NCBI GenBank assembly: GCA_000002435.2
Contig: CM018791.1
From: Giardia intestinalis
Taxonomy: Eukaryota
DNA: 64,000 nucleotides
Reading direction: 5' to 3' (one strand)
In this document: positions 1 to 64,000 of the stretch, one piece after another
Position numbering within the stretch: the first letter of the stretch is position 1
How the letters are laid out: each line of letters opens with the position of its first letter
Program-made: the position numbers and the translations under genes
The notes under the pieces: generated by a model
The model's input: only the letters and a program-made list of their open reading frames with translations
Told to the model about the DNA's origin: nothing
The model's database searches: none

Positions 1-1064
1 TTTCTTCTAATAACCTTTGATGCATAAGGGATCAGCATGTTTCCCAGGACAATGATCTTCACAACTGCCACGAGCACTAGGGAGGCAGTATAAAGGATCA
101 TGATTACAAGAACGCCAAATGGCATGATGTACTCCTTAGAAAAGGGATCCCTGTATACCAAAGACATGACATAGTTGTCTTGTAGTAAGATGCAATCCGT
201 ATCGACTGCCGTACAGGTACCATCGAAGAAGAACACAGAAACAATGGAAACACCAAATGACAGGACCAATATAACGCCCACTGTGAAGAAAATGGTGGAC
301 GCTGCCCACCGGTAACGGGATGAGTATGAGCCCTGCTGCTTGTTTTGCTGTCCGATAAGGGTAGGCGATATCCATAAGCAGTATAAGTAGTAAAAGGGAG
401 AAAAGACTCCTGGTTTTGTGTGAAACTCAAAGGGCACAAGGGGAGCTGGGGGAGGGTCATGTCTGTAGCTGTGTACATATCCAGTCCTACGCCAATCTCC
501 ATAGACTACGCAAACACACAAGAAAACGATGATGAAAAGAAAGCCAGCGACGGCACACCCAATTGTAAGACCGTGAAGGGTTCCCCGAGGCAAGAGAGTA
601 AACGGAAGAATAACGACAATGCAGTACAACAACTTAATGAGTATATAAACTATGGGGTCGACCTTTTGAGTAAGCTGGCTGAGCTGTGCATACGCACCAA
701 GGGTTTGGTCAACTAAGGCTAAAATCTCTGGGGCAGGAAGGTATGTAAGCATCGTGCTTATCGCTGCAAAGTGGTAAGCCCAAGGCCTCAAGACACGAGC
801 TAGAAGATCCACAAGCGACGATGACGCCATGTGGTAGGCTGCTTCTGCCAGTACGATCTGCGCGTAAACGGAGTATGCAGCAGACAAAAGCATCAAAACG
901 ACGGAGAGAGGAATCCCTAGTACATGCATAAAGCGTGGTGCCGCAAGGAGTAGGGGCGAAAAGCTGCAGAACAAGATTAGGGTGCTTGCTCCGACATACG
1001 CCTTCACACTCGATTCTCTCATGGGCGCTACACCTGAATGAGAAGCCTCCTTGGCCGTCAGCAT
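1..1064 (-). CDS. Multi-pass membrane protein, amino-acid-transporter-like (AAAP/Aa_trans-like); 3'-partial, the C-terminus runs off the left edge
   Basis: I translated the minus frame by hand. It is open from ATG (1064..1062) to position 1, and the in-frame upstream stop is TGA at plus 1083-1085. The product has about 10 hydrophobic segments (e.g. ...FGVLVIMILYTASLVLVAVVKIIVLGNMLIPYASKVIRR). It is absent from the ORF track because no stop lies inside the window. The divergent A-rich spacer 1065-1178 is shared with the next gene. Confidence 0.55.
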   Translation of the reverse strand, partial: MLTAKEASHSGVAPMRESSVKAYVGASTLILFCSFSPLLLAAPRFMHVLGIPLSVVLMLLSAAYSVYAQIVLAEAAYHMASSSLVDLLARVLRPWAYHFAAISTMLTYLPAPEILALVDQTLGAYAQLSQLTQKVDPIVYILIKLLYCIVVILPFTLLPRGTLHGLTIGCAVAGFLFIIVFLCVCVVYGDWRRTGYVHSYRHDPPPAPLVPFEFHTKPGVFSPFYYLYCLWISPTLIGQQNKQQGSYSSRYRWAASTIFFTVGVILVLSFGVSIVSVFFFDGTCTAVDTDCILLQDNYVMSLVYRDPFSKEYIMPFGVLVIMILYTASLVLVAVVKIIVLGNMLIPYASKVIRR

Positions 1065-1178
1065 GGGTAGGTAGTCTGTCCCTCAGAAATTCTAGTGTTG
1101 GAATCCCTGTGGAGGTAGAAGCAAGAATGAACTTTCGAGTGAAATGGCGAAAATACATTCCAAATAAGAAAGCAGAAG

Positions 1179-3065
1179 ATGGGAAAGGGAACCACGCCTA
1201 AAACGTCCCAAATAGGCTCGGCTGCCGCCAGCCGAGTTACTCCTTCGTCCATGAAGATCTCTCACACAAATATAAAGAGTAAAGCGCAGACCCCGACCTC
1301 GTCCATGACCAAATCTTTGAACAGCACAGGTCAGCGCATTAAGGGGATGGTCAAGTCCCTCTTTGGCACTAAACCTCTCATCCAGGAGGATATGGAGCCC
1401 TCAGGGTCTTCTTCGGAGATGATTCCCTTGCCAACCAAGCCTATACCTGGCAAATCCCAGAGTTCGCAGACAAGTCACACTCCTAGGAGATCAACAAGGC
1501 AGTCCGATGACAAGTCTTCCACGCGTGAGACTGGACCTGCGCCCGTGACCGCTAGTAGCCCCGATGCACAGCAAGCAGAGACCCTCTTTCCTGCGGCGAT
1601 CGCCACGCTTGCCACCATGGCCAACGCAGCACTCGCGCAGGCCCTCACGAACCCTCAGGCGTCTGCAGCCCTGACATCATCACTTATTTCGTCTCAAGGT
1701 CTCTCTACACGGGACTTAGCACTAACGACCTCAAATTTACAGCCGCCTCAACCTAGTATCGAGTACCCAGCCTCCTTTGGGGCTAATTACAATTCCCTAA
1801 GCAAATCTGTGACACAGCCACCTCCGTCTATTAATCAGCCATCTCTGCATCCATCGGCCGCGCCTACAGAGCAAGAGTATGTTATTTTTCCTGCGTCAAT
1901 CATAAACATGTACATGGCCATGAGAAATAAGGGAACAGATGTGGCACAGAGCTCCGTACAGCACGTGAGACCAGCGATGGCAAACTCTTTACCGGTACAG
2001 CAAGCTACAGAGTCTTTTGTGTCCACGAAGCGCACGGTCCACTTTGAGGCTCCATCAAAGGATACAGTTGGCCTCTCCAATTCGACGGGGTCTATAATCC
2101 AAGGAAGCGCCCTTGAGATATCAGCAGGGGCTGCGGAGAAGGAGCCAGCTCCTAAGAAAGTCATCATACGTGAAGATCCCAAGCCCGTGGAGCCTCCAAA
2201 GCAGGATACTAGTGTCGCTGACGCAAAACCAGCTGTTCCCGATCAACCCAAGAATGAACCTTCGAAGCCGACTGGTACGTTTTTGTTTGGAAAGGCAGAT
2301 TTTAGTGTAACCAGTTCAGCTTCAACAGCTAAAGATGGGCAACCGCCCTTAGCTGATTCTGCTTCTACATCCAACACTCAGAACAAGGCTGTTACTTATT
2401 CATTTAAATTTGGAAGCACCTCTGAGGATACGAAGAGCAATACATCCTCTAATCCGCCGGGGCCTGATTCCGATTTGAAGAAGGAGGAGACTGCAACTGG
2501 AGATAGCGCTGCATTCAAATTATCGCAAACAGACAATGTCCCGAAACCTCCATCGAAAGGTTTTGTCTTTGGTGCCCCAGTAGCGCCTGCACAGCAACCA
2601 CCGCCTCCTTCAACTCAGCTAACCACAAAGCAAGAGCAGCCTCCAGAGCAAAAGAAGGATCACCCGGTCTTCTCATTCGGGTCTATGTCTGCATCGACTA
2701 CACAAGGGTTTGGATTTAAACCCCCGGCAGATGAGCCCAAATCGACACCAGTCGCACCTACTGCAGGCTTCTCCTTCACTGCCCCCCAGACGGGCGCTAA
2801 ACAGACAGGTGCGTTTTCCTTCCAGGTATCTACCCCTCCTGTGCAATTTGGAGCGACAGGAAGTAACGCCGCATCATCTACCCAGCCCGGTTTTAGTGGC
2901 TTTGGTGGGTTTGGCGGCGGCTCCTCTAGTCAGTCCGTCTTTGGTGCGGGCGTGTCTCCATTTGGTACACAACCTTCAACGACCGACGGGGCCTCGGGAC
3001 CTCAGGCAGGATCCTTCGGCTCCTTCACCTTCTCTAATCCGTCAATCAAACCGCAGCTCTCTTAA
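1179..3065 (+). CDS. FG-repeat protein, nucleoporin-like (FxFG/GFG/SFG repeats in an S/T/P/Q-rich disordered protein)
   Basis: 628-aa ORF whose ATG is preceded by caaataagaaagcagaagATG. The C-terminal half carries FLFGK, FKFGSTS, GFVFGAP, FSFGSMS, QGFGFKPP, GFSFTAP, GAFSFQVS, GFSGFGGFGGGSS, SVFGAG, SPFGTQPS and GSFGSFTFSNPS separated by polar spacers. This is the classic FG-Nup architecture. Confidence 0.65.
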   Translation: MGKGTTPKTSQIGSAAASRVTPSSMKISHTNIKSKAQTPTSSMTKSLNSTGQRIKGMVKSLFGTKPLIQEDMEPSGSSSEMIPLPTKPIPGKSQSSQTSHTPRRSTRQSDDKSSTRETGPAPVTASSPDAQQAETLFPAAIATLATMANAALAQALTNPQASAALTSSLISSQGLSTRDLALTTSNLQPPQPSIEYPASFGANYNSLSKSVTQPPPSINQPSLHPSAAPTEQEYVIFPASIINMYMAMRNKGTDVAQSSVQHVRPAMANSLPVQQATESFVSTKRTVHFEAPSKDTVGLSNSTGSIIQGSALEISAGAAEKEPAPKKVIIREDPKPVEPPKQDTSVADAKPAVPDQPKNEPSKPTGTFLFGKADFSVTSSASTAKDGQPPLADSASTSNTQNKAVTYSFKFGSTSEDTKSNTSSNPPGPDSDLKKEETATGDSAAFKLSQTDNVPKPPSKGFVFGAPVAPAQQPPPPSTQLTTKQEQPPEQKKDHPVFSFGSMSASTTQGFGFKPPADEPKSTPVAPTAGFSFTAPQTGAKQTGAFSFQVSTPPVQFGATGSNAASSTQPGFSGFGGFGGGSSSQSVFGAGVSPFGTQPSTTDGASGPQAGSFGSFTFSNPSIKPQLS

Positions 3066-3074
3066 GGCGCTTAG

Positions 3075-3707
3075 TTAAGGACGACACACTGGTGGGCTAT
3101 ACTGCTCATGAATGCCTTTGTAAAGGGAAAAAAGCTTACAAAGGAAGTGCTTTTCACTTCTATCAGAATCTTTGGGGTCTCCGGATGTTTCTACGATGCG
3201 GTTAGTGAAAAAGCGCTCTAAGTTCACGTTGTAGCGGGCGCTATAGCAGTGTGCTTGACAAAGCATATCTATCTTATCGATAACGTGGGCTGCACGCGCA
3301 AGCGGAGAGTGAGCATCTTCATACATTGTAAACAGCTCTTTATAGAGTGCTCCCATGCGATGGAGACCAGAGTTGCAGAGGAGTAGTACCAGTTCTCTCA
3401 TAGCTGAAGCCTCTTGCATACGCTTTTCGGCGGCAGAGACCTTGCTCAGAGACTCGGGAATAATGTCACCGACGATAGACTCAGCCAAGTCGTGAAGGAG
3501 CATCATACAAACAAGACGTGTGCGCCTCTGCGGATCTAAGCTCACTGAGGAATCGAGGGCTACACAGGCCGTGGCGTAGCTGTGGTCAGCGACAGACTCA
3601 ACACAGCCAATTTCGGGATGGAGTGTCCAGCCAGTTCGTGGCAGGCAGCAGAGCCGATCCAGTAAAGCGTAAAAAGCCAAAAACGACTGCACACGGGAGG
3701 AGAGCAT
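3075..3707 (-). CDS. HD-domain phosphohydrolase, HDDC2/YfbR-like (5'-deoxynucleotidase family)
   Basis: Motifs PRTGW...PESVADHSYATACVAL and HDLAESIVGDIIP match the H...HD...D metal-binding signature of HDDC2. The ATG at 3707 is preceded by gttaagaaATG. Its stop lies 9 bp from the stop of the convergent FG-repeat gene. Confidence 0.8.
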   Translation of the reverse strand: MLSSRVQSFLAFYALLDRLCCLPRTGWTLHPEIGCVESVADHSYATACVALDSSVSLDPQRRTRLVCMMLLHDLAESIVGDIIPESLSKVSAAEKRMQEASAMRELVLLLCNSGLHRMGALYKELFTMYEDAHSPLARAAHVIDKIDMLCQAHCYSARYNVNLERFFTNRIVETSGDPKDSDRSEKHFLCKLFSLYKGIHEQYSPPVCRP

Positions 3708-3746
3708 TTCTTAACAGGCTCTGCCTGATTTGGTTTACTCCCTCGT

Positions 3747-6700
3747 TCAGCAGCGAGCTGCCTTTAAGAATTGTCTGTATATGTTACTCGTACGCACAAA
3801 CGTTATGGAGTGCATGCTATAAAGGTAAGCTTCTAAAAGCCTTGCTCGTTCCCTAATAAACTCCGGCTTCCAGCCGCCCAAAGCGTAAGGCCTGTCGGGT
3901 GGGATGTCAGGCAAAGTCGCTGCAGGATAGGCCGCAGAGATTGCCGCGTGAAGCTCCTTGACCTCCGAAAAGCGGCAGCTTATGTGGAGCCTCCTGCCGT
4001 CCATGCCCAGCTCAATGTAGTAACTAATGAAGGGTCGCGACCCAGAAATAATAACAGTGCGGTGGCTCAACACCTTGACATAGAAACTGGAGCATGACGA
4101 GGTGTCGACGAACAGGGATACATGTCTGCCGCTATCCCTATGCTTGTTGCTTCTAACTATGGACGATGCAGCTCCATGGCCACTCCTTCTAATTGCACTC
4201 AGTGTCTGCACAGACGGATCATACTCAACAGAATCGGATTCTCTCTCTAGTTGAGCCTCGATGTTGTGCCGTAAAGCCTGAAGCTCCTTGTCGCGCCTTT
4301 CACGAAGGCGAATCTCACGCATCAGCTCTCTATCCAAAAGAAGGCCACTATTAGTTGTGTCTATCGCAGAAGACGTCGTAGAGTTGGACTCTATCTGCGA
4401 ATTGACAGCGAAGCGTTTCCTCTCTGCCTCAAGTTTTTGGTACTCACGGTCAGCTTTGCGATTGGCCCGTTCAATCTCCTTGTCCATCCGCAACTTCTCT
4501 TCGGCTAAAAGACGCCGCAGCTCTTTCTCTTCCTGCCGTTTCTTCTGCTCCTCAATCTTTCGAAGTTGCTCTTCACGCAATTTCTCTGCCACGGCGATGT
4601 CTTCGCTGTGAGAGGACTCTGTTAGAGATGATACGGTTGTAGACGTCTCGCGCTCCATAGGCTCCTTCTTGTCCTTCTGCTGCTTCTTAGCAATCTTCTT
4701 ATCTGCACGACGCGTCTCGGTAGTGGATTTGATGGTGGAGTGGGGCTTAGACGAAGAAGTGTCTCCGTTAATCTTCTGTGGCTTTTCTGCTGGTGCGTCT
4801 TTAGTTTCCTTAATGAGGTCGGGCTTCTTCTTGATTGCGCTAGTCTTCTTTTTGTCTGCTTCATGCTTCGGTTCCTTCTCAGGCTTCTCAAGCTTCTTCT
4901 CCTTCTTCTGCTTGGCAGCATGATGCTTTTCCTTGGCATGTTCATCCCTCTGATGCTCCGCTTTATGCTTGGTATGTGATTTGGGAAGATGCTTTGGTGG
5001 AGTGTGTAGTTCTACAACAGGTGTATTCAGCCTATCAACATACAGGCTATCACTATCCTCATTATCGACGACCAAACTTATCGCAGGAGTATCAAGCCTG
5101 GATACAACCAAAGAGTCCTCCTGCACTTCTTGTTCTGTACGTAGAGCTGCATGGCCTGTCTCGTCCTCAAGCCCTTGAGGCTCTTCCTCTTGGCAGTATA
5201 GGTCCTCCTCGGCCTGGCGCAGCATCTCCTCCTCTTCACGTCGCGCCTGCTCAAGCATCTCTGCCTCTTTGCGAGCCATTTCAATATCAAATTCATCCAG
5301 CGTCTCTTCCGGAAGCTGAAGTACCCCTTCCGGTGTAGGCTCATATTCTTGTTCGTGGACCGACACCTGCTGTTCAATATAAGGCTCTTCTTGGCATACA
5401 TCAGAAGATTGTGCTAGCCCAAACGACCCATCGAGAACGTCAGGAGTTGCGACACGATCAACAACCAAATCCTCAGAAGGCAATAGCAGGCTCTCTGGCC
5501 CATGCGAGTCAGGTGGGGCAAAGTCGTCCGGAGTACTATCACAAGGAGTGACCTGACGATGGACCGAGCTTGCACAGCTATGTTCCTCTAGGGCTGGCTG
5601 TCCCCATTGAGATATCTCGCTTTTGAGTTCATCAATAAGGTCACTGTCTTGTATTCTCTCGAATGAATCCGATTCAGTCTTGTTAGAAATGTGCTCCAGA
5701 GGTGGAGCTGTCTCCATATCAGGCAAGCTCTCCAGGTCCTTGATCTCAGGGGTGTGTACTACCGCATCCTCAATGATAGCCTCCGCCTCACGAATGCTTC
5801 GTTCTGTCTCCGGGTCTGTTTGCAGTCTGGAAACAACATCCTCAGATACGTACTCATCAGCGTTGGAGAAGCTTCGCAAAAGCTCTACCTCCTGACTGCA
5901 TTGCGGTTCCTCGCTCAGGACCTGCTGTAAAGACTCGTCACAAGGTAGAGCCATGCTTATCTCCTCGCGGCTCTCAATAGGTACTAGCTGTTGTGGTTGT
6001 ATGTCCCTGAAGACTCTGTCCGCTCCAACAGCTGCGCGCAAACGCAGAATCTGATCTATGACCAGCATCTTCCTGACTCTGCGGAGATGCTCGAGCAGAG
6101 CTGCTGAGTCTTCTGCTTGAGCGGGGTCGACGACCTCTGGCCCTTGAGCAAAGGCTGTCTGAGGACTGGGGTCAATGGGGACTGAATCAGAAGGCGTAGG
6201 TACCCTGGAGACGCATATCGGAACGGCTGAGATGTCATTGTCTGAGAACGGCATAACTGGAGTCACATCAGAAAAGGCAGCCAAATCTGGGGCAGGTGCC
6301 TCACTAATTGCGGCAGGCGTCGATGGCGCATCATCAAAGCCAAAGAAGCCGAAAGCATCATTAGGCTCGATAGCGTCGGGGACCTCAGCGGCGCCATCCG
6401 CAAGGTTAGCCCCAAAGCCGAACATTTCATCCGGCTGCTCTGCAGGAGGGTCATTGGTGTTTGTTGGTTCGAGCATGTATTGTGGCTGGACATCATCGTT
6501 GTCGGGATTCTCGGGCCTAGGGGCCTCATCCTTACAGGTGTCCACGGGCTGGTCTTGTGGCTCATCATCAATAGGCCCTGCCTCCAATTTGGGTTCGTCG
6601 TTGTGCAGTTCCTGAGGATCATTGTAAGCATTATCTTCTGGCAAGCCATAGGCATATGCGTATGGGTTGGAACCATCACCGGCCACGTAAGGGGCGCCAT

Positions 6701-6824
6701 AGTAGTCCATGTCCGCGGCCATTGCGTAGGGGTTCTGGTGGTCACCAGTGGTCTCGTCCTGGCTCGTCCCGTAGTCCCCCCATCCATAGGCTTGGTATCC
6801 GCCCTGCTCCTGATCACCGTCCAT
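3747..6824 (-). CDS. PX-domain protein with an acidic N-terminal region bearing (D/E)MFGF and DAFGFFGFDD motifs, long coiled-coil and Lys-rich segments, and a C-terminal PX domain
   Basis: C-terminal PX signature CRFSEVKELHAAISAAYPAATLPDIPPDRPYALGGWKPEFIRERARLLEAYL (R-F-S-E ... LP ... P ... RR..LE.YL). The track start at 6881 is GTG (plus cac). I place the start at the first ATG, 6824, behind cttaaaaaaATGg. QPDEMFGFGANL and NDAFGFFGFDDAP motifs lie at about 6331-6427. Confidence 0.8.
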   Translation of the reverse strand: MDGDQEQGGYQAYGWGDYGTSQDETTGDHQNPYAMAADMDYYGAPYVAGDGSNPYAYAYGLPEDNAYNDPQELHNDEPKLEAGPIDDEPQDQPVDTCKDEAPRPENPDNDDVQPQYMLEPTNTNDPPAEQPDEMFGFGANLADGAAEVPDAIEPNDAFGFFGFDDAPSTPAAISEAPAPDLAAFSDVTPVMPFSDNDISAVPICVSRVPTPSDSVPIDPSPQTAFAQGPEVVDPAQAEDSAALLEHLRRVRKMLVIDQILRLRAAVGADRVFRDIQPQQLVPIESREEISMALPCDESLQQVLSEEPQCSQEVELLRSFSNADEYVSEDVVSRLQTDPETERSIREAEAIIEDAVVHTPEIKDLESLPDMETAPPLEHISNKTESDSFERIQDSDLIDELKSEISQWGQPALEEHSCASSVHRQVTPCDSTPDDFAPPDSHGPESLLLPSEDLVVDRVATPDVLDGSFGLAQSSDVCQEEPYIEQQVSVHEQEYEPTPEGVLQLPEETLDEFDIEMARKEAEMLEQARREEEEMLRQAEEDLYCQEEEPQGLEDETGHAALRTEQEVQEDSLVVSRLDTPAISLVVDNEDSDSLYVDRLNTPVVELHTPPKHLPKSHTKHKAEHQRDEHAKEKHHAAKQKKEKKLEKPEKEPKHEADKKKTSAIKKKPDLIKETKDAPAEKPQKINGDTSSSKPHSTIKSTTETRRADKKIAKKQQKDKKEPMERETSTTVSSLTESSHSEDIAVAEKLREEQLRKIEEQKKRQEEKELRRLLAEEKLRMDKEIERANRKADREYQKLEAERKRFAVNSQIESNSTTSSAIDTTNSGLLLDRELMREIRLRERRDKELQALRHNIEAQLERESDSVEYDPSVQTLSAIRRSGHGAASSIVRSNKHRDSGRHVSLFVDTSSCSSFYVKVLSHRTVIISGSRPFISYYIELGMDGRRLHISCRFSEVKELHAAISAAYPAATLPDIPPDRPYALGGWKPEFIRERARLLEAYLYSMHSITFVRTSNIYRQFLKAARC

Positions 6825-6973
6825 TTTTTTAAGATACAGAGGCAAAAGGCATCGAGGGGCGGCACTGCGGTCGTGTTTCACTTATTTTCCCCCGGCTGTG
6901 CGGATTCCTCTGTGGCAGCCACGCTACACTAGAGTATTCTTTAACAGTCCACAGGACTCCATGTGGGAAAAAA

Positions 6974-9157
6974 ATGTCTTCACGGTTCACTGAGACGAGT
7001 CGGTATGCTAACGACCGAATTGACATTGCGTTTCGCGATGATGTTTCATTGGATGATCTTGAGGAGCATACCATGTCCCTCCGTATTGACGACGATCAGC
7101 ATGCAACTCTGGGGTCTTCAACAGAAGAGTTTTCTCAAGTGACTGTAATAGACCTCTCCAGCATCGAAGCTAAGCGCAGGAGCAGCCTGCTGAGCGACTT
7201 TAAAATTCTTCAAGATCTGCACACTCGGCATTTCCTTAAATACAAAGAGTTATATTTCGACAAGACAAATAGTACACTATATATAACGCACGAAAAGGTT
7301 CTCGACATGCCTTTTGAAAGCTATATGAACAGTAAGGTCCGAGAACATGGAGACATTCCAGAGCAGGACATCCTCATTACCCTTGTTCAGCTTCTTGCCA
7401 TGGCTCGGTACCTCTCATCTTTGAAGCTTAGCAACCCCGAATGGGTGCGGTACATCTTCCTGCCCGCACACATCTATGTCTCAGCGATGGGCATCCTAAC
7501 GTTTGACTACGCAGCATGTTTTGAAAAAGCCCTGGCAAAGACCATAAGTGAAGACGTATACGAATGTCTTGCCCCAGAGTTTCTTGTTGAGCCATGGGGC
7601 TCTTCTCTACGGACATATAACTTCGACATCACTGGGACTCTGTCCTCAGGAGTTCTCCGCGATAGTGACAGAACCACGCCCCAGGATCAGAGTGTCGTAT
7701 GCGCATACGACAACATCATAGACACATATAGTGCGCAGGGAGGTGGCTCGCTCTTACGAGGGTGGGAGAGGCTGCAGTCATTCGACGAGCGGTCGCTAGT
7801 GTGGTCCATTGGATATCTAGTCTTGAGCATGTGTATTTATAGCAGGCGTGAAGCCCAATGTCAGAGCTCTCAGGCACCCCAGGACATTGCGTCTATGAGT
7901 AGTCAATTGAAGGTAGATGGCATGACAGCCGATGAATCTATTCCATCCCTTGTAGCTATCGGTTTGATGGAGAAGGTGGAGGAAGATACTTTCGCCCAGA
8001 CGACTGCGAAGCACGGCCGCGATGGGGACGCAGTCACAGCCTTTCTTCAGCAACGAATAGAGGATGGAAAGCGTCACAGCTATCTAGCTGAGACAAGGTA
8101 TATAGAGCTAGACAATAGCGTACCGCAAGAGGTTTGCGCCATCCTTGACCAATATGACTTGCGTAGCGTGTATTCATTGGCACTCATTGACTTCATTGGA
8201 CGGGCGCTGAAGGCTAGTGTGGAGGTACGCCCCCTTGTGAGTACACTTATCTCTGAAGAAGTGTTCTTTAATGCTCTGTCCGACATAGCGCAATTCTTGG
8301 AGTACCGCGACTCTCACGGCAACACGCCTCTCCATTTTGCTTGTGCCTTTGGGTGTGATTCGTTTATTTATGATAAGAGGAACACGCTAGTATACGCTAA
8401 GATGGGCAACGATAACATGCAGTCCGGCTCAATGATAGCAGCGTACATGGGCCATACCAAATGTCTGGAGGAGGTGGTCAAATATGAGTATAATTGTCGT
8501 GATGGTTATGGGAGAACTGCGCTCATGCTGGCCGCGTCTCAGGGCCACGTGGAGTGTGTGCACCATTGCATCATGGAGGCTAAACAAGTTGATAACAGCA
8601 ACAAAACAGCAATGATATATGCGGCAGAAAACGGCCATTGGGAGGTGGTGGAGATTCTCGCGCCCTTTGAGTCAGGGCGCCGCCCGGACAATGGTGAGCC
8701 TGCCATCTGTGTTGTGGCTCGGAAGGGGTATGCACGCTGTCTACGAGGCCTGCTAGACACAGAGCAGGAGTTTTTGCCTGAGGTGCTGCGAATAATTACA
8801 TCGCACCCGGCTGCCCTTGGGTTGAAGGAGCTTTCTGATGAGGCCTTGGTGAAGAGTGCGTCCGGTAACATCGTTAAGAACACGAGCTCACCATATTATG
8901 GCGAGTCATTCCTTAAGCCCGAACATTGCAGCTTTGTAGAATTCAACCCTCGAGACACTGATGACGAGCGTGCAAGGAAAGTCCGGGGATTGTTTCTTAT
9001 TGTCAAGACCCACTGTCGAAGGGTGAAGCTGATGCACCAGTGGGAAACAGAAGAAGAGTTCGTTCAAAAGGTCCTGGACGGACGGAACGTAAAATACTCA
9101 GCAACAAATTCCAGTCAGAATCTTTCAGAAATATCCAGCATGTACATTTCGTTTTAG
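6974..9157 (+). CDS. NEK-family pseudokinase with C-terminal ankyrin repeats (Giardia NEK/21.1-type)
   Basis: The ATG is behind gggaaaaaaATG. Kinase-like subdomains are degenerate: there is no GxGxxG, HRD or DFG, while ...SEDVYECLAPEFL and WSIGYLVLSMCIY resemble subdomains VIII-IX. Ankyrin repeats include GNTPLHFACAFG, GRTALMLAASQGHVECV and KTAMIYAAENGHWEVVEILAP. Confidence 0.75.
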   Translation: MSSRFTETSRYANDRIDIAFRDDVSLDDLEEHTMSLRIDDDQHATLGSSTEEFSQVTVIDLSSIEAKRRSSLLSDFKILQDLHTRHFLKYKELYFDKTNSTLYITHEKVLDMPFESYMNSKVREHGDIPEQDILITLVQLLAMARYLSSLKLSNPEWVRYIFLPAHIYVSAMGILTFDYAACFEKALAKTISEDVYECLAPEFLVEPWGSSLRTYNFDITGTLSSGVLRDSDRTTPQDQSVVCAYDNIIDTYSAQGGGSLLRGWERLQSFDERSLVWSIGYLVLSMCIYSRREAQCQSSQAPQDIASMSSQLKVDGMTADESIPSLVAIGLMEKVEEDTFAQTTAKHGRDGDAVTAFLQQRIEDGKRHSYLAETRYIELDNSVPQEVCAILDQYDLRSVYSLALIDFIGRALKASVEVRPLVSTLISEEVFFNALSDIAQFLEYRDSHGNTPLHFACAFGCDSFIYDKRNTLVYAKMGNDNMQSGSMIAAYMGHTKCLEEVVKYEYNCRDGYGRTALMLAASQGHVECVHHCIMEAKQVDNSNKTAMIYAAENGHWEVVEILAPFESGRRPDNGEPAICVVARKGYARCLRGLLDTEQEFLPEVLRIITSHPAALGLKELSDEALVKSASGNIVKNTSSPYYGESFLKPEHCSFVEFNPRDTDDERARKVRGLFLIVKTHCRRVKLMHQWETEEEFVQKVLDGRNVKYSATNSSQNLSEISSMYISF

Positions 9158-9254
9158 CAGTGATAGAAGTGCAGTGGCTGGACTGAACAGAGACTCCCCA
9201 GTTTATGGTCTCTGAGTCACCACAAATTAAGCTTGCGCTTGGATTTATTTTTTA

Positions 9255-10556
9255 ATGATTTACCTGGACAACCAGGCCACTACGGCTATCGACCCCCGCG
9301 TGTTAGCTAAGATGGTCCCGTACATGACCACAAACTTTGCTAATGTTCACTCTACGCACCGTCTGGGGCGCTCTCTCCGAAAGGTTGTTGAGAAGGCCAG
9401 GGAGCAGGTTGCCGGGGCGATAGGTGCCGCGCCCGGGGAGATCATATTCACTAGCGGTGCAACAGAGTCTAATAATATTGCGCTCAAGGGGGTTTGTCAC
9501 TTCTACGGTGATGACAAGCCGCATCTAGCAATTTCCCGGATCGAGCACAAGTGTGTCCTTGAGTCCGCGCGGAAGCTGGAGTCAGAGGGATTTAAGCTTC
9601 ACTGGATAGATGTAGACGACGAGGGACTTGTCAAGTTGGACCAGCTCCAGGACCTCCTGAAGACCTACTACGACCCCGAGGAGGAGGAGTCGAAGGTGGC
9701 CATTGTGAGCATCATGGCTGCGAACAATGAGATTGGGACCATCCAGGATTTGGGGGCCATTGGTAAGGTCTGCGAGCAATACGAGACGCTGTTTCACACC
9801 GATGCAGCGCAGGCCCTCGGCAAGATACCTCTGGATGTGGTCAGAGACAAGATTGATCTGATGAGTCTCTCGGGGCACAAGATTTATGGGCCCAAAGGCG
9901 TGGGTGCCTTGTACATAAAGAGAACCGATGAAAAGAGAGTCCACCTGGACCCCGTGTTCAGCGGGGGCGGCCAAGAAGGTGGGATCCGTAGCGGAACTCT
10001 CCCAGTTTTCCTGGTGGTTGGTATGGGTGAGGCGGCAGAGCTTGCACAGAAGGAGATGAAGAAGGACGCCCTCCACTACAAGAGCCTCTTTGAGATTGCC
10101 AGGGAGAAGCTGCTCTCCCTTCCTTCTGTGAGGCTTAATGGGCCGTTTCCAGAGGACGCGATTCTAGCAGACAAGACAAAAGGCGCTCAAAAGTCTCAGA
10201 AGAAGGAGCCCTTCAGTAAGAAGCGCATTCTTAACAACATGAACATCAGCTTTTTCGGGGTAGAAGGGGAGTCTCTGATGCTTGGATTGGATGATGCCAT
10301 TTGCATGTCCAGCGGAAGCGCCTGCACGTCTCAGTCCCTCGAGCCCAGCCATGTTCTGTTTGCGCTAGGGCTGGACCCAGAGTTTGCTCATACGGCTGTG
10401 CGACTGGGGACATCACGATTTACTACGGAGGCAGAGTTCCGCCGGGCATGCGATCTCATAGCGAAGCAGGTCGCCCATCTCAGGGATCTTTCGCCTCTCT
10501 GGGAGATGACTCAGAAGGGGATCGATACAAAGAGCATAGAGTGGAAGCATGACTAG
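9255..10556 (+). CDS. iscS: Cysteine desulfurase IscS/NFS1 (Fe-S cluster assembly; mitosomal in Giardia)
   Basis: PLP-lysine region SGHKIYGPKGVGALYIKR, active-site loop MSSGSACTSQSLEPSHVL, and full-length class-V aminotransferase-like organisation. ATG behind ttattttttaATG. Confidence 0.9.
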   Translation: MIYLDNQATTAIDPRVLAKMVPYMTTNFANVHSTHRLGRSLRKVVEKAREQVAGAIGAAPGEIIFTSGATESNNIALKGVCHFYGDDKPHLAISRIEHKCVLESARKLESEGFKLHWIDVDDEGLVKLDQLQDLLKTYYDPEEEESKVAIVSIMAANNEIGTIQDLGAIGKVCEQYETLFHTDAAQALGKIPLDVVRDKIDLMSLSGHKIYGPKGVGALYIKRTDEKRVHLDPVFSGGGQEGGIRSGTLPVFLVVGMGEAAELAQKEMKKDALHYKSLFEIAREKLLSLPSVRLNGPFPEDAILADKTKGAQKSQKKEPFSKKRILNNMNISFFGVEGESLMLGLDDAICMSSGSACTSQSLEPSHVLFALGLDPEFAHTAVRLGTSRFTTEAEFRRACDLIAKQVAHLRDLSPLWEMTQKGIDTKSIEWKHD

Positions 10557-10561
10557 CATGC

Positions 10562-11332
10562 TCACACCACTTCACCACCTTCATTGTCTGATTCATTGGC
10601 AAACGTAGCGAATCCCCTAATGGAGCCCAGTAAGCGAAACTTCGCCAGTGACGTCTCGTTGACCCCTAAAATCTGTCCGTGGTCAGTATCCTCGTTCATT
10701 AGAAGGCGGATTGTGTGGGAGCTCACCGTTTTCTTGCTGGAACCAAGCGCCCTGCGTTCATATTTGTTAAGATTGGACGCCAGCGCAGCCAGTTCCAGCT
10801 TTTCTACAGAGGGGGGTGAAGCAGCTGCGGATGTTGCGTCTTCGCATAGTAGGGGGTAGCAGCGATATGGCTGCAAGTCCATGGATAGCTCCAGTCGTAC
10901 AACCTCTCGGCTGAGCATCCGCATGTAGTCACCGGCCCCGACTGGTTTGTTGCCGGTCATGAGGGGGCTTGCGTATGAATAAATTGGAGCTTGGAGTAGG
11001 AAGACCCGCCTAGGGGAGGCTATCGATGAGCCAAAAATGAGCGCGACCGTCACGTAGAGGCGGGAGGTCCGCAACGTGGGGAGGAGCCTCTCCACTGTCT
11101 CTGCGAGGCGGCCTCTGCAGGAGCGCAAGGAAGCGTGAAACTGACGCATTTGCCGCCCGACAGCCCTATCGGTTGAAGGTATCTGCCCCGCCGCCTCCAG
11201 AGCTGGATCGATCAGGACAGGAACCTGGCCGGTCACATATAGCAGGTATGCTGTCAAGCTGGCAACCAGATCAGGATACACTTCCGCGGGTATCGCGTTT
11301 TTCAGGGGAAGGGTGCTTGTGTGCTGGTCCAT
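10562..11332 (-). CDS. Hypothetical protein
   Basis: The track ORF begins at a GTG (11401). The first ATG, 11332, sits behind tttattctatttcATGg. No recognisable domain. It converges on iscS, with stops 5 bp apart. Confidence 0.4.
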   Translation of the reverse strand: MDQHTSTLPLKNAIPAEVYPDLVASLTAYLLYVTGQVPVLIDPALEAAGQIPSTDRAVGRQMRQFHASLRSCRGRLAETVERLLPTLRTSRLYVTVALIFGSSIASPRRVFLLQAPIYSYASPLMTGNKPVGAGDYMRMLSREVVRLELSMDLQPYRCYPLLCEDATSAAASPPSVEKLELAALASNLNKYERRALGSSKKTVSSHTIRLLMNEDTDHGQILGVNETSLAKFRLLGSIRGFATFANESDNEGGEVV

Positions 11333-11894
11333 GAAATAGAATAAACTCAGACAGAGCAGGATAGGGACAGGGACTAGGTTCCTTGCGCGGAGCAGCTGCA
11401 CGTGGCCAGGCTAGGATGGAGGGCAAGAGAAGGAGATGGCGTTACTTGTGAGAATCCTAACCGCAGCGCTCAAAATGCTATGTGTAAAGGGAAGGCCTAG
11501 CCATTCGTGTGGCACAGTCCTCGGACATCAGGATCCTCTGGAGCAACAGCCCATCCACATGTAAACTATGCTCGAGCTGTTCTATCACCACACAAAGTTT
11601 TTTGAGTAGTAGGTGTCCACGATTGAAAAGCGCGATGCCATATTTCTTCATAAATGCTATCACTGTACGGTGATAAAACGGGTATAATAGTGCGTGGTAA
11701 TGTCACAAGTGCTACATAGTTCTATGTTTACAGGAATATTTATTCGGAGCTTGGAAGTTTGTTACAATATTTATCGAAGCATTCCTCCGTCAGGTAGCTT
11801 AGCAGGGTTGGACTTAAGGATTGTGGTCTTGGTGATTCCGCTTAGCAGTGTATAGGCTTCCAATAAAGGAGTGTAATTTTATATAAAATCGCGG

Positions 11895-13943
11895 ATGATT
11901 AACACTTTGCTATATTTGAGCTTATCGTCAGCAGCTAACGTTGAGACGGAACCCCTGCGCAACTCGCCCTATCAGAACGGATTTGGGATAAGCTGTTCGT
12001 CGTCTGTAATGATAGCAGACTGCCAGCAGATGAAGTGTCTTCCCACGGGGCGGTACATTACGGTTTGCTCCTTGTGTAGGACAGGATTGGTCCCCATAAA
12101 TGGGGTGTGCGTCAATCAAACTACTGCGCATGACTACGGAGACATAAGTGTCTGTCAAAAGAATGATGAAACAAATCCCACCCATTGTATCTCTTGTTCG
12201 AAGAACGGGTCCTCCAATAATTATTTTCTCTTCTACGGAGGATGCTATCTTGCTACCCGGTGGCCTGGTAATAGCTATTGTCTGTCGGCATCTAATGGAG
12301 TTTGCACCAGTTGCAACACCAACGCCAAGATGGTCTTCACCAATCCTAACACTACCGCACAAGAGAAGTGCATCCTCTGCTCAGACAACATCGGCTTTGG
12401 TGGTTCAAAGGGTATCCAGGGCTGTGCGGATTGTATGAACAGAAACTCTGCTGGTTCCACGGACATTCAGTGCTTGCGCTGCAAGGCTTACGATACTGCG
12501 CCAATTGACGACGCGTGCATACCCTTTGGCCGGCACACCTGCGCAGATGGGCACTGCACTCGTTGTTACAAGACTCACATTTTCCATCTGGGCGGCTGCT
12601 TTACACGGGGAGGGCCGCGAGCAGAGGCTGTCTGTGCTAGCAACAACCAGTTTGAGATAGGCGACTATTCGGCATGCAAAGCCTGCGTCAACACCAGCGA
12701 GGCGCCAGACCAGGGGAACTGTAAAAAACACTCTGAGCAGAACAAGTGCACGAAGAGCTCGACTGGAAGTTGCTCAGATTGTCTTCATAGCAACCCCGGT
12801 TCAACGTTCCTATTCTATGGGGGCTGCTATGATGCGACTGATGTTCCCGGAAGGCTGATCTGCAGTACCTCAAGCGGAGGCTCTTGTACTAGTGTCGTTA
12901 ACAACTCAGGTGTATACTTGAACGGTAGGGCCTGCTACTTTTGTAATGACACAGCTAACGGTGGGATCTCCAACTGCCTCACTTGCTCTTATGAATCCAA
13001 CGCGGTGGTGTGTAGCAGATGTGGCTCTGGCACTGCTAGGTCGCTAGATGGAAGGGAGTGCCTTAGCGACTGCGTCTTTCCACTGAGAAAGTATTGCAGT
13101 AATGATGTTTGTATTTGTGAGTGCGAGGTAGGTCATTACCTCAGTGGTAACACCTGCTTAGCGTGCCACGAGTCCTGTGCCTTTTGTACAGGGCCATCGG
13201 CGGACCAGTGTGAGGCGTGTACGCAGGGCTGGCTTTGGCGGTACGATGAGAACAATCACTTGACCTGCGTTGGCGTTGACGGTTGCGGGGACGGGTTCTA
13301 TCCGGACGTGGCCGAGTCTGCCTGTATGCCGTGTGATATTAACAGGTGCAAGACATGTGTGAAGCAAAGCAACGTGCTCTGTACCGAGTGCTCTACTGGA
13401 TACATCTCACTGAATGAAACTGTGTGTGTTGATAGCTGCGCAGGAGAGTATATGGAACCTAGCGCCACGGGAGCCAGGCGCTGCATTTGCCAGGAGGGAT
13501 ATACAAAGAACGCCGACAGTTCCAGGTGTGTACCGGTGCATCCGTGCCCCTCCGATACCAGTGGGTGTAGCAGGTGCGACAGCGCTGGGTACTGCATGAA
13601 GTGCACGAACACTGATCATGTCATTCAGCTGGGCAGAAAGTCCTGCACTAGCGAGTGTCCTCTCAATTCGTCGCCCCTGTACGAATACATATGTGTGTGC
13701 AACGAGGGGTCTGTTCTAACCAATGGTACGTGTACTATCGTGCCCACCACGACCAGTGGGGTGCCGGTTACGACAATGATTATCGCAATTGCCGTTATCG
13801 TTATCGTCGTGATCGTGGGTGTTCTCGTTGGGGTTTTGTGCTGGTACTTCCTGCGCAATAAGAGAAAGCGGTCGATTCGTCCACGCACTGTCTCCAAAAT
13901 GTCCGAGAGTATGGGGCTCGTGGGCTCAGTTGACGACTTTTAA
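11895..13943 (+). CDS. High-cysteine membrane protein (VSP-like, CXXC-rich type-I membrane protein without a CRGKA tail)
   Basis: N-terminal signal peptide, dozens of CXXC pairs, GGCY motifs (LFYGGCYLAT, LFYGGCYDATD), one C-terminal TM (IIAIAVIVIVVIVGVLVGVLCWYF) followed by a ~30-aa basic tail ending ...GSVDDF rather than CRGKA. ATG behind ttttatataaaatcgcggATG. Unusually long 5' spacer of about 560 bp (11333-11894). Confidence 0.85.
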   Translation: MINTLLYLSLSSAANVETEPLRNSPYQNGFGISCSSSVMIADCQQMKCLPTGRYITVCSLCRTGLVPINGVCVNQTTAHDYGDISVCQKNDETNPTHCISCSKNGSSNNYFLFYGGCYLATRWPGNSYCLSASNGVCTSCNTNAKMVFTNPNTTAQEKCILCSDNIGFGGSKGIQGCADCMNRNSAGSTDIQCLRCKAYDTAPIDDACIPFGRHTCADGHCTRCYKTHIFHLGGCFTRGGPRAEAVCASNNQFEIGDYSACKACVNTSEAPDQGNCKKHSEQNKCTKSSTGSCSDCLHSNPGSTFLFYGGCYDATDVPGRLICSTSSGGSCTSVVNNSGVYLNGRACYFCNDTANGGISNCLTCSYESNAVVCSRCGSGTARSLDGRECLSDCVFPLRKYCSNDVCICECEVGHYLSGNTCLACHESCAFCTGPSADQCEACTQGWLWRYDENNHLTCVGVDGCGDGFYPDVAESACMPCDINRCKTCVKQSNVLCTECSTGYISLNETVCVDSCAGEYMEPSATGARRCICQEGYTKNADSSRCVPVHPCPSDTSGCSRCDSAGYCMKCTNTDHVIQLGRKSCTSECPLNSSPLYEYICVCNEGSVLTNGTCTIVPTTTSGVPVTTMIIAIAVIVIVVIVGVLVGVLCWYFLRNKRKRSIRPRTVSKMSESMGLVGSVDDF

Positions 13944-14244
13944 TTCTATTGTTCGTCTCTTTTTGTCTATGTAAATTAATCTCTGCGAGCCCAGACAGTA
14001 GTAGCAAGGGCTCGTCTAAAGGTCCTGTTGTCTGAGCATTGATCGGCCACATGTAATGCTGGATTTACTCGTCAGCTATCTGCCTCTGTGAAGTGTCAAG
14101 CTGAGTTGTAGCTAGTTGTAGATAAATAGGCTTCATATACCTAGCCGGTCGCTGCCTCAGAGCCTTTCCAAAAGGCCTCAAGAGAAAGACCTTCTCATTG
14201 ACAGGTACTGATAGAGCAAATCGTTTCTTACCGCGAAAGCAAAA

Positions 14245-14544
14245 ATGGATGATCTGGACGTCGATTTCAACATGATACCCGAGGATGCTAAGAACCTGAG
14301 CGCATGCTCAAAGTGTCACTACGTAATGGAGAACCGGCAGTGGCGCTCGATCGATGGATGTCCAAATTGTAAGGAAGAGCGCGACACCCTCCGATTCCAA
14401 GGTGCAGTCGCTCTTCTTACCATGAACGACAAAGATTCATACATTCTTAGGCTTCTCCGAGCTAATTACAACGCTGAGCCAAGGATACCGGGGATATACG
14501 CCATCACGCTAGTAAGGCGTGCGTCTGCCGAAGAAGACGAGTAA
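14245..14544 (+). CDS. SPT4: Transcription elongation factor Spt4 (DSIF small subunit, zinc ribbon)
   Basis: 99 aa. CxxC...CxxC (LSACSKCHYV ... IDGCPNCK) followed by FQGAVALLTMNDKDSYI and IPGIYAITLV, which align to the Spt4 segments FDGIIAMMSPEDSWV and KPGVYAVSV. ATG behind gcgaaagcaaaaATG. AGTAAAT overlaps the stop. Confidence 0.65.
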   Translation: MDDLDVDFNMIPEDAKNLSACSKCHYVMENRQWRSIDGCPNCKEERDTLRFQGAVALLTMNDKDSYILRLLRANYNAEPRIPGIYAITLVRRASAEEDE

Positions 14545-14556
14545 ATGATAATCTGT

Positions 14557-15285
14557 TCACGTGCCGTGCTCTTGGTGATATTCCTCTATCTCTTGGTTCG
14601 TCAGTAAAGGAATGCTCGCCCCTCCAAGGGTCATTGAAAAAGACGAAAGGTCAATCATCGCCCTGTACATCGAGAGCGCGCTCATCCCAATAAGCGTGTC
14701 GCAGACAGAGTCCAGGACTGCAAAGTTCATCGGTAAGAAAATATCTCCACACTGCATCAGGCAAATGTGGATTCTTCCGAGCATCCGAGTCGAGCCCACC
14801 CCAATCGCGCGCCCCGCATAACGGGTATCTATGTGGCCCTCTAGCCCACACGCACGCGCTGTTTTGCGGCCCATGGAGTTGAACTCTGCGCCCGTGTCGA
14901 TAACGCAGACGACCGGAGTCCCATTGATGGAGACGCGGATGTACAGAGATGGAACCGCGTTGACTAGGAGTCCTGGATAGTACTTGTTGATCTCAATGAG
15001 GTCCTGGTACACCTGCTCCGGGACCCCCGTCTGTTCCTGGGAAGAGGTGTCCCCGGATATACTGTAGAGCAGTGTAGACTTTTCCGGGATGCTTGAAAGC
15101 ACGGTCTCATCCCGGAGAACGCGGCCCTTGAACCAGAGAGCTGCCCCGGGGCCCGGTGGCGCGAACCCGTACTCTGACGCCAGGTGTGCGAGCAGCTGCC
15201 CCGCGCGTGCCCGCACATCGACAAGGGCCTCCACAGCAACGTCTTCTGCGAGCCGGACGTGATAAAGGAGCGCGGGAGGGGCCAT
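14557..15285 (-). CDS. DDI1: DDI1-like aspartyl protease (ubiquitin-like N-terminus plus retropepsin RVP domain)
   Basis: RVP core VCVIDTGAEFNSMG (D-T-G-A) and flap/dimer segment IGMSALSMYRAMIDL. The N-terminal ~94 aa of the track ORF (14557..15567) is R/S/P-rich, overlaps the peroxiredoxin gene and has no support. The start is reset to the internal ATG 15285 (MAPPALLYHVRL, UBL-like). Confidence 0.75.
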   Translation of the reverse strand: MAPPALLYHVRLAEDVAVEALVDVRARAGQLLAHLASEYGFAPPGPGAALWFKGRVLRDETVLSSIPEKSTLLYSISGDTSSQEQTGVPEQVYQDLIEINKYYPGLLVNAVPSLYIRVSINGTPVVCVIDTGAEFNSMGRKTARACGLEGHIDTRYAGRAIGVGSTRMLGRIHICLMQCGDIFLPMNFAVLDSVCDTLIGMSALSMYRAMIDLSSFSMTLGGASIPLLTNQEIEEYHQEHGT

Positions 15286-15331
15286 GGCGGTGTCCGAAAA
15301 ATACGAAAGGGACAGAAATTCACTACACCAC

Positions 15332-15937
15332 TTACTTCTTGAACGTCTTGGAGAAGTACTCCTTCTTCTTCTCGGGGTCGGGGATGATAGTGTCGTTCTT
15401 CTCGGGGGTCCAGCCGCACGGGATGACGCCGCCGGTTTTATCAGCGTACTGGAAGGCCTGGACCAGGCGCATGGCCTCCTCCACCGAGCGACCCACTGGA
15501 AGATCGTTGATCGTGACGTGGCGAACGACGCCCTTGTCAGAGACGATGAACATCCCGCGGAGCGCAATGCCGGCGTCCTCGACCAGAACGCCGAAGTCGC
15601 GGGCCATCTTGTGGTTCGTGTCGGCGAAGAGGTCGCACTTGCACGTCCCGATGCCGCCCTCGTTCTGGCCCTGGAGGCACCAGGCGTAGTGGCTGTAGAC
15701 GGAGTCCGTCGAGCCGATGATGATCTCCGCGTTGCACTTCTTCTTCAGCTGCTCAGCCAGATTCGAGAAGTGGATGATCTCCGAGGGGCAGACGAAGGTG
15801 AAGTCGAGCGGGTAGAAGAAGACAATCAGGTACTTGCCCTTGTAGTCAGAGAGCTTGCGCTTGGCGAACTTAAGCTCAGGGGTGACGACGTCGACCTCGA
15901 AGTCGGGGCAGGGCGTGCCGGGGATGGGGACGGGCAT
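15332..15937 (-). CDS. Typical 2-Cys peroxiredoxin (thioredoxin peroxidase)
   Basis: FYPLDFTFVCPSEI peroxidatic-Cys motif and resolving-Cys region GGVIPCGWTP. The start is reset from the track's 16030 to ATG 15937, behind aaaattaaaATG. About 200 aa, as expected for Prx. Confidence 0.9.
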   Translation of the reverse strand: MPVPIPGTPCPDFEVDVVTPELKFAKRKLSDYKGKYLIVFFYPLDFTFVCPSEIIHFSNLAEQLKKKCNAEIIIGSTDSVYSHYAWCLQGQNEGGIGTCKCDLFADTNHKMARDFGVLVEDAGIALRGMFIVSDKGVVRHVTINDLPVGRSVEEAMRLVQAFQYADKTGGVIPCGWTPEKNDTIIPDPEKKKEYFSKTFKK

Positions 15938-16185
15938 TTTAATTTTTACCGAGTCCTGTGATATATTGTAATAACCAGAACTCGAGCTTGTGGAAATAGA
16001 AAAAAGATGACACCACCGGCAGTCTGGCAAAAGTCTAAGACTTTGCTATCCAACAAATCACCAAAAGAAGGACACTCTTTTTGACTGATAGTTTTTTCAA
16101 ATGAGGAAGGAGGTTGGTCTGTGTGCGACTGCTCTCACTCTGCTGGCGACTTTCGTCCCAGTCTATAGCACATGTATTTTAAAAA
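15938..16185. promoter_or_regulatory. Divergent intergenic region with A/T-rich initiator-like tracts abutting both ATGs (peroxiredoxin on minus, 16186 gene on plus)
   Basis: aaaattaaaATG (minus) and catgtattttaaaaaATG (plus). Giardia Pol II initiates within such A/T tracts a few nt upstream of the ATG. Confidence 0.45.
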
Positions 16186-19100
16186 ATGTTCGGCTATATT
16201 ACTTGTGCAACCACAGGCATCGTGTTAGATCGCCTTAAGACCGCAACGCATGTCGAGCTGCACTTCTGCATTCGCTCTTGCACAGACCCACCTAACATAA
16301 TGGCCACCTCGCCCACGGTCTTCACTCCGCTCCAGCTCAAGGACAAGCGCAAGGGCGTATACACACCAAAGATCACTGATATCACGCTGCCCATACCCCT
16401 ACTAAGCGATCTGGATGCACACGAGCTTTGTATCTCCGTTCTTCTTGCAGAGGTTGCTAAGGATGGCACCACTGCATGTGCAGACCTAGTGCATGTGTGC
16501 TCCAGAGCCACACTTGCAGAGATCCTGGCTGGCCGAACTGTAGAAGAAACAGCTCCTTTCAGCAGCCCAGCTGCTTCACCCTGCACAGACCATATTAAAC
16601 TGTCGCTCTCCTACCGCAAGCCGCTGAGAAAGGCAAACAGTGCAGCGTACGAGTGTCTACGGCTCGACACGCTCTTTATTCAATTAGCCGATATTACGCT
16701 TCCCCTCAGCAAGAGAAGCTATCTAGATGAGCAGCGGCTGTGTCTCCGTGTGTGTACCCAGACGTATGCATCGGAGTTCCCACTAGCTGAGCTTCCCAGG
16801 GATCACTCTACTAAGAGGAGCTACCAGCTGGCCTCTCCGGTACCCATTTCCATTCCCTACTCTCCTGTGATAACCTTTCAGGTTGTCTTTTTGTATAGCG
16901 TAACAGTCTCTGAAACATTTTTCCGGCTGAACGGTCTCCAGGTAGGATCGCCCTCTGCCAATTCCCACAGCTTTTGTGATTACGTGCCTATCTTTCAGTG
17001 CTCAATCAGCAGCAAGAAGAATTTATATAAGTATCAGTCTTTTGGTGTTCCGCTCTCCCTCTGCTTTCCCCCGAGTCTTATATCCTCTGACTTGGTGTCC
17101 TTTTATGACGTCATCTGTGCGTCCCTTCAATTGGCTGCAGACTCCACTCACAAGAAGGCTCCCCGGAGCCTCACAGACCTCTTAGGACACCTTAAGGAGG
17201 CTGTTATCCCACACATTTTTGAGGGCATCTTTCTGCGCGGTGAAGACATAGCCGATGTCTTTTCTCCTTACAGATCTACGATCACTCTCACAAACCATTC
17301 AAAGTCTGACTCTGCCCGCTTCAAGGCTTACGAGAAGATTCTTCAGTATGCAGGTCTCACTGACACACTGCTGGCAGCTGTCGGAAAGGACTGGACAGAT
17401 CTGGCCGTGAGAGTGGGGACAGAGGTTGGTTTTTCACAGAATGTTGCACAGAACAAGATTCTGTTCGTCGCCACTTTTCTTTTGGACATGTTTGAGCCAT
17501 ACTCTTCGTCTGCAGCAAAGCGCAACGATACCATGTACCCTGACTCCACATCAGTATCGACGCCAGGCCTCTCCGAGTCATCTTCTTTCCAACGCTTTGA
17601 GTCCCTTAATTGTGCGTCGCGGGCCCGTGACATGCTCTATGCGTTTTCGTCTAAGCGGCAGGATAAAGATGCGGCAGCCTCGTGTCTCACGATTCTTCCA
17701 ATTGAGTTTTCCTTAGCAAATGCATTAGTATCCAATAAGGTGTGCATTTACACCATCAACTTTTCCGAAGATGGCACAGATGCCAACCAAACCTTTCATG
17801 ACGCTGCCCCCATAGTCATGTCAAAGCCCGAGCTATCTGGGAGCAATCGGGGTCTCTGGCAGTTCACTTTGGAGGAAAGAAGAGATAAGGCGCAGATGAT
17901 AGCTGTCGGGCCTGTACTTAGCGCTACTCAATCGAAGGTGTCCATAAACCGCGTTCTGCTAGGATGTAAGAACAACGCAGAGCTCACCTTTGCTAACTAT
18001 CTTTGGATGCTGCCGCAAGTCCTCTTTCTTCCCGATTCTGTTTCCTCCCAGCAGATGATCCGCGATCGCGTAACAGCGTTCGAAAAGTGCGTCCTTATAG
18101 CATGTCTCTATGACTTTGAGACCGGCGCACTCCTTGCCCGTGGAAGCCTACGATTAAAGAATGTCACTGATACCTTTATTTCAGCCGCAACATCTGATCT
18201 GGACGTCGAAATAAAGCTACGGTGGTTCTATGAACAGGAGTTTTCATCATCCGTTAAGGGGGTCGAGGACACGGTTACATTTTTAGCAAGTTGCTACGGG
18301 TTTCTGAAGGAGTTGGAGCCTGCTGGTTCTCCGCATCAATCTACTCATACCTCAGCGAATGTATCCATCTGTGGCAAGAACAGTGCATGCCTGGTCACCG
18401 CTGAAAACTCTAATAGACCGACGTCTGCGCCTTCCTCTATCCACGCAGAGGCTGCCAACTGTTCGCTGGTGCGCGAAAATTCTCCAGACTGCCCCGAAGA
18501 CTTAAGTACTATTGAGTATGTTCGAGCCCAAGCGGAACCCCGACAATTCACAGAGCGGAGCGAGATAGTGAGCCAGGATGACAAGGGACTACGCACTCCT
18601 CGACTCTTATCAGGAAAGGAGATAGAGATTATTGACGGAACTATTACGTTTCAGCTTGCACCCAGTCAGAGGCAAAGTACATCAGGACCGGTCTGTGGCA
18701 TCCCTAACAACACGAAAGACGAGATAGGTGTACTCAAACAATTAATACATACGTTGCGGAAGGACCTAGATCGGCTCACTCCCAAAACCTTTAGACAAGC
18801 GGTTGCTGCAAGCCCCTCGACATACGCTGGCCTAGAGCATCCGATTTCGGAGGATCTGCGACGGAAAGTGGAGGTCTCCACCGGCTTGGTGATGCAAGAG
18901 GAAGGCACCACATATGAATTATGTCAAACAATAGCTGAAAAGTTGGATCGAAATATCCTAGCATATCTGTTAGTGGATATGGTCAAGCAGAATGTCCAGC
19001 TAAGTAAGGAGCTTGATGGTACCAGAGACAAGATCGATGTTTTGGAGAGCGCCTGTACTACAAATGGTGCGGCGCTATCTAAATTGAAGGCCCTAGTACT

Positions 19101-19491
19101 GGAGCAGGAGCAACTACTTCAATATATGGAAGCGCAAAGCAAAAAGTCGATCCATACGTCAACAGAGTCAGCAGAAAGGCTTATTGCCGTTGAAAAGGAG
19201 AATGCACGGCTCACTGAAATCTTACGGGCCGTTACAGCTTCTTTGGGTAAGGATGGTGCTGCCAAGGTCATCTCCATCTCAAGGAACCCCGCAGGGTATA
19301 CCCGAGCACAGTCATCTCCATCGCTAGATGACGGAAGAAGTGGTGTGTTGCTTAGCGTTAAGCTACCGCCCGGAAGATTGCCTCCGTTGAGTCCTGACCC
19401 AGAAGCCTTGTCTCCGCATGCTGCCAGCAAAGCTTCTAACGTTGCGAAAAGAAAGAGTCCCAGCCAGGCCGTCATCCTTTCGCGGTCCTGA
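16186..19491 (+). CDS. Hypothetical large protein (1101 aa) with a C-terminal coiled-coil segment
   Basis: Long uninterrupted ORF whose ATG lies behind a textbook A/T initiator. Coiled-coil-like heptads run ~18900-19250 (LKALVLEQEQLLQYMEAQ...). No recognisable catalytic motif. Confidence 0.6.
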   Translation: MFGYITCATTGIVLDRLKTATHVELHFCIRSCTDPPNIMATSPTVFTPLQLKDKRKGVYTPKITDITLPIPLLSDLDAHELCISVLLAEVAKDGTTACADLVHVCSRATLAEILAGRTVEETAPFSSPAASPCTDHIKLSLSYRKPLRKANSAAYECLRLDTLFIQLADITLPLSKRSYLDEQRLCLRVCTQTYASEFPLAELPRDHSTKRSYQLASPVPISIPYSPVITFQVVFLYSVTVSETFFRLNGLQVGSPSANSHSFCDYVPIFQCSISSKKNLYKYQSFGVPLSLCFPPSLISSDLVSFYDVICASLQLAADSTHKKAPRSLTDLLGHLKEAVIPHIFEGIFLRGEDIADVFSPYRSTITLTNHSKSDSARFKAYEKILQYAGLTDTLLAAVGKDWTDLAVRVGTEVGFSQNVAQNKILFVATFLLDMFEPYSSSAAKRNDTMYPDSTSVSTPGLSESSSFQRFESLNCASRARDMLYAFSSKRQDKDAAASCLTILPIEFSLANALVSNKVCIYTINFSEDGTDANQTFHDAAPIVMSKPELSGSNRGLWQFTLEERRDKAQMIAVGPVLSATQSKVSINRVLLGCKNNAELTFANYLWMLPQVLFLPDSVSSQQMIRDRVTAFEKCVLIACLYDFETGALLARGSLRLKNVTDTFISAATSDLDVEIKLRWFYEQEFSSSVKGVEDTVTFLASCYGFLKELEPAGSPHQSTHTSANVSICGKNSACLVTAENSNRPTSAPSSIHAEAANCSLVRENSPDCPEDLSTIEYVRAQAEPRQFTERSEIVSQDDKGLRTPRLLSGKEIEIIDGTITFQLAPSQRQSTSGPVCGIPNNTKDEIGVLKQLIHTLRKDLDRLTPKTFRQAVAASPSTYAGLEHPISEDLRRKVEVSTGLVMQEEGTTYELCQTIAEKLDRNILAYLLVDMVKQNVQLSKELDGTRDKIDVLESACTTNGAALSKLKALVLEQEQLLQYMEAQSKKSIHTSTESAERLIAVEKENARLTEILRAVTASLGKDGAAKVISISRNPAGYTRAQSSPSLDDGRSGVLLSVKLPPGRLPPLSPDPEALSPHAASKASNVAKRKSPSQAVILSRS

Positions 19492-19547
19492 AAATGGCGT
19501 CCACACGCTCTGCAATGATGTTCGATTAAATATGTAAGTAAAACTTT

Positions 19548-21347
19548 ATGTCTAATAGGTTTACCACCCAGACGGTGTTGGACTCCGTCCTCAAGAGCCG
19601 GGGCCTGTCCAGCTCAGACACGGAAATGCATGAACTCCCTGCTAGGTGGTCAGCAGTGGCGTCACACCTGTCTTCTTTTTTGCAGTGCGAAAATAACCCG
19701 CTGGAGTGCTACACAGCGATGTATGAGGCGGTCATAAGCCAGCCATGTCTCTCCTTCGAGCAGGACTGCCAGTGTGGGTCGTGCTCAGAGCGCGTGACGG
19801 AGTTCTTCCATTTGGGACCTTGTTCTCACAAGCTCTGTAAAGCCTGCCTCAGAAAGATGTTTGACCAACTCAATGATGAATGTCTGGTCTGCAATGAACC
19901 TATTAGAGAGCTCGCCTTCTGCAAACAGCCTGGCTCCATGCCTCCTCCACCGGCGCTTGTGCCGCCGCCTCTTGCTCTTCCTACCAAGGCCACCCCTGCC
20001 CCTGCACCCGCCTGCGAAGAGTGCCCTGTCTTTGCTTCTATTCTTAAAAAGAATGGTCTGCCACCAGACACGTCCGGAATTGTCCATGGATACAAGAAAA
20101 TCAAACAGATTAATTTACTGGAAGATGACTACATATCGTCTCCTCCTACGGGACAGACCCTTATTCCGGAGGAGGACTTGATATACCTCAGGGACTATAT
20201 GAAGTTTCAGTTCCTACACTTCTTCGAGGAAGTCGATGCCAGCGAGACTATCTTTTGCGCATGGAAGGGCGGCGACGCGGCTGAGCACCAACTCGAGTGT
20301 CCTCTCCGCGAAGATACGTGCAAGAATAAGGCACTTGGTTGCAGCTTTATGCAGCCATACATCATTGTAGCGTATCACGGGATAAACTGCGAGAATATAT
20401 GCCTCTACGAAAGTCAGCCGTGCCCTCTATGCAATAAGACAGTACTGAACAAGGACATGTACACCCATGAGGTCACTTGCTCTAAGAAGCTCATAGAAGA
20501 GCATAAGGAGAAGGTCAAGTCTTCGCAGAAAGAGTACATCGCTGGGGCTCAAGCTACTTTCGCTGCTGAGGCCTCCAAGGAAAACTCTCCTATGAAGAGC
20601 GCGTCTCCCAACAATCCGAATAGCAATCCAAGCATCGTCTCTCCTGAGAACAGGTCCGATGATGACATCAAGGGTATCACGATTAGGGATGCCTGCGAAA
20701 ACATGAACGTGCTGGGAGAGATGTATTGCGACCTTGTGACAGCTGCTCGCCCAGATATATACTCTAGCACCTCCAGCGCTGTCAACTCTTCTACTGACGT
20801 AAGGGGAAGCAGGGAGCTTTTACGCGATCCAACGGAGATTGTTGTGATAGGGCCTGCTGAGCTCTCACCTGAACAGGTCAAAGACATAAAAAGAACCAAG
20901 TCTCCCAAGTCTCCGAAGAGGTCTGGTGCATCGGAAAAGAACGATAACTCGAGGAAAGAAAGGAAGGGAACATCAGAGGCGCGTGTCTTATCTTACGAGG
21001 TCTGCTCCACTGGGTCTGGCCATCCGTTTGTGGTCTACAAGATCGAGCTCCCAAGCCAGGACGGCGGAGAGAGCGTAGTCATCCATAAGCGAATGAAGGA
21101 GATCAAGGCGTTCCACAAGCGCCTGCAGCGCAACTTTCCAAGTATCACGCTGCCCAAGCTTCCGCAGGACAGGCCTTGGGCACTCGGAGGGAACAAGCTT
21201 AAGTTTGTTCAGGAGCGCTCCAGACTTTTGGAGGCATATTGTGGAGACATCAATCACAATGCGATGATATATAAATCGAGGATTTATAAAGACTATATTA
21301 ACGAGCAATGCGCTTATGTGCCGATCACTTATGCTCTTAAAGAGTAG
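19548..21347 (+). CDS. RING-finger + TRAF-type zinc-finger + C-terminal PX-domain protein
   Basis: RING-like CQCGSCSERV...GPCSHKLCKACL...CLVCNEPI (about 19764-19908). TRAF-ZnF-like CPLREDTCKNKALGCSF...INCENICLYESQPCPLCNKTV...HEVTC. PX domain YKIELPS...KRMKEIKAFHKRLQRNFPSITLPKLPQDRPWALGGNKLKFVQERSRLLEAYC. ATG behind taagtaaaactttATG. Confidence 0.8.
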   Translation: MSNRFTTQTVLDSVLKSRGLSSSDTEMHELPARWSAVASHLSSFLQCENNPLECYTAMYEAVISQPCLSFEQDCQCGSCSERVTEFFHLGPCSHKLCKACLRKMFDQLNDECLVCNEPIRELAFCKQPGSMPPPPALVPPPLALPTKATPAPAPACEECPVFASILKKNGLPPDTSGIVHGYKKIKQINLLEDDYISSPPTGQTLIPEEDLIYLRDYMKFQFLHFFEEVDASETIFCAWKGGDAAEHQLECPLREDTCKNKALGCSFMQPYIIVAYHGINCENICLYESQPCPLCNKTVLNKDMYTHEVTCSKKLIEEHKEKVKSSQKEYIAGAQATFAAEASKENSPMKSASPNNPNSNPSIVSPENRSDDDIKGITIRDACENMNVLGEMYCDLVTAARPDIYSSTSSAVNSSTDVRGSRELLRDPTEIVVIGPAELSPEQVKDIKRTKSPKSPKRSGASEKNDNSRKERKGTSEARVLSYEVCSTGSGHPFVVYKIELPSQDGGESVVIHKRMKEIKAFHKRLQRNFPSITLPKLPQDRPWALGGNKLKFVQERSRLLEAYCGDINHNAMIYKSRIYKDYINEQCAYVPITYALKE

Positions 21348-21426
21348 GGTGGCCGCTCGGCTGTGGAAAGAATATTCAATTTGACTGGCGGAAGACCGGC
21401 AGTAAATTACTTTAAAAACAATCGCC

Positions 21427-23535
21427 ATGGAGGAGTTTTTTGGGTTTTCAGACGCGCCGGTTGCTCCTGGCCACGTCTCCGAGGAGGCTCTGTTCTTTGG
21501 CTTTGATGACGCCTCCGCTAACCAGCCGCAGCCCCCCGTCTCCATTCCATTTCCAGTTATCAACCAAGTCGCGACCATCCCAAGGTTTCAGGAGTTCCAA
21601 GAGTTCCAGGAGTATGACTCGCCAGAGCTTCGGGCAGCCAGGCAACCCAAGTTCCTGGATCCAGCACTATTTGTGGGCCCTGGGAGAGAGGACGTCATTC
21701 ATGATGTGGTGATAGATGAGGCAAAGTACGACTTCGGCTACGACCTTGACTACCTGCGAGAAACCACAGATGAGATGAAGACCGAAGAGGACGAGGAGGA
21801 CATAATAAGTAGGCTTCCCTACGGCTTTTCCTCCAACTACACATACAAGGACGATATGGCAGATCTTATGCGTAGCAGCCCTGTGAAAGACATTGTTCTC
21901 CCCCGGGTTGGTGTCACTGTAGAGTGCTCCGACAGTGACATGGAAGCAGAATTCAACCGTCTGCAAGCTATAGACTTCAACGAGAAGCGCAAGGACATAG
22001 AACAGATGCTTCGCATTCGTAGAGAGCAGGAGCACCAGAGAAGGCAAGAGGAAGAGCAAGAACGACTGCGGCAAGAGGCCCTTAAAGCTCAGAGCTCAGT
22101 TCCATCCCGGATCCCCTCTATTCCGGCCGCCGCCCCATCTGCCACTATTGCCTCTGATAGAGCAGTCGGACCTGCTGCCGTTCCAAGCCTTCCTCCCCTG
22201 TCTCAGCCAATGGTTGACGTTGCTCCGCAGCCAGAGCCCCAGCCAATTATGGATCTCCTGATAGCTCCAAAGGCAGTGGAGGCGGTGTATGCCCCGTTAC
22301 AAGCTACCCCTGTACAGCCTATCCATACCCAATCTTCCATTTTAGTGCCATCAGCTCCACCAGCGGCTACTCTGGCCCCTCAAGTATGCTCTATTGAGCA
22401 ACCTCCCTCAGAGGATCCTCAGCTAGAGGAAATGTTCGGATTCCAGTCACAACCCGATATTAGTTACTCCCCAGAAGTCAAGGATCTAGATAAGATAGAG
22501 CCAGACTTGACCGCAGATCCTGCCACAAATCCGGTTATCGTGGACCAGCCTGTCTCAAAGTCGTGGAGCGCAAGAGGATCGATACAGCAGCAGCTAGACA
22601 ATCTACAGAGCGAAATAAAGCAACTAGAGCAAGACTCCATGTTTTCTAAAGAAGATAGAAAGCGGAGCAGACACGCAGAAGCCCGTAAATATCTCGAAAC
22701 CAGAACATATACAGACAACTACGACGTTTTCAGACCGTCGCACCATCTACAGAAGTACTATGCAGCGAAGAAGCCAAAACCAAAGCCAAAGGAAACCATT
22801 TATTCCCCATACTCAGAGACGGAGCTATCGAACCAGCGCATGCAAGTGCGAGCAGAGCTGGAGGCTCAGAAGCACAAAGAGCAGCGGGAGCGCAACTACT
22901 ACGAGAAAATTGAGATCAAAAGGCTAACAGCCATGTACTCCAAGCTCGAATCTGAATTAACCGTCAAAGCCATCAGTGAGGAGCTTGCACAAGAAAAACG
23001 TCAGGAATTTGAAAAGTACTTCAAGAGCGCGTCCCTCCTTGAAAAGAGCTCTGACATGTACACCAGCACACACGATGATAAGACCATACGCATACAGGTA
23101 TCTGAGCATAACGCTTTGCATCTCCCCCGGTCCCTCTTCTTCACCCCTGATGGGAAGTATAAAAACTACGTTAGATACCTGGACTATAGGAAGGTTTTCG
23201 ACCGCTTCACGCACACGCAGGTCCTTATGTTCATATTCGCGGTGTCCTCGCAGGAGCGAAAGTTGAAGTGCATTTCCAAGACTTACGAGGACTTTCATGT
23301 CCTTCACAAGGAGCTTGTGGGGGCCTTCGGGTACTCAGCAGTACCTGGGCTTCCCTCCTTCCGATCCATGAACATGGGTGGCGGTAGACATGAGGTCATT
23401 CATGACACTCAAAAGAGACTAACCAAGTACCTGACTGAAATCAACAACGTCCAGGCTCTGCGCACATCCGCCATCTACAGGAGCTTCCTCAAGCACCAGG
23501 ACCTCAACTTTTTCCAGGGGATGCATCGCCACTAG
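21427..23535 (+). CDS. PX-domain protein with N-terminal acidic FFGF motifs (MEEFFGFSDAP, LFFGFDDAS, EEMFGFQSQPD) and a central coiled coil
   Basis: C-terminal PX-like segment KTYEDFHVLHKELVGAFGYSAVPGLPSFRSM...QKRLTKYLTEI. ATG behind tttaaaaacaatcgccATG. Second gene of a head-to-tail run of three. Confidence 0.8.
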   Translation: MEEFFGFSDAPVAPGHVSEEALFFGFDDASANQPQPPVSIPFPVINQVATIPRFQEFQEFQEYDSPELRAARQPKFLDPALFVGPGREDVIHDVVIDEAKYDFGYDLDYLRETTDEMKTEEDEEDIISRLPYGFSSNYTYKDDMADLMRSSPVKDIVLPRVGVTVECSDSDMEAEFNRLQAIDFNEKRKDIEQMLRIRREQEHQRRQEEEQERLRQEALKAQSSVPSRIPSIPAAAPSATIASDRAVGPAAVPSLPPLSQPMVDVAPQPEPQPIMDLLIAPKAVEAVYAPLQATPVQPIHTQSSILVPSAPPAATLAPQVCSIEQPPSEDPQLEEMFGFQSQPDISYSPEVKDLDKIEPDLTADPATNPVIVDQPVSKSWSARGSIQQQLDNLQSEIKQLEQDSMFSKEDRKRSRHAEARKYLETRTYTDNYDVFRPSHHLQKYYAAKKPKPKPKETIYSPYSETELSNQRMQVRAELEAQKHKEQRERNYYEKIEIKRLTAMYSKLESELTVKAISEELAQEKRQEFEKYFKSASLLEKSSDMYTSTHDDKTIRIQVSEHNALHLPRSLFFTPDGKYKNYVRYLDYRKVFDRFTHTQVLMFIFAVSSQERKLKCISKTYEDFHVLHKELVGAFGYSAVPGLPSFRSMNMGGGRHEVIHDTQKRLTKYLTEINNVQALRTSAIYRSFLKHQDLNFFQGMHRH

Positions 23536-23611
23536 CGCTGAGGACTACTTCCTCATGTAAACTTCTTTCTGCGGTTTTTTAAAAGGCGCCTTAAAAAAAA
23601 GTGTCTGACGG

Positions 23612-26600
23612 ATGGAGGACATTGCCTACACCGACGGATACGCTGCGCAGTACGGAGATAATTATGCATATGATGGGTATGGCTATGGTGGTGACCTGGC
23701 TGTGGGAGATTACAATCCGTACGGAACGGACTATGGTTATGATGCAGGAGGCTACGACTATGGTGCCGGGTACGGTGGGTATGGGAATCAAGAGACTGGA
23801 TATGGCGATCAGACATATGGATATGGTGAGCCTGCTGAGCAACCGCAAGACAGTTTATCGCTTAAGCTGGACGAGCCGAAGCCGTTTACTGAGCAAGACG
23901 ATGGGAGGTCCCTCGTCGTCCGTACTGATGCGGCGTCTGTGTCCATGGATCCTTTTAGTGCGCCCATAGATACAGTGACAGAGCCCATAGGTTCACAGAC
24001 GCACACGAGCTCCGCTTTTCCACCTGTCTCTCAGGACTTGCTGAACTCTATCAGGGTCCAGCAAGAGACTAGTGGAAACCTGAGTAAGTCTCCAAGCAAA
24101 ATCTCAAGCAGGCCTGCCTCTGCTAGACTTGACGAGCTTGATAAGGTAATCGAAGAAGATGCAGAACAGCTTAATAGGGAGGCCAAAACAGATACTCACG
24201 TTACTGGTGCTGCCCCCGATACTAGCGATATGTTTGGCTTTACTGACCAACCGGCGGCACCAACAGCTACCGAAGAGCCTGTCGCAACTGCTGGTGACGA
24301 CATGTTTGGATTTGGGCTAGAAAGTGACGCGCACGATGCAACGGTTCAGCCCCCAGTTGAAGATGCAGGGCCTGCTCTACCTGATAAAGAAGCTCCCTCC
24401 ACTGAGGCCGAAGACGATATGTTTGGCTTCGCCACATCTCCTCAGGAGACCATAGCCAGCCCTCCAGCAGGCTCCACCGCCCCTGCTGCTGAGCCTGTTG
24501 ACGACATGTTTGGCTTCACCGATCCTGCCGTCGAATCAGCGGCTACTGCAGAGCCAGGAACAATGGAGGGCGATGATATGTTTGGATTTGGCCCCTCAGA
24601 AAGCACACCTAAAGATCCTGACACTGATGCATCTGCAGTAGCTAAGGATGTAACGGTGGACGCTCAAGATGCTGCCGATGATATGTTCGGTTTTGATGGA
24701 GCGGGCTCCCCTGCAGAGGCTCCTGCACAATCAACCGAAGCAGTAGCAAGCCCAGTTGCTGACTTGGAGACGGACAGCATGTTTGGCTTTGATTCTCCGC
24801 CAGCCCCAGCAGATAATACTACTACTGTGCCTGTGGATGATTCGGCGGATGACCTGTTCGGATTTGGGCCTTCCACTTTAGATGCACAAGGTGAGCCCGC
24901 CCAAGATGCTCAGCCAGATATTCAAGATGTGGCACAAGTCTCCGCTGACAGCATGTTTGGCTTTGACTTGCCAGCTGATGCCTCGGCAACTGTGGAGCCA
25001 TCAACTACCGGCCTTGCTACTGAGAAGCCAGAGGATTCTCCTGTCGATGACATGTTCGGCTTTTCTCCAAACGAAGCAGCAGCTACAGCCAAGTCAGATG
25101 AGGATCAAGAGATAACGCCGGTGAACACCAAGACTTTAGACGAACCATTGTCAGTAGCAAATGATTACACCCAACCAACAGCTGGGCCCTCAGATGACAT
25201 GTTCGGCTTTGGAAACAGCGCAGATCTTCCTCAAACAGATTCTGTACCCCACTCTGGAGCCACGGCTGATAGCATGTTTGGATTTGACTCTGTACCAGCA
25301 ACAGGGGCCTCGGTAGAACCACCAACAGAGACGCCAGAGCTTCACGACGCATCTCAGACACAACCTACTTTGGACATGCCAACAATTCCAGAGCACATCC
25401 CAACTATAGAGGATAACCAAACGGACCTGTCACATGAGAGTCAAAATGAGAGTCAAGTTGCAAGTGAAGAGTCTGATCAGCTAAGAGAGACCAATGAGAC
25501 GCTGGAAGGAGAGGAAATGAATAAGGAACTGGCACAAGAGCCCGCTGTAGAGGATATGTTTGGCTTTGGGGATGCATCAGCGCCAGTGGAGGATTCCTCA
25601 ACAGAAAAGGCCACTGAAAGCCACCCAACTGAGCCACCTAATTTAGCAGATCTTCCACCTCCTGTGTCTGCATCATCACTGCTTCCCGTGCAGACACTTG
25701 AGTCTGCGAAGCAATCCGCAAGAGCTGCAACTACCCCAGTGGCCGATATGGCCATTGATATAGATTCTATGATCTCGGCTGCACTAGTTCCACAGCAACC
25801 CTCCCCCGCTCCTGAACAGAAGGTCGAGGACCAAGTTCTTGACGAATCCTCGCCTAACGTGATAACTGCAGAGCTTCCTCCCATTGTTGTGAAGGGATCT
25901 TTAGAAGAGGCCAACGACAAGTCTGCCGCAGAGTCGCAACATGAACCAGTAGAGCTCTCGGAGGACCGTGACCTCAGTAAAGATATCGAGCTGGTTGCTC
26001 AAGATCCTCTACCGGCCGAGGAGGATACGCAGGATATTTTTGTTGAGCCAGCTGTGCCAGTTGAAGCTCTAGAAAGGTTGGCGATCAGCGAAACGTTCAT
26101 CAAGCTCCAGGAGGAGCTTCAATTTACATACCTGATGCCAGAGCCTAACCGCGAAGAACTAGACAAGCTCCAGATGACTGATCATGAGCAGCAGCTTATT
26201 CAACTTAAGGACGAAGCGGAGCGGCTACAGAGAGAGAATAAGGTGCTCGCAGGCAGAAGTGCGGCTCCCAGGCATCTCCACCCTAACGAGTTTGATAGCA
26301 AATCTATCTCAGTTAGCTTCTTCGAGGGTCTTCTGAATGAGCCCACCCACAGTGATGGCATATCCCTAACGACTGGGGAAGAGCTTCGGCTCTTGGCGAT
26401 TCTGGAGCAGGGAGACTACGAAGCACTTGATGCTCTTCACGGCATGTCTCCAGAGGAGCTTCAGTTAATGGAGCAACGAGAACGCGAGTTCAATTTGAAG
26501 CTCAAGGAACTCACCGACCGCCGAGACGAGCTGTTGTACAAGGATGATACGGAGGCTTTAAAACTCATTGAGGAAGAGATCTGGGCCTTTGTAGACGCTG

Positions 26601-29047
26601 AGGAAGAAAAGAAAATGCGCATCCAAGCGGCAGACGACCTTTTGAAAAAGCGTGCTCAGGAGGAAGAGGACCGACGTCGTGCTGAGATAGAAGCAAAGAT
26701 CAAGGAGGAGCAGGATCGTGTTGCAGAGGAGCGCCGACTCCAGGAAGAGATGATAGCGCTCCAAAAGAAGCAGCAGCAAGAGTATGCAGAGCAGGAGACT
26801 AGGAAAGCAGATCTTCTCCGTGAGGCCATGGAAAAGGAGCAACTAGAGCGAATTGAGGAGGAGCAGCGCATAAAAGCAGAGGCACGACGACGCCTAATCG
26901 ACGATCTGGAGGCCACAGCTGAACGCGCAGCCGCCGAGGACCGGATACGGGTTAAGGCTGAGTTGGAAGAAATGGCCAGGATCAAAAAGGAACTGGAGGA
27001 GGCTGCCCGGACGGCCAGCGAAGAGAAGCGAAAGCTTCTTCTACAACAGAAGGAGCAATTGGAAAGAGAAATGGCCGAGACAGCAAGACGACACGAGGAA
27101 GACGTGGCGCGTAGGCACAAGGAGCTGCAAACTCTTCATGAGGAGCGGCGGAAGATGCGCGAACAACGCTTAGCCAGCTCAGAACCGATGGATGAGCTTC
27201 TTCGCGAAGATGGCAACGATGCCTCTGCCGATCCGTTCTCATATGCGTCTCTGGACATTGAGCGCAGAATCAGGGAAATGAAAGCCCAGTTAGAGAAGGA
27301 GATGACCGAAAAGATGGCCCTAGAGCACGCTGACCTCAATGCTCTAGAGCAGGAGTTGGCTGCTAAGAAGCTGTCGACCTTACAAGCAGAACGACTCTTA
27401 AGCACGGCTGCAAGCGATACAGTGGCACGGCTCGATAACGAGGATCGTCTCTTTAACGAAGCAATGGATGCCAAGCGCCAGGAGCTGCTTCTTTTGAAAG
27501 AACAGTATGGACTCGTGCGTCACCAGAACGAAAGTCAGCGCGCCTTGCACCTAGAGGAGCAGAGAAAGGCTAAGAAGTTAGCGAGGTTAGTCGAACAAGT
27601 TGCCGAGCTAGCCGAGAAGAAGCACAATTTAGAAAGAAAGATTGCCCATGGAAACAAAGAGTTTCACAAGAAAGAGAGCAAGCTGGTGGCTTCTAACAGC
27701 AAAGGCGCACTCAAAGCGTTGAGAAAGGAGCACGCTAAGGAGCACGAGGCGTTGGAGACGCAGCTCTCTAGCGTCTCAGAGCAGTTACGCAGAGCAAAGA
27801 AGCAGCTCAAGGTACTTAACCCCCAGGGAGAGACTTCTGATATGGACCGATCTCTTAGTGTCAAAGACTATTTGCGCTCCACAGATCGGAGTGAGAAAGA
27901 GCAAGAAGTGTCCGCTGCAGATAAGGACCATTCCCAGCCGCGTCTGTCCGTCTTCGAGGGAGGCTCTCTTGGCCAACCTTCGTTGGTAAGCGGCCATGGA
28001 ATTGGAACAGCGATGTCAACAGGTGTGGACCACGGAGATGGAGGGAGAAAGCAACATGCATCCAGTGACTTGCCTGTAGCGCTGCAGAAGCTGAGAGAGG
28101 AGCACGCTCGCAGGCTTGAGAAGATTGAGCAGCGACGAGCAGCCTTTGCTTCGGAAAGGGAGCAGCTTCAAGCCCAGGCACACGCGCTCGAGGCTCAGCT
28201 TTCCAAGCCCGTCAACGTTCCTGATTCTAAGCTACGCACCAGAGAGCAGCGCAAGCAGATCATTTTCGCAGAGATGAATAGAATGGAAAAGCTGTCGAAG
28301 GCACACATGGTTGAAGTTAAGCCTCAGATCCCAGAGAAAACAATCGATGACATTCTTAACGAACGCCGCAAACGACACGGGGAGGAGCGTGAGCAACTAA
28401 AGAACATGGCAGTGCGCTTTACATCTGCGTACGATCGGCATTCCCGGGTCTCTGTTAACATGGACAGCAGCGACGACGAATGGAATGACCTAGCTGCACG
28501 GACCTCCTCACGTTATGCAGATATTTCTGCTAAGCCACGCTCGATGCAGGCGCAGGTCCGCCAATTTGCATCTGATCGGATAGATCCTGCCTTCAATAGC
28601 TACATCGAGGCCCCTGTGCGACCTGGCTATGAGTCCTCTCTCCTCTCGTATGTGAAGGTGAGCTCTGACCCTACTACGTGCCACCCGACCAAGTTTGTGG
28701 CTCGGCTCACTGCACACACCTGGTGCATTGAGCAGAAGAGCAAGCCGTATGTGGTCTATACGTTTACAATCAGCACAGAGAAGGGTGTCTTTGAAGTAGC
28801 GAAGCGCTTCTCTGAGCTGCGTGAGCTGGACAAGGCGCTCCGTCGCGTTTTCCCAACAGTTACTTTGCCCAAGTATCCGTCGTCTATGGGAGGGAAGTTT
28901 ACTGATGAACAACTGGAGGAGCGGAAGCGGCTCCTTGGGCGCTATATGAGCCAGCTGAATCAGATCGCGGTCATTAGAACAAGCCAGGTGTACAAGGAGT
29001 TTATACAGATGAAGGTGAGACACGATATCCTTGTATATCACCGGTGA
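23612..29047 (+). CDS. Large PX-domain protein (1811 aa): acidic disordered region with 13 (D/E)(D/S)(M/L)FGF motifs, about 700 aa of E/R/K-rich coiled coil, and a C-terminal PX domain
   Basis: PX domain YVVYTFTISTEKGVFEVAKRFSELRELDKALRRVFPTVTLPKYPSSMGGKFTDEQLEERKRLLGRYMSQL. ATG behind ttaaaaaaaagtgtctgacggATG. Repeats counted directly (see the repeat feature). Confidence 0.85.
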   Translation: MEDIAYTDGYAAQYGDNYAYDGYGYGGDLAVGDYNPYGTDYGYDAGGYDYGAGYGGYGNQETGYGDQTYGYGEPAEQPQDSLSLKLDEPKPFTEQDDGRSLVVRTDAASVSMDPFSAPIDTVTEPIGSQTHTSSAFPPVSQDLLNSIRVQQETSGNLSKSPSKISSRPASARLDELDKVIEEDAEQLNREAKTDTHVTGAAPDTSDMFGFTDQPAAPTATEEPVATAGDDMFGFGLESDAHDATVQPPVEDAGPALPDKEAPSTEAEDDMFGFATSPQETIASPPAGSTAPAAEPVDDMFGFTDPAVESAATAEPGTMEGDDMFGFGPSESTPKDPDTDASAVAKDVTVDAQDAADDMFGFDGAGSPAEAPAQSTEAVASPVADLETDSMFGFDSPPAPADNTTTVPVDDSADDLFGFGPSTLDAQGEPAQDAQPDIQDVAQVSADSMFGFDLPADASATVEPSTTGLATEKPEDSPVDDMFGFSPNEAAATAKSDEDQEITPVNTKTLDEPLSVANDYTQPTAGPSDDMFGFGNSADLPQTDSVPHSGATADSMFGFDSVPATGASVEPPTETPELHDASQTQPTLDMPTIPEHIPTIEDNQTDLSHESQNESQVASEESDQLRETNETLEGEEMNKELAQEPAVEDMFGFGDASAPVEDSSTEKATESHPTEPPNLADLPPPVSASSLLPVQTLESAKQSARAATTPVADMAIDIDSMISAALVPQQPSPAPEQKVEDQVLDESSPNVITAELPPIVVKGSLEEANDKSAAESQHEPVELSEDRDLSKDIELVAQDPLPAEEDTQDIFVEPAVPVEALERLAISETFIKLQEELQFTYLMPEPNREELDKLQMTDHEQQLIQLKDEAERLQRENKVLAGRSAAPRHLHPNEFDSKSISVSFFEGLLNEPTHSDGISLTTGEELRLLAILEQGDYEALDALHGMSPEELQLMEQREREFNLKLKELTDRRDELLYKDDTEALKLIEEEIWAFVDAEEEKKMRIQAADDLLKKRAQEEEDRRRAEIEAKIKEEQDRVAEERRLQEEMIALQKKQQQEYAEQETRKADLLREAMEKEQLERIEEEQRIKAEARRRLIDDLEATAERAAAEDRIRVKAELEEMARIKKELEEAARTASEEKRKLLLQQKEQLEREMAETARRHEEDVARRHKELQTLHEERRKMREQRLASSEPMDELLREDGNDASADPFSYASLDIERRIREMKAQLEKEMTEKMALEHADLNALEQELAAKKLSTLQAERLLSTAASDTVARLDNEDRLFNEAMDAKRQELLLLKEQYGLVRHQNESQRALHLEEQRKAKKLARLVEQVAELAEKKHNLERKIAHGNKEFHKKESKLVASNSKGALKALRKEHAKEHEALETQLSSVSEQLRRAKKQLKVLNPQGETSDMDRSLSVKDYLRSTDRSEKEQEVSAADKDHSQPRLSVFEGGSLGQPSLVSGHGIGTAMSTGVDHGDGGRKQHASSDLPVALQKLREEHARRLEKIEQRRAAFASEREQLQAQAHALEAQLSKPVNVPDSKLRTREQRKQIIFAEMNRMEKLSKAHMVEVKPQIPEKTIDDILNERRKRHGEEREQLKNMAVRFTSAYDRHSRVSVNMDSSDDEWNDLAARTSSRYADISAKPRSMQAQVRQFASDRIDPAFNSYIEAPVRPGYESSLLSYVKVSSDPTTCHPTKFVARLTAHTWCIEQKSKPYVVYTFTISTEKGVFEVAKRFSELRELDKALRRVFPTVTLPKYPSSMGGKFTDEQLEERKRLLGRYMSQLNQIAVIRTSQVYKEFIQMKVRHDILVYHR
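24227..25567 (+). repeat. Array of 13 in-frame copies of an acidic (D/E)(D/S)(M/L)FGF(T/G/D/A/S) motif, with spacing of about 25-40 aa
   Basis: SDMFGFT, DDMFGFG, DDMFGFA, DDMFGFT, DDMFGFG, DDMFGFD, DSMFGFD, DDLFGFG, DSMFGFD, DDMFGFS, DDMFGFG, DSMFGFD, EDMFGFG. The nucleotide core ga(t/c)ga(t/c)atgtt(t/c)gg(c/a)tt is itself conserved. Spacers are Ala/Pro/Glu/Asp/Ser/Thr-rich. Confidence 0.85.
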
Positions 29048-29053
29048 ATTGCG

Positions 29054-30175
29054 TTACGTCTCGTGTGACACGGACGTCTCTGGCTGGGAACCCTTCTGGG
29101 CGTATGAGACTTCACAAGTGGACTCATTGTCTTGTGCCTGGCAAACTCTTGAAAAAGCGGGAGTGTCGAGGGCCTTTGACTCTCCTGCCGTTGCGCGTGT
29201 GCTCATATACAATTCAGAGAATGAAGGGGCGTTGTAAATTGACGTTGTCTGGGGGTGTCCTGCTTCGGTGCGTTCATGGCGTCGCTGCGGTCTGTCAGGG
29301 CTGTTCAAGCTGGAGCCATCCCCGAGAGATGATTCGGCTGCTCGCCAGGGTTTGGCGGCAATGGAGGGCAAGACACCGACCGGCTTCTGGTGGACCATGG
29401 AGTCGCTGAGCATCTTGGTAGAGCTACCCGTGGACTTTGCCGAGCCAGACATCATTGTACGGGTGACTGACCTCTTCGGGGTCTTGTATATGAGCTTGAT
29501 CGGGCTTTTTCCGGGGGACGACATGCTCTGAATTGCCATCATCGATTCGCTCTTACTGTACTCATGCATTATCTCCGAACGGAAGTCGCTGAATTCCTGG
29601 ATGCTCTGCAGTGCAGGCTTTTCTGTGCACATGAGCATCGCCGGCGCCCGCGTGTTGAAATATTCTTCTTCCAGCTTTGCGATTGAGTGGGTAGGCTTAA
29701 TATTGGGAATAGGGACTTTCCGGGTAGGGTTGCTTGTAAGCTTAGTGCTTCGCGCCCTTTTCTCAGGATTTTTGCTCTGAATGGCAGCTATCCAGGCAGC
29801 AGTCAACTCTTGCTCTTCACGCATTCGCCTCTTCACAGCATTCATGGGCGAGCCTGTCTTGGAGTTGAGATCACAGTAATCGATGGGACGCTGTTGAACA
29901 AGAAGCCGCGCCTGGCTATACTCCCCCGCTCCCTTGGTTATCTCAGTTATCTTGCGGTATACGCGCTTATTTTCCTTATCTACCTGCCGCGCATTTTCGT
30001 GCTCCCGAAACGGGATGTGGTTGCTGGTGAAGCGACTGATGTGAGTATATTGTTTGGGGGCTGCGTTATCTACAGACGGCTTCAGTCGTGCCAGGCGCTG
30101 CTTATCCTTAAAGTCGCGCTCTTCTCGCCACTTCTTATCAAGAATTCGAGACGCCGTTGGAATGGCACGATCCAT
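29054..30175 (-). CDS. Hypothetical basic (K/R-rich) protein
   Basis: ORF 29054..30196. The ATG at 30175 (MDRAIPT...) lies behind cctaaaaATGg and is preferred to the ATG at 30196. No recognisable domain. Its stop lies 6 bp from the stop of the convergent PX gene. Confidence 0.5.
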   Translation of the reverse strand: MDRAIPTASRILDKKWREERDFKDKQRLARLKPSVDNAAPKQYTHISRFTSNHIPFREHENARQVDKENKRVYRKITEITKGAGEYSQARLLVQQRPIDYCDLNSKTGSPMNAVKRRMREEQELTAAWIAAIQSKNPEKRARSTKLTSNPTRKVPIPNIKPTHSIAKLEEEYFNTRAPAMLMCTEKPALQSIQEFSDFRSEIMHEYSKSESMMAIQSMSSPGKSPIKLIYKTPKRSVTRTMMSGSAKSTGSSTKMLSDSMVHQKPVGVLPSIAAKPWRAAESSLGDGSSLNSPDRPQRRHERTEAGHPQTTSIYNAPSFSELYMSTRATAGESKALDTPAFSRVCQAQDNESTCEVSYAQKGSQPETSVSHET

Positions 30176-30358
30176 TTTTAGGACTACAAAAAGCATTTAC
30201 CCCAGTGGGACATAGTTATCAATATATGCAACCAAGATATGCATCAGCAGGCTGTGTGTCTAGAGTAGTAGAAACTTGCAAGTGACAGAGTTGTCAGATC
30301 CCTCTGCCCCTGATAGATTTTAGAATCAATCAATGCTACAGATCTACTGCGGCACGCA

Positions 30359-33175
30359 TTAACTACGCACACTGGAAGGATGCATATAAGACTTAGCAGC
30401 ATATCCTGTATTGTAGGGAGGGTTTGATGGTGCCGCGTATAAATTATAGATGTTGTCATCTCCTGGACCCTGCAGAACATTTCCCACACGAAAACTGAAG
30501 GCTGGCTGTTTATATGAAGGATGAGGGATACGCGAAACGTGGCCCTCCAAGTTGGTTGTTGGTGGAAGATATGGTCCAGATGCTGTGGCCATCTGAACTG
30601 TGGATTGATGTACGGGCTGCTGCATTCCGTAAGAGCTATTGATCATGTTGCGAATTGGGTTGCTGGAATCTGGAGGCTCTATGTGGTGACTCTGGTCACC
30701 AAGAGAGTTACGTGTGGGTACACCTTGAGAGGACGCCATCTGCTGTGGAGAAGCAGGCGCATTGAAGGATGCTTCCACGTAAGAGATATTAGAGGCACTT
30801 GCAAAGCTACCTCCGCCTCCTCCTTGAGCATAGCCCCCAGAGACTCGTCTTCCAGCTGTCGGTAACAATACCTTCGTGGGCGAATTGCCAGCCAGCACAG
30901 ATGGGTCCGCTAGCAGAGAGACAGTGTCTGTTCCATAACTGTTAACATTGCTATCGATACTGGCTTCTATAATTGTATCTGTAGAAAATAAGTGAGGGTT
31001 GTGTTGTCTGACGCTGACAAACCCTTTAGACGGGCCCACCTTCACGAGAGCTCCCCTACCATTATCCTGCCTGACCATGTTCTGCGGAAGTGCCTGCTGG
31101 TTTCGAGAAGGTGAGCTGGTGACGTTGGTTGCAGCCTGTAGGGGTGAATGTGGGGAAATCGTTCGAAGCGGAGATAAAGATGAATCTCTCACAGTGTCCA
31201 CCTCAAACAGAGTCGGACTCACTCTTAGTGGAGATGACTGTATAGGTGAAGCAAGTGACTTAATTGTTGGAGAGTTTCTTGACCCTGCATCTGAATTCAT
31301 CATAGAACTTGCCAGAGGCTCTGTGTGTTGGAAGGCAGGAGAATTGCTGTAATCCTTGGCCAGGTCGTCATGCTCTCTAAAAAGATACTCTTGTTCGGGA
31401 TCCTGCTGCTGGCTCTTACTTGGGAGATCTACGTTGGGTTCATCTATTAATCCTCTCCACGGTGGAAGCTGCTTGACCTTTCCTGGCTTTGAGGGTAGTG
31501 TCAGTGCTTGAGATTTAGAGGTCCTCGTCTGCCTGATTCCCTGGCTTGAAGACCTGTGCAAGCCGTTTGGATCTGCATCTGCGCCAGTGTCATCATCATA
31601 CGATGCTACTGGCACCATGCTCCGTCTCTCAGCAGACTTTTGAGAGGCACCCTTTCCTTGCCTTTTCTCCTTCTCTGCTCCTCCTAAGTGCTCCTTCTGA
31701 CTTGCTATTATGCCCCGCGCTTGAGTTAAGAGTGCATTCTTATTGGATACTTCTGCTCGAAGCTTGTTGATCGTATTCTGCAAGTCTAAAACTTTAGACT
31801 CCTGTCTCAGCAGATCCTCCTGCATTACCTTGTACGATTTTTCCAGTTGCATGTAAGGAATCAAGTGTGGACTGGGGACTTGCTTGTTTTTCGCCTCGTC
31901 CAGCTCTGACAGTAAGCGCGTGCATCTCTTTTCTGATTCAAGTAGTTGGTCCTGCAGGAACACAATTTGCTTGTCTTTTTCAAGGACTTCCTTGGTGTCC
32001 TTCTTCTTCTTAGCTTGTTTCTTCTTACCTTGATCATCTGGAGCCGGTTGTGCAGCTGACTGGTCTGTGCTACTATCCTTGACTGCAGTAGCATGACTAT
32101 GTGCCAAAATCTGCTCGAGCTCATCTATTCTTAGCTGTTGCTGGGAGATCAAAGTAGCTGCTTTATCTAGCTCGGCTCTGCTGACTAGCTCGGCCTCCTG
32201 ATCCTTCGTCTTTGGTCTACTTTTAGAAACTTTAGCCGCCTCGCCAGCAGCTTGCAGTTGAACCAAGAGGCTTTCATTTTCCTTGCTTTTTAAATCCAAA
32301 TCGACTGTGAGCTTATTAAGCCTCGCCTTCAGGTCCAAGATCTCTTGCTCCATTAGTCCAGGATCTTTGTTGGATGACGTTAGCTCGGCACCCATAACGG
32401 TTACTGTGTCTGAAAATGTTACGCTGTTACTGCGACCAGGCTCGTTGCGTCTGCCAACCGACCCTTTGCGTGAGGTAGATATGGAGCTCTTCCTAACATC
32501 TAGAGACTCCGGTATCTGCTGTTCCTCTGTATGCTGTGCCTCACTTTTGGCCTCCTCAATGATACGCAGTTGCTCAGAAAACTTCTCGGTCGCCGCTATT
32601 GCAGATCCATATTTCTGTAATAATTTCCAACACTCTCCGCAATCTATAAATATAATATTATTCATTACATTCTCTAAGAATTTTGCTATTTCTATTCGTC
32701 CAAGGCGATGGGCCTCTTCTAGGACGGGGTATATCTGCTCTGGTGAGGGTTTGAAGTACAAGACAACGCACTGAACGCACTCTAAGGAATTTCCCTGCAG
32801 CGCATGCTCTAAAAGCCCATATCCTTTCGCATCAGTTTCAAAATCTGAGTACCTTACCAACAGTATGGCCGAGGAGAGCGCCTTAGCAGAGAGAGCTACC
32901 ATGAGAGGGGTTTCACCGTCTTTATTTTTCAGCTCTGCCTCATGCTCGGCTAAGTACTGTACAATGTCTACGTTGTTAGCTTGAGCTGCTATGTGTAACG
33001 CATAGTTTCCTAATGCATCGGGTTTCCTCTTCCACCTCTCCATATTCATCCTAACCCCAAAGGCGTCGCCCATACGCGCAGCCTTTATAAGAGGACTGTC
33101 CTCAATTTTCTGCTCTCCTCTGTATGGCCCGCGCGCTCTTCCAGAACGCCTCGGCGGTGAATCGTCAGCGTGCAT
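30359..33175 (-). CDS. Ankyrin-repeat + coiled-coil protein (protein 21.1-like) with an S/P/Q-rich C-terminal tail
   Basis: N-terminal repeats GNYALHIAAQANNVDIVQYLAEHEAELKNKDGETPLMVALS. Central heptad-rich segment (LKARLNKLTVDLDLKSKENESLLVQLQAAGE...). ATG behind ctaaaaatagcacgtttactgATG. Confidence 0.75.
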   Translation of the reverse strand: MHADDSPPRRSGRARGPYRGEQKIEDSPLIKAARMGDAFGVRMNMERWKRKPDALGNYALHIAAQANNVDIVQYLAEHEAELKNKDGETPLMVALSAKALSSAILLVRYSDFETDAKGYGLLEHALQGNSLECVQCVVLYFKPSPEQIYPVLEEAHRLGRIEIAKFLENVMNNIIFIDCGECWKLLQKYGSAIAATEKFSEQLRIIEEAKSEAQHTEEQQIPESLDVRKSSISTSRKGSVGRRNEPGRSNSVTFSDTVTVMGAELTSSNKDPGLMEQEILDLKARLNKLTVDLDLKSKENESLLVQLQAAGEAAKVSKSRPKTKDQEAELVSRAELDKAATLISQQQLRIDELEQILAHSHATAVKDSSTDQSAAQPAPDDQGKKKQAKKKKDTKEVLEKDKQIVFLQDQLLESEKRCTRLLSELDEAKNKQVPSPHLIPYMQLEKSYKVMQEDLLRQESKVLDLQNTINKLRAEVSNKNALLTQARGIIASQKEHLGGAEKEKRQGKGASQKSAERRSMVPVASYDDDTGADADPNGLHRSSSQGIRQTRTSKSQALTLPSKPGKVKQLPPWRGLIDEPNVDLPSKSQQQDPEQEYLFREHDDLAKDYSNSPAFQHTEPLASSMMNSDAGSRNSPTIKSLASPIQSSPLRVSPTLFEVDTVRDSSLSPLRTISPHSPLQAATNVTSSPSRNQQALPQNMVRQDNGRGALVKVGPSKGFVSVRQHNPHLFSTDTIIEASIDSNVNSYGTDTVSLLADPSVLAGNSPTKVLLPTAGRRVSGGYAQGGGGGSFASASNISYVEASFNAPASPQQMASSQGVPTRNSLGDQSHHIEPPDSSNPIRNMINSSYGMQQPVHQSTVQMATASGPYLPPTTNLEGHVSRIPHPSYKQPAFSFRVGNVLQGPGDDNIYNLYAAPSNPPYNTGYAAKSYMHPSSVRS

Positions 33176-33255
33176 CAGTAAACGTGCTATTTTTAGAATT
33201 TAATCAACTAGCAGCAGCAGAAAGCGGGCGTTCTGGGAATAAGTTTACACTAAGA

Positions 33256-36200
33256 CTAATGGTATAACAACGATAGACCAGTGGTGCACAATAGGCGATA
33301 AAATATAAATCCTAAATCCTCAATCCGTTGAAAAATCAAGGAATAAACTGTTGGTTTAGACCCTTTTATAATGAACAACAATGTGTTATCTGTCAAAATG
33401 GGGGTGAACTCTATCTCATAAGGAAGCCTCTTCACGTCTTTACACGAATAGACCAGCCGCTTATTGTATTTGAACGAAAAGAGCTTGCCATTATAAGTAA
33501 CTATAGCCGATCCTTGCTTCAGAGAGCCGTCCTCCTTGCAGTCACAGTCTACCCTGTAAGCTTTATCCGCACACACCCTCCTCCACATGAGGAGAGAGAT
33601 GTCCTTGTCCGATGCCCCTATTATTGTTGCATCTATCAGCCTGTCAACCAGGTTGGTTGCTCCGAATGACCCATCGGCTCGCACAATGACCCTGAGACTT
33701 GAGCCCAGGTCAAACGGGGTCACGCGGTAGACGAAAAGCTGGCAATAATCAAGCAGCTTGACGGGATTGAGCTTTATGAGCCCGGACTCGAAGAACACTC
33801 CATCTGCATAGGAACGAACTATAAAGACACTCATCCCTTGGTCTATAGCACCGTACACTTCAAACCCTAAGACGTCACCAACGACGTATGCCTCCTTCGT
33901 TACCCTCAGGCCAGTCACGTTGTTCTTAAAGGCCATCTCATTCTCAAAAGCGCGCGCACCCTTAACCGTCTCACTTGCTGACGACCCTCGATAAGATGGT
34001 GTAAGAGTGTTAATGGAAAGCTCGTGCTCTATGCTGTTGCGAACGGGTTCTAGATTCACCGAAGTAGACTCCAGAGGCTGAGCCACATAACCCTTTCGCG
34101 AGTCCAGCAGCTGGCTAAAAGACTGCGAGACAGAATCCAGCGATCTGATATCTGTGTTGTTGCTTTCGTTGGATGGAGCAATGGTAGGTCCTGGCATTAT
34201 CGCTGGCTCAATCCCGGAACACTCTGATTCTCGTTCGTGTGGGCCTTTCTCCATATTCTGCAGCTTGGTGGGCTGTGAGGGAATGCAGACAGCATTTCTG
34301 TCACCCAGTTCCTCCGATTCAACAACCACCTCTGTGCTTTCCACTAGGTCACTGTACAGAGCAGCTGGGTTAATAGAAGTTATAGGTATCTCTATTTCTC
34401 GCACACAAGTTGGCAGATCAAGTGGTTGGGGAGAAATAGCGAGTTCCGGAATAGACTCAGAGGTGCTCAACTTGTCGGATACCCGAGAGGGCTCAGAAGG
34501 CTCGCTGTTGGTGATGTTAGCGCTCTGCCTACTGCTTCTGCGCCTTTCCGGCCGCTGAATGTAGATATCATGCGCTATGTTCTGTGTCATATCCATTACT
34601 TCCACGGTCGAGGACGTCATATGGTGAGTCCCTAGCCTACTCCGGTTCTGGTTGTTCTGATGGACAGCCGTGTTTGTCATGACAACTATGGGACTCAAAA
34701 TACCCTTAGATGTAAGGATGTGGTCTCTGGCGGAGTTGCTAACTAAATCCTGATAGGACATGGGCCTGGAGCTGTTCTGAACGTTGTCGTCTGCGTCTAG
34801 TGAACAGTTATCTATGCAGCTGCTGGGAAACTCAAATTGTATTCTATCTTGCTTAACCTTTACAGCCGTAGAACCAGTGTGATCAGCGGGTTCATGGAAG
34901 GTGGTGTAGGACTCAGTGTAGTTGCTCTCCTGGAGAACAAGGCTCTTCGGGACTTCTGACGCACGCGACTGGTCAATCCGTGAGAGACGCTGCCGCGAGG
35001 CGATAATGTTCTTGCCCACGTCTCCATCCTCGGAGACATCTAGACTATTAGTGTCTGTTTTGGAGTCGTTGTACGCATTGATCATTACCCTAGAGCCTCT
35101 AGATGCATGCGGGTGAATGGCATTTAGCACAGTTGCTGGCTGCGAGATTTCTAACTTGATTCGGGATGAGTGTGGATCTGCGGCTGCGCTCGGTGCATTC
35201 TGGGCATCGAACTTTCCTGAACTCACTGCCAGCCGAAGCTGGTGGGCGATTTGCTCTAGGGCGTCTCGATTTTGATCGTCAGAAAACCGAGCTGACTTTT
35301 TGCCTGGATTCAAGGCAGCAGCCGGCGCAACATCTCCACCCCGGTGTTCCATATTCTGCCAAAGAGGTGATTGTGCCCCCGTCCGGTCAAAGTAGCCACC
35401 TCTAAAGGGAACTTTTTGGGAGGTAAATTCAGAGGTATGAGCTACCTTTGGCCCGTGGCTGTCATCATAATTGCAATATTCCTTATTTAAATTATGTGGT
35501 GGCGTAAAGGAACGAGGGTTCGTCCCTCTGGTCTCATGCCTCGACGAAGTAGAGCGGGCGCGTGGCGTCCTGGAAGAATTACGGCGCATGCTGTTAACAT
35601 AGAACTCTGCTCGGAGCGTCTTTTTCAACAAGGGGACTGCTGACATCGCGCTCTGATTATCCGAATACCGCTCTGCATCGTTGATGGGCACCGGATAAAG
35701 CAGTACTTCGCATACAATGAGAATAGACCCATATAGACGATACTGCTCTATAATAGAGCTCCTCAGATCAAAGACGCGGTCATTGTCGAACTCGGGAATG
35801 TATACTCTTTCGTTATCATCGAGTTCTTGGTACCAGTAAATTTCTAAATCAATTGGCACCAGAGACACTATGTTAAGCAGCGCATGTGAGGTATCGACCT
35901 TTTCCAATGCGCAGGTCTTGATGATCTGTTCCTCCTCGACGATAATCCGTGTGGATAGAAGGACAAACTTCTCTCCTATAACTCCATGATAGCTCACAGG
36001 GACTATCTCTGTTCTGAGAAACATATTTGCGTCGCAAAGTGCGGGCAAATACTCGCAAATGGAAGGCTGATCTGTCACACTGCCTTGTTTTATCTGCTCT
36101 AGCACACACGAGCAGGCGTCCGGCACAGCAGAGCATAGACACTGATCTTCAGAGTCATCGGAGATGCAGCTTTCTGAGACTGTGTTGTTCATGTACAGGT

Positions 36201-37989
36201 TCTGGCAAGTGCTGCACACACTCGCGCACCTGTACCATGTCACGGTGGTGTCACCCTCCTCTCCACCTGAATAGCTGTACCTTAGATTGATTAGCTTGCC
36301 GACTTGGAGGTTTTTGGACGCTAGCAAGAAGTTTGCAGAGCGTATGGTGGGCCGACAGGAGATAATTGGAGGAGAGGCTATGTGCATTTCGAGCTGGACA
36401 GATCTTATGTTTGTCATCATTGTCTTTGTGCCAAAGTTATCCTGCAAGATAGACATGAGGATATTCTGGTGCTTGCTCTGCTCCAATTGCGTTCCAGCAT
36501 GACGGTACACGTTCCCTGCTGCCCGTTGTGCTTGTGAGGTTCTTTCCTCTACTCTTATGAATGCGATGACATAAGTATTGGAAAGGAGTGAAGCCGGTAA
36601 TACAAAGTCAAAGCTGTAAGAAACCAGTGAGGAGCCATCAGTACCCATATATCCTCCATGCGTAGCAGCGTACGAGCCTGGCCTGGACAGCCTAGAGATA
36701 GACGATGACCTGGTTACATGGCTATCTTCGTCTCTCCCCGCTCCAGAGTCGATTCGCTTGTGTACCCCATGAATCAGCTGTGGAGGGCAGCCAAAGCAGG
36801 TGTGATAGAAAAGGACCTCGACAAGCTTATACTTAGAAGACAGTAGCACAACATGAAAAAAGCACTGACTATTCTCGATATATACTCCTTGAGAGCTATC
36901 ACTGACACTCCCTTCTGGTTGCACAAACCCTGCTCTGAGAATAGGAAGGACAATCCCCTGTTTGTGGAGGAAGCGGGAACAATAGGTCTTAAATTGTAGT
37001 GAGCTAATGGAGCTGTTTGGGCGCTGTAAGTACTCGACGCCCTCATCAGAAATCCACGCTGACAGACCGTGAAGCACCCTGTACGGAAGAGTGCTATCCA
37101 CCTCTGCAAGGAAAAGGTCTTCTGTGACCATCCGTTGCTCTAATAGCTTGTGTGAGCCTAGCATGGCATTGGATTCGAAGGGCCTCGGGGCTGCATCTCC
37201 TCCCGCAAGAAGATGCCTTCCTGTTTTGAGGCTTATCCAGCTGGAGTATCTTGTCATGATATCAAGTGTGCTCATTGAGTTGACGCTGTTTATTCGTCTC
37301 TCTTGAAAAAACAGGGACATAATCGACATTGCTGTACAAAGGCTATCATCACAGACTGCCAGCAAGGTATCGGAATCGTCTGTCTCCCCGTCTGCGGTTT
37401 CCCCCAGCAATGGGGAAGGAAGGATGCTCTCTAGATTGTTTCCAACAGCACTAAAGATCTCTAGATTCTTCAGTTTTGCAAAGGGAAATTGGATAAAATT
37501 CTCCAATCTGTTATAGTTCAAGCTGAGAAAGGTCAGCTTCGGGGCATCTGGAAAGTGTGCCCATGAGGAGATAAGATTGCCATCTAGATGAAGGGAAATC
37601 ACATTGGGAAGAAGGGGCAACTCAGCAAAGTTCTTGAGCTTTGAAGCTGTTATAGAGAGATGCTGTACTCGCTGGAATGGCTTGAGGAGCGTGACTAGAG
37701 AGGCAAATTCGCAATCTAGCATGTACAGTGACTTAATCTTAGTGCAGGAGCTAGCCTGGAGTACAGCACGGACAAACTCCCGAGTCAGTGTCTCCGTGAA
37801 CCCTATAGACTTAATAAACAGGGTCACAGTGGTCGGCGGTATGTTCATCAAGGCATCGCGATCAGCGTCGACCTTGTGGAGTTTCTGGGTTGTGGGAAGA
37901 GACTCTATCATGGAAATAGTTTCAGTGAAGCTTTGCGGGGCGAAGAGAGAGACTCTTGTGTGGTGTGGGGCCTCTCCATTCATTATCAT
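33256..37989 (-). CDS. Large leucine-rich-repeat-containing protein (about 1577 aa)
   Basis: N-terminal LRRs (LPNVISLHLDGNLISSW..LTFLSLNYNRLENF..LKNLEIFSAVGNNLESI). The track start at 38010 is TTG. The first ATG, 37989 (MIMNGE), lies behind caaaaattacacactgATG. The rest has no recognisable domain. Confidence 0.7.
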   Translation of the reverse strand: MIMNGEAPHHTRVSLFAPQSFTETISMIESLPTTQKLHKVDADRDALMNIPPTTVTLFIKSIGFTETLTREFVRAVLQASSCTKIKSLYMLDCEFASLVTLLKPFQRVQHLSITASKLKNFAELPLLPNVISLHLDGNLISSWAHFPDAPKLTFLSLNYNRLENFIQFPFAKLKNLEIFSAVGNNLESILPSPLLGETADGETDDSDTLLAVCDDSLCTAMSIMSLFFQERRINSVNSMSTLDIMTRYSSWISLKTGRHLLAGGDAAPRPFESNAMLGSHKLLEQRMVTEDLFLAEVDSTLPYRVLHGLSAWISDEGVEYLQRPNSSISSLQFKTYCSRFLHKQGIVLPILRAGFVQPEGSVSDSSQGVYIENSQCFFHVVLLSSKYKLVEVLFYHTCFGCPPQLIHGVHKRIDSGAGRDEDSHVTRSSSISRLSRPGSYAATHGGYMGTDGSSLVSYSFDFVLPASLLSNTYVIAFIRVEERTSQAQRAAGNVYRHAGTQLEQSKHQNILMSILQDNFGTKTMMTNIRSVQLEMHIASPPIISCRPTIRSANFLLASKNLQVGKLINLRYSYSGGEEGDTTVTWYRCASVCSTCQNLYMNNTVSESCISDDSEDQCLCSAVPDACSCVLEQIKQGSVTDQPSICEYLPALCDANMFLRTEIVPVSYHGVIGEKFVLLSTRIIVEEEQIIKTCALEKVDTSHALLNIVSLVPIDLEIYWYQELDDNERVYIPEFDNDRVFDLRSSIIEQYRLYGSILIVCEVLLYPVPINDAERYSDNQSAMSAVPLLKKTLRAEFYVNSMRRNSSRTPRARSTSSRHETRGTNPRSFTPPHNLNKEYCNYDDSHGPKVAHTSEFTSQKVPFRGGYFDRTGAQSPLWQNMEHRGGDVAPAAALNPGKKSARFSDDQNRDALEQIAHQLRLAVSSGKFDAQNAPSAAADPHSSRIKLEISQPATVLNAIHPHASRGSRVMINAYNDSKTDTNSLDVSEDGDVGKNIIASRQRLSRIDQSRASEVPKSLVLQESNYTESYTTFHEPADHTGSTAVKVKQDRIQFEFPSSCIDNCSLDADDNVQNSSRPMSYQDLVSNSARDHILTSKGILSPIVVMTNTAVHQNNQNRSRLGTHHMTSSTVEVMDMTQNIAHDIYIQRPERRRSSRQSANITNSEPSEPSRVSDKLSTSESIPELAISPQPLDLPTCVREIEIPITSINPAALYSDLVESTEVVVESEELGDRNAVCIPSQPTKLQNMEKGPHERESECSGIEPAIMPGPTIAPSNESNNTDIRSLDSVSQSFSQLLDSRKGYVAQPLESTSVNLEPVRNSIEHELSINTLTPSYRGSSASETVKGARAFENEMAFKNNVTGLRVTKEAYVVGDVLGFEVYGAIDQGMSVFIVRSYADGVFFESGLIKLNPVKLLDYCQLFVYRVTPFDLGSSLRVIVRADGSFGATNLVDRLIDATIIGASDKDISLLMWRRVCADKAYRVDCDCKEDGSLKQGSAIVTYNGKLFSFKYNKRLVYSCKDVKRLPYEIEFTPILTDNTLLFIIKGSKPTVYSLIFQRIEDLGFIFYRLLCTTGLSLLYH

Positions 37990-38113
37990 CAGTGTGTAAT
38001 TTTTGCACAATTTGGCTCTTTTGTGAGATATTAAGTGATAAAAGTTTCCTTTTTTAAGATCAAATTCTGAACTAAAGGATACAGATTCTGAGCAAAAATT
38101 AGCAGGCTTTAAA

Positions 38114-39244
38114 ATGAGCGATCCGACTATCCATGACGCTTACGACTTCGTGGCCATCTGCGGCGCAGGATCCTTTGGGAAGGTACACAAGGTGCGCTCA
38201 AAGGAGGATGGCCAGATTTACGCATGCAAGGAGATTAACTATGCTAAGATGAGCTCCAAGGAGAAGGAACTTCTGGTTTCCGAGGTCAACCTACTTCGCA
38301 AACTAAATCACCCCAACATCGTCAAGTACATCCGCAGGTACCAGGACAAGGCGGCTACCCTAATCTACATAGTGATGGATTACTGCAGTAAAGGCGACCT
38401 GTCCGACTACGTCAAGATGCACAAGAAGACAAACCAGTATATTTCGGAAGACAAGATCTGGTCTATCTTCGCCCAGCTTCTGATAGCCCTTGATTACTGC
38501 CACTCTCCAAACAAGCCCGATAGCTCTGGGGTTGGCAGGGTCATCCACCGTGATCTCAAGACGGCCAACGTCTTTCTTTGCGAAGACGGGTCAATCAAGC
38601 TGGGGGATTTCGGGCTCTGCCGCGTTCTGGAGCAGAGCACCATGGCGAAGACAAACGTCGGCACACCCCTTTACATGGCGCCAGAGCTTTTGGAAAACAA
38701 GTCGTACACAGAGAAGGTTGACATTTGGTCATTAGGCTGTATCATCTACGAGCTCTGCGCCCTCCAGCCCCCTTATGTAGCTACGTCTCTCGACTCCCTG
38801 AAGGCAAAGGTGAAGCGTGGGGTGCGCCCCTTCGTGCCCAACCACTTTAGCCCTGACCTGCGAAGGATTATTGACATGATGCTCATCAAGGAGCCCGAGA
38901 AAAGGCCATCCACCACCGAACTGATTCAACTGCCTGTCATAGCAAAGCTTTTACAGGGCTTGGCATACGATCCCGCCAGAAACTGTCGAGGTCTTCAGCG
39001 GGTCGAGCAGATGACCCCCGTGGACCGTGCTATGGGCGGAAACCTCCGTGCTCCTTCCCGCGGAATGGCTCCACCACCATCTGCAGGCTACAAACCAGTG
39101 AATGGCAGGTATAGTGATGGTGATTTGGATGCGTGGGAAGATCGTCTGAAGGAGCGGGAGGCAGCACTGGCCAATTGGGAGGATGCCATATCTGAGAAGG
39201 AAACGAATCTGAAAGAGCGTCTTGCTAAGGCCGGTTTGAGGTAG
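38114..39244 (+). CDS. NEK-family serine/threonine protein kinase (catalytically intact)
   Basis: GAGSFGKV (G-loop), ACKEI (VAIK Lys), HPNIVKY, VIHRDLKTANVFL, KLGDFGLCR, GTPLYMAPE and DIWSLGCIIYEL are all present. ATG behind ggctttaaaATG. Confidence 0.9.
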   Translation: MSDPTIHDAYDFVAICGAGSFGKVHKVRSKEDGQIYACKEINYAKMSSKEKELLVSEVNLLRKLNHPNIVKYIRRYQDKAATLIYIVMDYCSKGDLSDYVKMHKKTNQYISEDKIWSIFAQLLIALDYCHSPNKPDSSGVGRVIHRDLKTANVFLCEDGSIKLGDFGLCRVLEQSTMAKTNVGTPLYMAPELLENKSYTEKVDIWSLGCIIYELCALQPPYVATSLDSLKAKVKRGVRPFVPNHFSPDLRRIIDMMLIKEPEKRPSTTELIQLPVIAKLLQGLAYDPARNCRGLQRVEQMTPVDRAMGGNLRAPSRGMAPPPSAGYKPVNGRYSDGDLDAWEDRLKEREAALANWEDAISEKETNLKERLAKAGLR

Positions 39245-39311
39245 GCGGCTGATTCTTTGTCACTGGGGCATGTTCTTCTTTGTCTGTCGTCAGGACAGAA
39301 TTCAACAGTGC

Positions 39312-39330
39312 AGTGAATTAAAAAACTTAA
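39312..39330 (+). promoter_or_regulatory. A/T-rich initiator-like element directly upstream of the USP gene ATG
   Basis: agtgaattaaaaaacttaaATG. The same architecture recurs at nearly every gene start in the window. Confidence 0.45.
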
Positions 39331-41772
39331 ATGCTGAGACCATGCGAAGGGCATGTGGCCTCCACTGAGTGCGCGTACTGCTTCTTGAACAGGTACAATA
39401 GCCAGGGGCTCTACCTCTGCATGCACTGCAACTTCTGCGCCTGCCTGGATCACGTTAACATTCATCAGGAAAAGACCGGTCATGTGCACTATTTACATAT
39501 CCTTTATACCCTCAAGAACAAAGAGGGGAACATAACTGCACGTGATAGGGTGGACATGCTGCTTAACAACAAGAACGAAGAGATTGTTAATCTTGAGACG
39601 AAGATTTATCAGTTTCCCGGTAGACAGGCTGTGCTATCTGTCCCCGACGAAATGATGGACTGCTACCTTTTCTTACTTGATGGCGAGGACGACCCTGACA
39701 GAACGTTGCTTAAAAAGAAGCCAGGCGCGTCTCTATCATCCCTATCCGACCACGCCCAGGTCTACGATCAACTAGCTTCTTCATGCGAGCATGTGATTGA
39801 GATACTTACCTCTCAACCGCCTGCGTATAGAGCTCACCACAACTGCTTCTCATCATGTGCAAGTTGTGACGTGTCAAACAACCTTTGGCTCTGCCTGTAC
39901 TGTGGCCACGTTGGCTGTGGGCGCGCTCAGGCATATAGTGAGCTGGGCGGGAACGGCCATGCTCTTGCACACTATGAGTCGAACTGCGATCATTGCGTGG
40001 CTCTAAAACTCTCATCTCTCAGTGCATCTGTTTGTGAAGCATACTGTTACAACTGTGATGTATCTATCGATTCAATCTTTACTGTGCCAGACATGAGATC
40101 TATGCTGCAAAGCTATCTAGAGTGCACATATGGTCACGATGTTGCTGATTTAATGAATCGTACAGATGGGGCCTGTCTGTCTCTTCAGCAGCAAACGGAG
40201 AGGGTAGACGAGTTGATAGATAGATATGGGCTTGCAAAAAGTATGCAGAGTTCTCAGATCTCGCTGTTGGGCGTGCTCTCTGGCTTTAGAAATACCGGCA
40301 ACACGTGTTATGCTAGTGCTGTCGTTTCATGTCTTAGAGCGGCAGGTGTCTTTCCCAGACGGACCAAGGAGCTCGAGATTGAGGCGCTCAATCACTATCA
40401 CACGTGCAGTTTGTTAGATCCCATCGACTGCTCCATCTGCCAACTGTATAGGCTATACGTTTGGGGATTTCGCACAATAAACTACAGTGCCACAGATCTC
40501 CTGGCCCATGGATACCTGGAGAATGACCTGCCATACTTTATCATGTATTCAGACCCCCACATCACTCCTTTGATCAGATTGCTTACGCCATACTTTGCCA
40601 CTGACGAAAATGTTGGGTTTCAGCACGATTCAGCTGATTACCTCAACAATCTATTAGACTTTTTCGACCACCATAGACCTGATCTAGTTAGAAAGGTGAC
40701 TCTCCCCGCGATGAGGCGTGAACTAAGGTGTGCATCGTGCATGGGACACGTTTACAAGCCAGAAAATCAGCACGAATGGGGGATCTCCTTGACATGCTCT
40801 CTCTTCGACACCGTTACAGAATGCGAAGTGGGAGCAGAGGTGTCGATGCAGAGCTCTCTTAGAAGCGAGATAGGGGGCTATGCTAGTACGATAGATGGAT
40901 TGCGCTGCCCTCTGTGCTCAGCCATCAACGTATGTGGCGAGGTGCCGAAGCTATTGCTGTCATCGTCATATCTCGCCAAGACCGAGAGCGCCTTTCCAGA
41001 AATACTGATCGTAAAAGCAATTAGGCAGTATTTTGATGTATCAAGGATGCGGTCATATAAACTTTTGACTAGATTGATAGACACTGACAAAATCAAAATC
41101 AATTTCTTAGTTAGTACACATACAGAAGAAGACGAAGAGAAGTGCAACACCGAAGCGTGGAGACAAGCCCTGGTGGCCATGGAATCGGGAGCCATGATCC
41201 CAGGTGTTCAGCAGAACCAACGTACAAATGTGGATGAACAACTGAGTGCCATGATGGACATGATGGTCGCAGACAGAAAGACATGTATGAAGGCTCTGAG
41301 ACAGTGCAACGGGGATATAAGATTGGCAGTGGATGCAATACTCAACAACGAAGTGGCAGATGATGATCAGCACGATGCACATCACGAACTTCCCCTTCCT
41401 CAGGCTCCAGCACCTGCGATTGCGAAAGAGAGAATTGCAGAGGCAGTGCACAATCTTCGTCAAGAACAAGAGATAGACTCAGCAATGAACGCAGCAGGTG
41501 TGTCCTATGCAGAAAGAGATGCGATGAACCTTACATACAAATTGGTGGCCTTTGTGCTACACCGGGGAACAGAGCTCGACAGTGGGCACTATCTCGCCTA
41601 CGTGCGAGCCAGCTTATTTTCGGAGGAGGATCTTAGCGAGATGCAGGTGCGTGAGCTTGTCAACAGAGACCAAGATTGGATGGTTTTCAACGACGAAGAG
41701 GTCACTCTTACACAGGATCCCCCGGTGCAAATGGCATACATATATTTCTATAAGAGGATGGCTAAGTGCTAA
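39331..41772 (+). CDS. Ubiquitin carboxyl-terminal hydrolase, USP5/isopeptidase-T-like (ZnF-UBP x2 + USP catalytic domain + UBA)
   Basis: Cys box GFRNTGNTCYASAVVSCL. His box YKLVAFVLHRGTELDSGHYLAYV. ZnF-UBP CLYCGHVGCGRAQ...HALAHYE. UBA-like TCMKALRQCNGDIRLAVDAILNNE. Confidence 0.85.
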   Translation: MLRPCEGHVASTECAYCFLNRYNSQGLYLCMHCNFCACLDHVNIHQEKTGHVHYLHILYTLKNKEGNITARDRVDMLLNNKNEEIVNLETKIYQFPGRQAVLSVPDEMMDCYLFLLDGEDDPDRTLLKKKPGASLSSLSDHAQVYDQLASSCEHVIEILTSQPPAYRAHHNCFSSCASCDVSNNLWLCLYCGHVGCGRAQAYSELGGNGHALAHYESNCDHCVALKLSSLSASVCEAYCYNCDVSIDSIFTVPDMRSMLQSYLECTYGHDVADLMNRTDGACLSLQQQTERVDELIDRYGLAKSMQSSQISLLGVLSGFRNTGNTCYASAVVSCLRAAGVFPRRTKELEIEALNHYHTCSLLDPIDCSICQLYRLYVWGFRTINYSATDLLAHGYLENDLPYFIMYSDPHITPLIRLLTPYFATDENVGFQHDSADYLNNLLDFFDHHRPDLVRKVTLPAMRRELRCASCMGHVYKPENQHEWGISLTCSLFDTVTECEVGAEVSMQSSLRSEIGGYASTIDGLRCPLCSAINVCGEVPKLLLSSSYLAKTESAFPEILIVKAIRQYFDVSRMRSYKLLTRLIDTDKIKINFLVSTHTEEDEEKCNTEAWRQALVAMESGAMIPGVQQNQRTNVDEQLSAMMDMMVADRKTCMKALRQCNGDIRLAVDAILNNEVADDDQHDAHHELPLPQAPAPAIAKERIAEAVHNLRQEQEIDSAMNAAGVSYAERDAMNLTYKLVAFVLHRGTELDSGHYLAYVRASLFSEEDLSEMQVRELVNRDQDWMVFNDEEVTLTQDPPVQMAYIYFYKRMAKC

Positions 41773-41908
41773 TCTACGTGACGCAAATCCCTTGGGCACA
41801 CTTTCGCCCACTTCGGATTCGGTCCCGGGCTCAGTTCCGCGCTCACCTGTAAATTCCTTTTAATGTTTTTGCAATACGTCCCAGGGGGGATAAATATACT
41901 CTGGACCC

Positions 41909-43519
41909 ATGGACGAATACCTATCCACCCTCACTGTGAGCCGCATGCTCACGCCCCACTCGGCCATTGTCACCCCGCAGAGCAGCCTGGACAAGTACAT
42001 TCTCCGTTGTCTCCCCGCGTCTTCCCTGGACCCTGAGGTTCTCAAGAATGTGATGTCGGACGTGGGGTTTGTTATCCGGGAAAAGTGCCATTGGATGGTT
42101 CAGTGCTTTGTGGAAAAGCTTGTCGACGATGACACGCGGATGGATCTGAGCACGGACAGCCGCAACTATTACGTCCTCACCGAGTGTTATGCCTCTGACT
42201 CTCTTCAGGCCCTTGTTGTCACGAGAGACAGAGTCAAAAAGCCCTTTACTGAGGACGAGATAATACAGACCCTCTTACAGCTCATTATGCCCGTTGAGTT
42301 CCTTATGAAGATTGGGTGGCGTGACAAAAGCTTCTTTAAGCACGTCCTCCACCCTAATCGTCTCCGTGTGAGCAACAACGGCTTGATATCCCTCGATATC
42401 TGCCATGCCATTGTGTCCAGCAAGATCGTCCTCGAACAGTTTCGTGACGAACAATCTTACATGCCACCTGAGGCCATCTTCAGCAACGCTTCTACATATG
42501 ACGAGAGAAGTTTCATCTGGACAATAGGCTTTATTCTCTTTAATATGATGTGCTCCGGATACTCCTACGGGGAGATCAACTTCAGGGACGTGACTCACAA
42601 ACCAGATTATGAAGGTGACACAGATGATGAAGGTAACGAAAAGTCTGAGAAAGAACGCATAGAAGGCATGGACATGTATCTCTATGTTAGCAAACGATTG
42701 AATACAGAGCTTTCGAGGTACTACTCCAGGCAGCTGAGGGAGATAATAAAGACGATGCTTTCTGCATACTACGGTGAAAGGCCCACCATTCTGAACATCT
42801 ACGCCCGCCCCTTCATCTTTTCACACATCATGGACGTATACAAAATGAGGGGCGAGTTCTCTGTCGAAGGAGGGACGCCTCTGATGGTTGCAGCACGCAT
42901 CGGAGACATGCACTACATTACCCAGTGTGCCTCGCAGTTTCACATCCAGGACACCAAGGGAAGGACTGCTCTTATGTTTGCAGCTGCCAATGGGTGTGCG
43001 CAGGCCTGCGACTATCTCATCCCGCACGAGTCCAGTCAACGGGACTATAAAAAGTGGACAGCGCTTATGTATGCCGCTGCAAATGGGCATGTCAACTGCG
43101 CCAAGCTCCTTTATATGCACGAAAACGGTCTTTGCAATGTCGACAATGATACCGCGCTGATTATTGCTACCGAGCGGAACCATGTGGAGATAGTTGATTT
43201 TCTGGCTCCATTCGAGTCTGGAAGGGAGCGACAAAACGGGGAAAGCGCTTTGGTTGTCGCGGCATGGCACTGCTATCCGCGATGCGTTGCCCTACTCATG
43301 CATACCGAAGCTCCCCGCTATGCGGAGAGGGCGCTCAAGGCCGTCACAGACCCTCTATGCATAGGGTCCGAGGCCAAGAAGCAGGTTATTATAGCAATGC
43401 TCACGGACTATCTCGGCGCGAAGGTCCTGCCCCTTAAGTATATCAGTGAGCCGCGCGAAGAGTTCCTCACAGAGAACATAGGGTTACTAGCGCAGACAAA
43501 TTCGTTACACATACTCTAA
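41909..43519 (+). CDS. NEK-family pseudokinase with C-terminal ankyrin repeats
   Basis: Degenerate kinase subdomains: SYMPPEAIFS in place of the GTPxYMAPE motif, SFIWTIGFILFNMM in place of the DIWSLGCIIYEL-type subdomain IX; no HRD or DFG. Ankyrin repeats include GRTALMFAAANGCAQACDYLIP, WTALMYAAANGHVNCAKLL, DTALIIATERNHVEIVDFLAP. Confidence 0.75.
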   Translation: MDEYLSTLTVSRMLTPHSAIVTPQSSLDKYILRCLPASSLDPEVLKNVMSDVGFVIREKCHWMVQCFVEKLVDDDTRMDLSTDSRNYYVLTECYASDSLQALVVTRDRVKKPFTEDEIIQTLLQLIMPVEFLMKIGWRDKSFFKHVLHPNRLRVSNNGLISLDICHAIVSSKIVLEQFRDEQSYMPPEAIFSNASTYDERSFIWTIGFILFNMMCSGYSYGEINFRDVTHKPDYEGDTDDEGNEKSEKERIEGMDMYLYVSKRLNTELSRYYSRQLREIIKTMLSAYYGERPTILNIYARPFIFSHIMDVYKMRGEFSVEGGTPLMVAARIGDMHYITQCASQFHIQDTKGRTALMFAAANGCAQACDYLIPHESSQRDYKKWTALMYAAANGHVNCAKLLYMHENGLCNVDNDTALIIATERNHVEIVDFLAPFESGRERQNGESALVVAAWHCYPRCVALLMHTEAPRYAERALKAVTDPLCIGSEAKKQVIIAMLTDYLGAKVLPLKYISEPREEFLTENIGLLAQTNSLHIL

Positions 43520-43536
43520 ATTGTAGTAAATTTTGC

Positions 43537-43959
43537 ATGAGCGCTGTTGCTCCAAGTGGCTCTGAAATGGTCGTCGAGTCTCCGGATGAGCAGAGCCACG
43601 CCAGCGCGTCTTCCTCCTCCGACGACTATACCAGCGGGACGACTACTGAAAGCAACGAAGAGGAATCCGAAGAAGATAATGAGGAAGAAGAGTCTGAAGA
43701 CGAAGACGAAGAGGATGAGTCTGAAGAGGATGAAGATGAAGAGGAAGAGGAAGAGTATGAAGAAGAAGAAGAGGAGGAAGAAGAGGAAGAGGAGGAAGAG
43801 AGCGAAGAAGAGGAGACGTCCGAGGAATCTGAGGAGGAGACTGGGGAGTCTGAGGAGGACGAAGAGGAGACCAGCGAGGACGAGGAGCAGTCGGCGCAGA
43901 GCGCGCTCGGCCGGTTCCTCGCAGAGCACAGCCTTGAAAGCGGGAGCGAGCCGGAGTAA
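43537..43959 (+). CDS. Small highly acidic protein (poly-Glu/Asp/Ser low-complexity)
   Basis: 140-aa ORF behind gtagtaaattttgcATG. About 70% of residues 40-115 are E/D. AGTAAAT overlaps the stop. The coding support is mainly the initiator and the polyA-signal-like motif. The encoded GAA/GAG tract also generates spurious ORFs on both strands. Confidence 0.45.
   Translation: MSAVAPSGSEMVVESPDEQSHASASSSSDDYTSGTTTESNEEESEEDNEEEESEDEDEEDESEEDEDEEEEEEYEEEEEEEEEEEEEESEEEETSEESEEETGESEEDEEETSEDEEQSAQSALGRFLAEHSLESGSEPE
43660..43900. repeat. GAA/GAG-rich purine trinucleotide tract (encodes poly-Glu on the + strand)
   Basis: Visible runs gaagaagaagaggaggaagaagaggaagaggaggaagag. It explains the mirror ORFs 43516..44097(-), 43626..43997(-), 43643..44068(-) and 43547..44011(+). 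Confidence 0.7.
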
Positions 43960-43960
43960 A

Positions 43961-44043
43961 TGCCAGCTGTGGGGTTCGAACCCACGCGGTCTTGCAACCA
44001 ATGGGACTTGAATCCATCGCCTTAACCACTCGGCCAAACTGGC
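43961..44043 (-). tRNA. tRNA-Leu (anticodon CAA), class II with a long variable arm
   Basis: Reverse complement reads GCCAGTT-TG-GCC-GAGTGGTTAA-GGC-G-ATGGA-TTCAAGT-CCCAT-TGGTTGCAAGACCGC-GTGGG-TTCGAAC-CCCAC-AGCTGGC-A. Acceptor 7 bp with one G-U pair. D-arm typical of Leu/Ser tRNAs. T-arm GTGGG/TTCGAAC/CCCAC. U33 and purine37 flank CAA. There is one A31-C39 mismatch. CCA is not encoded. Confidence 0.75.
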
Positions 44044-44119
44044 GCGCCCGCGCACACACACCAGACACGCACTTTCTGGCGTACTCTTATTTTTCACTCT
44101 GTCAGAGATTGTGTGTTTA

Positions 44120-47100
44120 CTACCCGATCAGCGCCAATGCAAGGCTCAGCCGCCTGCGCATCCCCCCGCTGAGCTGACGCGCCTGCCGGTCCAAGACATC
44201 GTAGAGATAGACGAAGGATGCAAGCTTCTCAACGACATTCTTCTCGTCCGCCTTCGAAACGCCGTGTAGACGCGCAAAGAGCGTCAGGTGATCCCGGACG
44301 CTCAGAATGGGAATGTATGCGTCATGCTGAGGACAGAGCCCGATGGATTTGTATATCTCGCTGGGGTCTCGGCGCACATCCCACCCGTTTATGATTACCG
44401 TTCCTTTTGTGGGCTTGATGAGCCCCGTCATCATGGATATGGTCGTGGACTTGCCAGCCCCGTTACTTCCCAGAAACGCAAAGCATGTGCTGCGCGGAAG
44501 GTGGAAACTCACGTCTCGGACTGCCACAAATGCAGGTGGATAAAATTTCTGCAGGTTGCATACAATCACAGGAGTAGTGCTCCTAATTCCATTATACATG
44601 TACTGTCGCTCTGCCAGCACGTCAATGTCCATTTCGGCCTGGCCCGTCCGGACTGCGTAGTCGCGACCGGTGCGCGGAGGGGGCAAAGCCTTCTTCCGAT
44701 GTGTTGGCATAGCATTCAGCTGAACATTGATTGGAGGACGAACGTAAGTGGAGGAGTCAAGGTAAGTTCCATCTGTTTCTTCTTCGATCCCACATCCAAC
44801 CAGGGAACCGGGGCTCGTTTGGCACCGGCACCCTTCAACAGAGTCTGCTTCCAAGGCTGATATGCCAGTGATTGTGGAAACATCGGTGAGCATCGTAGCC
44901 GTGGCTAAGAGTTGGTCGGTGCTTTCAGGAACTGCTTTAGTCAGCACAAGCCGTGTGCTCGCGCTGCCATTTGTAAGCTGCGAATCGCGTGCGATCGACA
45001 CTAAGTCAGCATTGTTAAGGTTAAATGTAGAAGCACCATTGGAAGACTTGCTCCTCTTACAACAACAGGTAAATATGAAGTTCCAAGGAAGAGGCACGCC
45101 GTTAGATTCTCTGGGAATGATGTAATCGAAATATATTGTCAGGAGGAAAAAGATTGTGCCCTCAACCCACATGCCAAGGATAAGCCATCGCATGGGGGAG
45201 TTCATGAAGCTCTTGAAGTCCTGTGCGCTCCAGCCCACAAAACCCAAGATTGCTGCGAAGCTCATCATGGGGGTGAAAAAGTACCACCAGAGAAGGTTTT
45301 CTGTCTGCACCTCTCCTTCTATCATTAAAACAATGGCGAGTACGATAATCAAGATATTTCCGACGAGTGTTGAGAGCTGAGTATTGGGGAAGAACAAGGA
45401 GAAGAGGAACGCCGTTGTGAGTTGTCCGTATGCTCCTGCCGTGAAGACCAGCAGAATCATGCCGAAGTCCATTTTCCTAAGCAGGCTGAGCTTGAAAACA
45501 AAGTAGCCTAGCACCACCATAACGCTATATACCAGCACCGCAAAGCAGAGTTGGTATATGAAGTTAGCGCACCAGTATAGCCAGGTAGGCACGCCGTTTA
45601 GCTTGAACATCTGTCGAAGACCCTGTTGACGGTCCAGAACGACGGGGAACATGTGCATTGGGACCATGCTCATGCATGCAAGGGCTAGCATAATAAGTGC
45701 AAGCATCACCTTCATCTTGTCCTCGCCAGAGGTTATGGGGAAGGTCCAGACCCAGTCCCAGGGCTGTAATCCAAAGCGAATATTGATAGACGTGGCAGGG
45801 CTTGTGTACGAGGCAGCAGGGCTTATACCATAACTTGCGCGTGCAATGGCCTCGACTAATCTGGCGTGCACTTCATTGTGGATGGTTATGGCCCGCGTAT
45901 CCAAAAGCGATGTCTCCTCAATAATAGATGGCGCTTTTGCAGGCGGGAGAGTGATGGATGAATTGACTGATGTTCCGGGCATACTCATTATATCGTTAAT
46001 CCCAAACTCTTTTGCCCGCTGCACGATCGACGTCGTATTAAACCTTAACCGCAGAGTCAAGCGTTTATAAGGATAGTTTCCTAACTTAGCAGGTAAGTAT
46101 GAGTGAATAACGGGTCTGAGTACTTTGATCCCTCCTGTTTCTGAGTACGATTCCGCTGTATCAAACTCCAGAACAGCCAAGGGCACCTTGCTAAGTACGT
46201 AATTATAACACTGTTGTATAGTAGCCAAATCGGTAGGATCGACGTACACTCTCTTGGTAAGGTTGCCACACTCGACAGGCTCGCTGTAGCAACGATCATA
46301 GTACACGGTTCCCTCTGGCCTAGGTATCCCCCCGCTGCGCTGAATGTATAAGAGTTCGTCCAGTAGGGTATCAATTGTGTCATACTTAGAGTATCCATTG
46401 ACAAAGTAAAAGTCGGGCTTTAGCTGAAAGTCGTCCGAGATAGTAGTAGTTGATGTGTACATAGGTACGGCAAGGGGCTTCACAGAGAAGTAGTCAAGGT
46501 AGTTTGTCCCTCCACTTGTAGAAAGATCGGTGAAGAGGCTGTCGAACTTGGTGCTCATGAAGGACGACATGGCCACGCTTACCTGGTTCTTGATCGACGA
46601 ACTTACGGGAAGGCCCATTACTGTGAAGACCTTGTAGTCCACAGAAGAAAACGGAATGGTGGTATTATTGACAGTTAGATTGTAAGAATACACCATTCGA
46701 TGGCCGCGCAAGGCGTCTTGGAGGACAATGGTCTCATCAATTCCGGACCCAAAGCGCCCTGTCTTATCGAAGACATATATCCTTCCTGTACCACCGCGCC
46801 TTTGCATCATGTTACTATAACGAATGCTCTTGGTCCCTAAGTCAGTTCCATTAGGCAAGAGGTCAGGAACCTCTGACTCAGAGATGGTACCTCCTCCAAG
46901 CCAAATGATCGGCTGGGAGTTGACCTTGCCTATGAACCTCTCGCTAGCAGGACAGGCCATTGGCTCCCCAAAGGTATCATAGCCATCGCAGTCCTCTATG
47001 TACCCGAAACCCCCAAAGCTCTTGAGCATGCGGCAAACAGTGCATATGGAATCAGATCGACTCGCTACTCTCTGTGCGAGGGAGTTCAGAAGCCCCATTA

Positions 47101-50100
47101 GCCAGGGAACAAATACGTCAGAGAGGATCCACCCCAAGATAATAAGAAGAACCGGGAGGAAAAACACGGAGAATATCCCCATCTTCGTGGAGGCATCGTA
47201 CCGATACATCTTCGTCAGGAGCGCAGTGAAAACACGCGGCCGGACTCTCCGCGGGTTTAAAATTTCGTTAATCATTTCCGGGGTAAACTTCTCGATGCGA
47301 ATCTCCTCTCCATTTATCAATGTATCATGCGCTTCGGCGTCAGTGTACTTCAGAAGCGCAGGGTCACTCATATCGCTGTCAACACTCACATCAGTAGCAT
47401 GCTGTGGCAACTGTTGGTCCTCCCCGAGGGCGCTTGATCCCTGATTTGGCAGCTTGTTATCGATGTTCGAGGGAGAAGTGTGGTCCAGAGTAGAGGAAAG
47501 GTTTGCAAGTTCCTTTATGTTGACACCCTGAAGAGCATCCTGCTGGCTGGTATACTTATCCATTTGAGAAAAGACGCCTGCTTGGTAGATTTTTCCTAGC
47601 TTAATGAAGACTTCCTCTAGAGTCGTGCCCTCTAGCTGATAATCTGCCACGAGGGGCCCTAATGACCCGAGTCTATTATCCCCAAGGCTCAAAGAGCCAA
47701 CCGAAGGTATGTCACGAACAATCTCCTGGGAGTTTTCATCAAGTGTATGCCTTCCCGTCTTATGTGTCTCCACAAACAGGATAAACCCAGGCAGCGCATA
47801 CTCAGCCATTAAATTGACAGAATATACCAACGATTGGCCTGTTTGATTTATCAGACCAATGCGTGGCTGTGATTTTTCACGTAAAAAGTCAGCTGTGTCC
47901 GTCGTCTTGGTAACATACTCGATTTCTGGATACGATTGCTGCAGCCAGTATTTAACTAGTTCGGACATAACATTCGCTGCCTTTGTTGAAGAGGCTATGA
48001 TGGTGAACTGATAACCACTTCCGTAGAGCCTCTTGAGCTCTAGAGAAGTGCCAGAGGCGATGACCTTTCCACTAGACATGATTGCAATCTCGTCAGATAG
48101 GTAGTCAACCTCTGTCATATCATGAGAAGTCAGCAGGATGCCCGGGGGTGGCCGATGAATTCGCTTAACGTGAAGATCCTTCCCCTTGGCGCTCCCAGTA
48201 ACAACGGGAACATTCATGTGATTGCGGCTTGTCTTCTGGATCGCGCTCCAGACGATTCTCTTAGTTTCGGGGTCAGTCCCTGTTGTGGCTTCATCAAAAA
48301 GGAGCAGCTTGTGGTATCCACACGTGGCGATGGCAATGCAGAGGCGCCGCTGCATGCCGCCAGAGAATTTCTTACACGGCTTGTCACGATATTCGTAAAG
48401 AGCCACTTGTCGCAGGTGTTTCTCAACTAACATAGGTATTTCAAACTCAGGGATGTTGTGAAGTAAGCATACGAGCTTAAGATGCTGAACCGGAGTGAGC
48501 CCGGGCCAAAGTGTTGTGTTGTGCTGGGGGCAGACCCCTATTTTGCGACGTATGTGATTCATCTGATAAAGAATAGAGTAGTCGTCGATCCAGCCGTTAC
48601 CTATGCAGGGATTGCGAGCCGAGAGAGGGGATTCTAAGAGGTTCTTGGGCGGTTTGTCGGGATGCAAAGACCCAATGATGCAATTGATTGACGTCGATTT
48701 CCCAGCCCCGTTTTGGCCAAGAAGGCCAAAGATCTGTCCGTGGCAGATGCGAATTGTAAGCCCCCGGACTGCATAGTGATACTTGCCAACCTTATTCTTG
48801 TCTTCCTTCGACCCACTGCAGGCTTTGCGGACAAACGTTTTCTGCAGGTGGTGTGTAACTAAAACTGTGTTCTTAAGATTGCTAGCTGTCATAGTATGGC
48901 GAAGCACAGACGAGACCTTGGAGTCCAAGGGAAGTAGTGAGCGCAGAACGGCCTCAAACACAGAGCCTGGAACAGGCTGTCGACCTGTGAGGAAGTCAGA
49001 TTCGCCCTTCTGTCGTCTAGCTTTCCTGAAGCAAACGCAGCAGAGGCTCTCAGTCCCGTCAGGCTGCTGTGCCGTTGCACGGAAGGTATGCGGAGCACGT
49101 TCCAGCACGTCTCCAGTAGCGTCCACGAGTGGAAGATACTCGTCATCCAGGCTATAATCCACTGTGTGTGCGTTGGTTATACCAGCCTTCTTATATGCGT
49201 CACGCTTGGCTAAACGTCGACGATAGCGGCTTTCACGATCATCCAGTATGCTGCTGAGAGAGTACCCTTCACCAGATGTACTCCAATAGTCCTTTGTAAA
49301 GAGCTGCCATGGTTTTCTGCAGAGGCTTGAGTGACTCGGAACGGCCTCAGAGACAAACCACGTGATCAGGAAGTACAGGATAGTGTCCAGCAGCATAAAC
49401 ACAAGATAAACTACCGGTGGAGGAGCCCTGTATGTGCAAATTGATTGTTTATCGACTGGCTGATTGAGGCATGGGGACGACTCACCGCGAGTGAACCAGG
49501 TTGAAAACGTCCACGGGTTCTTCGGAGAAACCAGCTGCATCTCAAAGGTTCTCGGATTGGCATCGGAGGTGGGCATAGCGGTCTCAACCATCTGTAGAGT
49601 TGTCTGAATAATGGGGGTAAAGGGAAACAGAAGTTGAAGAAGAAATGCCCCAAACTGGTTTATGAATGTGGGATCATAGATTCTCTCAGGGGTTGTCATA
49701 GTGAAGACCATTGTCTCAACAAACGACCCGGCGACCATTACAAAACCAATGGACATCCCTAGCTTAATAGTACCAAGAAAAGAACTGAAGAAGAGCCCAA
49801 ACATAGTTATCGTCGCCGCAGCCATAATATTGAAAACTAGAAATGATACAGGGTCAATCCAAGGATATACGTCTGTTCCTCCAGGCATCATATATGCAAT
49901 GATGAAATAAGGAAGCCAGGTTATCATGAAAATGAGCAACTGGAATGAGAATTGGGCGAGAATGTATATGCAATCGTTAACGCCCATGAGACGGAGAGAC
50001 TCGAACCTGCCTGAATCCTTCTCTGCAATAGAATTGCTCAGGGAGAGAAGAAACTGCATTAGAAAGACGGTAATTACGAAGAACTTGCTCATAAACTCAT

Positions 50101-50884
50101 CTGGAAGACGAGGATCATCGTCACGACCGAAAAACGGCAGCTGAGTCAATCGCGGATTGAAGTCCACGCCTATTCCTTCTGAGACAAGAAGGATAGCTCG
50201 GCCCAGCGCCATCTGAACTCGAAGAGGCACCGTTGCTGCCATGCCACGTGATGCAGACATGGAAACCTGGTCCCGCAGGTAGAAGGCATAGAAATTTGGA
50301 AATGCAAGCAGAGTCTGGTTATAGTTGATCAGGATAGACAGGTCACTGAGGATTTCCTTGTCGGATGAGGGAACTGTTTGTCCACCAGAGGTGCCACTGC
50401 CCTGCTTCTCAAACGGAGCATCGAAGCCAATCATAAAAGTAAAGTGTTTAGGATCTTGCCGCAGGGTGTTCTCTGCTTCGACCCTGGTGCTGAAGCCCTG
50501 GAGGTCAGTGTCAAAATCCAGCCCCGACTGCTCGGCCACTTTCTTCATCACTTTTCTCACGTATGGATTATCTGGGTAGAAGCCTAGAGTCTTGCAATTG
50601 CGTGTCTGATCAGGAATTAACGTCCCGAAGCCATAGCGGCCGTTGGCATCGTCAAGGACAAAGCACTTGGGCACCCTCATGTCCTCGTCTGGCCAGATAG
50701 TAGGTTTGAGATTATCAGATGATTGATAGTAGGCAACCAGAGGATTTAAGTAGAGTACAAGCACAAGGATCAGAGGCAAAGCAAAGCGTAGGAAAAGTAT
50801 CAGCCAGCCCCCCTGGATCATGTCCACATATTGCTTGAAGATGATGGCCCTGTATTGCGACGTGTATAAAGAGCGCGTCCTCAT
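44120..50884 (-). CDS. ABC transporter, ABCA-like full transporter (TMD-NBD-TMD-NBD) with NBD2 truncated after the signature motif
   Basis: NBD1 is complete: GLLGQNGAGKSTS (Walker A), FSGGMQRRLCIAIA (signature), LLLFDEATTGTDP (Walker B), TSHDM (H-loop). NBD2 has FLGSNGAGKSTT and LSGGMRRRLSLALALIG, then a stop. No Walker B, D-loop or H-loop follows. ATG behind ggtttaaaaaatttgtcggcATG. Confidence 0.9.
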   Translation of the reverse strand: MRTRSLYTSQYRAIIFKQYVDMIQGGWLILFLRFALPLILVLVLYLNPLVAYYQSSDNLKPTIWPDEDMRVPKCFVLDDANGRYGFGTLIPDQTRNCKTLGFYPDNPYVRKVMKKVAEQSGLDFDTDLQGFSTRVEAENTLRQDPKHFTFMIGFDAPFEKQGSGTSGGQTVPSSDKEILSDLSILINYNQTLLAFPNFYAFYLRDQVSMSASRGMAATVPLRVQMALGRAILLVSEGIGVDFNPRLTQLPFFGRDDDPRLPDEFMSKFFVITVFLMQFLLSLSNSIAEKDSGRFESLRLMGVNDCIYILAQFSFQLLIFMITWLPYFIIAYMMPGGTDVYPWIDPVSFLVFNIMAAATITMFGLFFSSFLGTIKLGMSIGFVMVAGSFVETMVFTMTTPERIYDPTFINQFGAFLLQLLFPFTPIIQTTLQMVETAMPTSDANPRTFEMQLVSPKNPWTFSTWFTRGESSPCLNQPVDKQSICTYRAPPPVVYLVFMLLDTILYFLITWFVSEAVPSHSSLCRKPWQLFTKDYWSTSGEGYSLSSILDDRESRYRRRLAKRDAYKKAGITNAHTVDYSLDDEYLPLVDATGDVLERAPHTFRATAQQPDGTESLCCVCFRKARRQKGESDFLTGRQPVPGSVFEAVLRSLLPLDSKVSSVLRHTMTASNLKNTVLVTHHLQKTFVRKACSGSKEDKNKVGKYHYAVRGLTIRICHGQIFGLLGQNGAGKSTSINCIIGSLHPDKPPKNLLESPLSARNPCIGNGWIDDYSILYQMNHIRRKIGVCPQHNTTLWPGLTPVQHLKLVCLLHNIPEFEIPMLVEKHLRQVALYEYRDKPCKKFSGGMQRRLCIAIATCGYHKLLLFDEATTGTDPETKRIVWSAIQKTSRNHMNVPVVTGSAKGKDLHVKRIHRPPPGILLTSHDMTEVDYLSDEIAIMSSGKVIASGTSLELKRLYGSGYQFTIIASSTKAANVMSELVKYWLQQSYPEIEYVTKTTDTADFLREKSQPRIGLINQTGQSLVYSVNLMAEYALPGFILFVETHKTGRHTLDENSQEIVRDIPSVGSLSLGDNRLGSLGPLVADYQLEGTTLEEVFIKLGKIYQAGVFSQMDKYTSQQDALQGVNIKELANLSSTLDHTSPSNIDNKLPNQGSSALGEDQQLPQHATDVSVDSDMSDPALLKYTDAEAHDTLINGEEIRIEKFTPEMINEILNPRRVRPRVFTALLTKMYRYDASTKMGIFSVFFLPVLLIILGWILSDVFVPWLMGLLNSLAQRVASRSDSICTVCRMLKSFGGFGYIEDCDGYDTFGEPMACPASERFIGKVNSQPIIWLGGGTISESEVPDLLPNGTDLGTKSIRYSNMMQRRGGTGRIYVFDKTGRFGSGIDETIVLQDALRGHRMVYSYNLTVNNTTIPFSSVDYKVFTVMGLPVSSSIKNQVSVAMSSFMSTKFDSLFTDLSTSGGTNYLDYFSVKPLAVPMYTSTTTISDDFQLKPDFYFVNGYSKYDTIDTLLDELLYIQRSGGIPRPEGTVYYDRCYSEPVECGNLTKRVYVDPTDLATIQQCYNYVLSKVPLAVLEFDTAESYSETGGIKVLRPVIHSYLPAKLGNYPYKRLTLRLRFNTTSIVQRAKEFGINDIMSMPGTSVNSSITLPPAKAPSIIEETSLLDTRAITIHNEVHARLVEAIARASYGISPAASYTSPATSINIRFGLQPWDWVWTFPITSGEDKMKVMLALIMLALACMSMVPMHMFPVVLDRQQGLRQMFKLNGVPTWLYWCANFIYQLCFAVLVYSVMVVLGYFVFKLSLLRKMDFGMILLVFTAGAYGQLTTAFLFSLFFPNTQLSTLVGNILIIVLAIVLMIEGEVQTENLLWWYFFTPMMSFAAILGFVGWSAQDFKSFMNSPMRWLILGMWVEGTIFFLLTIYFDYIIPRESNGVPLPWNFIFTCCCKRSKSSNGASTFNLNNADLVSIARDSQLTNGSASTRLVLTKAVPESTDQLLATATMLTDVSTITGISALEADSVEGCRCQTSPGSLVGCGIEEETDGTYLDSSTYVRPPINVQLNAMPTHRKKALPPPRTGRDYAVRTGQAEMDIDVLAERQYMYNGIRSTTPVIVCNLQKFYPPAFVAVRDVSFHLPRSTCFAFLGSNGAGKSTTISMMTGLIKPTKGTVIINGWDVRRDPSEIYKSIGLCPQHDAYIPILSVRDHLTLFARLHGVSKADEKNVVEKLASFVYLYDVLDRQARQLSGGMRRRLSLALALIG

Positions 50885-50984
50885 GCCGACAAATTTTTTA
50901 AACCGGTTTATGATAAGCTGAGCAACATGAAAGCCTTTGCTATTTACTATAAATTTACCTTCTGTGTTTTTCTAAGTATAAATG

Positions 50985-52421
50985 CTATATTTTTTCAGTT
51001 TTGTCAAAACACGAGAGCTTCCCCACCTGCGGTCTGTAAGTACGGAGCTCCTTACGTAACGTTTGTATTATAACCATGAGCTCATCTATTTCGTCCTGGC
51101 GTTTATCAAGCTCCAGTTTTGCTAAGTTAAGTTCGTGACCTAGTTCGACAACGACGTCAGCATTTGCACCTGCGCCTGCGGCTCCTCTCGAAGTCCTGGC
51201 ATTGCTTGCGTGCTTCTTGCTTAAGTTTTGGGCTGGCAAGATCTGAGAAGAATCCATAGACGATCCTCCTCCAAGTGGTCGATGTGGGAGGTCAGAAGTC
51301 GTAAGAAAGACTGTATCGTAGACGCTTGACGCTGCTATGCGCTCCTTCATTTCTTTGATAAGATTCTCTTTTCGCTCTAGTTCCTTGCGGAGGTCAGATA
51401 CTTCTGCCGTAAGCTGCATAATGCTTACCTGAGCGTCTTGATCTGATACCGTGGCCTCTATCGCCAATTTCATGGTCTCATTGTCAGTAGCCATTCGCGC
51501 CACCTCGTCGTGCAGCACCCTGGCCAGAGACTCCAGCTGAGAGAGCCTGTTCTTAGCCTCTTCGAACTCCAGCTCCTTGTCTAGTGCGGCGATCTTGATC
51601 TCCTCTTGGTCGCGGGAGTCTTTGAAGTCCGAGGTAGAAGTAGAGGGCGCAAAGATTGCATGCTTCTTTCGTAAACTTTCAACGAGTGAAAGAATGGTTC
51701 CTGTTTTCTCGATGGCTGGCTGGAGAAGTGTGTCCGCGAAAGCCGTGTCTGCGAGGGGGTACCCCAGGTCATCGTCCAACTGAATCGATCTGTAGAGGTC
51801 ACAGCCACTGAGGGCACCTATGTCGACGCAATATCGTAAGAGATATGCTGCAATCTGATAGTGACCATATGCAAGGCTAACCATTATGCACGCTTTAGTG
51901 TATGAATCCCGCCAGTTCACCTTGTGCTCGACGATGTACTTCACTGTACATAGAAGGCCGGTGGTGAGTGCATGAAAAAGGACTTTCAAGTGTGCGGTGG
52001 CGAACTTAATGTACACATCTTGCGAAAGAATCGGTATAAAGTAGTTAAACCCCTCTGTAACGTCACGCACAGCTGTTTTGGCGTCTGCCTTCTGCGATTC
52101 TTCAGGCATTTCAAACGGCTGGAGGATGTAGAAGGCTTTAAGGCTATCGTTTTCAATGGCTATCATGCACGCTGTCTGCCGGTTTGCATTAACAATGGTG
52201 GCTTCGTCAGCTGCAAGAATTCCTATCATGCGTAGGTCGTTATTTCTTGTTGCGGCGATTAGGGCAGTGTTCAAGAAGGCATCTTGAACACCCTTAAGCC
52301 GCTGCTTGTGGCATTCTATGAATTCATAGTTACGGGACTCCACGGCCTGGAACCACTCTTCCACCAATGCATCCTTAGAGCTTGACCCGAGGTACGAGTC
52401 CAGGTACTTGAGTGCACCCAT
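50985..52421 (-). CDS. Ankyrin-repeat + coiled-coil protein (protein 21.1-like)
   Basis: The track start at 52604 is GTG. There is an upstream in-frame ATG at 52481 in poor context. The ATG at 52421 (MGALKYL) lies behind cattttaaaattgagttttATGg. Ankyrin repeats (FLNTALIAATRNNDLRMIGILAADEATIVNANRQTACMIAIEND) are followed by a long heptad region (LDKELEFEEAKNRLSQLESLARVLHDEV...). Confidence 0.6.
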   Translation of the reverse strand: MGALKYLDSYLGSSSKDALVEEWFQAVESRNYEFIECHKQRLKGVQDAFLNTALIAATRNNDLRMIGILAADEATIVNANRQTACMIAIENDSLKAFYILQPFEMPEESQKADAKTAVRDVTEGFNYFIPILSQDVYIKFATAHLKVLFHALTTGLLCTVKYIVEHKVNWRDSYTKACIMVSLAYGHYQIAAYLLRYCVDIGALSGCDLYRSIQLDDDLGYPLADTAFADTLLQPAIEKTGTILSLVESLRKKHAIFAPSTSTSDFKDSRDQEEIKIAALDKELEFEEAKNRLSQLESLARVLHDEVARMATDNETMKLAIEATVSDQDAQVSIMQLTAEVSDLRKELERKENLIKEMKERIAASSVYDTVFLTTSDLPHRPLGGGSSMDSSQILPAQNLSKKHASNARTSRGAAGAGANADVVVELGHELNLAKLELDKRQDEIDELMVIIQTLRKELRTYRPQVGKLSCFDKTEKI

Positions 52422-52437
52422 AAAACTCAATTTTAAA
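52422..52437. promoter_or_regulatory. 16-bp A/T-rich spacer between divergent ATGs; candidate minimal bidirectional initiator
   Basis: Minus ATG at 52421 and plus ATG at 52438 are separated by aaaactcaattttaaa. Confidence 0.4.
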
Positions 52438-54393
52438 ATGTCCACCGCCCGTTCGGAGTGGTTCGCCGCTGTATACAGCATGGACCATAGAAAGTTGCGG
52501 ACAAATCTCCAAAAGTATAAGCAGAGCCGTGACGAAAGTGGCTTCACGGCGTTGCATATTGCAGCAATGTACGGTGACCTTGAGGCCGTCAAAATCCTTG
52601 CCACGGAAGAAGCCGGATTACTGTCAGTCAGTGGCGAGACAGCGTTATCACTTGCAGTGAGGAACAGGCACCATAAAGTCGTAAGCTATCTAGCTGAAAT
52701 GGAAGGCAGAATTTTACTTGGCGACGGCCGTTCTGCGCTGATTGTGGCCATAGATGTTGCAGACCTCGACACCTTGCGTATGCTGGTACCGTACTCATTG
52801 AACTCAAGTCTTCCAACTAACGAGGATGCTCCAGACGGGCCTGCCACGGTCTTTCAGTACCTGGTTTCTATGGATTTTCACACCCTTATACCGCTCTTTG
52901 CTGAGAATATCCAGTTGACTGAGGCAGACTTTCTTCGGGGCCTGGAGATTGCAAAAGGCCGCACTACAAAAGGCTCCGAGCTTTGCAGAACTTACTTAGA
53001 GCAATATAAAGACTTACTTTTACGGCCAAAGTGCTTGAATTGTAATTCCTTAGCCTGTAAGGTTTCCCAGTTAGAAACTGACTTGAAGAATGCAGAGTCC
53101 TTGCCCAGTGCACTGAAGAATGAGATTGTGCAACTGAAGGCGGTGCTGCTGCGGAGAAACTGCTCAGTTGGTAAGTGCCTAGGGTGCAAGGCTGTGTTGA
53201 CAAGAGCAGGCCCAGACGTCCCATGCCAGGTGTGCAGCTTTGCTCCTGGCCATACTGTGCGAGTGCAGACAGATGGTGGAGTTTCTTTGACGTATGAAAA
53301 ATTAAAAGAGGCGCTCGATTTTGCCCTAGCGGAGAATTTGAGCCTTAAGGCAAAGTTGAATGTGGATGATAGCATTACCGGCGCTACTGGCCTAGATCCA
53401 ATAAGAGCACTGGCCAGCATATCGAAGAGGCTGTCGTTAGAGGACAGAGCTGGCCTGTCAGAGGAAAACCTGACGTGTCTGCTGGCTGCAGTTCGTTCAC
53501 TAGTTCAGCAGGTCAAGGATACTGGTGGAGGCACAGAAGAGTCGCACCGGTTATTGGAGTCTTCCGACTTGTCTAAGATATCGCTGACATCTGGCACCAC
53601 TCCACATAGCTCTCCCGTGAATAGGCACCAGCCAAGCCCCAACGCAGCAGCATTGAAGGGTTCAGAAGCTACAGAAGATGCTGAAATGACCCTCCGGTCA
53701 CTACTGAGGGCCTTGGAAGATATTCGATTTGGGTACCCTACTGCACTCATGCGAGCAGCAATGGAAAACAAGGTGGATCAAGCAAAGCAACTTCTTTTCC
53801 AGGCAAATTTGCGGGACAAGGACGGGAAAACAGCCTTAATGTATGCTGCAGAAAGCGGGCATACAGACATAGTCAATCTTCTCCTTGATAAAGAGGGATG
53901 TAAGGGTGATAATCAGGGTCGTACTGCACTGATGTATGCCGTAGCGGCCAAGTCATATGAGTGTGCCAAGGTTCTATCTCTAAAGGAGACAAAAATGATT
54001 ACCAATAGCAAGCATAGGCACAAGGGAACAACCGCGCTCATGGTCGCAGCGCGTGCTAACGATGTGGAGCTGGTAAAGATTCTGATGGACAAGGAAGCCA
54101 ACCTAACGCGCGATGACGGCGTGACGGCCCTTATGCAAGCGGCCCAGGCTAACGCATGCGATTGCTTGCGTCTACTTGCTCCCAAAGAAGCCGGAAGATG
54201 TACAAACGATGAGTTTCTCTACGGGCACGGTTACACAGCGTTAATGTTTGCAGCGAGTAATGGGAACTTAGACTCAGTTAAGGTCTTGGTGCATCAAGAG
54301 GCCACAGCCAGGCTTGCAGACGGTCGGCAAGCGATAGACTTAGCGAGCGATAAGGCTGTCATCAATGAGCTTGCTAAGCACATGCCTAAGTAG
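52438..54393 (+). CDS. Ankyrin-repeat protein (protein 21.1-like) with a central coiled coil and a C-terminal ankyrin block
   Basis: The track start at 52408 is TTG. ATG 52438 lies behind ctcaattttaaaATGtcc. Repeats include GFTALHIAAMYGDLEAVKIL, GKTALMYAAESGHTDIVNLLL, GRTALMYAVAAKSYECAKVL, TTALMVAARANDVELVKILM, GVTALMQAAQANACDCLRLL, YTALMFAASNGNLDSVKVLV. Confidence 0.75.
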   Translation: MSTARSEWFAAVYSMDHRKLRTNLQKYKQSRDESGFTALHIAAMYGDLEAVKILATEEAGLLSVSGETALSLAVRNRHHKVVSYLAEMEGRILLGDGRSALIVAIDVADLDTLRMLVPYSLNSSLPTNEDAPDGPATVFQYLVSMDFHTLIPLFAENIQLTEADFLRGLEIAKGRTTKGSELCRTYLEQYKDLLLRPKCLNCNSLACKVSQLETDLKNAESLPSALKNEIVQLKAVLLRRNCSVGKCLGCKAVLTRAGPDVPCQVCSFAPGHTVRVQTDGGVSLTYEKLKEALDFALAENLSLKAKLNVDDSITGATGLDPIRALASISKRLSLEDRAGLSEENLTCLLAAVRSLVQQVKDTGGGTEESHRLLESSDLSKISLTSGTTPHSSPVNRHQPSPNAAALKGSEATEDAEMTLRSLLRALEDIRFGYPTALMRAAMENKVDQAKQLLFQANLRDKDGKTALMYAAESGHTDIVNLLLDKEGCKGDNQGRTALMYAVAAKSYECAKVLSLKETKMITNSKHRHKGTTALMVAARANDVELVKILMDKEANLTRDDGVTALMQAAQANACDCLRLLAPKEAGRCTNDEFLYGHGYTALMFAASNGNLDSVKVLVHQEATARLADGRQAIDLASDKAVINELAKHMPK

Positions 54394-54420
54394 ATAGAAC
54401 TTTTTAGCGTACAATCTAGC

Positions 54421-56982
54421 TTATTGATTGTTTTTAATAGCGTCCTCAAATTCCAAAATACTTTCTCCAATCTCTTTTTGATAAGACAGAAGTTGCGCAT
54501 AGAAGTGCTGTTGCTCAGAGGATGGGGGACGTAGATGGTCCTTTATCCCCTTGCAGAGAACACCAGAGTCGGCTGCTCTGCTAATAAAAGAGCAGAAATC
54601 TTGTGACAGCTCGCATAGATAGCGAAGCATTGCACTTATCTTATCGTCCTTCATGAAGAACTTAACAACTAGGGTGCATAGGAAGGTGTTCATTAGATCA
54701 TTTGCGTGCACAAAACCTAGAAGTTTTCCGTCATTGGCGTCTTCCTTGTAGCATGCCTGTGAGATTTGTGTTATGTTGGTCATGAATTCAGATATTTTAG
54801 GCCCAAGGTGGCGGACTTCTAGAAAGAAGAACAGACGATCAAAAAAGAGAAGGAGTTGTGTGATAGTGTATGGTATGAGCTTTATGGTCAAGACTTGGAG
54901 CCCAAAGGCGGATGGCTCAGTATACTTTGGTGCGAGCCTGAGTCCTATGCTATTTCTTCCGTACGCTTTAGTAAGAACAGCCGATGAAGATGTCTTTCGC
55001 AAGCACAAGAGGTACGTAGACTTTATAACACTCTGGGTGTACTTGAGTGAGAGTAGTACCTTGAACATTTTGGATAACAGCTGAATATAATGGGGAGATA
55101 AAAGAAGCCCGATGGTGTTGTCGCAGGAGTACTTCAACACGAGGAGGCGGAGGATGGGGTTGTTGATGGCAAGAAAGTGCTTTGAGTATCCCTCAAGCTT
55201 GCTATGCTGGAGATGAGGGTACACTGAGAGCTCTGGGTCGTAAAAGGGCTGCCTCATCGAACGCTTACGTCTGTACCTGAACTGTTGGTCCATTGGGAGC
55301 AGCTCTATCTGCTGAGGAGTCAAGAGCCGCTCTTCCTTGTGATCTCCATCATCCTTGCCATGCTTGTACAGGAAGCGGTCGGCAATGAATTCGTGTTGGG
55401 GTCTATACTCTGTGTAGATTAATTCAAAGAGGCCCAGGAGCTCCTTCTGCTCGTCATAGACCGCCATATCGTTGGCTGCGAAGTCGTCTACAATGAATTG
55501 TAGCATCTGGTAATCTACTGACTCCGACGTTTCCACACCATCTTGGCTTGGAGCAAAGATAGGAGCTTCTCTGGTACCAATCTTTTTCTCACAGAAGTTC
55601 TCAAAGTCTAAGGAAACAGCGGGTGTGTACCTATAACAGAGGCTGAAAGCTTTCTCCAAAGCTATGTTAAATGCACGAGTCATTAGCCGGGTCGTTGTCG
55701 GTGTCTTCAAAGCACGCTCCGCACCATCGCATATGCATTGTGCAACATCAGCCTGCCTCAGGAAAGCTATCTCGAAGAGCATCTTGATGTGATTGAGAAC
55801 TCCGTTTTGTAAGAGGTGTATCCAGAGAGACTGGCTCGATAAGCATAGCAATCTGCTAAGACATCGGTCAAAGCTTATGCGATCGAACACTTGAAAGTCC
55901 TTGAGTGCTATTATGTTGCGTAGCTCATCCAGTAAATGCCTGGATTCGCGGTTGACCCCAGATATTCTACCGCACCTAGCTATCATAACAATCTGCTTGG
56001 CATGATCTGATTTAAAATAGATAGGAAAGTGATTCTTTATCAAGGAGCATCCTGGAGCTACAACCGCAACATACGTGGGAGGAGACAGTCGATCGAGAGC
56101 GGCTGTGTAGCACTCTGCATCAAAGCGGAACAGAAACTCCTTGAGCTTACTATCTAACACATTCTGATTGCATGCATCGTCTCCAAGGTCCACCGGGACA
56201 GCAAAAAATTCTGAATAGGGGTCATTCAGATATCCATCTGATAAAAACGAGTATACCATAGATGCAACTTCCTGGGCCACAGGTCGAGTGATGCGAAGAA
56301 TGGAATCATCGTAGTCCTTGCCATGTTTGCCGAGGAGGTTCAAAAGATAGTTATAGAGATGCATTCCACGGATGAGCACGGGCGTTTTGTACTTATCACG
56401 GTCATTTTTTTGTGAAGCAAGATTGTCAATGGATTGCTTGTGGAGTTGATTGATAGCTGAGAGGATTGAGACGACGTACCTGACCTCGTGCCGAACCTTT
56501 ATGCAAGTTTGCAGATAGAGTGTTCTATCGGCTGGGTTCTGGATCCAGTCTTCAAACAGCGACGCCACATGAAGCCGAGAGGAGGTAGTGAGGTCAGAAA
56601 GCCCCTGGGCAAATGCGCCAAGAATTCTGCTTGGGATTCCCTCCTTATACGCTGCTGGAACAGAGGAGAAGAAGGACCGCAGCTCCACATCGACACAGAT
56701 ATCAGTGGTGTGGGACAGCGTGCCATCCACTACCGCGGCATATAAGAGGGAATACGCGTCTATCATGAAAACGGCGTGCCCTACCTCAAGGAGAAGCTGT
56801 AAATAAGACTGATCTGCTTTGAACAGTGGAAGGAGGTCTGTGTTTATACTAAATTGCTTAAGCCCATGGTTCACCACAGGCGATGGAATGCCGCATGTTG
56901 CAATGAAGATATCGGGCACGTGCTTCTCCAGAATGTGCATAGTTTCGTAGGGACCAGTTGTAGTGGAGCCAAGGGCCGACAT
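54421..56982 (-). CDS. Hypothetical large protein (about 850 aa), mostly alpha-helical with no confident family assignment
   Basis: The track start at 57033 is GTG. The first ATG, 56982, is used here, and 56940 is an alternative. I considered but could not confirm a resemblance to the gamma-tubulin-complex (Spc97/98) family. Confidence 0.5.
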   Translation of the reverse strand: MSALGSTTTGPYETMHILEKHVPDIFIATCGIPSPVVNHGLKQFSINTDLLPLFKADQSYLQLLLEVGHAVFMIDAYSLLYAAVVDGTLSHTTDICVDVELRSFFSSVPAAYKEGIPSRILGAFAQGLSDLTTSSRLHVASLFEDWIQNPADRTLYLQTCIKVRHEVRYVVSILSAINQLHKQSIDNLASQKNDRDKYKTPVLIRGMHLYNYLLNLLGKHGKDYDDSILRITRPVAQEVASMVYSFLSDGYLNDPYSEFFAVPVDLGDDACNQNVLDSKLKEFLFRFDAECYTAALDRLSPPTYVAVVAPGCSLIKNHFPIYFKSDHAKQIVMIARCGRISGVNRESRHLLDELRNIIALKDFQVFDRISFDRCLSRLLCLSSQSLWIHLLQNGVLNHIKMLFEIAFLRQADVAQCICDGAERALKTPTTTRLMTRAFNIALEKAFSLCYRYTPAVSLDFENFCEKKIGTREAPIFAPSQDGVETSESVDYQMLQFIVDDFAANDMAVYDEQKELLGLFELIYTEYRPQHEFIADRFLYKHGKDDGDHKEERLLTPQQIELLPMDQQFRYRRKRSMRQPFYDPELSVYPHLQHSKLEGYSKHFLAINNPILRLLVLKYSCDNTIGLLLSPHYIQLLSKMFKVLLSLKYTQSVIKSTYLLCLRKTSSSAVLTKAYGRNSIGLRLAPKYTEPSAFGLQVLTIKLIPYTITQLLLFFDRLFFFLEVRHLGPKISEFMTNITQISQACYKEDANDGKLLGFVHANDLMNTFLCTLVVKFFMKDDKISAMLRYLCELSQDFCSFISRAADSGVLCKGIKDHLRPPSSEQQHFYAQLLSYQKEIGESILEFEDAIKNNQ

Positions 56983-57040
56983 CGGTGGAGTAGACAGACC
57001 TTGAAAACTAAAAAGTGAGCCTTTGACGCCCACCCATAGA

Positions 57041-57661
57041 ATGCTGCCAATGAGCTATGCACTTCCAGACGTGTTTAGCTTGCAGTTCATAACTCAGGTG
57101 TCGAAGTACGAGGAAGGCATGCCTGTTTATTTTCAGTTATTTGCAACCTACTCACTGATAAGCGTGAAGGCTCTTGCTATCCTTCACACTCTCCATACCG
57201 AGTATCCAAATGTCTTTGTCGCCGCGGTTTCTTATGATTCCTCTGACGTGGTCCGGAGTGTCATTAGAGCCCACTCCGCTCTCAAGCGGATCAATGTATG
57301 CGTAGATAAGCACTCACAGGTCAAGGCTTTTGCTAAAAACAGAGGGGTCACTGGCATTCCAACTGCGTTTGTCTTCGATGGTAACGGCTCCATCGCGTGG
57401 GAGGGATACCCCACCGGCAGCGGGCTCCACGGGGTTCTCCGCAAGCTTAACCAAATACCTGTCCAAGTTCCTTGTCTCAGCACAAGCACAATACAGCCTC
57501 CAAAGTTCTTCAATCCAGAAATGACGAATTCTAGAAAGGATTGGCGTCTCCCCGGTGGAGGAGTCAGGACCGGAGAGATAGACCCCAACGCTCTTACAAA
57601 GAGCACCCGGCACGTAAAGCAGTCAGAAGAGGCTCGCGTTAAGCGAAGCAAGCGGCCTTAG
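57041..57661 (+). CDS. Thioredoxin-fold (TlpA/ResA-redoxin-like) protein lacking the CxxC active site
   Basis: NVFVAAVSYDSSDVVRSVIRAH...VKAFAKNRGVTGIPTAFVFDGNGSIAWEGYP parallels redoxin segments VVLGVSVDD...KFLKEN and AKAYGVRGIPTTFLIDKDGKIV. The position of WCGPC reads ATYSL, with no Cys. The track start at 57023 is TTG. ATGs at 57041, 57050 and 57119 are all possible. Confidence 0.4.
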   Translation: MLPMSYALPDVFSLQFITQVSKYEEGMPVYFQLFATYSLISVKALAILHTLHTEYPNVFVAAVSYDSSDVVRSVIRAHSALKRINVCVDKHSQVKAFAKNRGVTGIPTAFVFDGNGSIAWEGYPTGSGLHGVLRKLNQIPVQVPCLSTSTIQPPKFFNPEMTNSRKDWRLPGGGVRTGEIDPNALTKSTRHVKQSEEARVKRSKRP

Positions 57662-57690
57662 TATGTTTTGGAATGTAAAGACCGATACAC

Positions 57691-60072
57691 TTAATTTACT
57701 GATAGATCTAGACCGTCATTTCTACTTTTTATGTACTTATCATGATTTTTCTCTAGAACGCTTTGCACATAGGTAACGAAGTCTGGAGAATCTGTAAGGA
57801 ACCGTATCAAGGCAATCTGACCGGCGTCCTCATCCACAGGTGGAGGGCTTATGTTAGATAGTGAAAGAGGATAGGCTAGATCTTGTTTAGTGTCTATATC
57901 CTTGTTCCTATAGTAGCCAGCCAGCCGCTCTTTGTAGAGTCTCCAACACGTGTCGTTGCACCGAAGACTCACCCTCAAGAGCGTCTCGCAAACCAGGTTA
58001 AAGAATGGATTTCTGTTTTTCTTGAGGGACAGTGATGGTAGAAAGGCGAATAACTTACTGTCCAATATCACCCTCTTGAATAGGTTCGCGGAGTCAGTGG
58101 CGAAGATAATGATAGAACTGAGGATTCGTGTAGCGTAGTGTTTTATAATAGTCTGTTGACCTGTTGTGATGCTAAAAAGCATGAGTTGAAGTGTGAGCAA
58201 CGGGTTTTTTCCGTTTTCTGGGGGAGGAAATGCGCATGCAAAAATGCTAAGGGGAGATGGAGAGATGATTCTCCCCTTTATCAGATATGTCTCACAAAGA
58301 TCTATGGACTCTGGACATGTTGTACTTATTGTACCCAAGTACGGAATGTGTCCACAGTAACGGTAATCGAATCTGGCATTCTTAGTTAGGCTGTCTCCAT
58401 CAGCATATAAAACTAGGGCTTCTGTTGAAGCGCTGTTGGTGGCAAGATAGAGCATCTTTCCTATGTCATCGAGAATGCAGAATACACTGGCAAGATGCTT
58501 CATTGTCACGGATATGCGTGCCAGGTAACTAGAATCAAGTCGCCCTGAGACCATCCTTGGCATATGGTGTTGAAGAAACTGTGCCAACAGTTCTATGTAC
58601 GCATCGTATATGGGAACAAGCCCCGTCTCTACTTCACTTGGAAACAGTGCTTGACCGAGCCTGATGCTTCCTATTCCAGATCGACCACCGCTTCTAGCTG
58701 TATCTGCTGACTTAGAATGGCCGTCTGTGCGTGTAGTTTTCTCCCCTGATATCGCTATAATCGCCAACTGTTCAATAATACTGTGTAAAGAGAACCTTGC
58801 AGACGAGCCCTTGCTATCGGTATCGACACTAATGCTATCGTACCTTGATTCATCAGTGCCAAGGACTTCGGCAATGTAAAGCCTTGGAGCACGTAGAATC
58901 ATGCTAACAGAGGTAGAGGAAAACGTACACATGAGCTTAAGAGTATGAAGTGAAGACATACACAGCAGCTCCGGTGAGAACAAGATGCGGGCAACAGTTG
59001 GAAGATAGCGCGCGATCGATCCTATCAATAGAATACTCCCGCTGGCCATAATCTGGCAGAGGAGTTCCACTGCATTCGCTAGCACATCCTCTGTGATAGG
59101 AGAGACGCCACTCAAACGTGCCTTGTGATTGTTCAGCTCGTCCACTTCCTGTTGTGCACCGTTCCTGGCTTGCCCATCTTTTACGGGTCCTGCACACAAC
59201 CAAGTAGACACCTCTACGAAGCTTACTAGAGGAGAATGTAACGGATTGGATGGACATGGAAAACTCTGTGAGGCTTCAAGCAGGTCTTTTGGTAAAAGAT
59301 AATAAAATACAATATCCATAAAGTATGTAGCTAATAGAAAATCATTAATCTTTGTGGCAACGGACTTAGCTACTGGCGAGCATTTGCAAAGTAGAGAGCC
59401 TGTAAAATTATTGACATACGCTATATCAAGTAGCATAAAAAAGGGATTCAAAGGGATGCAAGTGCAGTGAACAGAATTGACAGTAACTGCATATCGTCTC
59501 GTCAACTCATCTAAGAGAATCTCTGTGCCGGTATTCGTGTTTGCTATATATTCCAAGGACAACATCATAGCATCCAGACTATCCATATACCGATTTGTTA
59601 CTATATATCTTTCCTTGAGAGATTTGGCCTCTGTAACGGTCTTCGTGATATAGTCAAGGGCCGTGAACATGGCGTCAAAGAAGAGAGACTCAGGGGCCAT
59701 CAGAAAAGAGAACAGGCTACTCTTAGATCTCCCTTCAGTAATTCTTTCTGATGCCTTAAGAATCAAAAGGGCACTTCTGGCTTCTACCGTATCCTTGATG
59801 TGCTCTCCACATATTTGGACTACCCCTCCACATAAGCAGAGAGGGATCATTGTTATGGCCGCCACCAGATCAATAACGCTCTCTTTAGTTGCAAATTTGG
59901 AGAAGAAGTTGCCGGTCTTTATGCTGACAAGTCTTTCTATGGCAGGAACAGAAAGAAGCTCCTTCACCGTCATTCTCTGAAGCCCGCCAAAGGTGGGTAC
60001 TTGGAGGTACGCTTTGGCTTCTCCAACAATACAATAGCCGCTCTCTATCCGATCGGGCTCCTTTTGCGGCAT
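57691..60072 (-). CDS. Hypothetical protein (about 793 aa)
   Basis: The track start at 60105 is TTG. ATG 60072 lies behind catctcaaaaATGcc. No recognisable domain. It is 19 bp downstream of the stop of the next minus-strand gene. Confidence 0.55.
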   Translation of the reverse strand: MPQKEPDRIESGYCIVGEAKAYLQVPTFGGLQRMTVKELLSVPAIERLVSIKTGNFFSKFATKESVIDLVAAITMIPLCLCGGVVQICGEHIKDTVEARSALLILKASERITEGRSKSSLFSFLMAPESLFFDAMFTALDYITKTVTEAKSLKERYIVTNRYMDSLDAMMLSLEYIANTNTGTEILLDELTRRYAVTVNSVHCTCIPLNPFFMLLDIAYVNNFTGSLLCKCSPVAKSVATKINDFLLATYFMDIVFYYLLPKDLLEASQSFPCPSNPLHSPLVSFVEVSTWLCAGPVKDGQARNGAQQEVDELNNHKARLSGVSPITEDVLANAVELLCQIMASGSILLIGSIARYLPTVARILFSPELLCMSSLHTLKLMCTFSSTSVSMILRAPRLYIAEVLGTDESRYDSISVDTDSKGSSARFSLHSIIEQLAIIAISGEKTTRTDGHSKSADTARSGGRSGIGSIRLGQALFPSEVETGLVPIYDAYIELLAQFLQHHMPRMVSGRLDSSYLARISVTMKHLASVFCILDDIGKMLYLATNSASTEALVLYADGDSLTKNARFDYRYCGHIPYLGTISTTCPESIDLCETYLIKGRIISPSPLSIFACAFPPPENGKNPLLTLQLMLFSITTGQQTIIKHYATRILSSIIIFATDSANLFKRVILDSKLFAFLPSLSLKKNRNPFFNLVCETLLRVSLRCNDTCWRLYKERLAGYYRNKDIDTKQDLAYPLSLSNISPPPVDEDAGQIALIRFLTDSPDFVTYVQSVLEKNHDKYIKSRNDGLDLSVN

Positions 60073-60091
60073 TTTTGAGATGATCCGAGAT

Positions 60092-63000
60092 TTACTTTTG
60101 GTCAAATCTGTCTGTACTCCGATCTGTGTAGCCTCTCGTGAGCGAGCCTGAGGACTGTGGGGCCCGGCTTGTAAATGACCCGGACTCTGGATACGGAGAG
60201 TCTGTACGGCTTATGGGCAGCCCGTCATAGCTCCTGGTGGAGTGCATCGTTGAGTCAGGGGTTCCATATGAAGTAGTGTATAATGCTTGTGAACTGTTAT
60301 ATGAGTTCCTACCCAGACCTCTTGCTGAATAGTATTGTGTGCTTGTTCCACTCGGTCCCACTACTGTCGTACTTCCGCGTCGCGGTTGCTCTGTTCTAGA
60401 ACTAGATTGGAATGTGGCGCGGCGTTCCTTTATCGACGAGTCGAACAATCTGTCAGATATTTTCCCCTGAATGTTGCTGTTGGTGACGGTGTACATCATG
60501 GGAGGCGAAACTTTGTCGGGATATTGTCTTTCTAATGGCGAATAGTTTTGAGGATTAGTCATCCTACTATTGTAATCCAGGCTTAGCGATGAAACCAAAG
60601 GCTGTTGCTTGGGTGGTGCTGTATTGGGGCTGAATCTTTCTACGTCATCGTTGGCAGCAAATACGCTCGACACAGGAGCACCAGCGAAAGTCTTCGAAGA
60701 TGGTAAGACCTCTGTCTGAGATAGCTGCGGAGTAGCTTCTCCTCGCATCTCAGTCTTTTCGTATCGAGGCCTTAGCTGTCTTGATGGCCCTAGGGTTGGC
60801 GGAGCCGTACTAGGACCTGCGGCAGGAGCAGCAATGGTGGCTGTAGGCCCAGAAGGTGTTCTTGCAGGCTGCGCTGAAGTCGGCTGAGAGCTTCTTTTAC
60901 CTTTAGCATCTCTCCTTTTTGGTAGAGGAGTGCTTGCGCGCCAGTTCCTAGACCTTTCCGAACCAGTCTCCTGTCCTTGCCGGGCAGCAGTCATGCCCCC
61001 TGTCTGAGGAGAAGATTCAATAGGGCTACCTCCAAGCACTGGTGAAGCAGCCTTTGCAGCCACAAGCTTCTGCATAAATTGCTTGTGGTTGAAGTCATAC
61101 GCAGCAACTTGTAAGGAGTGAAGTTCTAGCACATTTTTAGAGTAGATTACTAACCCCGAGTCCTTGATGAGTGTGTCAACAAGCTGCGACCTGGTATCGT
61201 TTGGACTATTTTTCTGGAACACAGCAAGACCAGACAGTGCAGTAGCCAGAATAACCTGATTCTCTGTTTGATAAATGCCTTGCAGTAGAGGGAGGTTTGC
61301 CAAGCGGCGAGAAAGGATGTGTGTCTCTGTGGCACCTGTCGATATGTTGATTAACCCTTGGACGATTCCCTTGCAGAAGCAATAAAAAGAGGTTCGACGC
61401 GGCGCAGGAATGTACGTCATCTCACTAAGGGACTCGCTTAATCTGGATGATTGCAGAAGAAACTTAAATAGTATGGGGCTATAATAACCTAGAATTGCAG
61501 TGTTGAGAAAGATTTGGGCAACCGCTGAATGAAGGATGGAGTTGTGTGGATTAGATCGCGCCAGCTCTATAAGGTTCCGATAGGACCCCGTGCGCTCTAA
61601 CTCAAAGCAGATTTTAAGCATTATATTCCTAGTGATTGTCTTTTCAGAAGCGAAACGGGCTGGAATACTGTAGCCTGTGATATTGGGGTTTACGGATCCT
61701 GATAAGAAGCAATTCAACAGCTTAACGAGGTTAGAGTCGGTTGGGGTCGACCCAAATACCCCATAAAAAGAGTCATTTGTGTTCATTGGAGTGGACCGTA
61801 CGGTCAATAGAAGTGCAAACGTTTTGAGAATTATCAAAAGTTGGGCTGTGACAGTTCCAGAGCGCAGACAGCTAGATAAAATATTCGAGAAGGAAACGAC
61901 AGCCTCTAGGTAATACTGAAACAGAGGGTTAAGCGGCTTATCCTTGTCGTCCAGCCAAGGCGTGCTAGTTGAAGATGTTGGCTTGTTGCTCTTCGAGCGA
62001 CCCCTGAGGTCAATATCAGTCGTCACACCAAGCGGTTTCTTAGATGCCAAGTCAGGTGACACCAGGGTGGGGTTGGCTTCGGCATCTTGCAGAAGGACAC
62101 AGAAACAAAGCACAGTGAACAGCCCCAGCTGCTTGAGACGAAGGCTGTACGTCACTGGTGTGCTTGGGCTGGTGATGGTCGCTACATCAAAAGTGCACTT
62201 TATGCAGTCTGGCGCTATCGTCATCAAGACCGTCCTCTGAAGAGGCACCGGGGCCGAAAGTAAAAAACCCATTAGAAACTCAGCAGAGGAGAGAGCCAGC
62301 GAGTGCTCCATTCCTCGCACTTGATTCTGTCCATAGATAAATCCCATAAGAGTATTAAGCAGCCGCTCCTTCACTAGTGCATTACGAATCGTAGTTATAG
62401 GAGCAACTGTTCCAGAGTAACTAGGAGTAGTTGAAAGTGTCTCGGATAAAATGGTAAAGACCTCTGAATAATGCATTGCAGACAATAAGCGTTTGAAGAA
62501 AGAGATGTTGATAGGCTGAAGAAAAGTCGACAAAACGATATCTTGGAGATTTCCACACCTGATTAGGGTGATAATAATAGACCTAAGGCATTCTAACACC
62601 GATAGATCCTCTTTAGAATATGAGCTAACAGGGAACCCTCGCTCTGTAGAGCCTAGAATCATCAGAGGCAGGGTCAATAGTGCAGGGACAGAAGGAAGAG
62701 GCTGCAAGGCTGACGGAGTTGCGCGGCCCAGAGAGTCTATCATGAGATTGGCTAGATTAATTCGTTGCTCCACCGGAATCTGATTTGTCCACAGCTGCAG
62801 TTGTGTCTGTTTAGTAAGTATCCGCCACTCATTGTAGTACCTCTGAGCCCTGTCGTCAGACAAAGGCCCGAGAAACACAAATTCCGCCATAAAATTAACG
62901 TTTCCCTGTTGTAGTAGAATACTGAGGGGCACCATGCTAGCATCCAGTCCTCCACTAGGAGAGCTTCTTTCTAAGAGCGCACGCAAAAAATCAGTGCCCT

Positions 63001-63172
63001 TTTTGAAGTCGTCCCTATCTGTGAAAGGACGTTCTTGTTTGTTCAATCCCAACGTGGGGGATATAGCATGTGCTTGTGAGGCAGGAGCATCATAGGTGCT
63101 CCAGTATGTGCGCTGTGTCCCCAAAACCTTTCGTCTTGAGGCTATGTCGTACGCTATAACGGGAAGTCTCAT
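60092..63172 (-). CDS. Hypothetical protein (1026 aa): helical N-terminal about 700 aa plus a long S/T/P/Q/G-rich disordered C-terminal tail
   Basis: ATG 63172 behind ctgtgaacaaaaaaaattgcgtttgtgaATG. The C-terminal about 300 aa (about 60092-61000) is low-complexity (TPSGPTATIAAPAAGPSTAPPTLGPS...). Confidence 0.6.
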   Translation of the reverse strand: MRLPVIAYDIASRRKVLGTQRTYWSTYDAPASQAHAISPTLGLNKQERPFTDRDDFKKGTDFLRALLERSSPSGGLDASMVPLSILLQQGNVNFMAEFVFLGPLSDDRAQRYYNEWRILTKQTQLQLWTNQIPVEQRINLANLMIDSLGRATPSALQPLPSVPALLTLPLMILGSTERGFPVSSYSKEDLSVLECLRSIIITLIRCGNLQDIVLSTFLQPINISFFKRLLSAMHYSEVFTILSETLSTTPSYSGTVAPITTIRNALVKERLLNTLMGFIYGQNQVRGMEHSLALSSAEFLMGFLLSAPVPLQRTVLMTIAPDCIKCTFDVATITSPSTPVTYSLRLKQLGLFTVLCFCVLLQDAEANPTLVSPDLASKKPLGVTTDIDLRGRSKSNKPTSSTSTPWLDDKDKPLNPLFQYYLEAVVSFSNILSSCLRSGTVTAQLLIILKTFALLLTVRSTPMNTNDSFYGVFGSTPTDSNLVKLLNCFLSGSVNPNITGYSIPARFASEKTITRNIMLKICFELERTGSYRNLIELARSNPHNSILHSAVAQIFLNTAILGYYSPILFKFLLQSSRLSESLSEMTYIPAPRRTSFYCFCKGIVQGLINISTGATETHILSRRLANLPLLQGIYQTENQVILATALSGLAVFQKNSPNDTRSQLVDTLIKDSGLVIYSKNVLELHSLQVAAYDFNHKQFMQKLVAAKAASPVLGGSPIESSPQTGGMTAARQGQETGSERSRNWRASTPLPKRRDAKGKRSSQPTSAQPARTPSGPTATIAAPAAGPSTAPPTLGPSRQLRPRYEKTEMRGEATPQLSQTEVLPSSKTFAGAPVSSVFAANDDVERFSPNTAPPKQQPLVSSLSLDYNSRMTNPQNYSPLERQYPDKVSPPMMYTVTNSNIQGKISDRLFDSSIKERRATFQSSSRTEQPRRGSTTVVGPSGTSTQYYSARGLGRNSYNSSQALYTTSYGTPDSTMHSTRSYDGLPISRTDSPYPESGSFTSRAPQSSGSLTRGYTDRSTDRFDQK

Positions 63173-63261
63173 TCACAAACGCAATTTTTTTTGTTCACAG
63201 AGCTAGAGCAGCAGCATCCAATAGCCGCACAACCTCCTAGCAAGCATCACACAGAACACGT

Positions 63262-63675
63262 TTATTCATGCTGAGTAAACTCGCTGGCTGGGAGGGTTTG
63301 CACTAGGGCGCGGATCCCGCCCTTAACCAGATAAACGGGCTTCTCCGGAAAGGCTGTCTGGATTGCATGGGCCGAGCGGTGGGCGCGCCTGCCGGATGAC
63401 CTACAGTAGACAAAGCACGCTGGGGTGTCCTTGAATTGGAGGACAGTGTCCGGATTAGCGTCGATCGTGTTGACAGGGACGTGCATACTGCCATTGAGCA
63501 CTCCGCCGTCCTGACCAAAGTCAACATCTCTCACATCGATGACTGCGGCGCCAGGGTGCTTCTCGAGGGTGCTCTTGAAGGCAGCGGCCTCAATGCTCGT
63601 GAACTTGTAGTCTTCACTCATTTGAAATACTTTTGCGCAGGAGAAACATTGAAGTGTAAATCTAAGTTTTTCCAT
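63262..63675 (-). CDS. Rhodanese-fold Cdc25/ACR2-like protein with a CX5R active-site loop
   Basis: 137 aa. AVIDVRDVDF...FVYCRSSGRRAHRSA places Cys-x5-Arg (C-R-S-S-G-R-R) at the rhodanese/Cdc25 catalytic-loop position. ATG behind gtgtaaattATGg. Confidence 0.6.
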   Translation of the reverse strand: MEKLRFTLQCFSCAKVFQMSEDYKFTSIEAAAFKSTLEKHPGAAVIDVRDVDFGQDGGVLNGSMHVPVNTIDANPDTVLQFKDTPACFVYCRSSGRRAHRSAHAIQTAFPEKPVYLVKGGIRALVQTLPASEFTQHE

Positions 63676-63721
63676 AATTTACACATGGAGATAGACTGAT
63701 TCGAGAGCAATTAATTGACAA

Positions 63722-64000
63722 TTAGTTGAAATAGTCTGTCTTATTCTTTTGTCTAATCATCTGCCTAAGACTTGTGTTCGACGATGTGGTGCTGGTTGGC
63801 TTAATCGGAGAGTGGTCAGCAGGCCCGTGCCCCGATATAACGTCCCGAAGCTCGACAGACATCGACATTGGGTGTGGCGAGTTAATCCCTGAGGAGTATA
63901 CTTGAAAATTAATGTTGTTAGAATCAATATCCGACGCCTTGGCAGCATCCTCTCCCTGCATGTTTCTCCGCGGTATCTGGTCGGTGATGCTCCCGCGGCG
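63722..64000 (-). CDS. Possible 3' end of a minus-strand gene whose N-terminus lies off the right edge of the window
   Basis: ORF 63722..63961 has no strong start context inside the window. The reading frame may continue to the window end. Weak. Confidence 0.2.
   Translation of the reverse strand, partial: RRGSITDQIPRRNMQGEDAAKASDIDSNNINFQVYSSGINSPHPMSMSVELRDVISGHGPADHSPIKPTSTTSSNTSLRQMIRQKNKTDYFN

Follow-up and report, generated by a model that had tools for sequence, protein, structure and literature searches.

In the 64,000-nucleotide stretch of Giardia DNA that was analysed (the window), a complete open reading frame (ORF) of 628 aa plus stop is listed at 1179..3065 on the + strand. Over its full length it shows 100% identity to GL50803_16478 of Giardia duodenalis WB (XP_001710104.1, UniProt A8B320), which is annotated as a "hypothetical protein". 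Since a stop codon lies in frame upstream, at 1140-1142, the ATG at 1179 is the only possible start. The FG-rich region that a sequence-only reading had singled out at 2278-3050 falls within this ORF, the codon phase from 2277 corresponding to aa 367. An intact ORF can be found in five further Giardia lineages, among them the syntenic G. muris (GMRT_12723); across the six lineages the ORF is collinear and synteny is kept, with identity down to 30%, the overall value for G. muris, which shares the gene order FG-protein / HD / PX. A 122-aa ORF at 2710-3078 overlaps GL50803_16478 in another frame. The window also encodes three Giardia PX-domain proteins with [DE][DS][ML]FGF repeats (23612-29047, 21427-23535, and 3747-6881).

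In the searched literature, GL50803_16478, GL50803_0016478, A8B320, XP_001710104, and GMRT_12723 are named by no paper, and neither localisation nor interaction data for the protein were found. As a gene identifier, 16478 was not found in the supplements of Neumann 2010 either, where the matches were unrelated digits, which is weak evidence given the incomplete text of these supplements.

Composition, layout, and conservation of the FG domain

The enrichment in FG dipeptides is real, although the initial figure of at least 15 in the region was an overcount: the whole protein has 13, of which 11 fall in aa 367-624. In 20,000 composition-preserving shuffles of aa 367-624 (258 residues), 2.8 ± 1.5 FG were obtained, and the observed number of 11 was reached only once. 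All the contexts that had been described are found, namely FxFG four times (FLFG, FKFG, FVFG, FSFG), GFG three times, SFG twice, and PFG once, together with two VFG; no GLFG occurs in GL50803_16478. The C-terminal 262 residues (aa 367-628) harbor 25 Phe with eight pairs in F-x-F arrangement, and for 19 of them the next residue is Gly, Ser, or Thr.

Phe accounts for 9.5% of the FG domain vs 3.7% in 21 other ORFs within the window. Aliphatic and non-Phe aromatic residues are depleted (LIMV 7.3% vs 23.4% in other ORFs; W+Y 0.4%), with one Tyr and neither Arg, Trp, nor Cys. The spacers, which had been described as rich in Ser, Thr, Pro, Gln, and Ala, are indeed so and are also rich in Gly (STNQAGP 70%). 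The domain carries no net positive charge, its net charge being zero, which counts against a nucleoporin (Nup). AlphaFold2 gives a pLDDT below 50 throughout the FG domain and, for the whole protein, a mean pLDDT of 37.9 and a pTM of 0.17, with no folded domain. Recent repeat expansion was rejected, the only DNA-level tandem repeat in the gene being one 27-nt array, 3 x TTTGGTGGC, at 2892-2918.

The FG domain consists of two parts of different composition. The first (aa 367-497; 2277..2669, + strand) is an FxFG sub-domain with charged spacers, in which FLFG, FKFG, FVFG, and single Phe are spaced about 34 aa apart; it contains 8 Phe, 3 FG, 13 Lys, and 14 Asp/Glu (Gly 5.3%, DERK 20.6%), and in five orthologs no Phe of an FxFG varies. 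The second (aa 498-628; 2670..3062, + strand) is a dense, nearly uncharged tip, rich in Gly, Ser, Thr, and Gln, whose motifs (FSFG, GFGF, GFSF, AFSF, QFG, GFSGFGGFG, VFG, PFG, SFGSFTF) lie 7-18 aa apart, with 17 Phe, 8 FG, and 7 charged residues (Gly 16.8%, DERK 5.3%). Phe and charged residues are distributed differently between the two parts (8 vs 27 against 17 vs 7; Fisher p = 4e-4). Gly is anticorrelated with DERK, a group II-like block being followed by a group I-like block. FG motifs and charged residues cluster in separate places, and the FG-dense part occupies the terminus remote from the conserved region. A highly charged linker rich in Lys, Glu, and Pro (aa 300-366; 2076..2276, + strand) joins the conserved N-terminal blocks to the FG domain. 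It represents the charge maximum of the protein, where a 40-aa stretch can hold as many as 16 charged residues, and this maximum is common to all orthologs of the G. duodenalis group; its aa 331-366 are poorly conserved (19% invariant columns).

Orthologs lacking the FG dipeptides had been named in advance as evidence that would speak against a nucleoporin. Among five Giardia orthologs, the FG domain keeps 84% of its Phe invariant vs 8-47% of the common spacer residues Ser, Pro, Thr, Gly, Ala, Gln, and Lys, and the FxF(G) blocks of the WB protein align with those of the G. muris ortholog despite the 30% identity. The FG totals are lower in the distant orthologs (6 in P0005, 5 in G. muris), where the Gly of FG is often gone but Phe and FxF pairs persist. 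This conservation of Phe positions and FxF(G) blocks, on which the proposal passes its own test, spans the G. duodenalis assemblages, two other Giardia lineages, and G. muris. Judging from these alignments, selection acts on the Phe of the FG domain. Because Phe are kept selectively within drifting spacers, they are best regarded as functional ligands rather than as a product of bulk composition.

The N-terminal half

The N-terminal half had been presented as disordered and rich in Ser, Thr, and Pro. The composition and a pLDDT below 50 over most of its length agree with this description, which is nevertheless incomplete in that it omits conserved blocks and helices. This half is under tighter conservation than the spacers of the FG domain, 67% of the alignment columns being invariant over aa 1-100 and 131-200, and AlphaFold2 places helices at 48-62, 131-187, and 239-253. 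Conserved blocks lie at aa 19-62, 131-188, 231-253, and 284-313. The model was built on a 5-sequence alignment, whose shallowness limits the prediction, and it contains only short helices of pLDDT 50-74.

Three of its elements can be considered as possible anchors. The conserved basic amphipathic helix KSLNSTGQRIKGMVKSLF (aa 45-62; 1311..1364, + strand), which includes the predicted helix 48-62, has a hydrophobic moment of 0.52, the maximum for the protein, and a G-x-R-x-x-G-x-x-x-SLF pattern kept in G. muris; it may be an anchoring or membrane-proximal motif. The Ala/Leu/Thr-rich helical segment LFPAAIATLATMANAALAQAL...ALTSSL...DLALTTSNL (aa 131-187; 1569..1739, + strand) is the best-conserved block, also at 67% invariant columns, with helices predicted at 131-157, 159-173, and 177-187 (pLDDT 50-57) and with its LFP.A and ALT.SL.SS motifs present in G. 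muris; it is likely to serve as a protein-protein anchor. The conserved short helix EQEYVIFPASIINMYMAMRNKGT (aa 231-253; 1869..1937, + strand), predicted at 239-253, is the most confident element of the model (pLDDT 60-74) and carries an E.EYV..P.SI...Y pattern that is invariant, G. muris included, which makes it a second candidate anchoring motif.

Regarding direct attachment to a membrane, a transmembrane anchor in the Ala/Leu-rich helix 136-156 was rejected, the 19-residue Kyte-Doolittle maximum being 1.46 in WB and 1.25 in the G. muris ortholog, both below the usual cut-off of 1.6. With these maxima and an N-terminus that is not hydrophobic, the protein does not resemble a POM121-type membrane FG Nup. 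N-terminal myristoylation (MGKGTT) was likewise rejected as a general feature, since the G. muris protein starts with MSRR, or with MRERKIFEMSRR if read from an upstream in-frame ATG; moreover, a Lys after Gly2 breaks the usual PROSITE-type myristoylation rule.

Relation to known nucleoporins

A reciprocal search against nucleoporin FG profiles had been proposed as a check and was run with Pfam. At E up to 10, no family was matched by the whole protein, by each half, or by the G. muris ortholog, the nucleoporin FG model (Nucleoporin_FG) and the anchor-domain models included. Among PDB chain sequences, whole-pore entries included, phmmer and hmmsearch found no true match to GL50803_16478, the sole sequence match being an scFv linker at E 7.8, attributable to chance. 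An N-terminal profile searched against 1.84 billion representatives recovered G. muris at E 2.4e-10 and found Giardia only, as did a full-length profile including G. muris when 5.8 billion clusters were searched with it at E up to 10. Since no homolog was found outside Giardia, the protein is not tied to any Nup family.

Several families can be set aside on architecture. Nup98 / Nup145N / Nup116 combine GLFG repeats with GLEBS and a C-terminal autoproteolytic beta-sandwich; the Giardia protein shows no GLFG, no Pfam match, and no folded C-terminal domain, and a separate Giardia Nup98-96 homolog has already been described (PMC2742445). Neither the N-terminal beta-propeller of Nup214 / Nup159 nor the C-terminal Ran-binding domain of Nup50 / Nup2 was detected by Pfam or in the AlphaFold2 model. 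As for Nup62 / Nsp1 / Nup54 / Nup58, membership was rejected because the FG domain is C-terminal, running up to the stop codon, and no coiled-coil family is matched. There is nonetheless a likeness in design: Nsp1 has a bipartite FG domain, with an uncharged cohesive tip and a charged-spacer FxFG stalk, and in both Nsp1/Nup62 and GL50803_16478 the tip is far from the anchor, a putative one in the latter, and adjoined by the stalk. However, the FG domain of Nsp1/Nup62 is N-terminal, whereas GL50803_16478 has the reversed polarity and lacks the C-terminal coiled-coil anchor (Pfam Nsp1_C).

The basket FxFG Nups (yeast Nup1 and Nup60, vertebrate Nup153, plant Nup136/Nup1) have an unfolded N-terminal anchor; they share with the Giardia protein the orientation, with a conserved anchor (putative in Giardia) at the N-terminus and a C-terminal FG domain, and FxFG/FxF motifs among charged Lys/Asp/Glu spacers. 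Nup1 and Nup60 anchor via short helices or amphipathic segments instead of a large folded domain, and the candidate anchors of GL50803_16478 are of the same kind. In contrast, GL50803_16478 has no detectable sequence similarity to the basket Nups, is much shorter, has fewer repeats, and is devoid of the RanBP2-type zinc fingers of Nup153. The Nup153 / Nup1 / Nup60 family was thus rejected, with no Pfam or PDB sequence match and a likeness in architecture alone. Nup153 is treated by Ando et al. (PMC3774778) as an FG Nup of reversed polarity.

The lineage-specific FG Nups of T. brucei (PMC2742445) provide another comparison. Like GL50803_16478, they show no detectable homology to opisthokont Nups; their recognition relied only on Phe repeats flanked by small residues and on the make-up of the spacers, and two classes can be told apart, one Gly-rich/DERK-poor and one Gly-poor/DERK-rich (PMC2742445). 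Several of them have coiled-coil anchors, and they were placed at the pore by proteomics and tagging, whereas GL50803_16478 is a sequence-based candidate. In T. brucei, every recognisable FG-repeat protein fell in the nuclear-envelope proteome (PMC2742445).

More generally, FG Nups are defined functionally by stable residence at the pore and by Phe-dependent binding of importin-beta-family or NTF2-like transport factors. As for sequence, enrichment in Phe, small residues after Phe, and depletion of aliphatic and other aromatic residues are the three features that DeGrasse et al. (PMC2742445) set out as shared by the FG Nups of yeast, human, and trypanosome; the criteria taken from that paper are a long, natively unfolded domain with several FG motifs between hydrophilic spacers, an approximately 3-fold enrichment in Phe, and depletion of large residues. 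The FG domain of GL50803_16478 shows this published composition, and its Phe motifs are conserved amid diverging spacers, as is expected of FG Nups. It also displays the layout described by Ando et al. (PMC3774778), in which FG and charge clusters are segregated and the FG-dense part is distal to the anchor.

A candidate FxFG nucleoporin and the alternatives

Taken together, GL50803_16478 is a plausible FG-repeat nucleoporin candidate of the FxFG type, specific to the genus Giardia, and on present evidence this is what it probably is. Disorder, FG richness, hydrophilic spacers, and Phe conservation argue for a nucleoporin, and the lack of a match to any Nup family argues against it. Most FG Nups have a folded or coiled-coil anchor domain, and AlphaFold2 predicts none here; some accepted FG Nups also do without a folded anchor. 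In such a protein, the N-terminal ~300 residues would form a mostly unfolded chain whose short helices and linear motifs may dock on the pore scaffold or on the surface of the pore membrane. Judging by composition, the Lys/Glu/Pro linker and the charged-spacer FxFG stretch would act as an extended stalk, and the C-terminal 130 residues as an uncharged, Gly-rich, Phe-dense tip, whose Phe would bind hydrophobic pockets of importin-beta-type receptors and NTF2-like factors. By comparison with established FG domains, this tip could contribute to a cohesive permeability barrier. A basket-like position, as for Nup1/Nup153, can be suggested only by analogy of orientation.

Giardia has mAb414-type FG epitopes, going by the methods and main text of Vicente and Cande (PMC4161512), which list mAb414 among the antibodies and refer to a nuclear-pore rim pattern, and whose figure accordingly appears to show mAb414 staining. 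As such epitopes exist and no nucleoporin is named as a Giardia FxFG Nup in the searched literature, an antigen for mAb414 is needed. In the milder variant of a highly improbable reading (an FG system outside the nucleus, see below), GL50803_16478 would stay at the pore, held only by short linear motifs and lacking a folded domain, and would be the principal FxFG Nup that reacts with mAb414 in a pore that is strongly reduced. Comparative searches have recovered only a handful of Giardia pore components, with Nup155, Nup107, Nup35, Nup98-96, and Sec13 candidates for the scaffold, and the main survey deliberately left out proteins recognisable solely by FG repeats (PMC2951903), so that the transport barrier of this two-nucleus organism is essentially uncatalogued. 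If confirmed, an FxFG Nup would open the entire Giardia pore to affinity or proximity proteomics, with the protein as bait, would make it possible to follow the number and placement of pores on both nuclei and during semi-open mitosis, and would test how far the design rules of the FG barrier (charged stalk and cohesive tip) reach across eukaryotes. The general picture would be unchanged, since FG Nups are expected in every eukaryote; it is reasonable to consider GL50803_16478 a candidate of moderate interest in an organism with few known pore proteins.

The architecture had been called the defining one of FG-nucleoporins; it is suggestive rather than defining, because a PX-domain protein 20 kb away, which is not a nucleoporin, carries 12 FG per 260 aa and thereby equals the FG density of GL50803_16478. 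FG density alone is thus not diagnostic of a Nup, and FG-containing motifs are therefore used outside the pore in Giardia. This bears on a rather unlikely reading in which the protein is a disordered scaffold or adaptor outside the nuclear pore, in a cytoplasmic condensate or in the endocytic system of the peripheral vacuoles, whose FxF/FG motifs would be bound, as short linear ligands, by a partner other than a karyopherin (such as an NTF2-like, appendage-type, or clathrin-type domain). The use of FG-containing motifs by the three PX-domain proteins of the window, one of them at equal density, fits with such a role, as do the gene order kept in G. muris, the lack of Nup-family homology or of a recognisable Nup anchor domain, and the frequent loss of the Gly of FG, but not of FxF, in distant orthologs. 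Gene adjacency, however, is little informative in Giardia, adjacent genes in a eukaryote without operons saying little about function. The bipartite Gly/charge layout is moreover the one described for FG Nups (PMC2742445, PMC3774778), and 16478 was not found in the supplements of the clathrin and PX interactome papers, whose limited text makes this weak evidence. A structural or cytoskeleton-associated low-complexity protein rich in Ser, Thr, and Pro (disc, flagella, or median body), in which FG has no transport role, is quite improbable: the protein is genus-restricted and without domains, and Giardia has many lineage-specific low-complexity cytoskeletal proteins, but the selective conservation of Phe amid drifting spacers and the lack of coiled coils, ankyrin repeats, and other modules typical of Giardia cytoskeletal proteins are at odds with it. 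The incomplete text of the supplement tables of the ventral-disc proteome paper, in which 16478 was not found, adds weakly to these objections. Finally, apparent motifs can arise in low-complexity ORFs, and another ORF overlaps the gene; still, that the FG enrichment should simply follow from the composition of a fast-evolving or spurious ORF and have no function is scarcely credible given the single shuffle that reached the observed FG count, the intact, collinear, and syntenic ORF in six lineages down to 30% identity, and Phe far more conserved than neighbouring residues, a conservation that already contradicts it.

The acidic FGF motifs that had been reported in PX paralogs of the window are present in all three PX-domain proteins, one of which has 13 copies of [DE][DS][ML]FGF (DDMFGF motifs) in a disordered region. 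While FG dipeptides at similar density and a disordered region are common to these proteins and GL50803_16478, the motif context is different: the PX region is strongly acidic, at a net charge per residue of -0.20, and repeats one fixed unit, [DE][DS][ML]FGF, with Met or Leu before FGF, in proteins that finish with a PX domain, whereas GL50803_16478 is net neutral, with Lys, no Arg, and FxFG/GFG motifs. As charge and motif units differ, the suggested link between the acidic FGF motifs and the FG domain finds no support, and the difference also weighs against an out-of-pore adaptor role for GL50803_16478. Giardia PX proteins are described as clathrin partners at peripheral vacuoles (PMC4954726, PMC7058353), and their acidic FGF motifs are more likely to be endocytic ligand motifs than karyopherin-binding repeats. 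It is highly improbable, though conceivable, that GL50803_16478 works away from the pore, together with the neighbouring PX-domain proteins and their acidic FGF repeats, by forming a selective phase of FG type or a multivalent ligand array at some other organelle of Giardia, such as the necks of the peripheral endocytic compartments; a cell whose clathrin assemblies are static would then possess an extranuclear barrier or sorting system built from FG repeats.

FG motifs and their conservation within Giardia

The FG protein is encoded by an ORF of 628 aa (1179..3065, +) that contains 2278-3050 in its C-terminal part and whose start is fixed at 1179, since an in-frame stop is found at 1140-1142 with no ATG in between. 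It is identical over its full length (100% identity) to Giardia duodenalis WB GL50803_16478 (XP_001710104.1, UniProt A8B320), which is labelled "hypothetical protein" in every source. Thirteen FG dipeptides are found in the whole protein, 11 of them in aa 367-624; the count of at least 15 given by the sequence-only reading was thus too high, while the contexts that it listed are all present, namely FxFG (four: FLFG, FKFG, FVFG, and FSFG), GFG (three), SFG, and PFG. VFG also occurs in the domain, and a search of the protein for GLFG found none. Despite the lower count, the FG enrichment is real and non-random, because it lies far above the value in 20,000 same-residue shuffles (2.8 ± 1.5; just one shuffle gets to 11) and because the composition of the FG domain (aa 367-628) is shifted relative to 21 other ORFs of the window, both for Phe (9.5% vs 3.7%) and for aliphatic residues (7.3% vs 23.4%). 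The domain harbors 25 Phe, directly followed by Gly, Ser, or Thr in 19 cases, and eight F-x-F pairs, together with one Tyr and no Trp, Cys, or Arg.

Four more orthologs, all from Giardia, were retrieved by database search: from the assemblage E isolate P15 (84% identity), from assemblage B (70%), and from read-archive assemblies of two further lineages (62% and 57%). A profile search with the N-terminal 340 residues against 1.84 billion representative proteins added GMRT_12723 from Giardia muris (E 2.4e-10, 30% identity), which is a positional ortholog, as the gene order FG-protein/HD_3/PX is the same. Outside Giardia, no homolog was found with this N-terminal profile among the 1.84 billion representatives, or with a profile including G. 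muris against 5.8 billion clusters at E up to 10. In the five closer sequences, 84% of the Phe residues of the FG domain are invariant, the corresponding shares for spacer residues being 8% (Ala), 24% (Thr), 29% (Pro), and 36% (Ser). Gly is under weaker constraint, with FG counts of 11, 10, 10, 8, and 6, and FxF pairs are steady at 8 to 11. Absence of the motifs from orthologs had been set as a check on the nucleoporin proposal; they are present, including in G. muris, which retains AFSFG, GFVF, GFSFG, VFSFG, GFQFG, GFSFS, and VFGLG. The sole recent DNA-level repeat array is 3 x TTTGGTGGC at 2892-2918. Phe invariance, retention in G. muris, and the lack of any other such array indicate that the FG/FxF motifs are old and maintained by selection on Phe.

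Charge layout and N-terminal half

Ahead of the FG domain lies a strongly charged linker (aa 300-366), in which as many as 16 of 40 residues carry charge; the domain itself, of zero net charge, is bipartite. In aa 367-497, FxFG units are about 34 residues apart (Gly 5.3%, D/E/R/K 20.6%), whereas in aa 498-628 Phe clusters are 7-18 residues apart (Gly 16.8%, D/E/R/K 5.3%; Fisher p = 4e-4 for Phe vs charged residues between the halves). This gradient is present in every G. duodenalis-group ortholog and weaker in G. muris.

The disorder attributed to the N-terminal half agrees with its composition (S/T/N/Q/A/G/P, 61%) and with an AlphaFold2 prediction for the whole protein, limited by its shallow five-sequence alignment, that yields a mean pLDDT of 37.9, no folded domain, no visible structured anchor, and helices confined to 48-62, 131-187, and 239-253 (pLDDT 50-74). 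This half is, however, not featureless: 67% of columns are invariant in 1-100 and 131-200 vs 36% in the FG domain, and eight blocks are kept in G. muris, namely SSMK.SH, G.R..G...SLF (a basic, amphipathic helix whose hydrophobic moment, 0.52, exceeds that of any other part of the protein), SS.MI...TK, LFP.A, ALT.SL.SS, E.EYV..P.SI...Y, R.V.F, and TGS.I. A transmembrane helix at the Ala/Leu-rich 136-156 was rejected, its hydropathy being below transmembrane level. The N-terminus MGKG(T/N)T (1179-1199), invariant in five G. duodenalis-group sequences, resembles an N-myristoylation start but has Lys after Gly2, and G. muris starts with MSRR. The P15 ortholog (P0002) is annotated with an 8-residue extension, MFQIREQK, which is probably not the start in use; WB has ACA at the position of the P15 ATG.

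Relation to FG nucleoporins and to PX proteins with FG motifs

Features common to yeast, human, and trypanosome FG Nups comprise extensive Phe repeats, a small residue flanking Phe, a characteristic spacer composition, Phe about threefold over the proteome mean, and a Gly content inverse to that of charged residues, which defines two groups (DeGrasse et al., PMC2742445); the FG protein exhibits all of them. In T. brucei, all recognisable FG-repeat proteins were recovered in the nuclear-envelope proteome (PMC2742445), which gives a favourable prior. In FG Nups, FG motifs and charged residues cluster in separate places, with the FG-dense part at the anchor-distal end and the charged spacer closer to the wall (Ando et al., PMC3774778), a layout also displayed by the FG protein, whose polarity is like that of Nup153 and unlike that of Nsp1. 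No match was found to Nup family profiles (Pfam, E up to 10) or to solved Nup sequences (PDB sequence search), and family tests for the Nup98, Nup62, Nup153, POM121, Nup214, and Nup50 types all failed; no particular Nup family is therefore claimed. These negative results call for caution, as do the zero net charge of the FG domain and the lack of a visible structured anchor.

The antibody mAb414 recognises FxFG Nups in particular. It is described in the searched literature as directed against FG-repeat Nups, and mAb414-type epitopes are apparently found at the nuclear rim of Giardia (PMC4161512). Giardia must therefore possess an FxFG antigen; the searched literature names none. The Giardia candidates of Neumann et al. 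are Nup107, Nup155, Nup35, Nup54, Nup98, Rae1, and Sec13, FG-only proteins having been explicitly left out (PMC2951903).

The best-supported reading, held with moderate confidence, is that the FG protein is a Giardia-specific FxFG-type nucleoporin. Its architecture, pattern of conservation, and orthology are shown; where it resides, what it binds, and which place it takes in the pore are inferred. It would be docked through its short conserved N-terminal motifs, with its charged stalk and cohesive FG tip projecting and binding transport receptors. Appreciable weight is nevertheless given to an FG/FxF ligand protein outside the pore, since PX proteins with FG motifs are encoded in the same window. 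One of these (23612-29047, +; 1811 aa) has 18 FG, 12 of them within one 260-residue window, so that in this genome a Nup cannot be recognised by FG density alone. The motif context differs, however: 13 FG of that PX protein sit in copies of [DE][DS][ML]FGF[GDTS] within a disordered region containing 104 Asp/Glu and 8 Lys/Arg, whereas the FG protein has neutral, Lys-containing FxFG/GFG units. The acidic FGF motifs noticed earlier in PX paralogs were indeed found, in three PX proteins, and the mechanistic link suggested between them and the FG protein is, given this difference, without support. As a nucleoporin, the FG protein would be a new candidate within a known type, not surprising in principle, and a useful way into the poorly catalogued Giardia pore.

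Neighbouring genes and PX paralogs

Downstream of the FG-protein gene are found an HD-domain (HD_3) gene (3075-3707, -) and then a PX-domain gene (3747-6881, -). The stops of the convergent FG-protein (3063-3065, +) and HD-domain (3075-3077, -) genes are just 9 bases apart, and their 3' transcript ends must therefore overlap. The order FG-protein (+), HD_3 phosphohydrolase (-), PX (-) at 1179-6881 recurs at 8001-12767 of the G. muris locus (L001, CM016926.1), where a PIF1 helicase lies upstream.

Within 30 kb, four genes (3747-6881, -; 19548-21347, +; 21427-23535, +; 23612-29047, +) encode proteins that have a PX domain at the C-terminus; three of these genes are adjacent, and one of the proteins also has a RING finger. 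In the 1811-aa protein, 13 motif copies, mostly DDMFGF, are spaced 24-50 residues apart in aa 208-650, and beyond them come a long helical stretch rich in charge and the PX domain; the motif copies look like a multivalent array of short linear motifs, possibly for clathrin or adaptor binding. Two paralogs share the acidic motif, namely the 1044-aa protein (3747-6881, -; MFGFG, DAFGFFGFDD) and the 702-aa protein (21427-23535, +; EEFFGFSD, ALFFGFDD, EEMFGFQ). A second kind of aromatic low-complexity region, in which Tyr, Gly, and Asp are extremely abundant, is found at the N-termini of the 1811-aa protein (aa 1-75; 23612-23830, +; e.g., GYGYGGDLAVGDYNPYGTDYGYDAGGYDYGAGYGGYGNQETGYGDQTYGYG) and of the 1044-aa protein (aa 30-80).

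Follow-up and report, generated by a model that had tools for sequence, protein, structure and literature searches.

Within the window, the 64,000-nucleotide stretch of Giardia intestinalis DNA analysed here, four genes encode proteins that end in a PX domain. Three of them, GlPXD3, GlPXD1 and GlPXD2, follow one another on the plus strand with gaps of 79 and 76 bp, which agrees with the consecutive same-strand trio and 76-80 bp spacers described in the initial annotation. The fourth, GlPXD4, is inverted and lies 12.7 kb from this array. Assignments were made by sequence and by UniProt and GL50803 identifiers, and all four proteins are exact matches to GenBank entries of G. intestinalis WB, each named 'PX domain-containing protein'. 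The genes are already annotated and published as GlPXD1-4 and are not new; the family of six, GlPXD1-6, was published by Zumthor 2016 (PMC4954726) and Cernikova 2020 (PMC7058353). The open-access GlPXD papers (PMC4954726, PMC7058353) make no mention of the linkage, of synteny with G. muris, of the acidic-FGF motif or of the PXD3 RING described below, and one review reports no further special sequences in the GlPXD proteins. The features of the locus are as follows.

3075..3707, minus strand: HD-domain gene; 48% identity to its G. muris counterpart
3747..6824, minus strand: GlPXD4 (GL50803_42357, A8B322), 1025 aa; Pfam PX 41.5 bits; exact match to XP_001710106.1
3762-3995, minus strand: GlPXD4 PX core (PF00787 profile)
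6333-6431, minus strand: GlPXD4 acidic-FGF motifs, aa 132-164 (motif scan)
9255..10556, plus strand: cysteine desulfurase (IscS); 68% identity to G. muris; first conserved gene within the inverted block
16186..19491, plus strand: GL50803_7721, hypothetical non-PX protein of 1101 aa with no Pfam domain; G. muris orthologue at E=2e-65
19548..21347, plus strand: GlPXD3 (GL50803_16596, A8B341), 599 aa; Pfam PX 36.4 bits
19764-19910, plus strand: GlPXD3 C3HC4 RING, aa 73-121; RING score 24.5 bits against a cutoff of 27
20256-20480, plus strand: GlPXD3 conserved Cys/His zinc-finger array, aa 237-311 (invariant Cys/His columns)
21072-21305, plus strand: GlPXD3 PX core (PF00787 profile)
21348..21426, plus strand: GlPXD3/GlPXD1 spacer, 79 bp, with AGTAAAT and the A/T-rich TTTAAAAAC directly 5' of the ATG (read from the sequence)
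21427..23535, plus strand: GlPXD1 (GL50803_7723, A8B343), 702 aa; Pfam PX 39.2 bits; FGF motifs at aa 4, 23 and 336 (motif scan)
23251-23496, plus strand: GlPXD1 PX core (PF00787 profile)
23536..23611, plus strand: GlPXD1/GlPXD2 spacer, 76 bp, with TGTAAAC and TTAAAAAAAAG elements (read from the sequence)
23612..29047, plus strand: GlPXD2 (GL50803_16595, A8B344), 1811 aa, with a Tyr/Gly/Asp-rich N-terminus; Pfam PX 51.7 bits
24218-25576, plus strand: GlPXD2 disordered region with 13 D-D-M-F-G-F motifs, aa 203-655 (motif scan)
about aa 850-1600 of GlPXD2, plus strand: charged helical region (composition)
28781-29008, plus strand: GlPXD2 PX core (PF00787 profile)
29054..30196, minus strand: CFAP97-like gene GL50803_6544; 50% identity to its G. 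muris counterpart
30359..33175, minus strand: ankyrin-repeat gene (Ank938), 938 aa; best match of the ankyrin gene upstream of IscS in G. muris, E=3e-32

AGTAAAT is taken here to be a polyadenylation-type signal, and the A/T-rich spacer stretches are putative Giardia initiator elements. The mechanical open reading frame of GlPXD4 extends to a GTG at 6881. In GlPXD2, the helical region is strongly charged: residues 960-1400 are 72% E/K/R/Q/L/A, and P+G make up 1.4%.

The four C-terminal PX domains proposed in the initial annotation are borne out by the profile scores listed above (36.4 to 51.7 bits), all beyond the PF00787 gathering cutoff of 21.6 bits. A six-frame HMM scan of the window, together with Pfam scans of all long open reading frames, gave no fifth PX domain, and a degenerate PX sought in the conserved upstream neighbor GL50803_7721 was not found. 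GL50803_7721 lies directly 5' of PXD3 in all Giardia lineages examined and can be used as a synteny anchor. Neither this protein nor GL50803_6544 occurs in the published PXD interactome tables.

The concentration of PX genes noted in the initial annotation is confirmed. Literature accounts place six PX proteins in Giardia, in keeping with the expectation of only a handful genome-wide, and four of the six are encoded here. Giardia has a genome of 12.1 Mb; with this size assumed in the calculation, at least four of six genes placed at random would lie inside 25.3 kb with a probability of about 5e-7. The linkage of the four PX genes is real and non-random. The primary paper on the six Giardia PX domains is reportedly that of Jana (2017).

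PX domains

No more than about 15 residues follow the PX domain in any of the four proteins, an extreme C-terminal position shared by only 34 of 146 outside hits (23%). The four domains are 22-38% identical. The peptides quoted in the initial annotation, DRPWALGGNKLKFVQERSRLLEAY and DRPYALGGWKPEFIRERARLLEAYL, occur exactly in the sequence, and the PX cores from which they come, those of PXD3 and PXD4, do form the closest pair, at 37.7% identity over 106 aa (E=1.6e-17).

Alignment of the lipid-contact site shows that the R-[Y/F] pair is canonical in PXD2 (KRFSE) and PXD4 (CRFSE), that the Arg is kept and the aromatic residue substituted in PXD3 (KRMKE), and that PXD1 (KTYED) lacks the canonical Arg. 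The (L/V)P..P loop is present in all four domains and ER.RLL, with the helix-2 basic residue, in three of them. Phosphoinositide binding has been reported experimentally for GlPXD1-6, with a preference of PXD1 for PI(4,5)P2 (PMC7058353). The variation in PI3P-contact residues is consistent with the divergent lipid preferences recorded in the same study (PMC7058353).

PXD3 alone was modelled with AlphaFold2. Although the whole model is poor (pLDDT 54.8), its PX part consists of strands at 479-515 followed by helices at 516-585, with pLDDT values of 74-89. In a Foldseek search with the full-length model, the best 50 PDB matches are all PX domains, with E-values down to 5.7e-7, and the RING/zinc-finger part has no matches among them. 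The PX part superposes on the CISK, SNX27 and SNX11 structures with target TM-scores of 0.72-0.84. The likeness to sorting nexins (SNX3, SNX10, SNX11, SNX16, SNX27 and CISK/SGK3) includes the fold, as modelled for PXD3, the PxxP loop and the helix-2 Arg, and in PXD2 and PXD4 the R-[F/Y] pair as well. Several features set the Giardia proteins apart, however. GlPXD1-4 have no BAR, FERM, PDZ or kinase partner domain by Pfam, and no BAR/Vps5 match follows the PX in any of the four, in which the PX itself is at the extreme C-terminus. A family-specific DRP[W/Y]xLGG insertion follows the PxxP loop in PXD3, PXD4 and PXD5. Finally, the reported partners of the GlPXD proteins are clathrin and AP2 and not retromer.

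N-terminal regions and the connection to clathrin

PXD1, PXD2 and PXD4 share one architecture, in which a disordered region with acidic FGF motifs is followed by a charged helical region and then by the PX domain. The acidic [M/L/F]FGF motif occurs 13 times in PXD2 and three times each in PXD1 and PXD4. Among 20,000 shuffles of PXD2 the maximum was three copies; the count for PXD1 was matched once in 20,000, and that for PXD4 never. Motif columns in PXD2 are 73% conserved, compared to 35% for the remaining disordered region (p=1.6e-14), and the motif is kept in the G. muris orthologues while the spacers between copies drift. The N-terminal regions of PXD2 and PXD4 also retain BLASTP similarity, up to E=1.7e-5. 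PXD3 has no FGF motif and carries a RING and zinc fingers instead. The earlier suggestion of N-terminal shuffling into three forms therefore holds for PXD3, which does differ, but not for the other three: the supposed FFGF-acidic and giant coiled-coil genes and PXD4 are variants of a single type.

The PXD3 RING follows the pattern C-x2-C-x12-C-x-H-x2-C-x2-C-x11-C-x2-C, its Cys ligands are invariant in six orthologues, and the Cys/His fingers behind it likewise form invariant columns in these six. The profile zf-RING_5 matches all six orthologues (best E 2e-5), but the protein encoded in the window falls below the cutoff for every RING family (24.5 vs 27). The 'TRAF' label once given to this gene was not upheld, as no zf-TRAF match was found at E<=1 in the six orthologues; residues 241-313 weakly match 2d9k, the TRAF-type finger of FLN29 (E=0.023). 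Among RING E3 ligases with TRAF/UBZ-type fingers (TRAF6, RNF168, XAF1/TRAFD1), PXD3 weakly matches the RNF168 and TRAF6 RINGs. It differs from this group in that it lacks a TRAF-C/MATH domain, is fused to a PX domain and has RING Pfam scores below the cutoff. Judged from these sequence features, PXD3 is probably a membrane-anchored E3 ligase. Matches to polyubiquitin at aa 161-197 are an artefact, a sum of nine repeats of 1.7 bits each.

GlPXD1-4 have been localised to peripheral vacuoles (PVs) and clathrin/AP2 assemblies, and PIP-binding profiles and clathrin heavy chain (CHC)/AP2 co-immunoprecipitations of Giardia PX proteins are published (PMC7058353, PMC4954726). CHC spectral counts were 65/92 with PXD2, the protein with 13 motifs, as bait, 6/24 with PXD4 and 9/26 with PXD3 (PMC7058353, PMC4954726). 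PXD3 co-precipitates CHC and AP2 reciprocally, and a reciprocal PXD2-PXD4 co-immunoprecipitation is part of the published interaction network.

By inference from sequence, the acidic [M/L/F]FGF motif is a candidate clathrin-box-like binding motif. The canonical clathrin box is given by ELM LIG_Clathr_ClatBox_1 as L[IVLMF].[IVLMF][DE]. None of the FGF copies in the window's proteins fits this strict pattern, so that they resemble only a relaxed version, [MLF]-F-x-F-[DG]; three copies in G. muris (LFGFD) do satisfy the strict L-phi-x-phi-[DE] box. A motif scan showed canonical endocytic motifs (DPF/W, FxDxF, WxxF, NPF and the gamma-ear motif) to be essentially absent from the proteins. Nor can the FGF motif be the sole route to clathrin, since PXD3, which lacks it, also co-precipitates CHC and AP2.

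A functional parallel can be drawn with the clathrin assembly adaptors AP180/CALM and epsin. Like these, PXD1, PXD2 and PXD4 have a domain that binds phosphoinositides and, besides it, a long acidic stretch of disordered sequence containing 3-13 evenly spaced copies of a short aromatic motif. All three co-precipitate CHC and AP2. However, the lipid-binding domain of the GlPXD proteins is a C-terminal PX and not an ANTH or ENTH domain, and the motif, [DE][DES][MLF]FGF[GD], is not a DLL, DPF/W, FxDxF or strict clathrin-box motif. The comparison is one of working alike, with the binding inferred, and no membership of these adaptor families is claimed.

In the favored model, the C-terminal PX of each protein binds phosphoinositides at PV and plasma membranes, and the N-terminal part provides a link to static clathrin/AP2 assemblies. 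In PXD1, PXD2 and PXD4, this link may be made through the multiple acidic [M/L/F]FGF[G/D] motifs in an AP180/epsin-style multivalent arrangement; PXD3 has the RING and zinc fingers in place of FGF motifs. It may even be, although this joint proposal is tentative, that FGF is a lineage-specific motif for the clathrin terminal domain or the AP2 appendage and that the PX proteins functionally replace AP180/epsin-type adaptors.

Origin and conservation of the linkage

The array is kept in three other lineages of the G. intestinalis complex, in which PXD3 is 79, 70 and 69% identical to that of the window. PXD1 orthologues are present in these lineages and in G. muris. Each of the four genes has a one-to-one orthologue in G. 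muris; bootstrap values of the orthologue groups are 99% for PXD1, 99% for PXD2, 83% for PXD3 and 100% for PXD4, and for PXD4 the identity over the PX domain is 62%. All four PX genes predate the divergence of G. intestinalis from G. muris. In G. muris, they occur on one strand within 23.5 kb, in the order PXD3, PXD1, an inserted NEK kinase, PXD2, five further genes and PXD4.

One clean inversion separates the two arrangements, and the flanks of its breakpoints are swapped: G. muris has Ank|IscS and CFAP97|PXD4, and the window has PXD4|(Ank727)IscS and CFAP97|Ank938. The CFAP97-like gene, which abuts PXD2 here and PXD4 in G. muris, thus flanks one breakpoint. Because the G. muris counterpart of Ank938 lies upstream of IscS, Ank938 is on the outer side of a breakpoint, and the HD-domain gene, which adjoins PXD4 in both species, is outside the inverted block.

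No two genes of the cluster show nucleotide similarity to each other (blastn, word size 7, E<=1e-3), and this, along with the separate G. muris orthologue of each paralogue, means that the duplication was not recent. A recent duplication, gene conversion or an assembly artefact would have in its favor only that the genes are adjacent and their spacers uniformly short; the blastn result and the recurrence of the array across at least four independently assembled lineages, as well as in the G. muris chromosome assembly, refute it, and its likelihood is close to nil. The local duplication proposed in the initial annotation survives as the most economical origin, provided that it is placed far back in time. 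This economy derives from the C-terminal PX position, the mutual identity of the PXD2, PXD3 and PXD4 domains (28-32%, against at most 26-29% to PX domains outside the cluster), the N-terminal motif shared by PXD1, PXD2 and PXD4 and the linkage in G. muris.

The further suggestion that this locus is the birthplace of the PX family is plausible but unproven. In the PX tree, which is a neighbor-joining tree only, of 125 columns, the deep nodes are weak, with bootstrap values of 37% for PXD3/4/5 and of 12% for the whole set of Giardia-type PX sequences, and the PX of PXD1 is no closer to its neighbors than to outsiders. PXD3 is joined in the tree by a dispersed PXD5-like gene (65% bootstrap), so that the members of the cluster are not one another's exclusive closest relatives. 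A PX-only protein weakly grouped with PXD2 comes from a compact eukaryote, has no PX neighbors and is uninformative on the age of the cluster. The published account of the PX family as "completely species-specific" needs qualification, since a RING-PX relative occurs on a contig from an environmental metagenome.

The position of PXD1 raises the question of a mixed origin, in which local duplication produced PXD2, PXD3 and PXD4, and PXD1, or another member, came from a different ancestral PX/SNX gene and reached the array by rearrangement. The PX of PXD1 is 18-24% identical to those of its paralogues, which is not above its similarity to outsiders (mean 19%, maximum 25%), and BLASTP gives no PX-domain match between PXD1 and PXD4 and only modest ones to PXD2 (E=1e-7) and PXD3 (E=3e-6). 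The missing Arg in KTYED and the reported PI(4,5)P2 preference could also be seen as signs of a foreign source. Fast divergence, however, accounts equally well for the weak similarity. In every lineage PXD1 is flanked by PXD3 and PXD2 and has their strand, it shares the C-terminal PX position and the acidic-FGF motif with PXD2 and PXD4, and the chance arrival of another PX gene in a 9.5-kb array is very unlikely. A mixed origin is consequently improbable.

The best overall explanation, to which a probability of roughly 80% is given, is an ancient paralogue cluster, formed by local duplication before the species split and altered since by divergence and one inversion, whose products act through the PX/clathrin mechanism outlined above and whose linkage is a relic of duplication. 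Most likely, an ancestral gene with a C-terminal PX was duplicated locally before G. intestinalis and G. muris diverged; the paralogues would then have undergone long divergence, and a single inversion would now distinguish the arrangements of the two species. As far as the sequence suggests, the genes of the cluster are separately transcribed.

It might be argued that the linkage was instead selected, as a functional cluster giving coordinated expression or a shared chromatin context to four PV/clathrin proteins. The linkage has outlasted an inversion with breakpoints right beside PX genes, in two species whose chromosomes are otherwise non-collinear (PMC7641422), and the products belong to one interaction network, as the reciprocal PXD2-PXD4 co-immunoprecipitation illustrates. 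Yet 3043 positional orthologues exist between the two Giardia genomes (PMC7641422), and because local synteny is the rule between them, retention of this linkage is not special. Unrelated genes also interrupt the group: a NEK kinase separates PXD1 from PXD2 in G. muris, and PXD4 is set apart from the array by seven genes in the window and by five in G. muris. The orientation of PXD4 relative to the array also differs between the species. The genes have individual spacers, each with an A/T-rich initiator-like sequence, and PXD5 serves the same organelle as GlPXD1-4 from a different locus. Selection for the cluster as such is therefore unlikely, if less remote than a mixed origin, and the linkage is best read as a duplication relic preserved by the good local synteny of Giardia and not as an operon-like functional unit.

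As a gene cluster, then, the locus is a routine relic of duplication. What it adds to the published family is an evolutionary context, with four of the six PX proteins belonging to a single old group of linked paralogues. Few known endocytic systems are as divergent as the PVs and static clathrin arrays of Giardia, for which the PX proteins serve as the main lipid anchors. The acidic-FGF motif offers a testable handle on how these proteins engage clathrin and AP2, and, if the proposed role is true, it could help to uncover the remaining parts of the unusual, static clathrin machinery of Giardia.

The four PX genes and their products

The cluster is an ancient, conserved paralogous group encoding GlPXD1-4 (PXD1-4). 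All four open reading frames lie exactly where the initial annotation placed them, the spacers in the tandem array are as short as it described (79 and 76 bp), and both peptides that it quoted are exact.

PX-domain genes of the window, with Pfam PX scores
19548-21347, plus strand: GlPXD3 (GL50803_16596, UniProt A8B341), 599 aa, 36.4 bits
21427-23535, plus strand: GlPXD1 (GL50803_7723, UniProt A8B343), 702 aa, 39.2 bits
23612-29047, plus strand: GlPXD2 (GL50803_16595, UniProt A8B344), 1811 aa, 51.7 bits
3747-6824, minus strand: GlPXD4 (GL50803_42357, UniProt A8B322), 1025 aa, 41.5 bits

The C-terminal PX domains recognized initially are matched by PF00787 at the extreme C-terminus of all four proteins, at 36.4-51.7 bits against a gathering cutoff of 21.6 bits. 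No fifth PX domain was found in the 64-kb window, either in Pfam scans of all other long open reading frames or in six-frame scanning with two PX HMMs built for the purpose. Each of the four translations matches a Giardia intestinalis WB protein in GenBank exactly, and each of these entries already bears the title "PX domain-containing protein"; UniProt accessions, gene identifiers and GlPXD names are connected in Table 1 of Cernikova et al. 2020 (PMC7058353). For PXD4, the mechanical open reading frame has 19 extra codons upstream, to a GTG (6825-6881, minus strand), and the resulting 1044-aa form is common among Logan gene calls; the reference annotation begins at the ATG at 6824 (1025 aa), directly after an A/T-rich stretch.

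Six PX proteins are known from Giardia in the literature; the two besides PXD1-4, GL50803_16548 and GL50803_24488, are both encoded outside the window. PXD1-4 are all found at peripheral vacuoles, and clathrin heavy chain (CHC), AP2 and dynamin co-precipitate with them; over-expression of PXD2 causes the vacuoles to cluster, and PXD3 coats them (PMC7058353, PMC4954726). PXD1 prefers PI(4,5)P2, PXD2 binds PI3P and PI(4,5)P2, PXD3 binds PI3P, and PXD4 binds PI(3,5)P2 and PI(4,5)P2 (PMC7058353). These are thus already known proteins with experimental characterization.

Linkage and conservation of the locus

The linkage of the PX genes is more than chance. In a 12.1-Mb genome, the computed probability that at least four of six random genes fall inside 25.3 kb is ~5e-7, and that three of six fall inside 9.5 kb is ~4e-5. 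Both spacers have an AGTAAA-like element past the stop codon of the preceding gene and, directly 5' of the next ATG, a stretch rich in A/T. We take these to be putative Giardia poly(A) and initiator elements, and their presence in each spacer would therefore imply independent transcription of the PXD genes.

Nucleotide similarity among the four genes is undetectable, and pairwise identity between the PX domains is only 22-38%; the domains of PXD3 and PXD4 form the closest pair (E=1.6e-17), as the initial annotation had perceived. The array (1101-aa hypothetical, PXD3, PXD1, PXD2, minus-strand CFAP97-like and ankyrin genes) is present in three other assemblies, where PXD3 is 79, 70 and 69% identical to that of the window. 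The first of these represents assemblage B, since one of the proteins encoded in its sample is identical to GL50581_3300.

A profile search against 1.84 billion representative proteins recovered TNJ28570 and TNJ28561 from G. muris. The gene order there is the cysteine desulfurase gene IscS, a 240-aa gene (minus), a 1032-aa gene, the PXD3 and PXD1 orthologues, an inserted NEK/ankyrin kinase, the PXD2 orthologue, four unrelated genes, a CFAP97-like gene (minus), the PXD4 orthologue (plus) and an HD-domain gene (HD, plus). All four PX genes are on a single strand within 23.5 kb, and the orthology of the locus genes is upheld by tblastn of each against the window. In G. muris an ankyrin gene lies upstream of IscS, and its match in the window is the 938-aa ankyrin gene (Ank938) beyond CFAP97, not the one adjacent to PXD4. 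The two genomes therefore differ by one inversion, with reciprocal exchange of the flanks.

Gene arrangements (breakpoints marked by slashes)
G. muris: Ank / IscS...PXD3, PXD1, PXD2...CFAP97 / PXD4, HD
G. intestinalis: HD, PXD4 / (Ank727) IscS...PXD3, PXD1, PXD2, CFAP97 / Ank938
Window 3075-33175 versus G. muris CM016926.1 1002230-1045756: region compared, with breakpoints at PXD4/IscS and CFAP97-like/938-aa Ank

In a neighbour-joining tree (63 PX domains, 125 columns, 200 bootstraps), each paralogue pairs with its G. muris orthologue (PXD1 99%, PXD2 99%, PXD3 83%, PXD4 100%). Together with the linkage in G. muris, this pairing makes the four genes and their linkage older than the species split.

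In every lineage, G. muris included (25% identity, E=2e-65), the gene directly upstream of PXD3 is GL50803_7721 (16186-19491, 1101 aa). Its product lacks a Pfam domain, PX domain or FGF motif, and was not found in published PXD interactome tables. Genes for a 727-aa ankyrin-repeat protein (6974-9157), a high-cysteine membrane protein/VSP-like protein (11895-13943) and a DDI1-type aspartyl protease (14557-15567) lack an equivalent at this locus in G. muris. The G. muris extras are the kinase between PXD1 and PXD2 and the four genes between PXD2 and CFAP97-like, among them one of the LCAT family and one encoding a RING protein. Ankyrin-repeat open reading frames at 50985-52604 (minus) and 52408-54393 (plus) overlap by ~200 bp in the mechanical listing; they start at GTG and TTG, and the real starts are probably further in. 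Logan run SRR30592944, which is probably from G. muris or a near relative, yielded a PXD2-like protein (1584 aa) and a PXD1-like protein (P0104, 516 aa), both very close to the G. muris proteins.

Origin of the cluster and the N-terminal regions

The initial annotation proposed local duplication followed by N-terminal shuffling. Duplication is probable, given the shared architecture and the slightly greater mutual similarity of the PXD2, PXD3 and PXD4 PX domains (28-32% identity, versus 26-29% to the best outsiders), although weak deep nodes leave it unproven. The PXD1 domain is not closer to its paralogues (18-24%) than to outsiders (up to 25%). The PX domain is at the protein end in all cluster members versus 34 of 146 outside hits, and this placement, along with N-terminal features common to three of the four, provides independent architectural support. 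Bootstrap values are 65% for PXD3 with two environmental RING-PX relatives and a PXD5-like protein, 37% for the PXD3/4/5 node and 12% for all Giardia-type sequences. The PXD5-like gene lies on another contig, where no PX gene occurs within 10 kb of it, and still groups with PXD3; cluster members thus form no exclusive clade, and the grouping fits dispersal out of the cluster. The proposal that the family was born here is thus a reasonable hypothesis rather than a result.

The N-terminal regions do not fit simple shuffling. PXD1, PXD2 and PXD4 share a motif, [D/E]-[D/E/S]-[M/L/F]-F-G-F-[G/D], present in 3, 13 and 3 copies respectively and absent from PXD3; just one other FGF occurs in the window's long open reading frames.

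FGF motif regions
24218-25576, plus strand: PXD2, aa 203-655
21430-21507 and 22426-22443, plus strand: PXD1
6333-6431, minus strand: PXD4

Shuffled disordered-region residues never match the observed counts, except for PXD1 (1/20,000). In orthologue alignments, PXD2 motif columns are 73% conserved, versus 35% in the surrounding disordered sequence (p=1.6e-14), and the excess is also significant for PXD1 and PXD4. The motif is retained in the G. muris orthologues, with 6 (PXD2), 2 (PXD1) and 3 (PXD4) FGF copies. PXD2 and PXD4 further share a Tyr/Gly/Asp-rich N-terminus, and their motif regions are similar by BLASTP (E=1.7e-5). The "giant coiled coil" ascribed to PXD2 is consistent with a central region of 72% E/K/R/Q/L/A and 1.4% P+G.

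AP180/epsin-type clathrin adaptors have the same layout, a lipid-binding domain and a disordered region with a repeated short aromatic-acidic motif. The FGF motif resembles a relaxed clathrin box, and LFGFD copies in G. muris fit the strict L-phi-x-phi-[DE] form. By this analogy, the FGF motif might represent a variant clathrin-box or adaptor-ear motif that would bind the clathrin terminal domain or AP2 appendages. In published interactome data, PXD2, with the most copies, gives the most CHC/AP2 spectra as bait. The analogy is limited because the motif-free PXD3 also co-precipitates CHC/AP2 (PMC7058353).

PXD3 and its probable RING-PX architecture

The initial annotation described PXD3 as a RING/TRAF form.

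Predicted zinc-binding features of PXD3
19764-19910, plus strand: RING, C3HC4 pattern
20256-20480, plus strand: Cys/His zinc-finger array, downstream of the RING

Both are invariant among G. intestinalis lineages, G. muris and a 750-aa environmental homologue, P0089. RING Pfam families match six of six PXD3 orthologues, with every family below its cutoff in the window protein itself. Pfam gave no zf-TRAF match in PXD3, and a PDB match at E=0.023 is all that speaks for a TRAF-type finger. The RING is therefore likely, whereas TRAF is unconfirmed. Overall the AlphaFold2 model is of low quality (pLDDT 54.8), but it is confident in the PX domain, which Foldseek places among the PX structures of CISK, SNX27, SNX11 and SNX16.

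P0089 (JGI metagenome sample 3300010163, contig positions 446-2698) has a RING-zinc finger-coiled coil-PX arrangement, and a SEP-domain gene adjoins it. It probably comes from a source outside Giardia. The published description of the Giardia PX family as "completely species-specific" is thus tempered, and the family is probably not strictly Giardia-specific.

The initial observation is confirmed, and its interpretation is partly supported. In the accessible literature, no explicit mention was found of the linkage, its conservation in G. muris or the single inversion, nor any mention of the PXD3 RING, an environmental RING-PX relative or the acidic FGF motif; the two key PXD papers do not discuss such motifs in these proteins. 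The linkage, FGF motif, PXD3 RING and RING-PX relative are useful annotations and no surprise.

Follow-up and report, generated by a model that had tools for sequence, protein, structure and literature searches.

The Giardia vacuole coat protein GlPXD3 carries a TRAF-like module of RING and zinc fingers in front of its PX domain

The window analyzed here comprises 64,000 nucleotides of Giardia intestinalis DNA (assembly GCA_000002435.2, contig CM018791.1). The protein encoded by the ORF under study (Table 1) matches UniProt A8B341 / XP_001710118.1 exactly. A8B341 is GL50803_16596 of G. intestinalis WB, named GlPXD3 (Table 1 in PMC7058353), and the published GlPXD3 cloning primers match positions 19551-19574 (plus strand) and 21320-21344 (minus strand). 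The gene is thus already known: it encodes the previously studied endocytic-vacuole coat protein GlPXD3. The interval 19764-21340, to which the original prediction referred, corresponds to codons 73-598 of the ORF. Four PX genes are present in the window. As had been noticed before, GlPXD3 is followed directly downstream by two genes for PX proteins, which carry 3 and 13 copies of FGF motifs. A RING/finger module is present in GlPXD3 alone of the four.

Table 1. Position and definition of the GlPXD3 gene and its segments in the window
Feature	Position	Strand	Extent	Basis or characteristics
Whole gene GlPXD3	19548..21347	+	599 aa plus stop	ORF list, uninterrupted ORF
N-terminal helical region	19548..19763	+	aa 1-72	before the RING; predicted helical, low-confidence model
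C3HC4 RING finger	19764..19910	+	aa 73-121	ligands C76, C79, C92, H94, C97, C100, C112, C115
Proline-rich linker	19923..20012	+	aa 126-155	12 Pro in 30 residues
Conserved middle region	20013..20255	+	aa 156-236	no family match (Pfam)
Three TRAF-type C2HC zinc fingers	20256..20480	+	aa 237-311	patterns and PDB profile matches
Long helix after finger 3	20448..20564	+	aa 301-339	DSSP on both AlphaFold models
Ser/Pro/Lys-rich spacer	20565..20981	+	aa 340-478	composition, poor conservation
PX domain	20982..21344	+	Pfam core aa 509-586, conserved block aa 479-599	

On lipid arrays, the MBP-fused PX domain of GlPXD3 bound PI(3)P and showed weaker binding to PI(5)P (PMC7058353); hence the lipid-binding test recommended along with the original prediction had already been done. 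In published imaging, tagged GlPXD3 covers the cytoplasmic face of the peripheral endocytic vacuoles as a continuous coat. One older study located tagged GL50803_16596 in the cytosol (PMC3044749). According to the published interactome, clathrin, AP2 and dynamin copurify with GlPXD3, and so do E1, a USP deubiquitinase, UPL-1, a BRO1-domain protein, VPS4b and a second RING protein, GL50803_17119. E1 and UPL-1 were found with other baits too. The same is true for ubiquitin, which is absent from the GlPXD3 table, and no E2 is present in the GlPXD3 interactome. A deubiquitinase gene lies 18 kb downstream of GlPXD3 (39331..41772); by name it is not the USP of the interactome, as it encodes 'hydrolase 14' (A8B354) and the copurified protein is 'hydrolase 4' (GL50803_14460).

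The PX domain is the sole domain given for GlPXD3 in the GlPXD papers, and an in-silico analysis cited in a review found no further domains (PMC6115752). The words 'RING' and 'ubiquitin' do not occur in the main text of PMC7058353; the legend of its Fig 1A, however, names 'Zn-binding residues'. The RING goes unmentioned in a comparative survey of PX and FYVE proteins (PMC2837644), and 16596 appears neither in the text nor in the supplement of the 2020 inventory of the Giardia ubiquitin system with its 71 RING proteins (PMC7029713). Relative to this literature, the module of RING and TRAF-type fingers in the N-terminal half of GlPXD3 appears to be new. The gene is known and real; its TRAF-like, PX-anchored architecture was overlooked.

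Residues 76-115 fit the cross-brace C3HC4 pattern C-x2-C-x(9-39)-C-x(1-3)-H-x(2-3)-C-x2-C-x(4-48)-C-x2-C exactly, which none of 20,000 shuffled sequences did. Pfam zf-RING_5 scored 29.0 bits on the isolated N-terminus and 24.3 bits on the full protein (cut-off 27.9), and zf-C3HC4_3 reached 24.5 bits (cut-off 27). With a RING profile, 120 distinct solved sequences were matched at E<=0.1 (best 3.2e-7), and all 60 of the 60 matches listed were RING-type domains. In the alignments, all eight ligands coincide with those of RNF8 and ICP0. An AlphaFold model of aa 66-322, calculated from six sequences, is confident only for the RING, for finger 3 with the following helix and for a short middle segment; the RING fold predicted in it matches TRAF6, RNF8 and c-Cbl. 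The zinc ligands are kept in four G. intestinalis lineages and in Giardia muris, and in the metagenomic relative P0054 the RING His is replaced by Glu. Judged by ligand spacing and predicted fold, aa 76-115 belong to the RING finger superfamily. The original prediction had been staked on Cys/His spacing compatible with a cross-brace RING, and it stands in this point because the spacing fits.

Three zinc fingers follow further downstream. Finger 1 (C237..H247-x3-C251) lacks its second Cys in Giardia, which is present in P0054. Finger 2 (C258-x6-C265-x11-H277-x7-C285) and finger 3 (C292-x2-C295-x11-H307-x3-C311) both fit the TRAF-type unit C-x(2-6)-C-x(11-12)-H-x(3-7)-C, and the finger ligands are invariant in the six orthologs. 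Pfam zf-TRAF (15.0 bits, E 0.04) and zf-TRAF_2 (14.4 bits, E 0.055) stayed below the cut-off of 27, with similar scores for the orthologs; TRAFD1-XIAF1_ZnF and XAF1_C matched weakly in this region. When a finger profile made from the six sequences was compared with 177,635 PDB sequences, the top three matches were all TRAF-type zinc-finger structures with the ligands in register: TRAFD1/FLN29 (2d9k, 2.2e-4), FBXO30 (2yre, 1.7e-3) and TRAF6 (5vo0, 3.7e-3). In the AlphaFold model of aa 66-322, finger 3 and the following helix have pLDDT values of 73-87, fingers 1 and 2 values below 50. C156-x2-C159 was considered as an extra zinc site, but this idea was dropped, since only one Cys is present there in G. 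muris.

The PX domain scored 36.4 bits in Pfam (cut-off 21.6, E 7.7e-9), compared to 36.3 bits for G. muris and 45.0 bits for P0054. It aligns with the PX domains of SNX27 and CISK. In PX domains, PI3P contact is made by R-[YF], by PxxP followed by a basic residue, and by a second Arg in helix 2. Of these residues GlPXD3 has R515, P536-x2-P539, R542 and R557, of which R515 and R557 are invariant in the orthologs. The position of the stacking aromatic after R515 is occupied by Met (Met516) in all six orthologs. Hence the PX domain, which had been called canonical, is nearly so: both Arg residues and the PxxP are in place, the Tyr or Phe is not. The Pfam calls recommended for the whole protein turned out differently for each part, with PX above the cut-off, the RING above it on the isolated N-terminus only, and zf-TRAF below it.

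The fingers and the PX domain are the most conserved segments of GlPXD3, and the PX block is the best conserved of all (48% identity to G. muris). For aa 1-72, the G. intestinalis lineages share 71-93% identity, and identity with G. muris is 32%; phmmer alignments with RNF8 and RING1B reach into aa 43-75, and it is possible that aa 1-72 act as dimerization helices. The proline-rich linker is the least conserved segment, with 30-63% identity among the G. intestinalis lineages, and the middle region shows 79-91%; pLDDT is about 80 for its aa 206-225 and lower elsewhere in it. The counterpart of the helix after finger 3 is far longer and rich in E, R and K in G. muris and P0054. This helix may mediate oligomerization. 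For the end of the helix together with the spacer (aa 316-478), the G. intestinalis lineages share 51-65% identity, and identity with G. muris is 12%. The spacer has pLDDT values below 50 in a full-length AlphaFold model, which was based on a four-sequence alignment and was unusable overall (mean pLDDT 30.5).

Zinc ligands and domain order are common to the four G. intestinalis lineages, G. muris (TNJ28570.1) and P0054, the His-to-Glu change in P0054 excepted. Thus the predicted architecture of RING, TRAF-type fingers and PX exists and has been kept in G. muris and one metagenomic relative. It is also as unusual as had been supposed: in a HMMER scan of 1.84 billion representative proteins, only these relatives were matched beyond the PX domain. 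Word-index protein searches with a full-length profile of the six sequences and with an N-terminal profile brought up known Giardia sequences, a frameshifted fragment and a MORN-RING protein without relationship to GlPXD3, and nothing else. No confirmed relative emerged when metagenomes were scanned with P0054 or the family profile. Among the sequences searched, no organism other than Giardia and one uncultured relative has the scaffold of RING, fingers and helix joined to PX. P0054 is encoded on a 4.7-kb metagenomic contig with a GC content of 0.60, where it adjoins a SEP-domain gene.

With its RING and TRAF-type fingers in the front half, GlPXD3 becomes a candidate for a lipid-anchored ubiquitin ligase or a ligase-like scaffold. 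From RING-E2 complexes it is well established which features make up the surface that holds the E2: a hydrophobic residue in C-x-[ILV]-C, a hydrophobic residue in the central helix, a Pro after Cys7 and a basic or Asn linchpin after Cys8. The loop-1 position, which is Ile (C-x-I-C) in RNF8, ICP0 and TRAF6, is Ser78 in GlPXD3 and A/S/S/K/N in the orthologs. The central-helix position is Met104 (M/M/M/L/I in the orthologs) and thus remains hydrophobic. Cys7 is followed by Leu113 (L/S/S/Y/P) and Cys8 by Asn116 (K/K/K/D/G), the linchpin being Asn or Lys within G. intestinalis. Of the four positions only the one in the helix is conserved, and the conserved E2-binding surface expected of a catalytic RING E3 is not seen. 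Because the loop-1, post-Cys7 and linchpin residues vary, no constraint is visible on the usual surface for E2 binding and ubiquitin priming. Given the changed loop-1 residue and the two variable priming positions, stand-alone E3 activity of GlPXD3 is plausible from its sequence, not established. The original prediction is therefore supported in part. The architecture holds, but the designation 'E3 ligase' is a deduction from domains that lacks support in the form given: Ser78 stands in place of the E2-contact Ile, Pro and linchpin are unconserved, and the interactome contains no E2.

The best interpretation, to which we give an even chance, is that GlPXD3 is a TRAF-like protein in which PX replaces MATH and whose vacuole-anchored RING/finger module takes part in ubiquitin ligation. 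The PX domain would concentrate the module on vacuole membranes. There it would join in the ubiquitin ligation of cargo or of the copurifying clathrin, AP2, dynamin and ESCRT-associated machinery. This would be ubiquitination controlled by location, by analogy with the yeast PI3P-targeted RING ligase Pib1. Since the RING lacks the canonical Ile that holds the E2, two modes of action are probable for it. It could use a non-canonical E2 interface, or, as reported for TRAF2, TRAF3 and TRAF5, it could serve in a RING dimer or adaptor as the half that does not bind E2, with GL50803_17119 as one possible partner.

A RING that is non-catalytic or heterodimeric has to be taken seriously as an alternative. 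The RING and the TRAF fingers could be zinc-stabilized modules for protein interaction and oligomerization, by which the PX-anchored protein would assemble itself into the vacuole coat and dock clathrin, AP2 and dynamin without any transfer of ubiquitin. Non-catalytic RINGs are known from BARD1, MAT1, arenavirus Z and TRAF2/3, and the RINGs of BARD1, MAT1 and Z protein are among the sequence matches of GlPXD3. In line with this, the Ile, Pro and linchpin positions are polar or variable while the zinc ligands stay, and even the loss of the His ligand is tolerated in P0054. The continuous coat around the vacuoles and the interactome without E2 point in the same direction. However, the closest matches in sequence and structure are the active E3 RINGs of ICP0, RNF4, RNF8, TRAF6 and c-Cbl, the hydrophobic helix position is conserved, and ubiquitin-system and ESCRT-associated proteins copurify with GlPXD3. 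We regard a purely non-catalytic role as less likely than participation in ubiquitin ligation.

GlPXD3 could also be the unit of a larger, TRAF-like lattice, although this seems improbable to us: the RING would dimerize, the helix after the fingers would oligomerize, PX would bind PI(3)P, and the resulting lattice coat would tile the vacuole membrane and write or read ubiquitin, or both, in place of the flat coat of ESCRT-0/Hrs and clathrin. If this were true, Giardia and its relatives would have a lineage-specific way of sorting cargo at a static endocytic organelle. Similarly improbable is a role mainly as a ubiquitin reader, in which a UBZ-like finger 3 would bind ubiquitinated cargo on PI(3)P membranes beside clathrin and stand in for ESCRT-0. 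Hrs (ESCRT-0) combines FYVE, ubiquitin binding and clathrin, and to our knowledge Giardia has neither ESCRT-0 nor ESCRT-I. GlPXD3 does bind PI(3)P and copurifies with clathrin, the BRO1 protein and VPS4b, and finger 3 of P0054 scored 27.4 bits on Pfam zf_UBZ (cut-off 25.6) and matched XAF1_C as well. Yet the isolated P0054 fragment remained under the cut-off (23.6 bits), and finger 3 of Giardia gives no zf_UBZ match. Furthermore, the UBZ4 fingers of Rad18 and WRNIP1 bind ubiquitin via the Asp of H-x-D-x-C, a position that is Val in all orthologs of GlPXD3, and ubiquitin, found with other baits, is missing from the GlPXD3 table. That the Cys/His clusters arose by chance or that two genes were joined in the ORF by artefact, as the sub-threshold RING scores on the full-length protein and the far lower zf-TRAF scores might suggest, is refuted as far as sequence analysis goes by the shuffles, by ligands invariant (apart from the RING His in P0054) across orthologs down to 25-31% identity, by G. 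muris and P0054, where a single ORF likewise holds the domains in this order, and by the cloning and expression of the full ORF by others with primers matching both ends.

The peripheral vacuoles are the only endocytic and lysosomal organelles of Giardia, and clathrin is static there. With a RING/TRAF-finger module on a protein that coats these vacuoles, PI(3)P identity and ubiquitin signaling in Giardia can be linked in a concrete way that is open to testing, which may bear on how cargo is selected at this organelle. The six Giardia PX proteins have so far been treated as lipid readers joined to 'domains of unknown function', and the module accounts for two thirds of a protein that had been described by its last 120 residues alone. 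In a wider sense, GlPXD3 exemplifies a TRAF-like scaffold of RING, fingers and helix in which a lipid-binding PX domain takes the place that the receptor-binding MATH domain has in metazoan TRAFs.

Among known systems, the TRAF family and in particular TRAF6 has the same order of modules, i. e. a C3HC4 RING followed by C2HC TRAF-type fingers and a helical segment, and for the RING as well as the fingers TRAF6 ranks among the best matches in sequence and structure. True TRAFs, however, end in MATH/TRAF-C and GlPXD3 ends in PX; no MATH domain was matched in Pfam at E<=1. The RING and fingers of TRAF6 abut, whereas in GlPXD3 they are separated by a 110-residue insert of proline-rich and unassigned sequence. 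Besides, one Cys is lacking in finger 1, and Ser replaces the E2-contact Ile of TRAF6. GlPXD3 is thus TRAF-like, but not a TRAF. Metazoan TRAF4 binds phosphoinositides through its MATH/TRAF domain. It resembles GlPXD3 as a RING/TRAF-finger protein that is brought to membranes via phosphoinositides, yet GlPXD3 uses the separate and unrelated PX fold to this end. The fingers of TRAFD1/FLN29 and FBXO30 share the elements H-x3-C-P, C-x(n)-G-C, H and C-x2-C-x11-H-x3-C in register with GlPXD3; TRAFD1 and XAF1 have no RING, FBXO30 has an F-box, and none of the three has a PX domain.

The lipid-binding domain of yeast Pib1 is a FYVE domain. It is called PX in a study in which Pib1 acts on cargo en route to the vacuole (PMC2810449). 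As in GlPXD3, a PI(3)P-binding domain puts a RING on endocytic membranes. In GlPXD3, though, this domain is PX (Pfam found no FYVE), the RING is N-terminal so that the order is reversed, and TRAF-type fingers are present. The resemblance is functional only, with no sequence relationship seen beyond the RING superfamily. The PX domain itself is related to those of SNX27, SNX11 and CISK and of the Giardia paralogs. The acidic FGF repeats that occur in GlPXD1, 2 and 4 are absent from GlPXD3, which shares with GlPXD1, 2, 4, 5 and 6 the same organelle and the same clathrin-centered interactome.

The ORF of GlPXD3 is uninterrupted in the ORF list of the window, and its 599 aa product is identical at every residue to UniProt A8B341 (XP_001710118.1) of Giardia intestinalis WB. 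A8B341 is GL50803_16596, named GlPXD3 by Cernikova, Faso & Hehl 2020 (Table 1, PMC7058353), and both HA-GlPXD3 cloning primers of that study match the window, the forward one immediately 3' of the ATG and the reverse one in the final codons. Thus the original prediction, whose span of 19764-21340 corresponds to codons 73-598, describes a known, experimentally studied gene. The products of the two ORFs 3' of it are identical to A8B343 and A8B344, i.e. GL50803_7723 (GlPXD1) and GL50803_16595 (GlPXD2) in the same Table 1 (PMC7058353).

Positions in the window of GlPXD3, its neighbours and related features
Feature	Position	Strand	Description
GlPXD4	3747..6881	-	PX gene
GL50803_007721	16186-19491	+	upstream neighbour of GlPXD3, 1101 aa
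GlPXD3	19548-21347	+	PX gene
Forward cloning primer	19551-19574	+	HA-GlPXD3 (PMC7058353)
R-M pair	21090-21095		aa 515-516 of GlPXD3
Reverse cloning primer	21320-21344	-	HA-GlPXD3 (PMC7058353)
GlPXD1	21427-23535	+	PX gene
GlPXD2	23612-29047	+	PX gene
A8B354	39331-41772	+	deubiquitinase, 'ubiquitin carboxyl-terminal hydrolase 14'

All three predicted domains were recovered. The PX domain matches Pfam at aa 509-586 (36.4 bits vs a cut-off of 21.6), its closest solved relatives being the PX domains of CISK, SNX27 and SNX11. Three C2HC units were found by pattern inspection at aa 237-311. In Pfam this region gave weak matches (zf-TRAF, E 0.04; zf-TRAF_2, 0.055; TRAFD1-XIAF1_ZnF, 3.4). A finger profile built from the six orthologs and run against the whole PDB sequence set had TRAF-type finger structures at ranks 1-3: TRAFD1/FLN29 (2.2e-4), FBXO30 (1.7e-3) and TRAF6 (3.7e-3). 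With moderate confidence we assign the units to the TRAF-type fingers. The second Cys of finger 1 is absent in Giardia and present in P0054, a metagenomic eukaryotic ortholog in which all three fingers are complete.

Database searches showed how narrowly this arrangement is distributed. The clusters returned by a word-index search, at 90% identity, numbered only four: assemblages A/E, assemblage B and two further lineages at ~70% identity. No RING or finger ligand varies among these. When 1.84 billion representative proteins were scanned with HMMER, 17 matches had E<=0.001, and those extending past the PX domain came from three lineages only: G. intestinalis (with a frameshifted fragment among its matches), Giardia muris (TNJ28570.1, 660 aa) and P0054 (750 aa). 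The latter two have the same order as GlPXD3, namely RING, three fingers, long charged helix and PX. Across all six sequences the conserved finger ligands and 7/8 RING ligands are invariant, the exception being His94, which is Glu in P0054. The best conserved segments are the fingers and PX (44% and 48% identity to G. muris); conservation is lowest in the Pro-rich linker and in the Ser/Pro/Lys spacer. Ligand conservation and the common domain order in distant orthologs thus exclude both chance Cys/His clusters and a gene-model fusion. RING and finger modules alike are conserved, with their structure intact. P0054 (L001 446-2698, JGI metagenome 3300010163) is the only non-Giardia protein with this order. 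It has a ~200-residue E/R/K-rich helix in place of the short Giardia helix, and its contig (GC 0.60) carries an adjoining SEP-domain gene.

The lipid binding proposed for the PX domain had already been published: fused to MBP, it favours PI(3)P in vitro, with weaker binding of PI(5)P (PMC7058353). It does so even though the lipid-contact pair R-Y/F reads R-M in 6/6 orthologs; at the sequence level, Met after Arg515 is a signature of the GlPXD3 family. HA-GlPXD3 coats the entire cytoplasmic face of peripheral vacuoles in 'hive-like' fenestrated patterns and copurifies with clathrin heavy chain, AP2, dynamin, a pseudokinase, a bacterial-type dynamin-like protein, a SNARE and NSF (PMC7058353). 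Supplementary Table S3 of that paper also lists E1, UPL-1, the BRO1-domain protein GL50803_103709, VPS4b, the USP GL50803_14460 and a 'putative zinc-RING', GL50803_17119 (5-6 exclusive spectral counts); no E2 is listed.

The domain column of PMC7058353 gives PX only for GlPXD3, and the text of that paper uses neither 'RING' nor 'ubiquitin'. Nor is 16596 present, in text or supplement, in the 2020 inventory of the Giardia ubiquitin system (82 E3s, 71 with RING; PMC7029713), and the Pfam annotation precomputed for the WB-type cluster has PX alone. In the texts of PMC7058353 and the inventory the RING/TRAF-finger module thus appears unreported, although the Fig 1A legend of PMC7058353 mentions 'Zn-binding residues'. 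The gene was already known; its N-terminal architecture appears to have been overlooked.

The most likely interpretation is that the PX domain gathers a TRAF-like scaffold of RING, fingers and helix at vacuole membranes, and that this scaffold would take part there in ubiquitin ligation. The E2 surface of the RING was compared with RNF8 and ICP0 and across orthologs at four positions, which we take, from established knowledge of RING-E2 structures, to be E2/ubiquitin-priming contacts. Only the helix position is conserved.

E2-surface positions of the RING in GlPXD3 and its orthologs
Position	GlPXD3	Orthologs
Ile of C-x-I-C	Ser78	Ala, Ser, Ser, Lys, Asn
Pro after Cys7	Leu	Leu, Ser, Ser, Tyr, Pro
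Linchpin after Cys8	Asn	Lys, Lys, Lys, Asp, Gly
Hydrophobic helix position	Met104	Met, Met, Met, Leu, Ile

Where the first of these positions is polar, a RING often lacks catalytic activity or serves as a partner, as in BARD1, MAT1, arenavirus Z and TRAF2/3. Because of this and the non-conserved surface, we put the chances that GlPXD3 contributes to ubiquitin ligation, by itself or within a RING dimer, at about even. The same observations, with Ser78, Leu and Asn non-conserved, speak for a purely structural or oligomerising module, a less likely but serious alternative. That GlPXD3 reads ubiquitin is very unlikely; the idea comes from finger 3 of P0054, which matches Pfam zf_UBZ (27.4 bits vs a cut-off of 25.6), a match that Giardia finger 3 does not reproduce. 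Should the RING of GlPXD3 itself be unable to hold an E2, GL50803_17119 is a candidate heterodimer partner. Of the phosphoinositide-targeted E3 ligase originally predicted, which is partly supported, the RING/TRAF-finger/PX architecture and the PI(3)P binding stand; enzymatic activity is unproven, and the non-conserved E2 surface is a specific ground for doubt.

Four of the six PX genes of Giardia lie in the window within 29 kb, and GlPXD3, GlPXD1 and GlPXD2 are in tandem with spacers of 56-79 bp. This suggests local duplication of an exon-less PX cassette, followed by N-terminal divergence. As predicted, the two genes immediately downstream carry FGF motifs: acidic-x-[MLFA]-FGF occurs 13 times in GlPXD2 (aa 208-650) and three times each in GlPXD1 (aa 5, 24, 337) and GlPXD4 (aa 154-180); the same count found none in GlPXD3. 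Since GlPXD1 and GlPXD2 are strong reciprocal clathrin/AP2 partners (PMC7058353), the motif is a candidate peptide for binding clathrin or AP2; it differs from the classical clathrin-box, DPF/W and FxDxF motifs. The end of GL50803_007721 lies 56 bp upstream of the GlPXD3 ATG, and Pfam gave no match to its product at E<0.1. Other genes in the window include a VSP, ankyrin/NEK-type kinases and the zf-UBP deubiquitinase A8B354 (UCH domain, two zf-UBP fingers), 18 kb downstream of GlPXD3. Its identity with the interactome USP GL50803_14460 was rejected, as the names differ, and its closeness to GlPXD3 is probably coincidental.

Among known systems, GlPXD3 resembles the TRAFs in how its N-terminal modules are ordered; it has no MATH domain, however, and thus is not a TRAF family member. 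The PI3P-binding domain of yeast Pib1 is a FYVE domain. This RING ligase is held on PI3P membranes and aids cargo in reaching the vacuole (PMC2810449); that paper calls the lipid domain PX and, given the FYVE assignment, is therefore not a source to cite for an earlier PX-RING protein. GlPXD3 shares with Pib1 the lipid-directed placement of a RING, as proposed here, yet without a FYVE domain it is not a Pib1 family member. It belongs to the PX and RING superfamilies and is a PX-anchored, TRAF-like RING protein.
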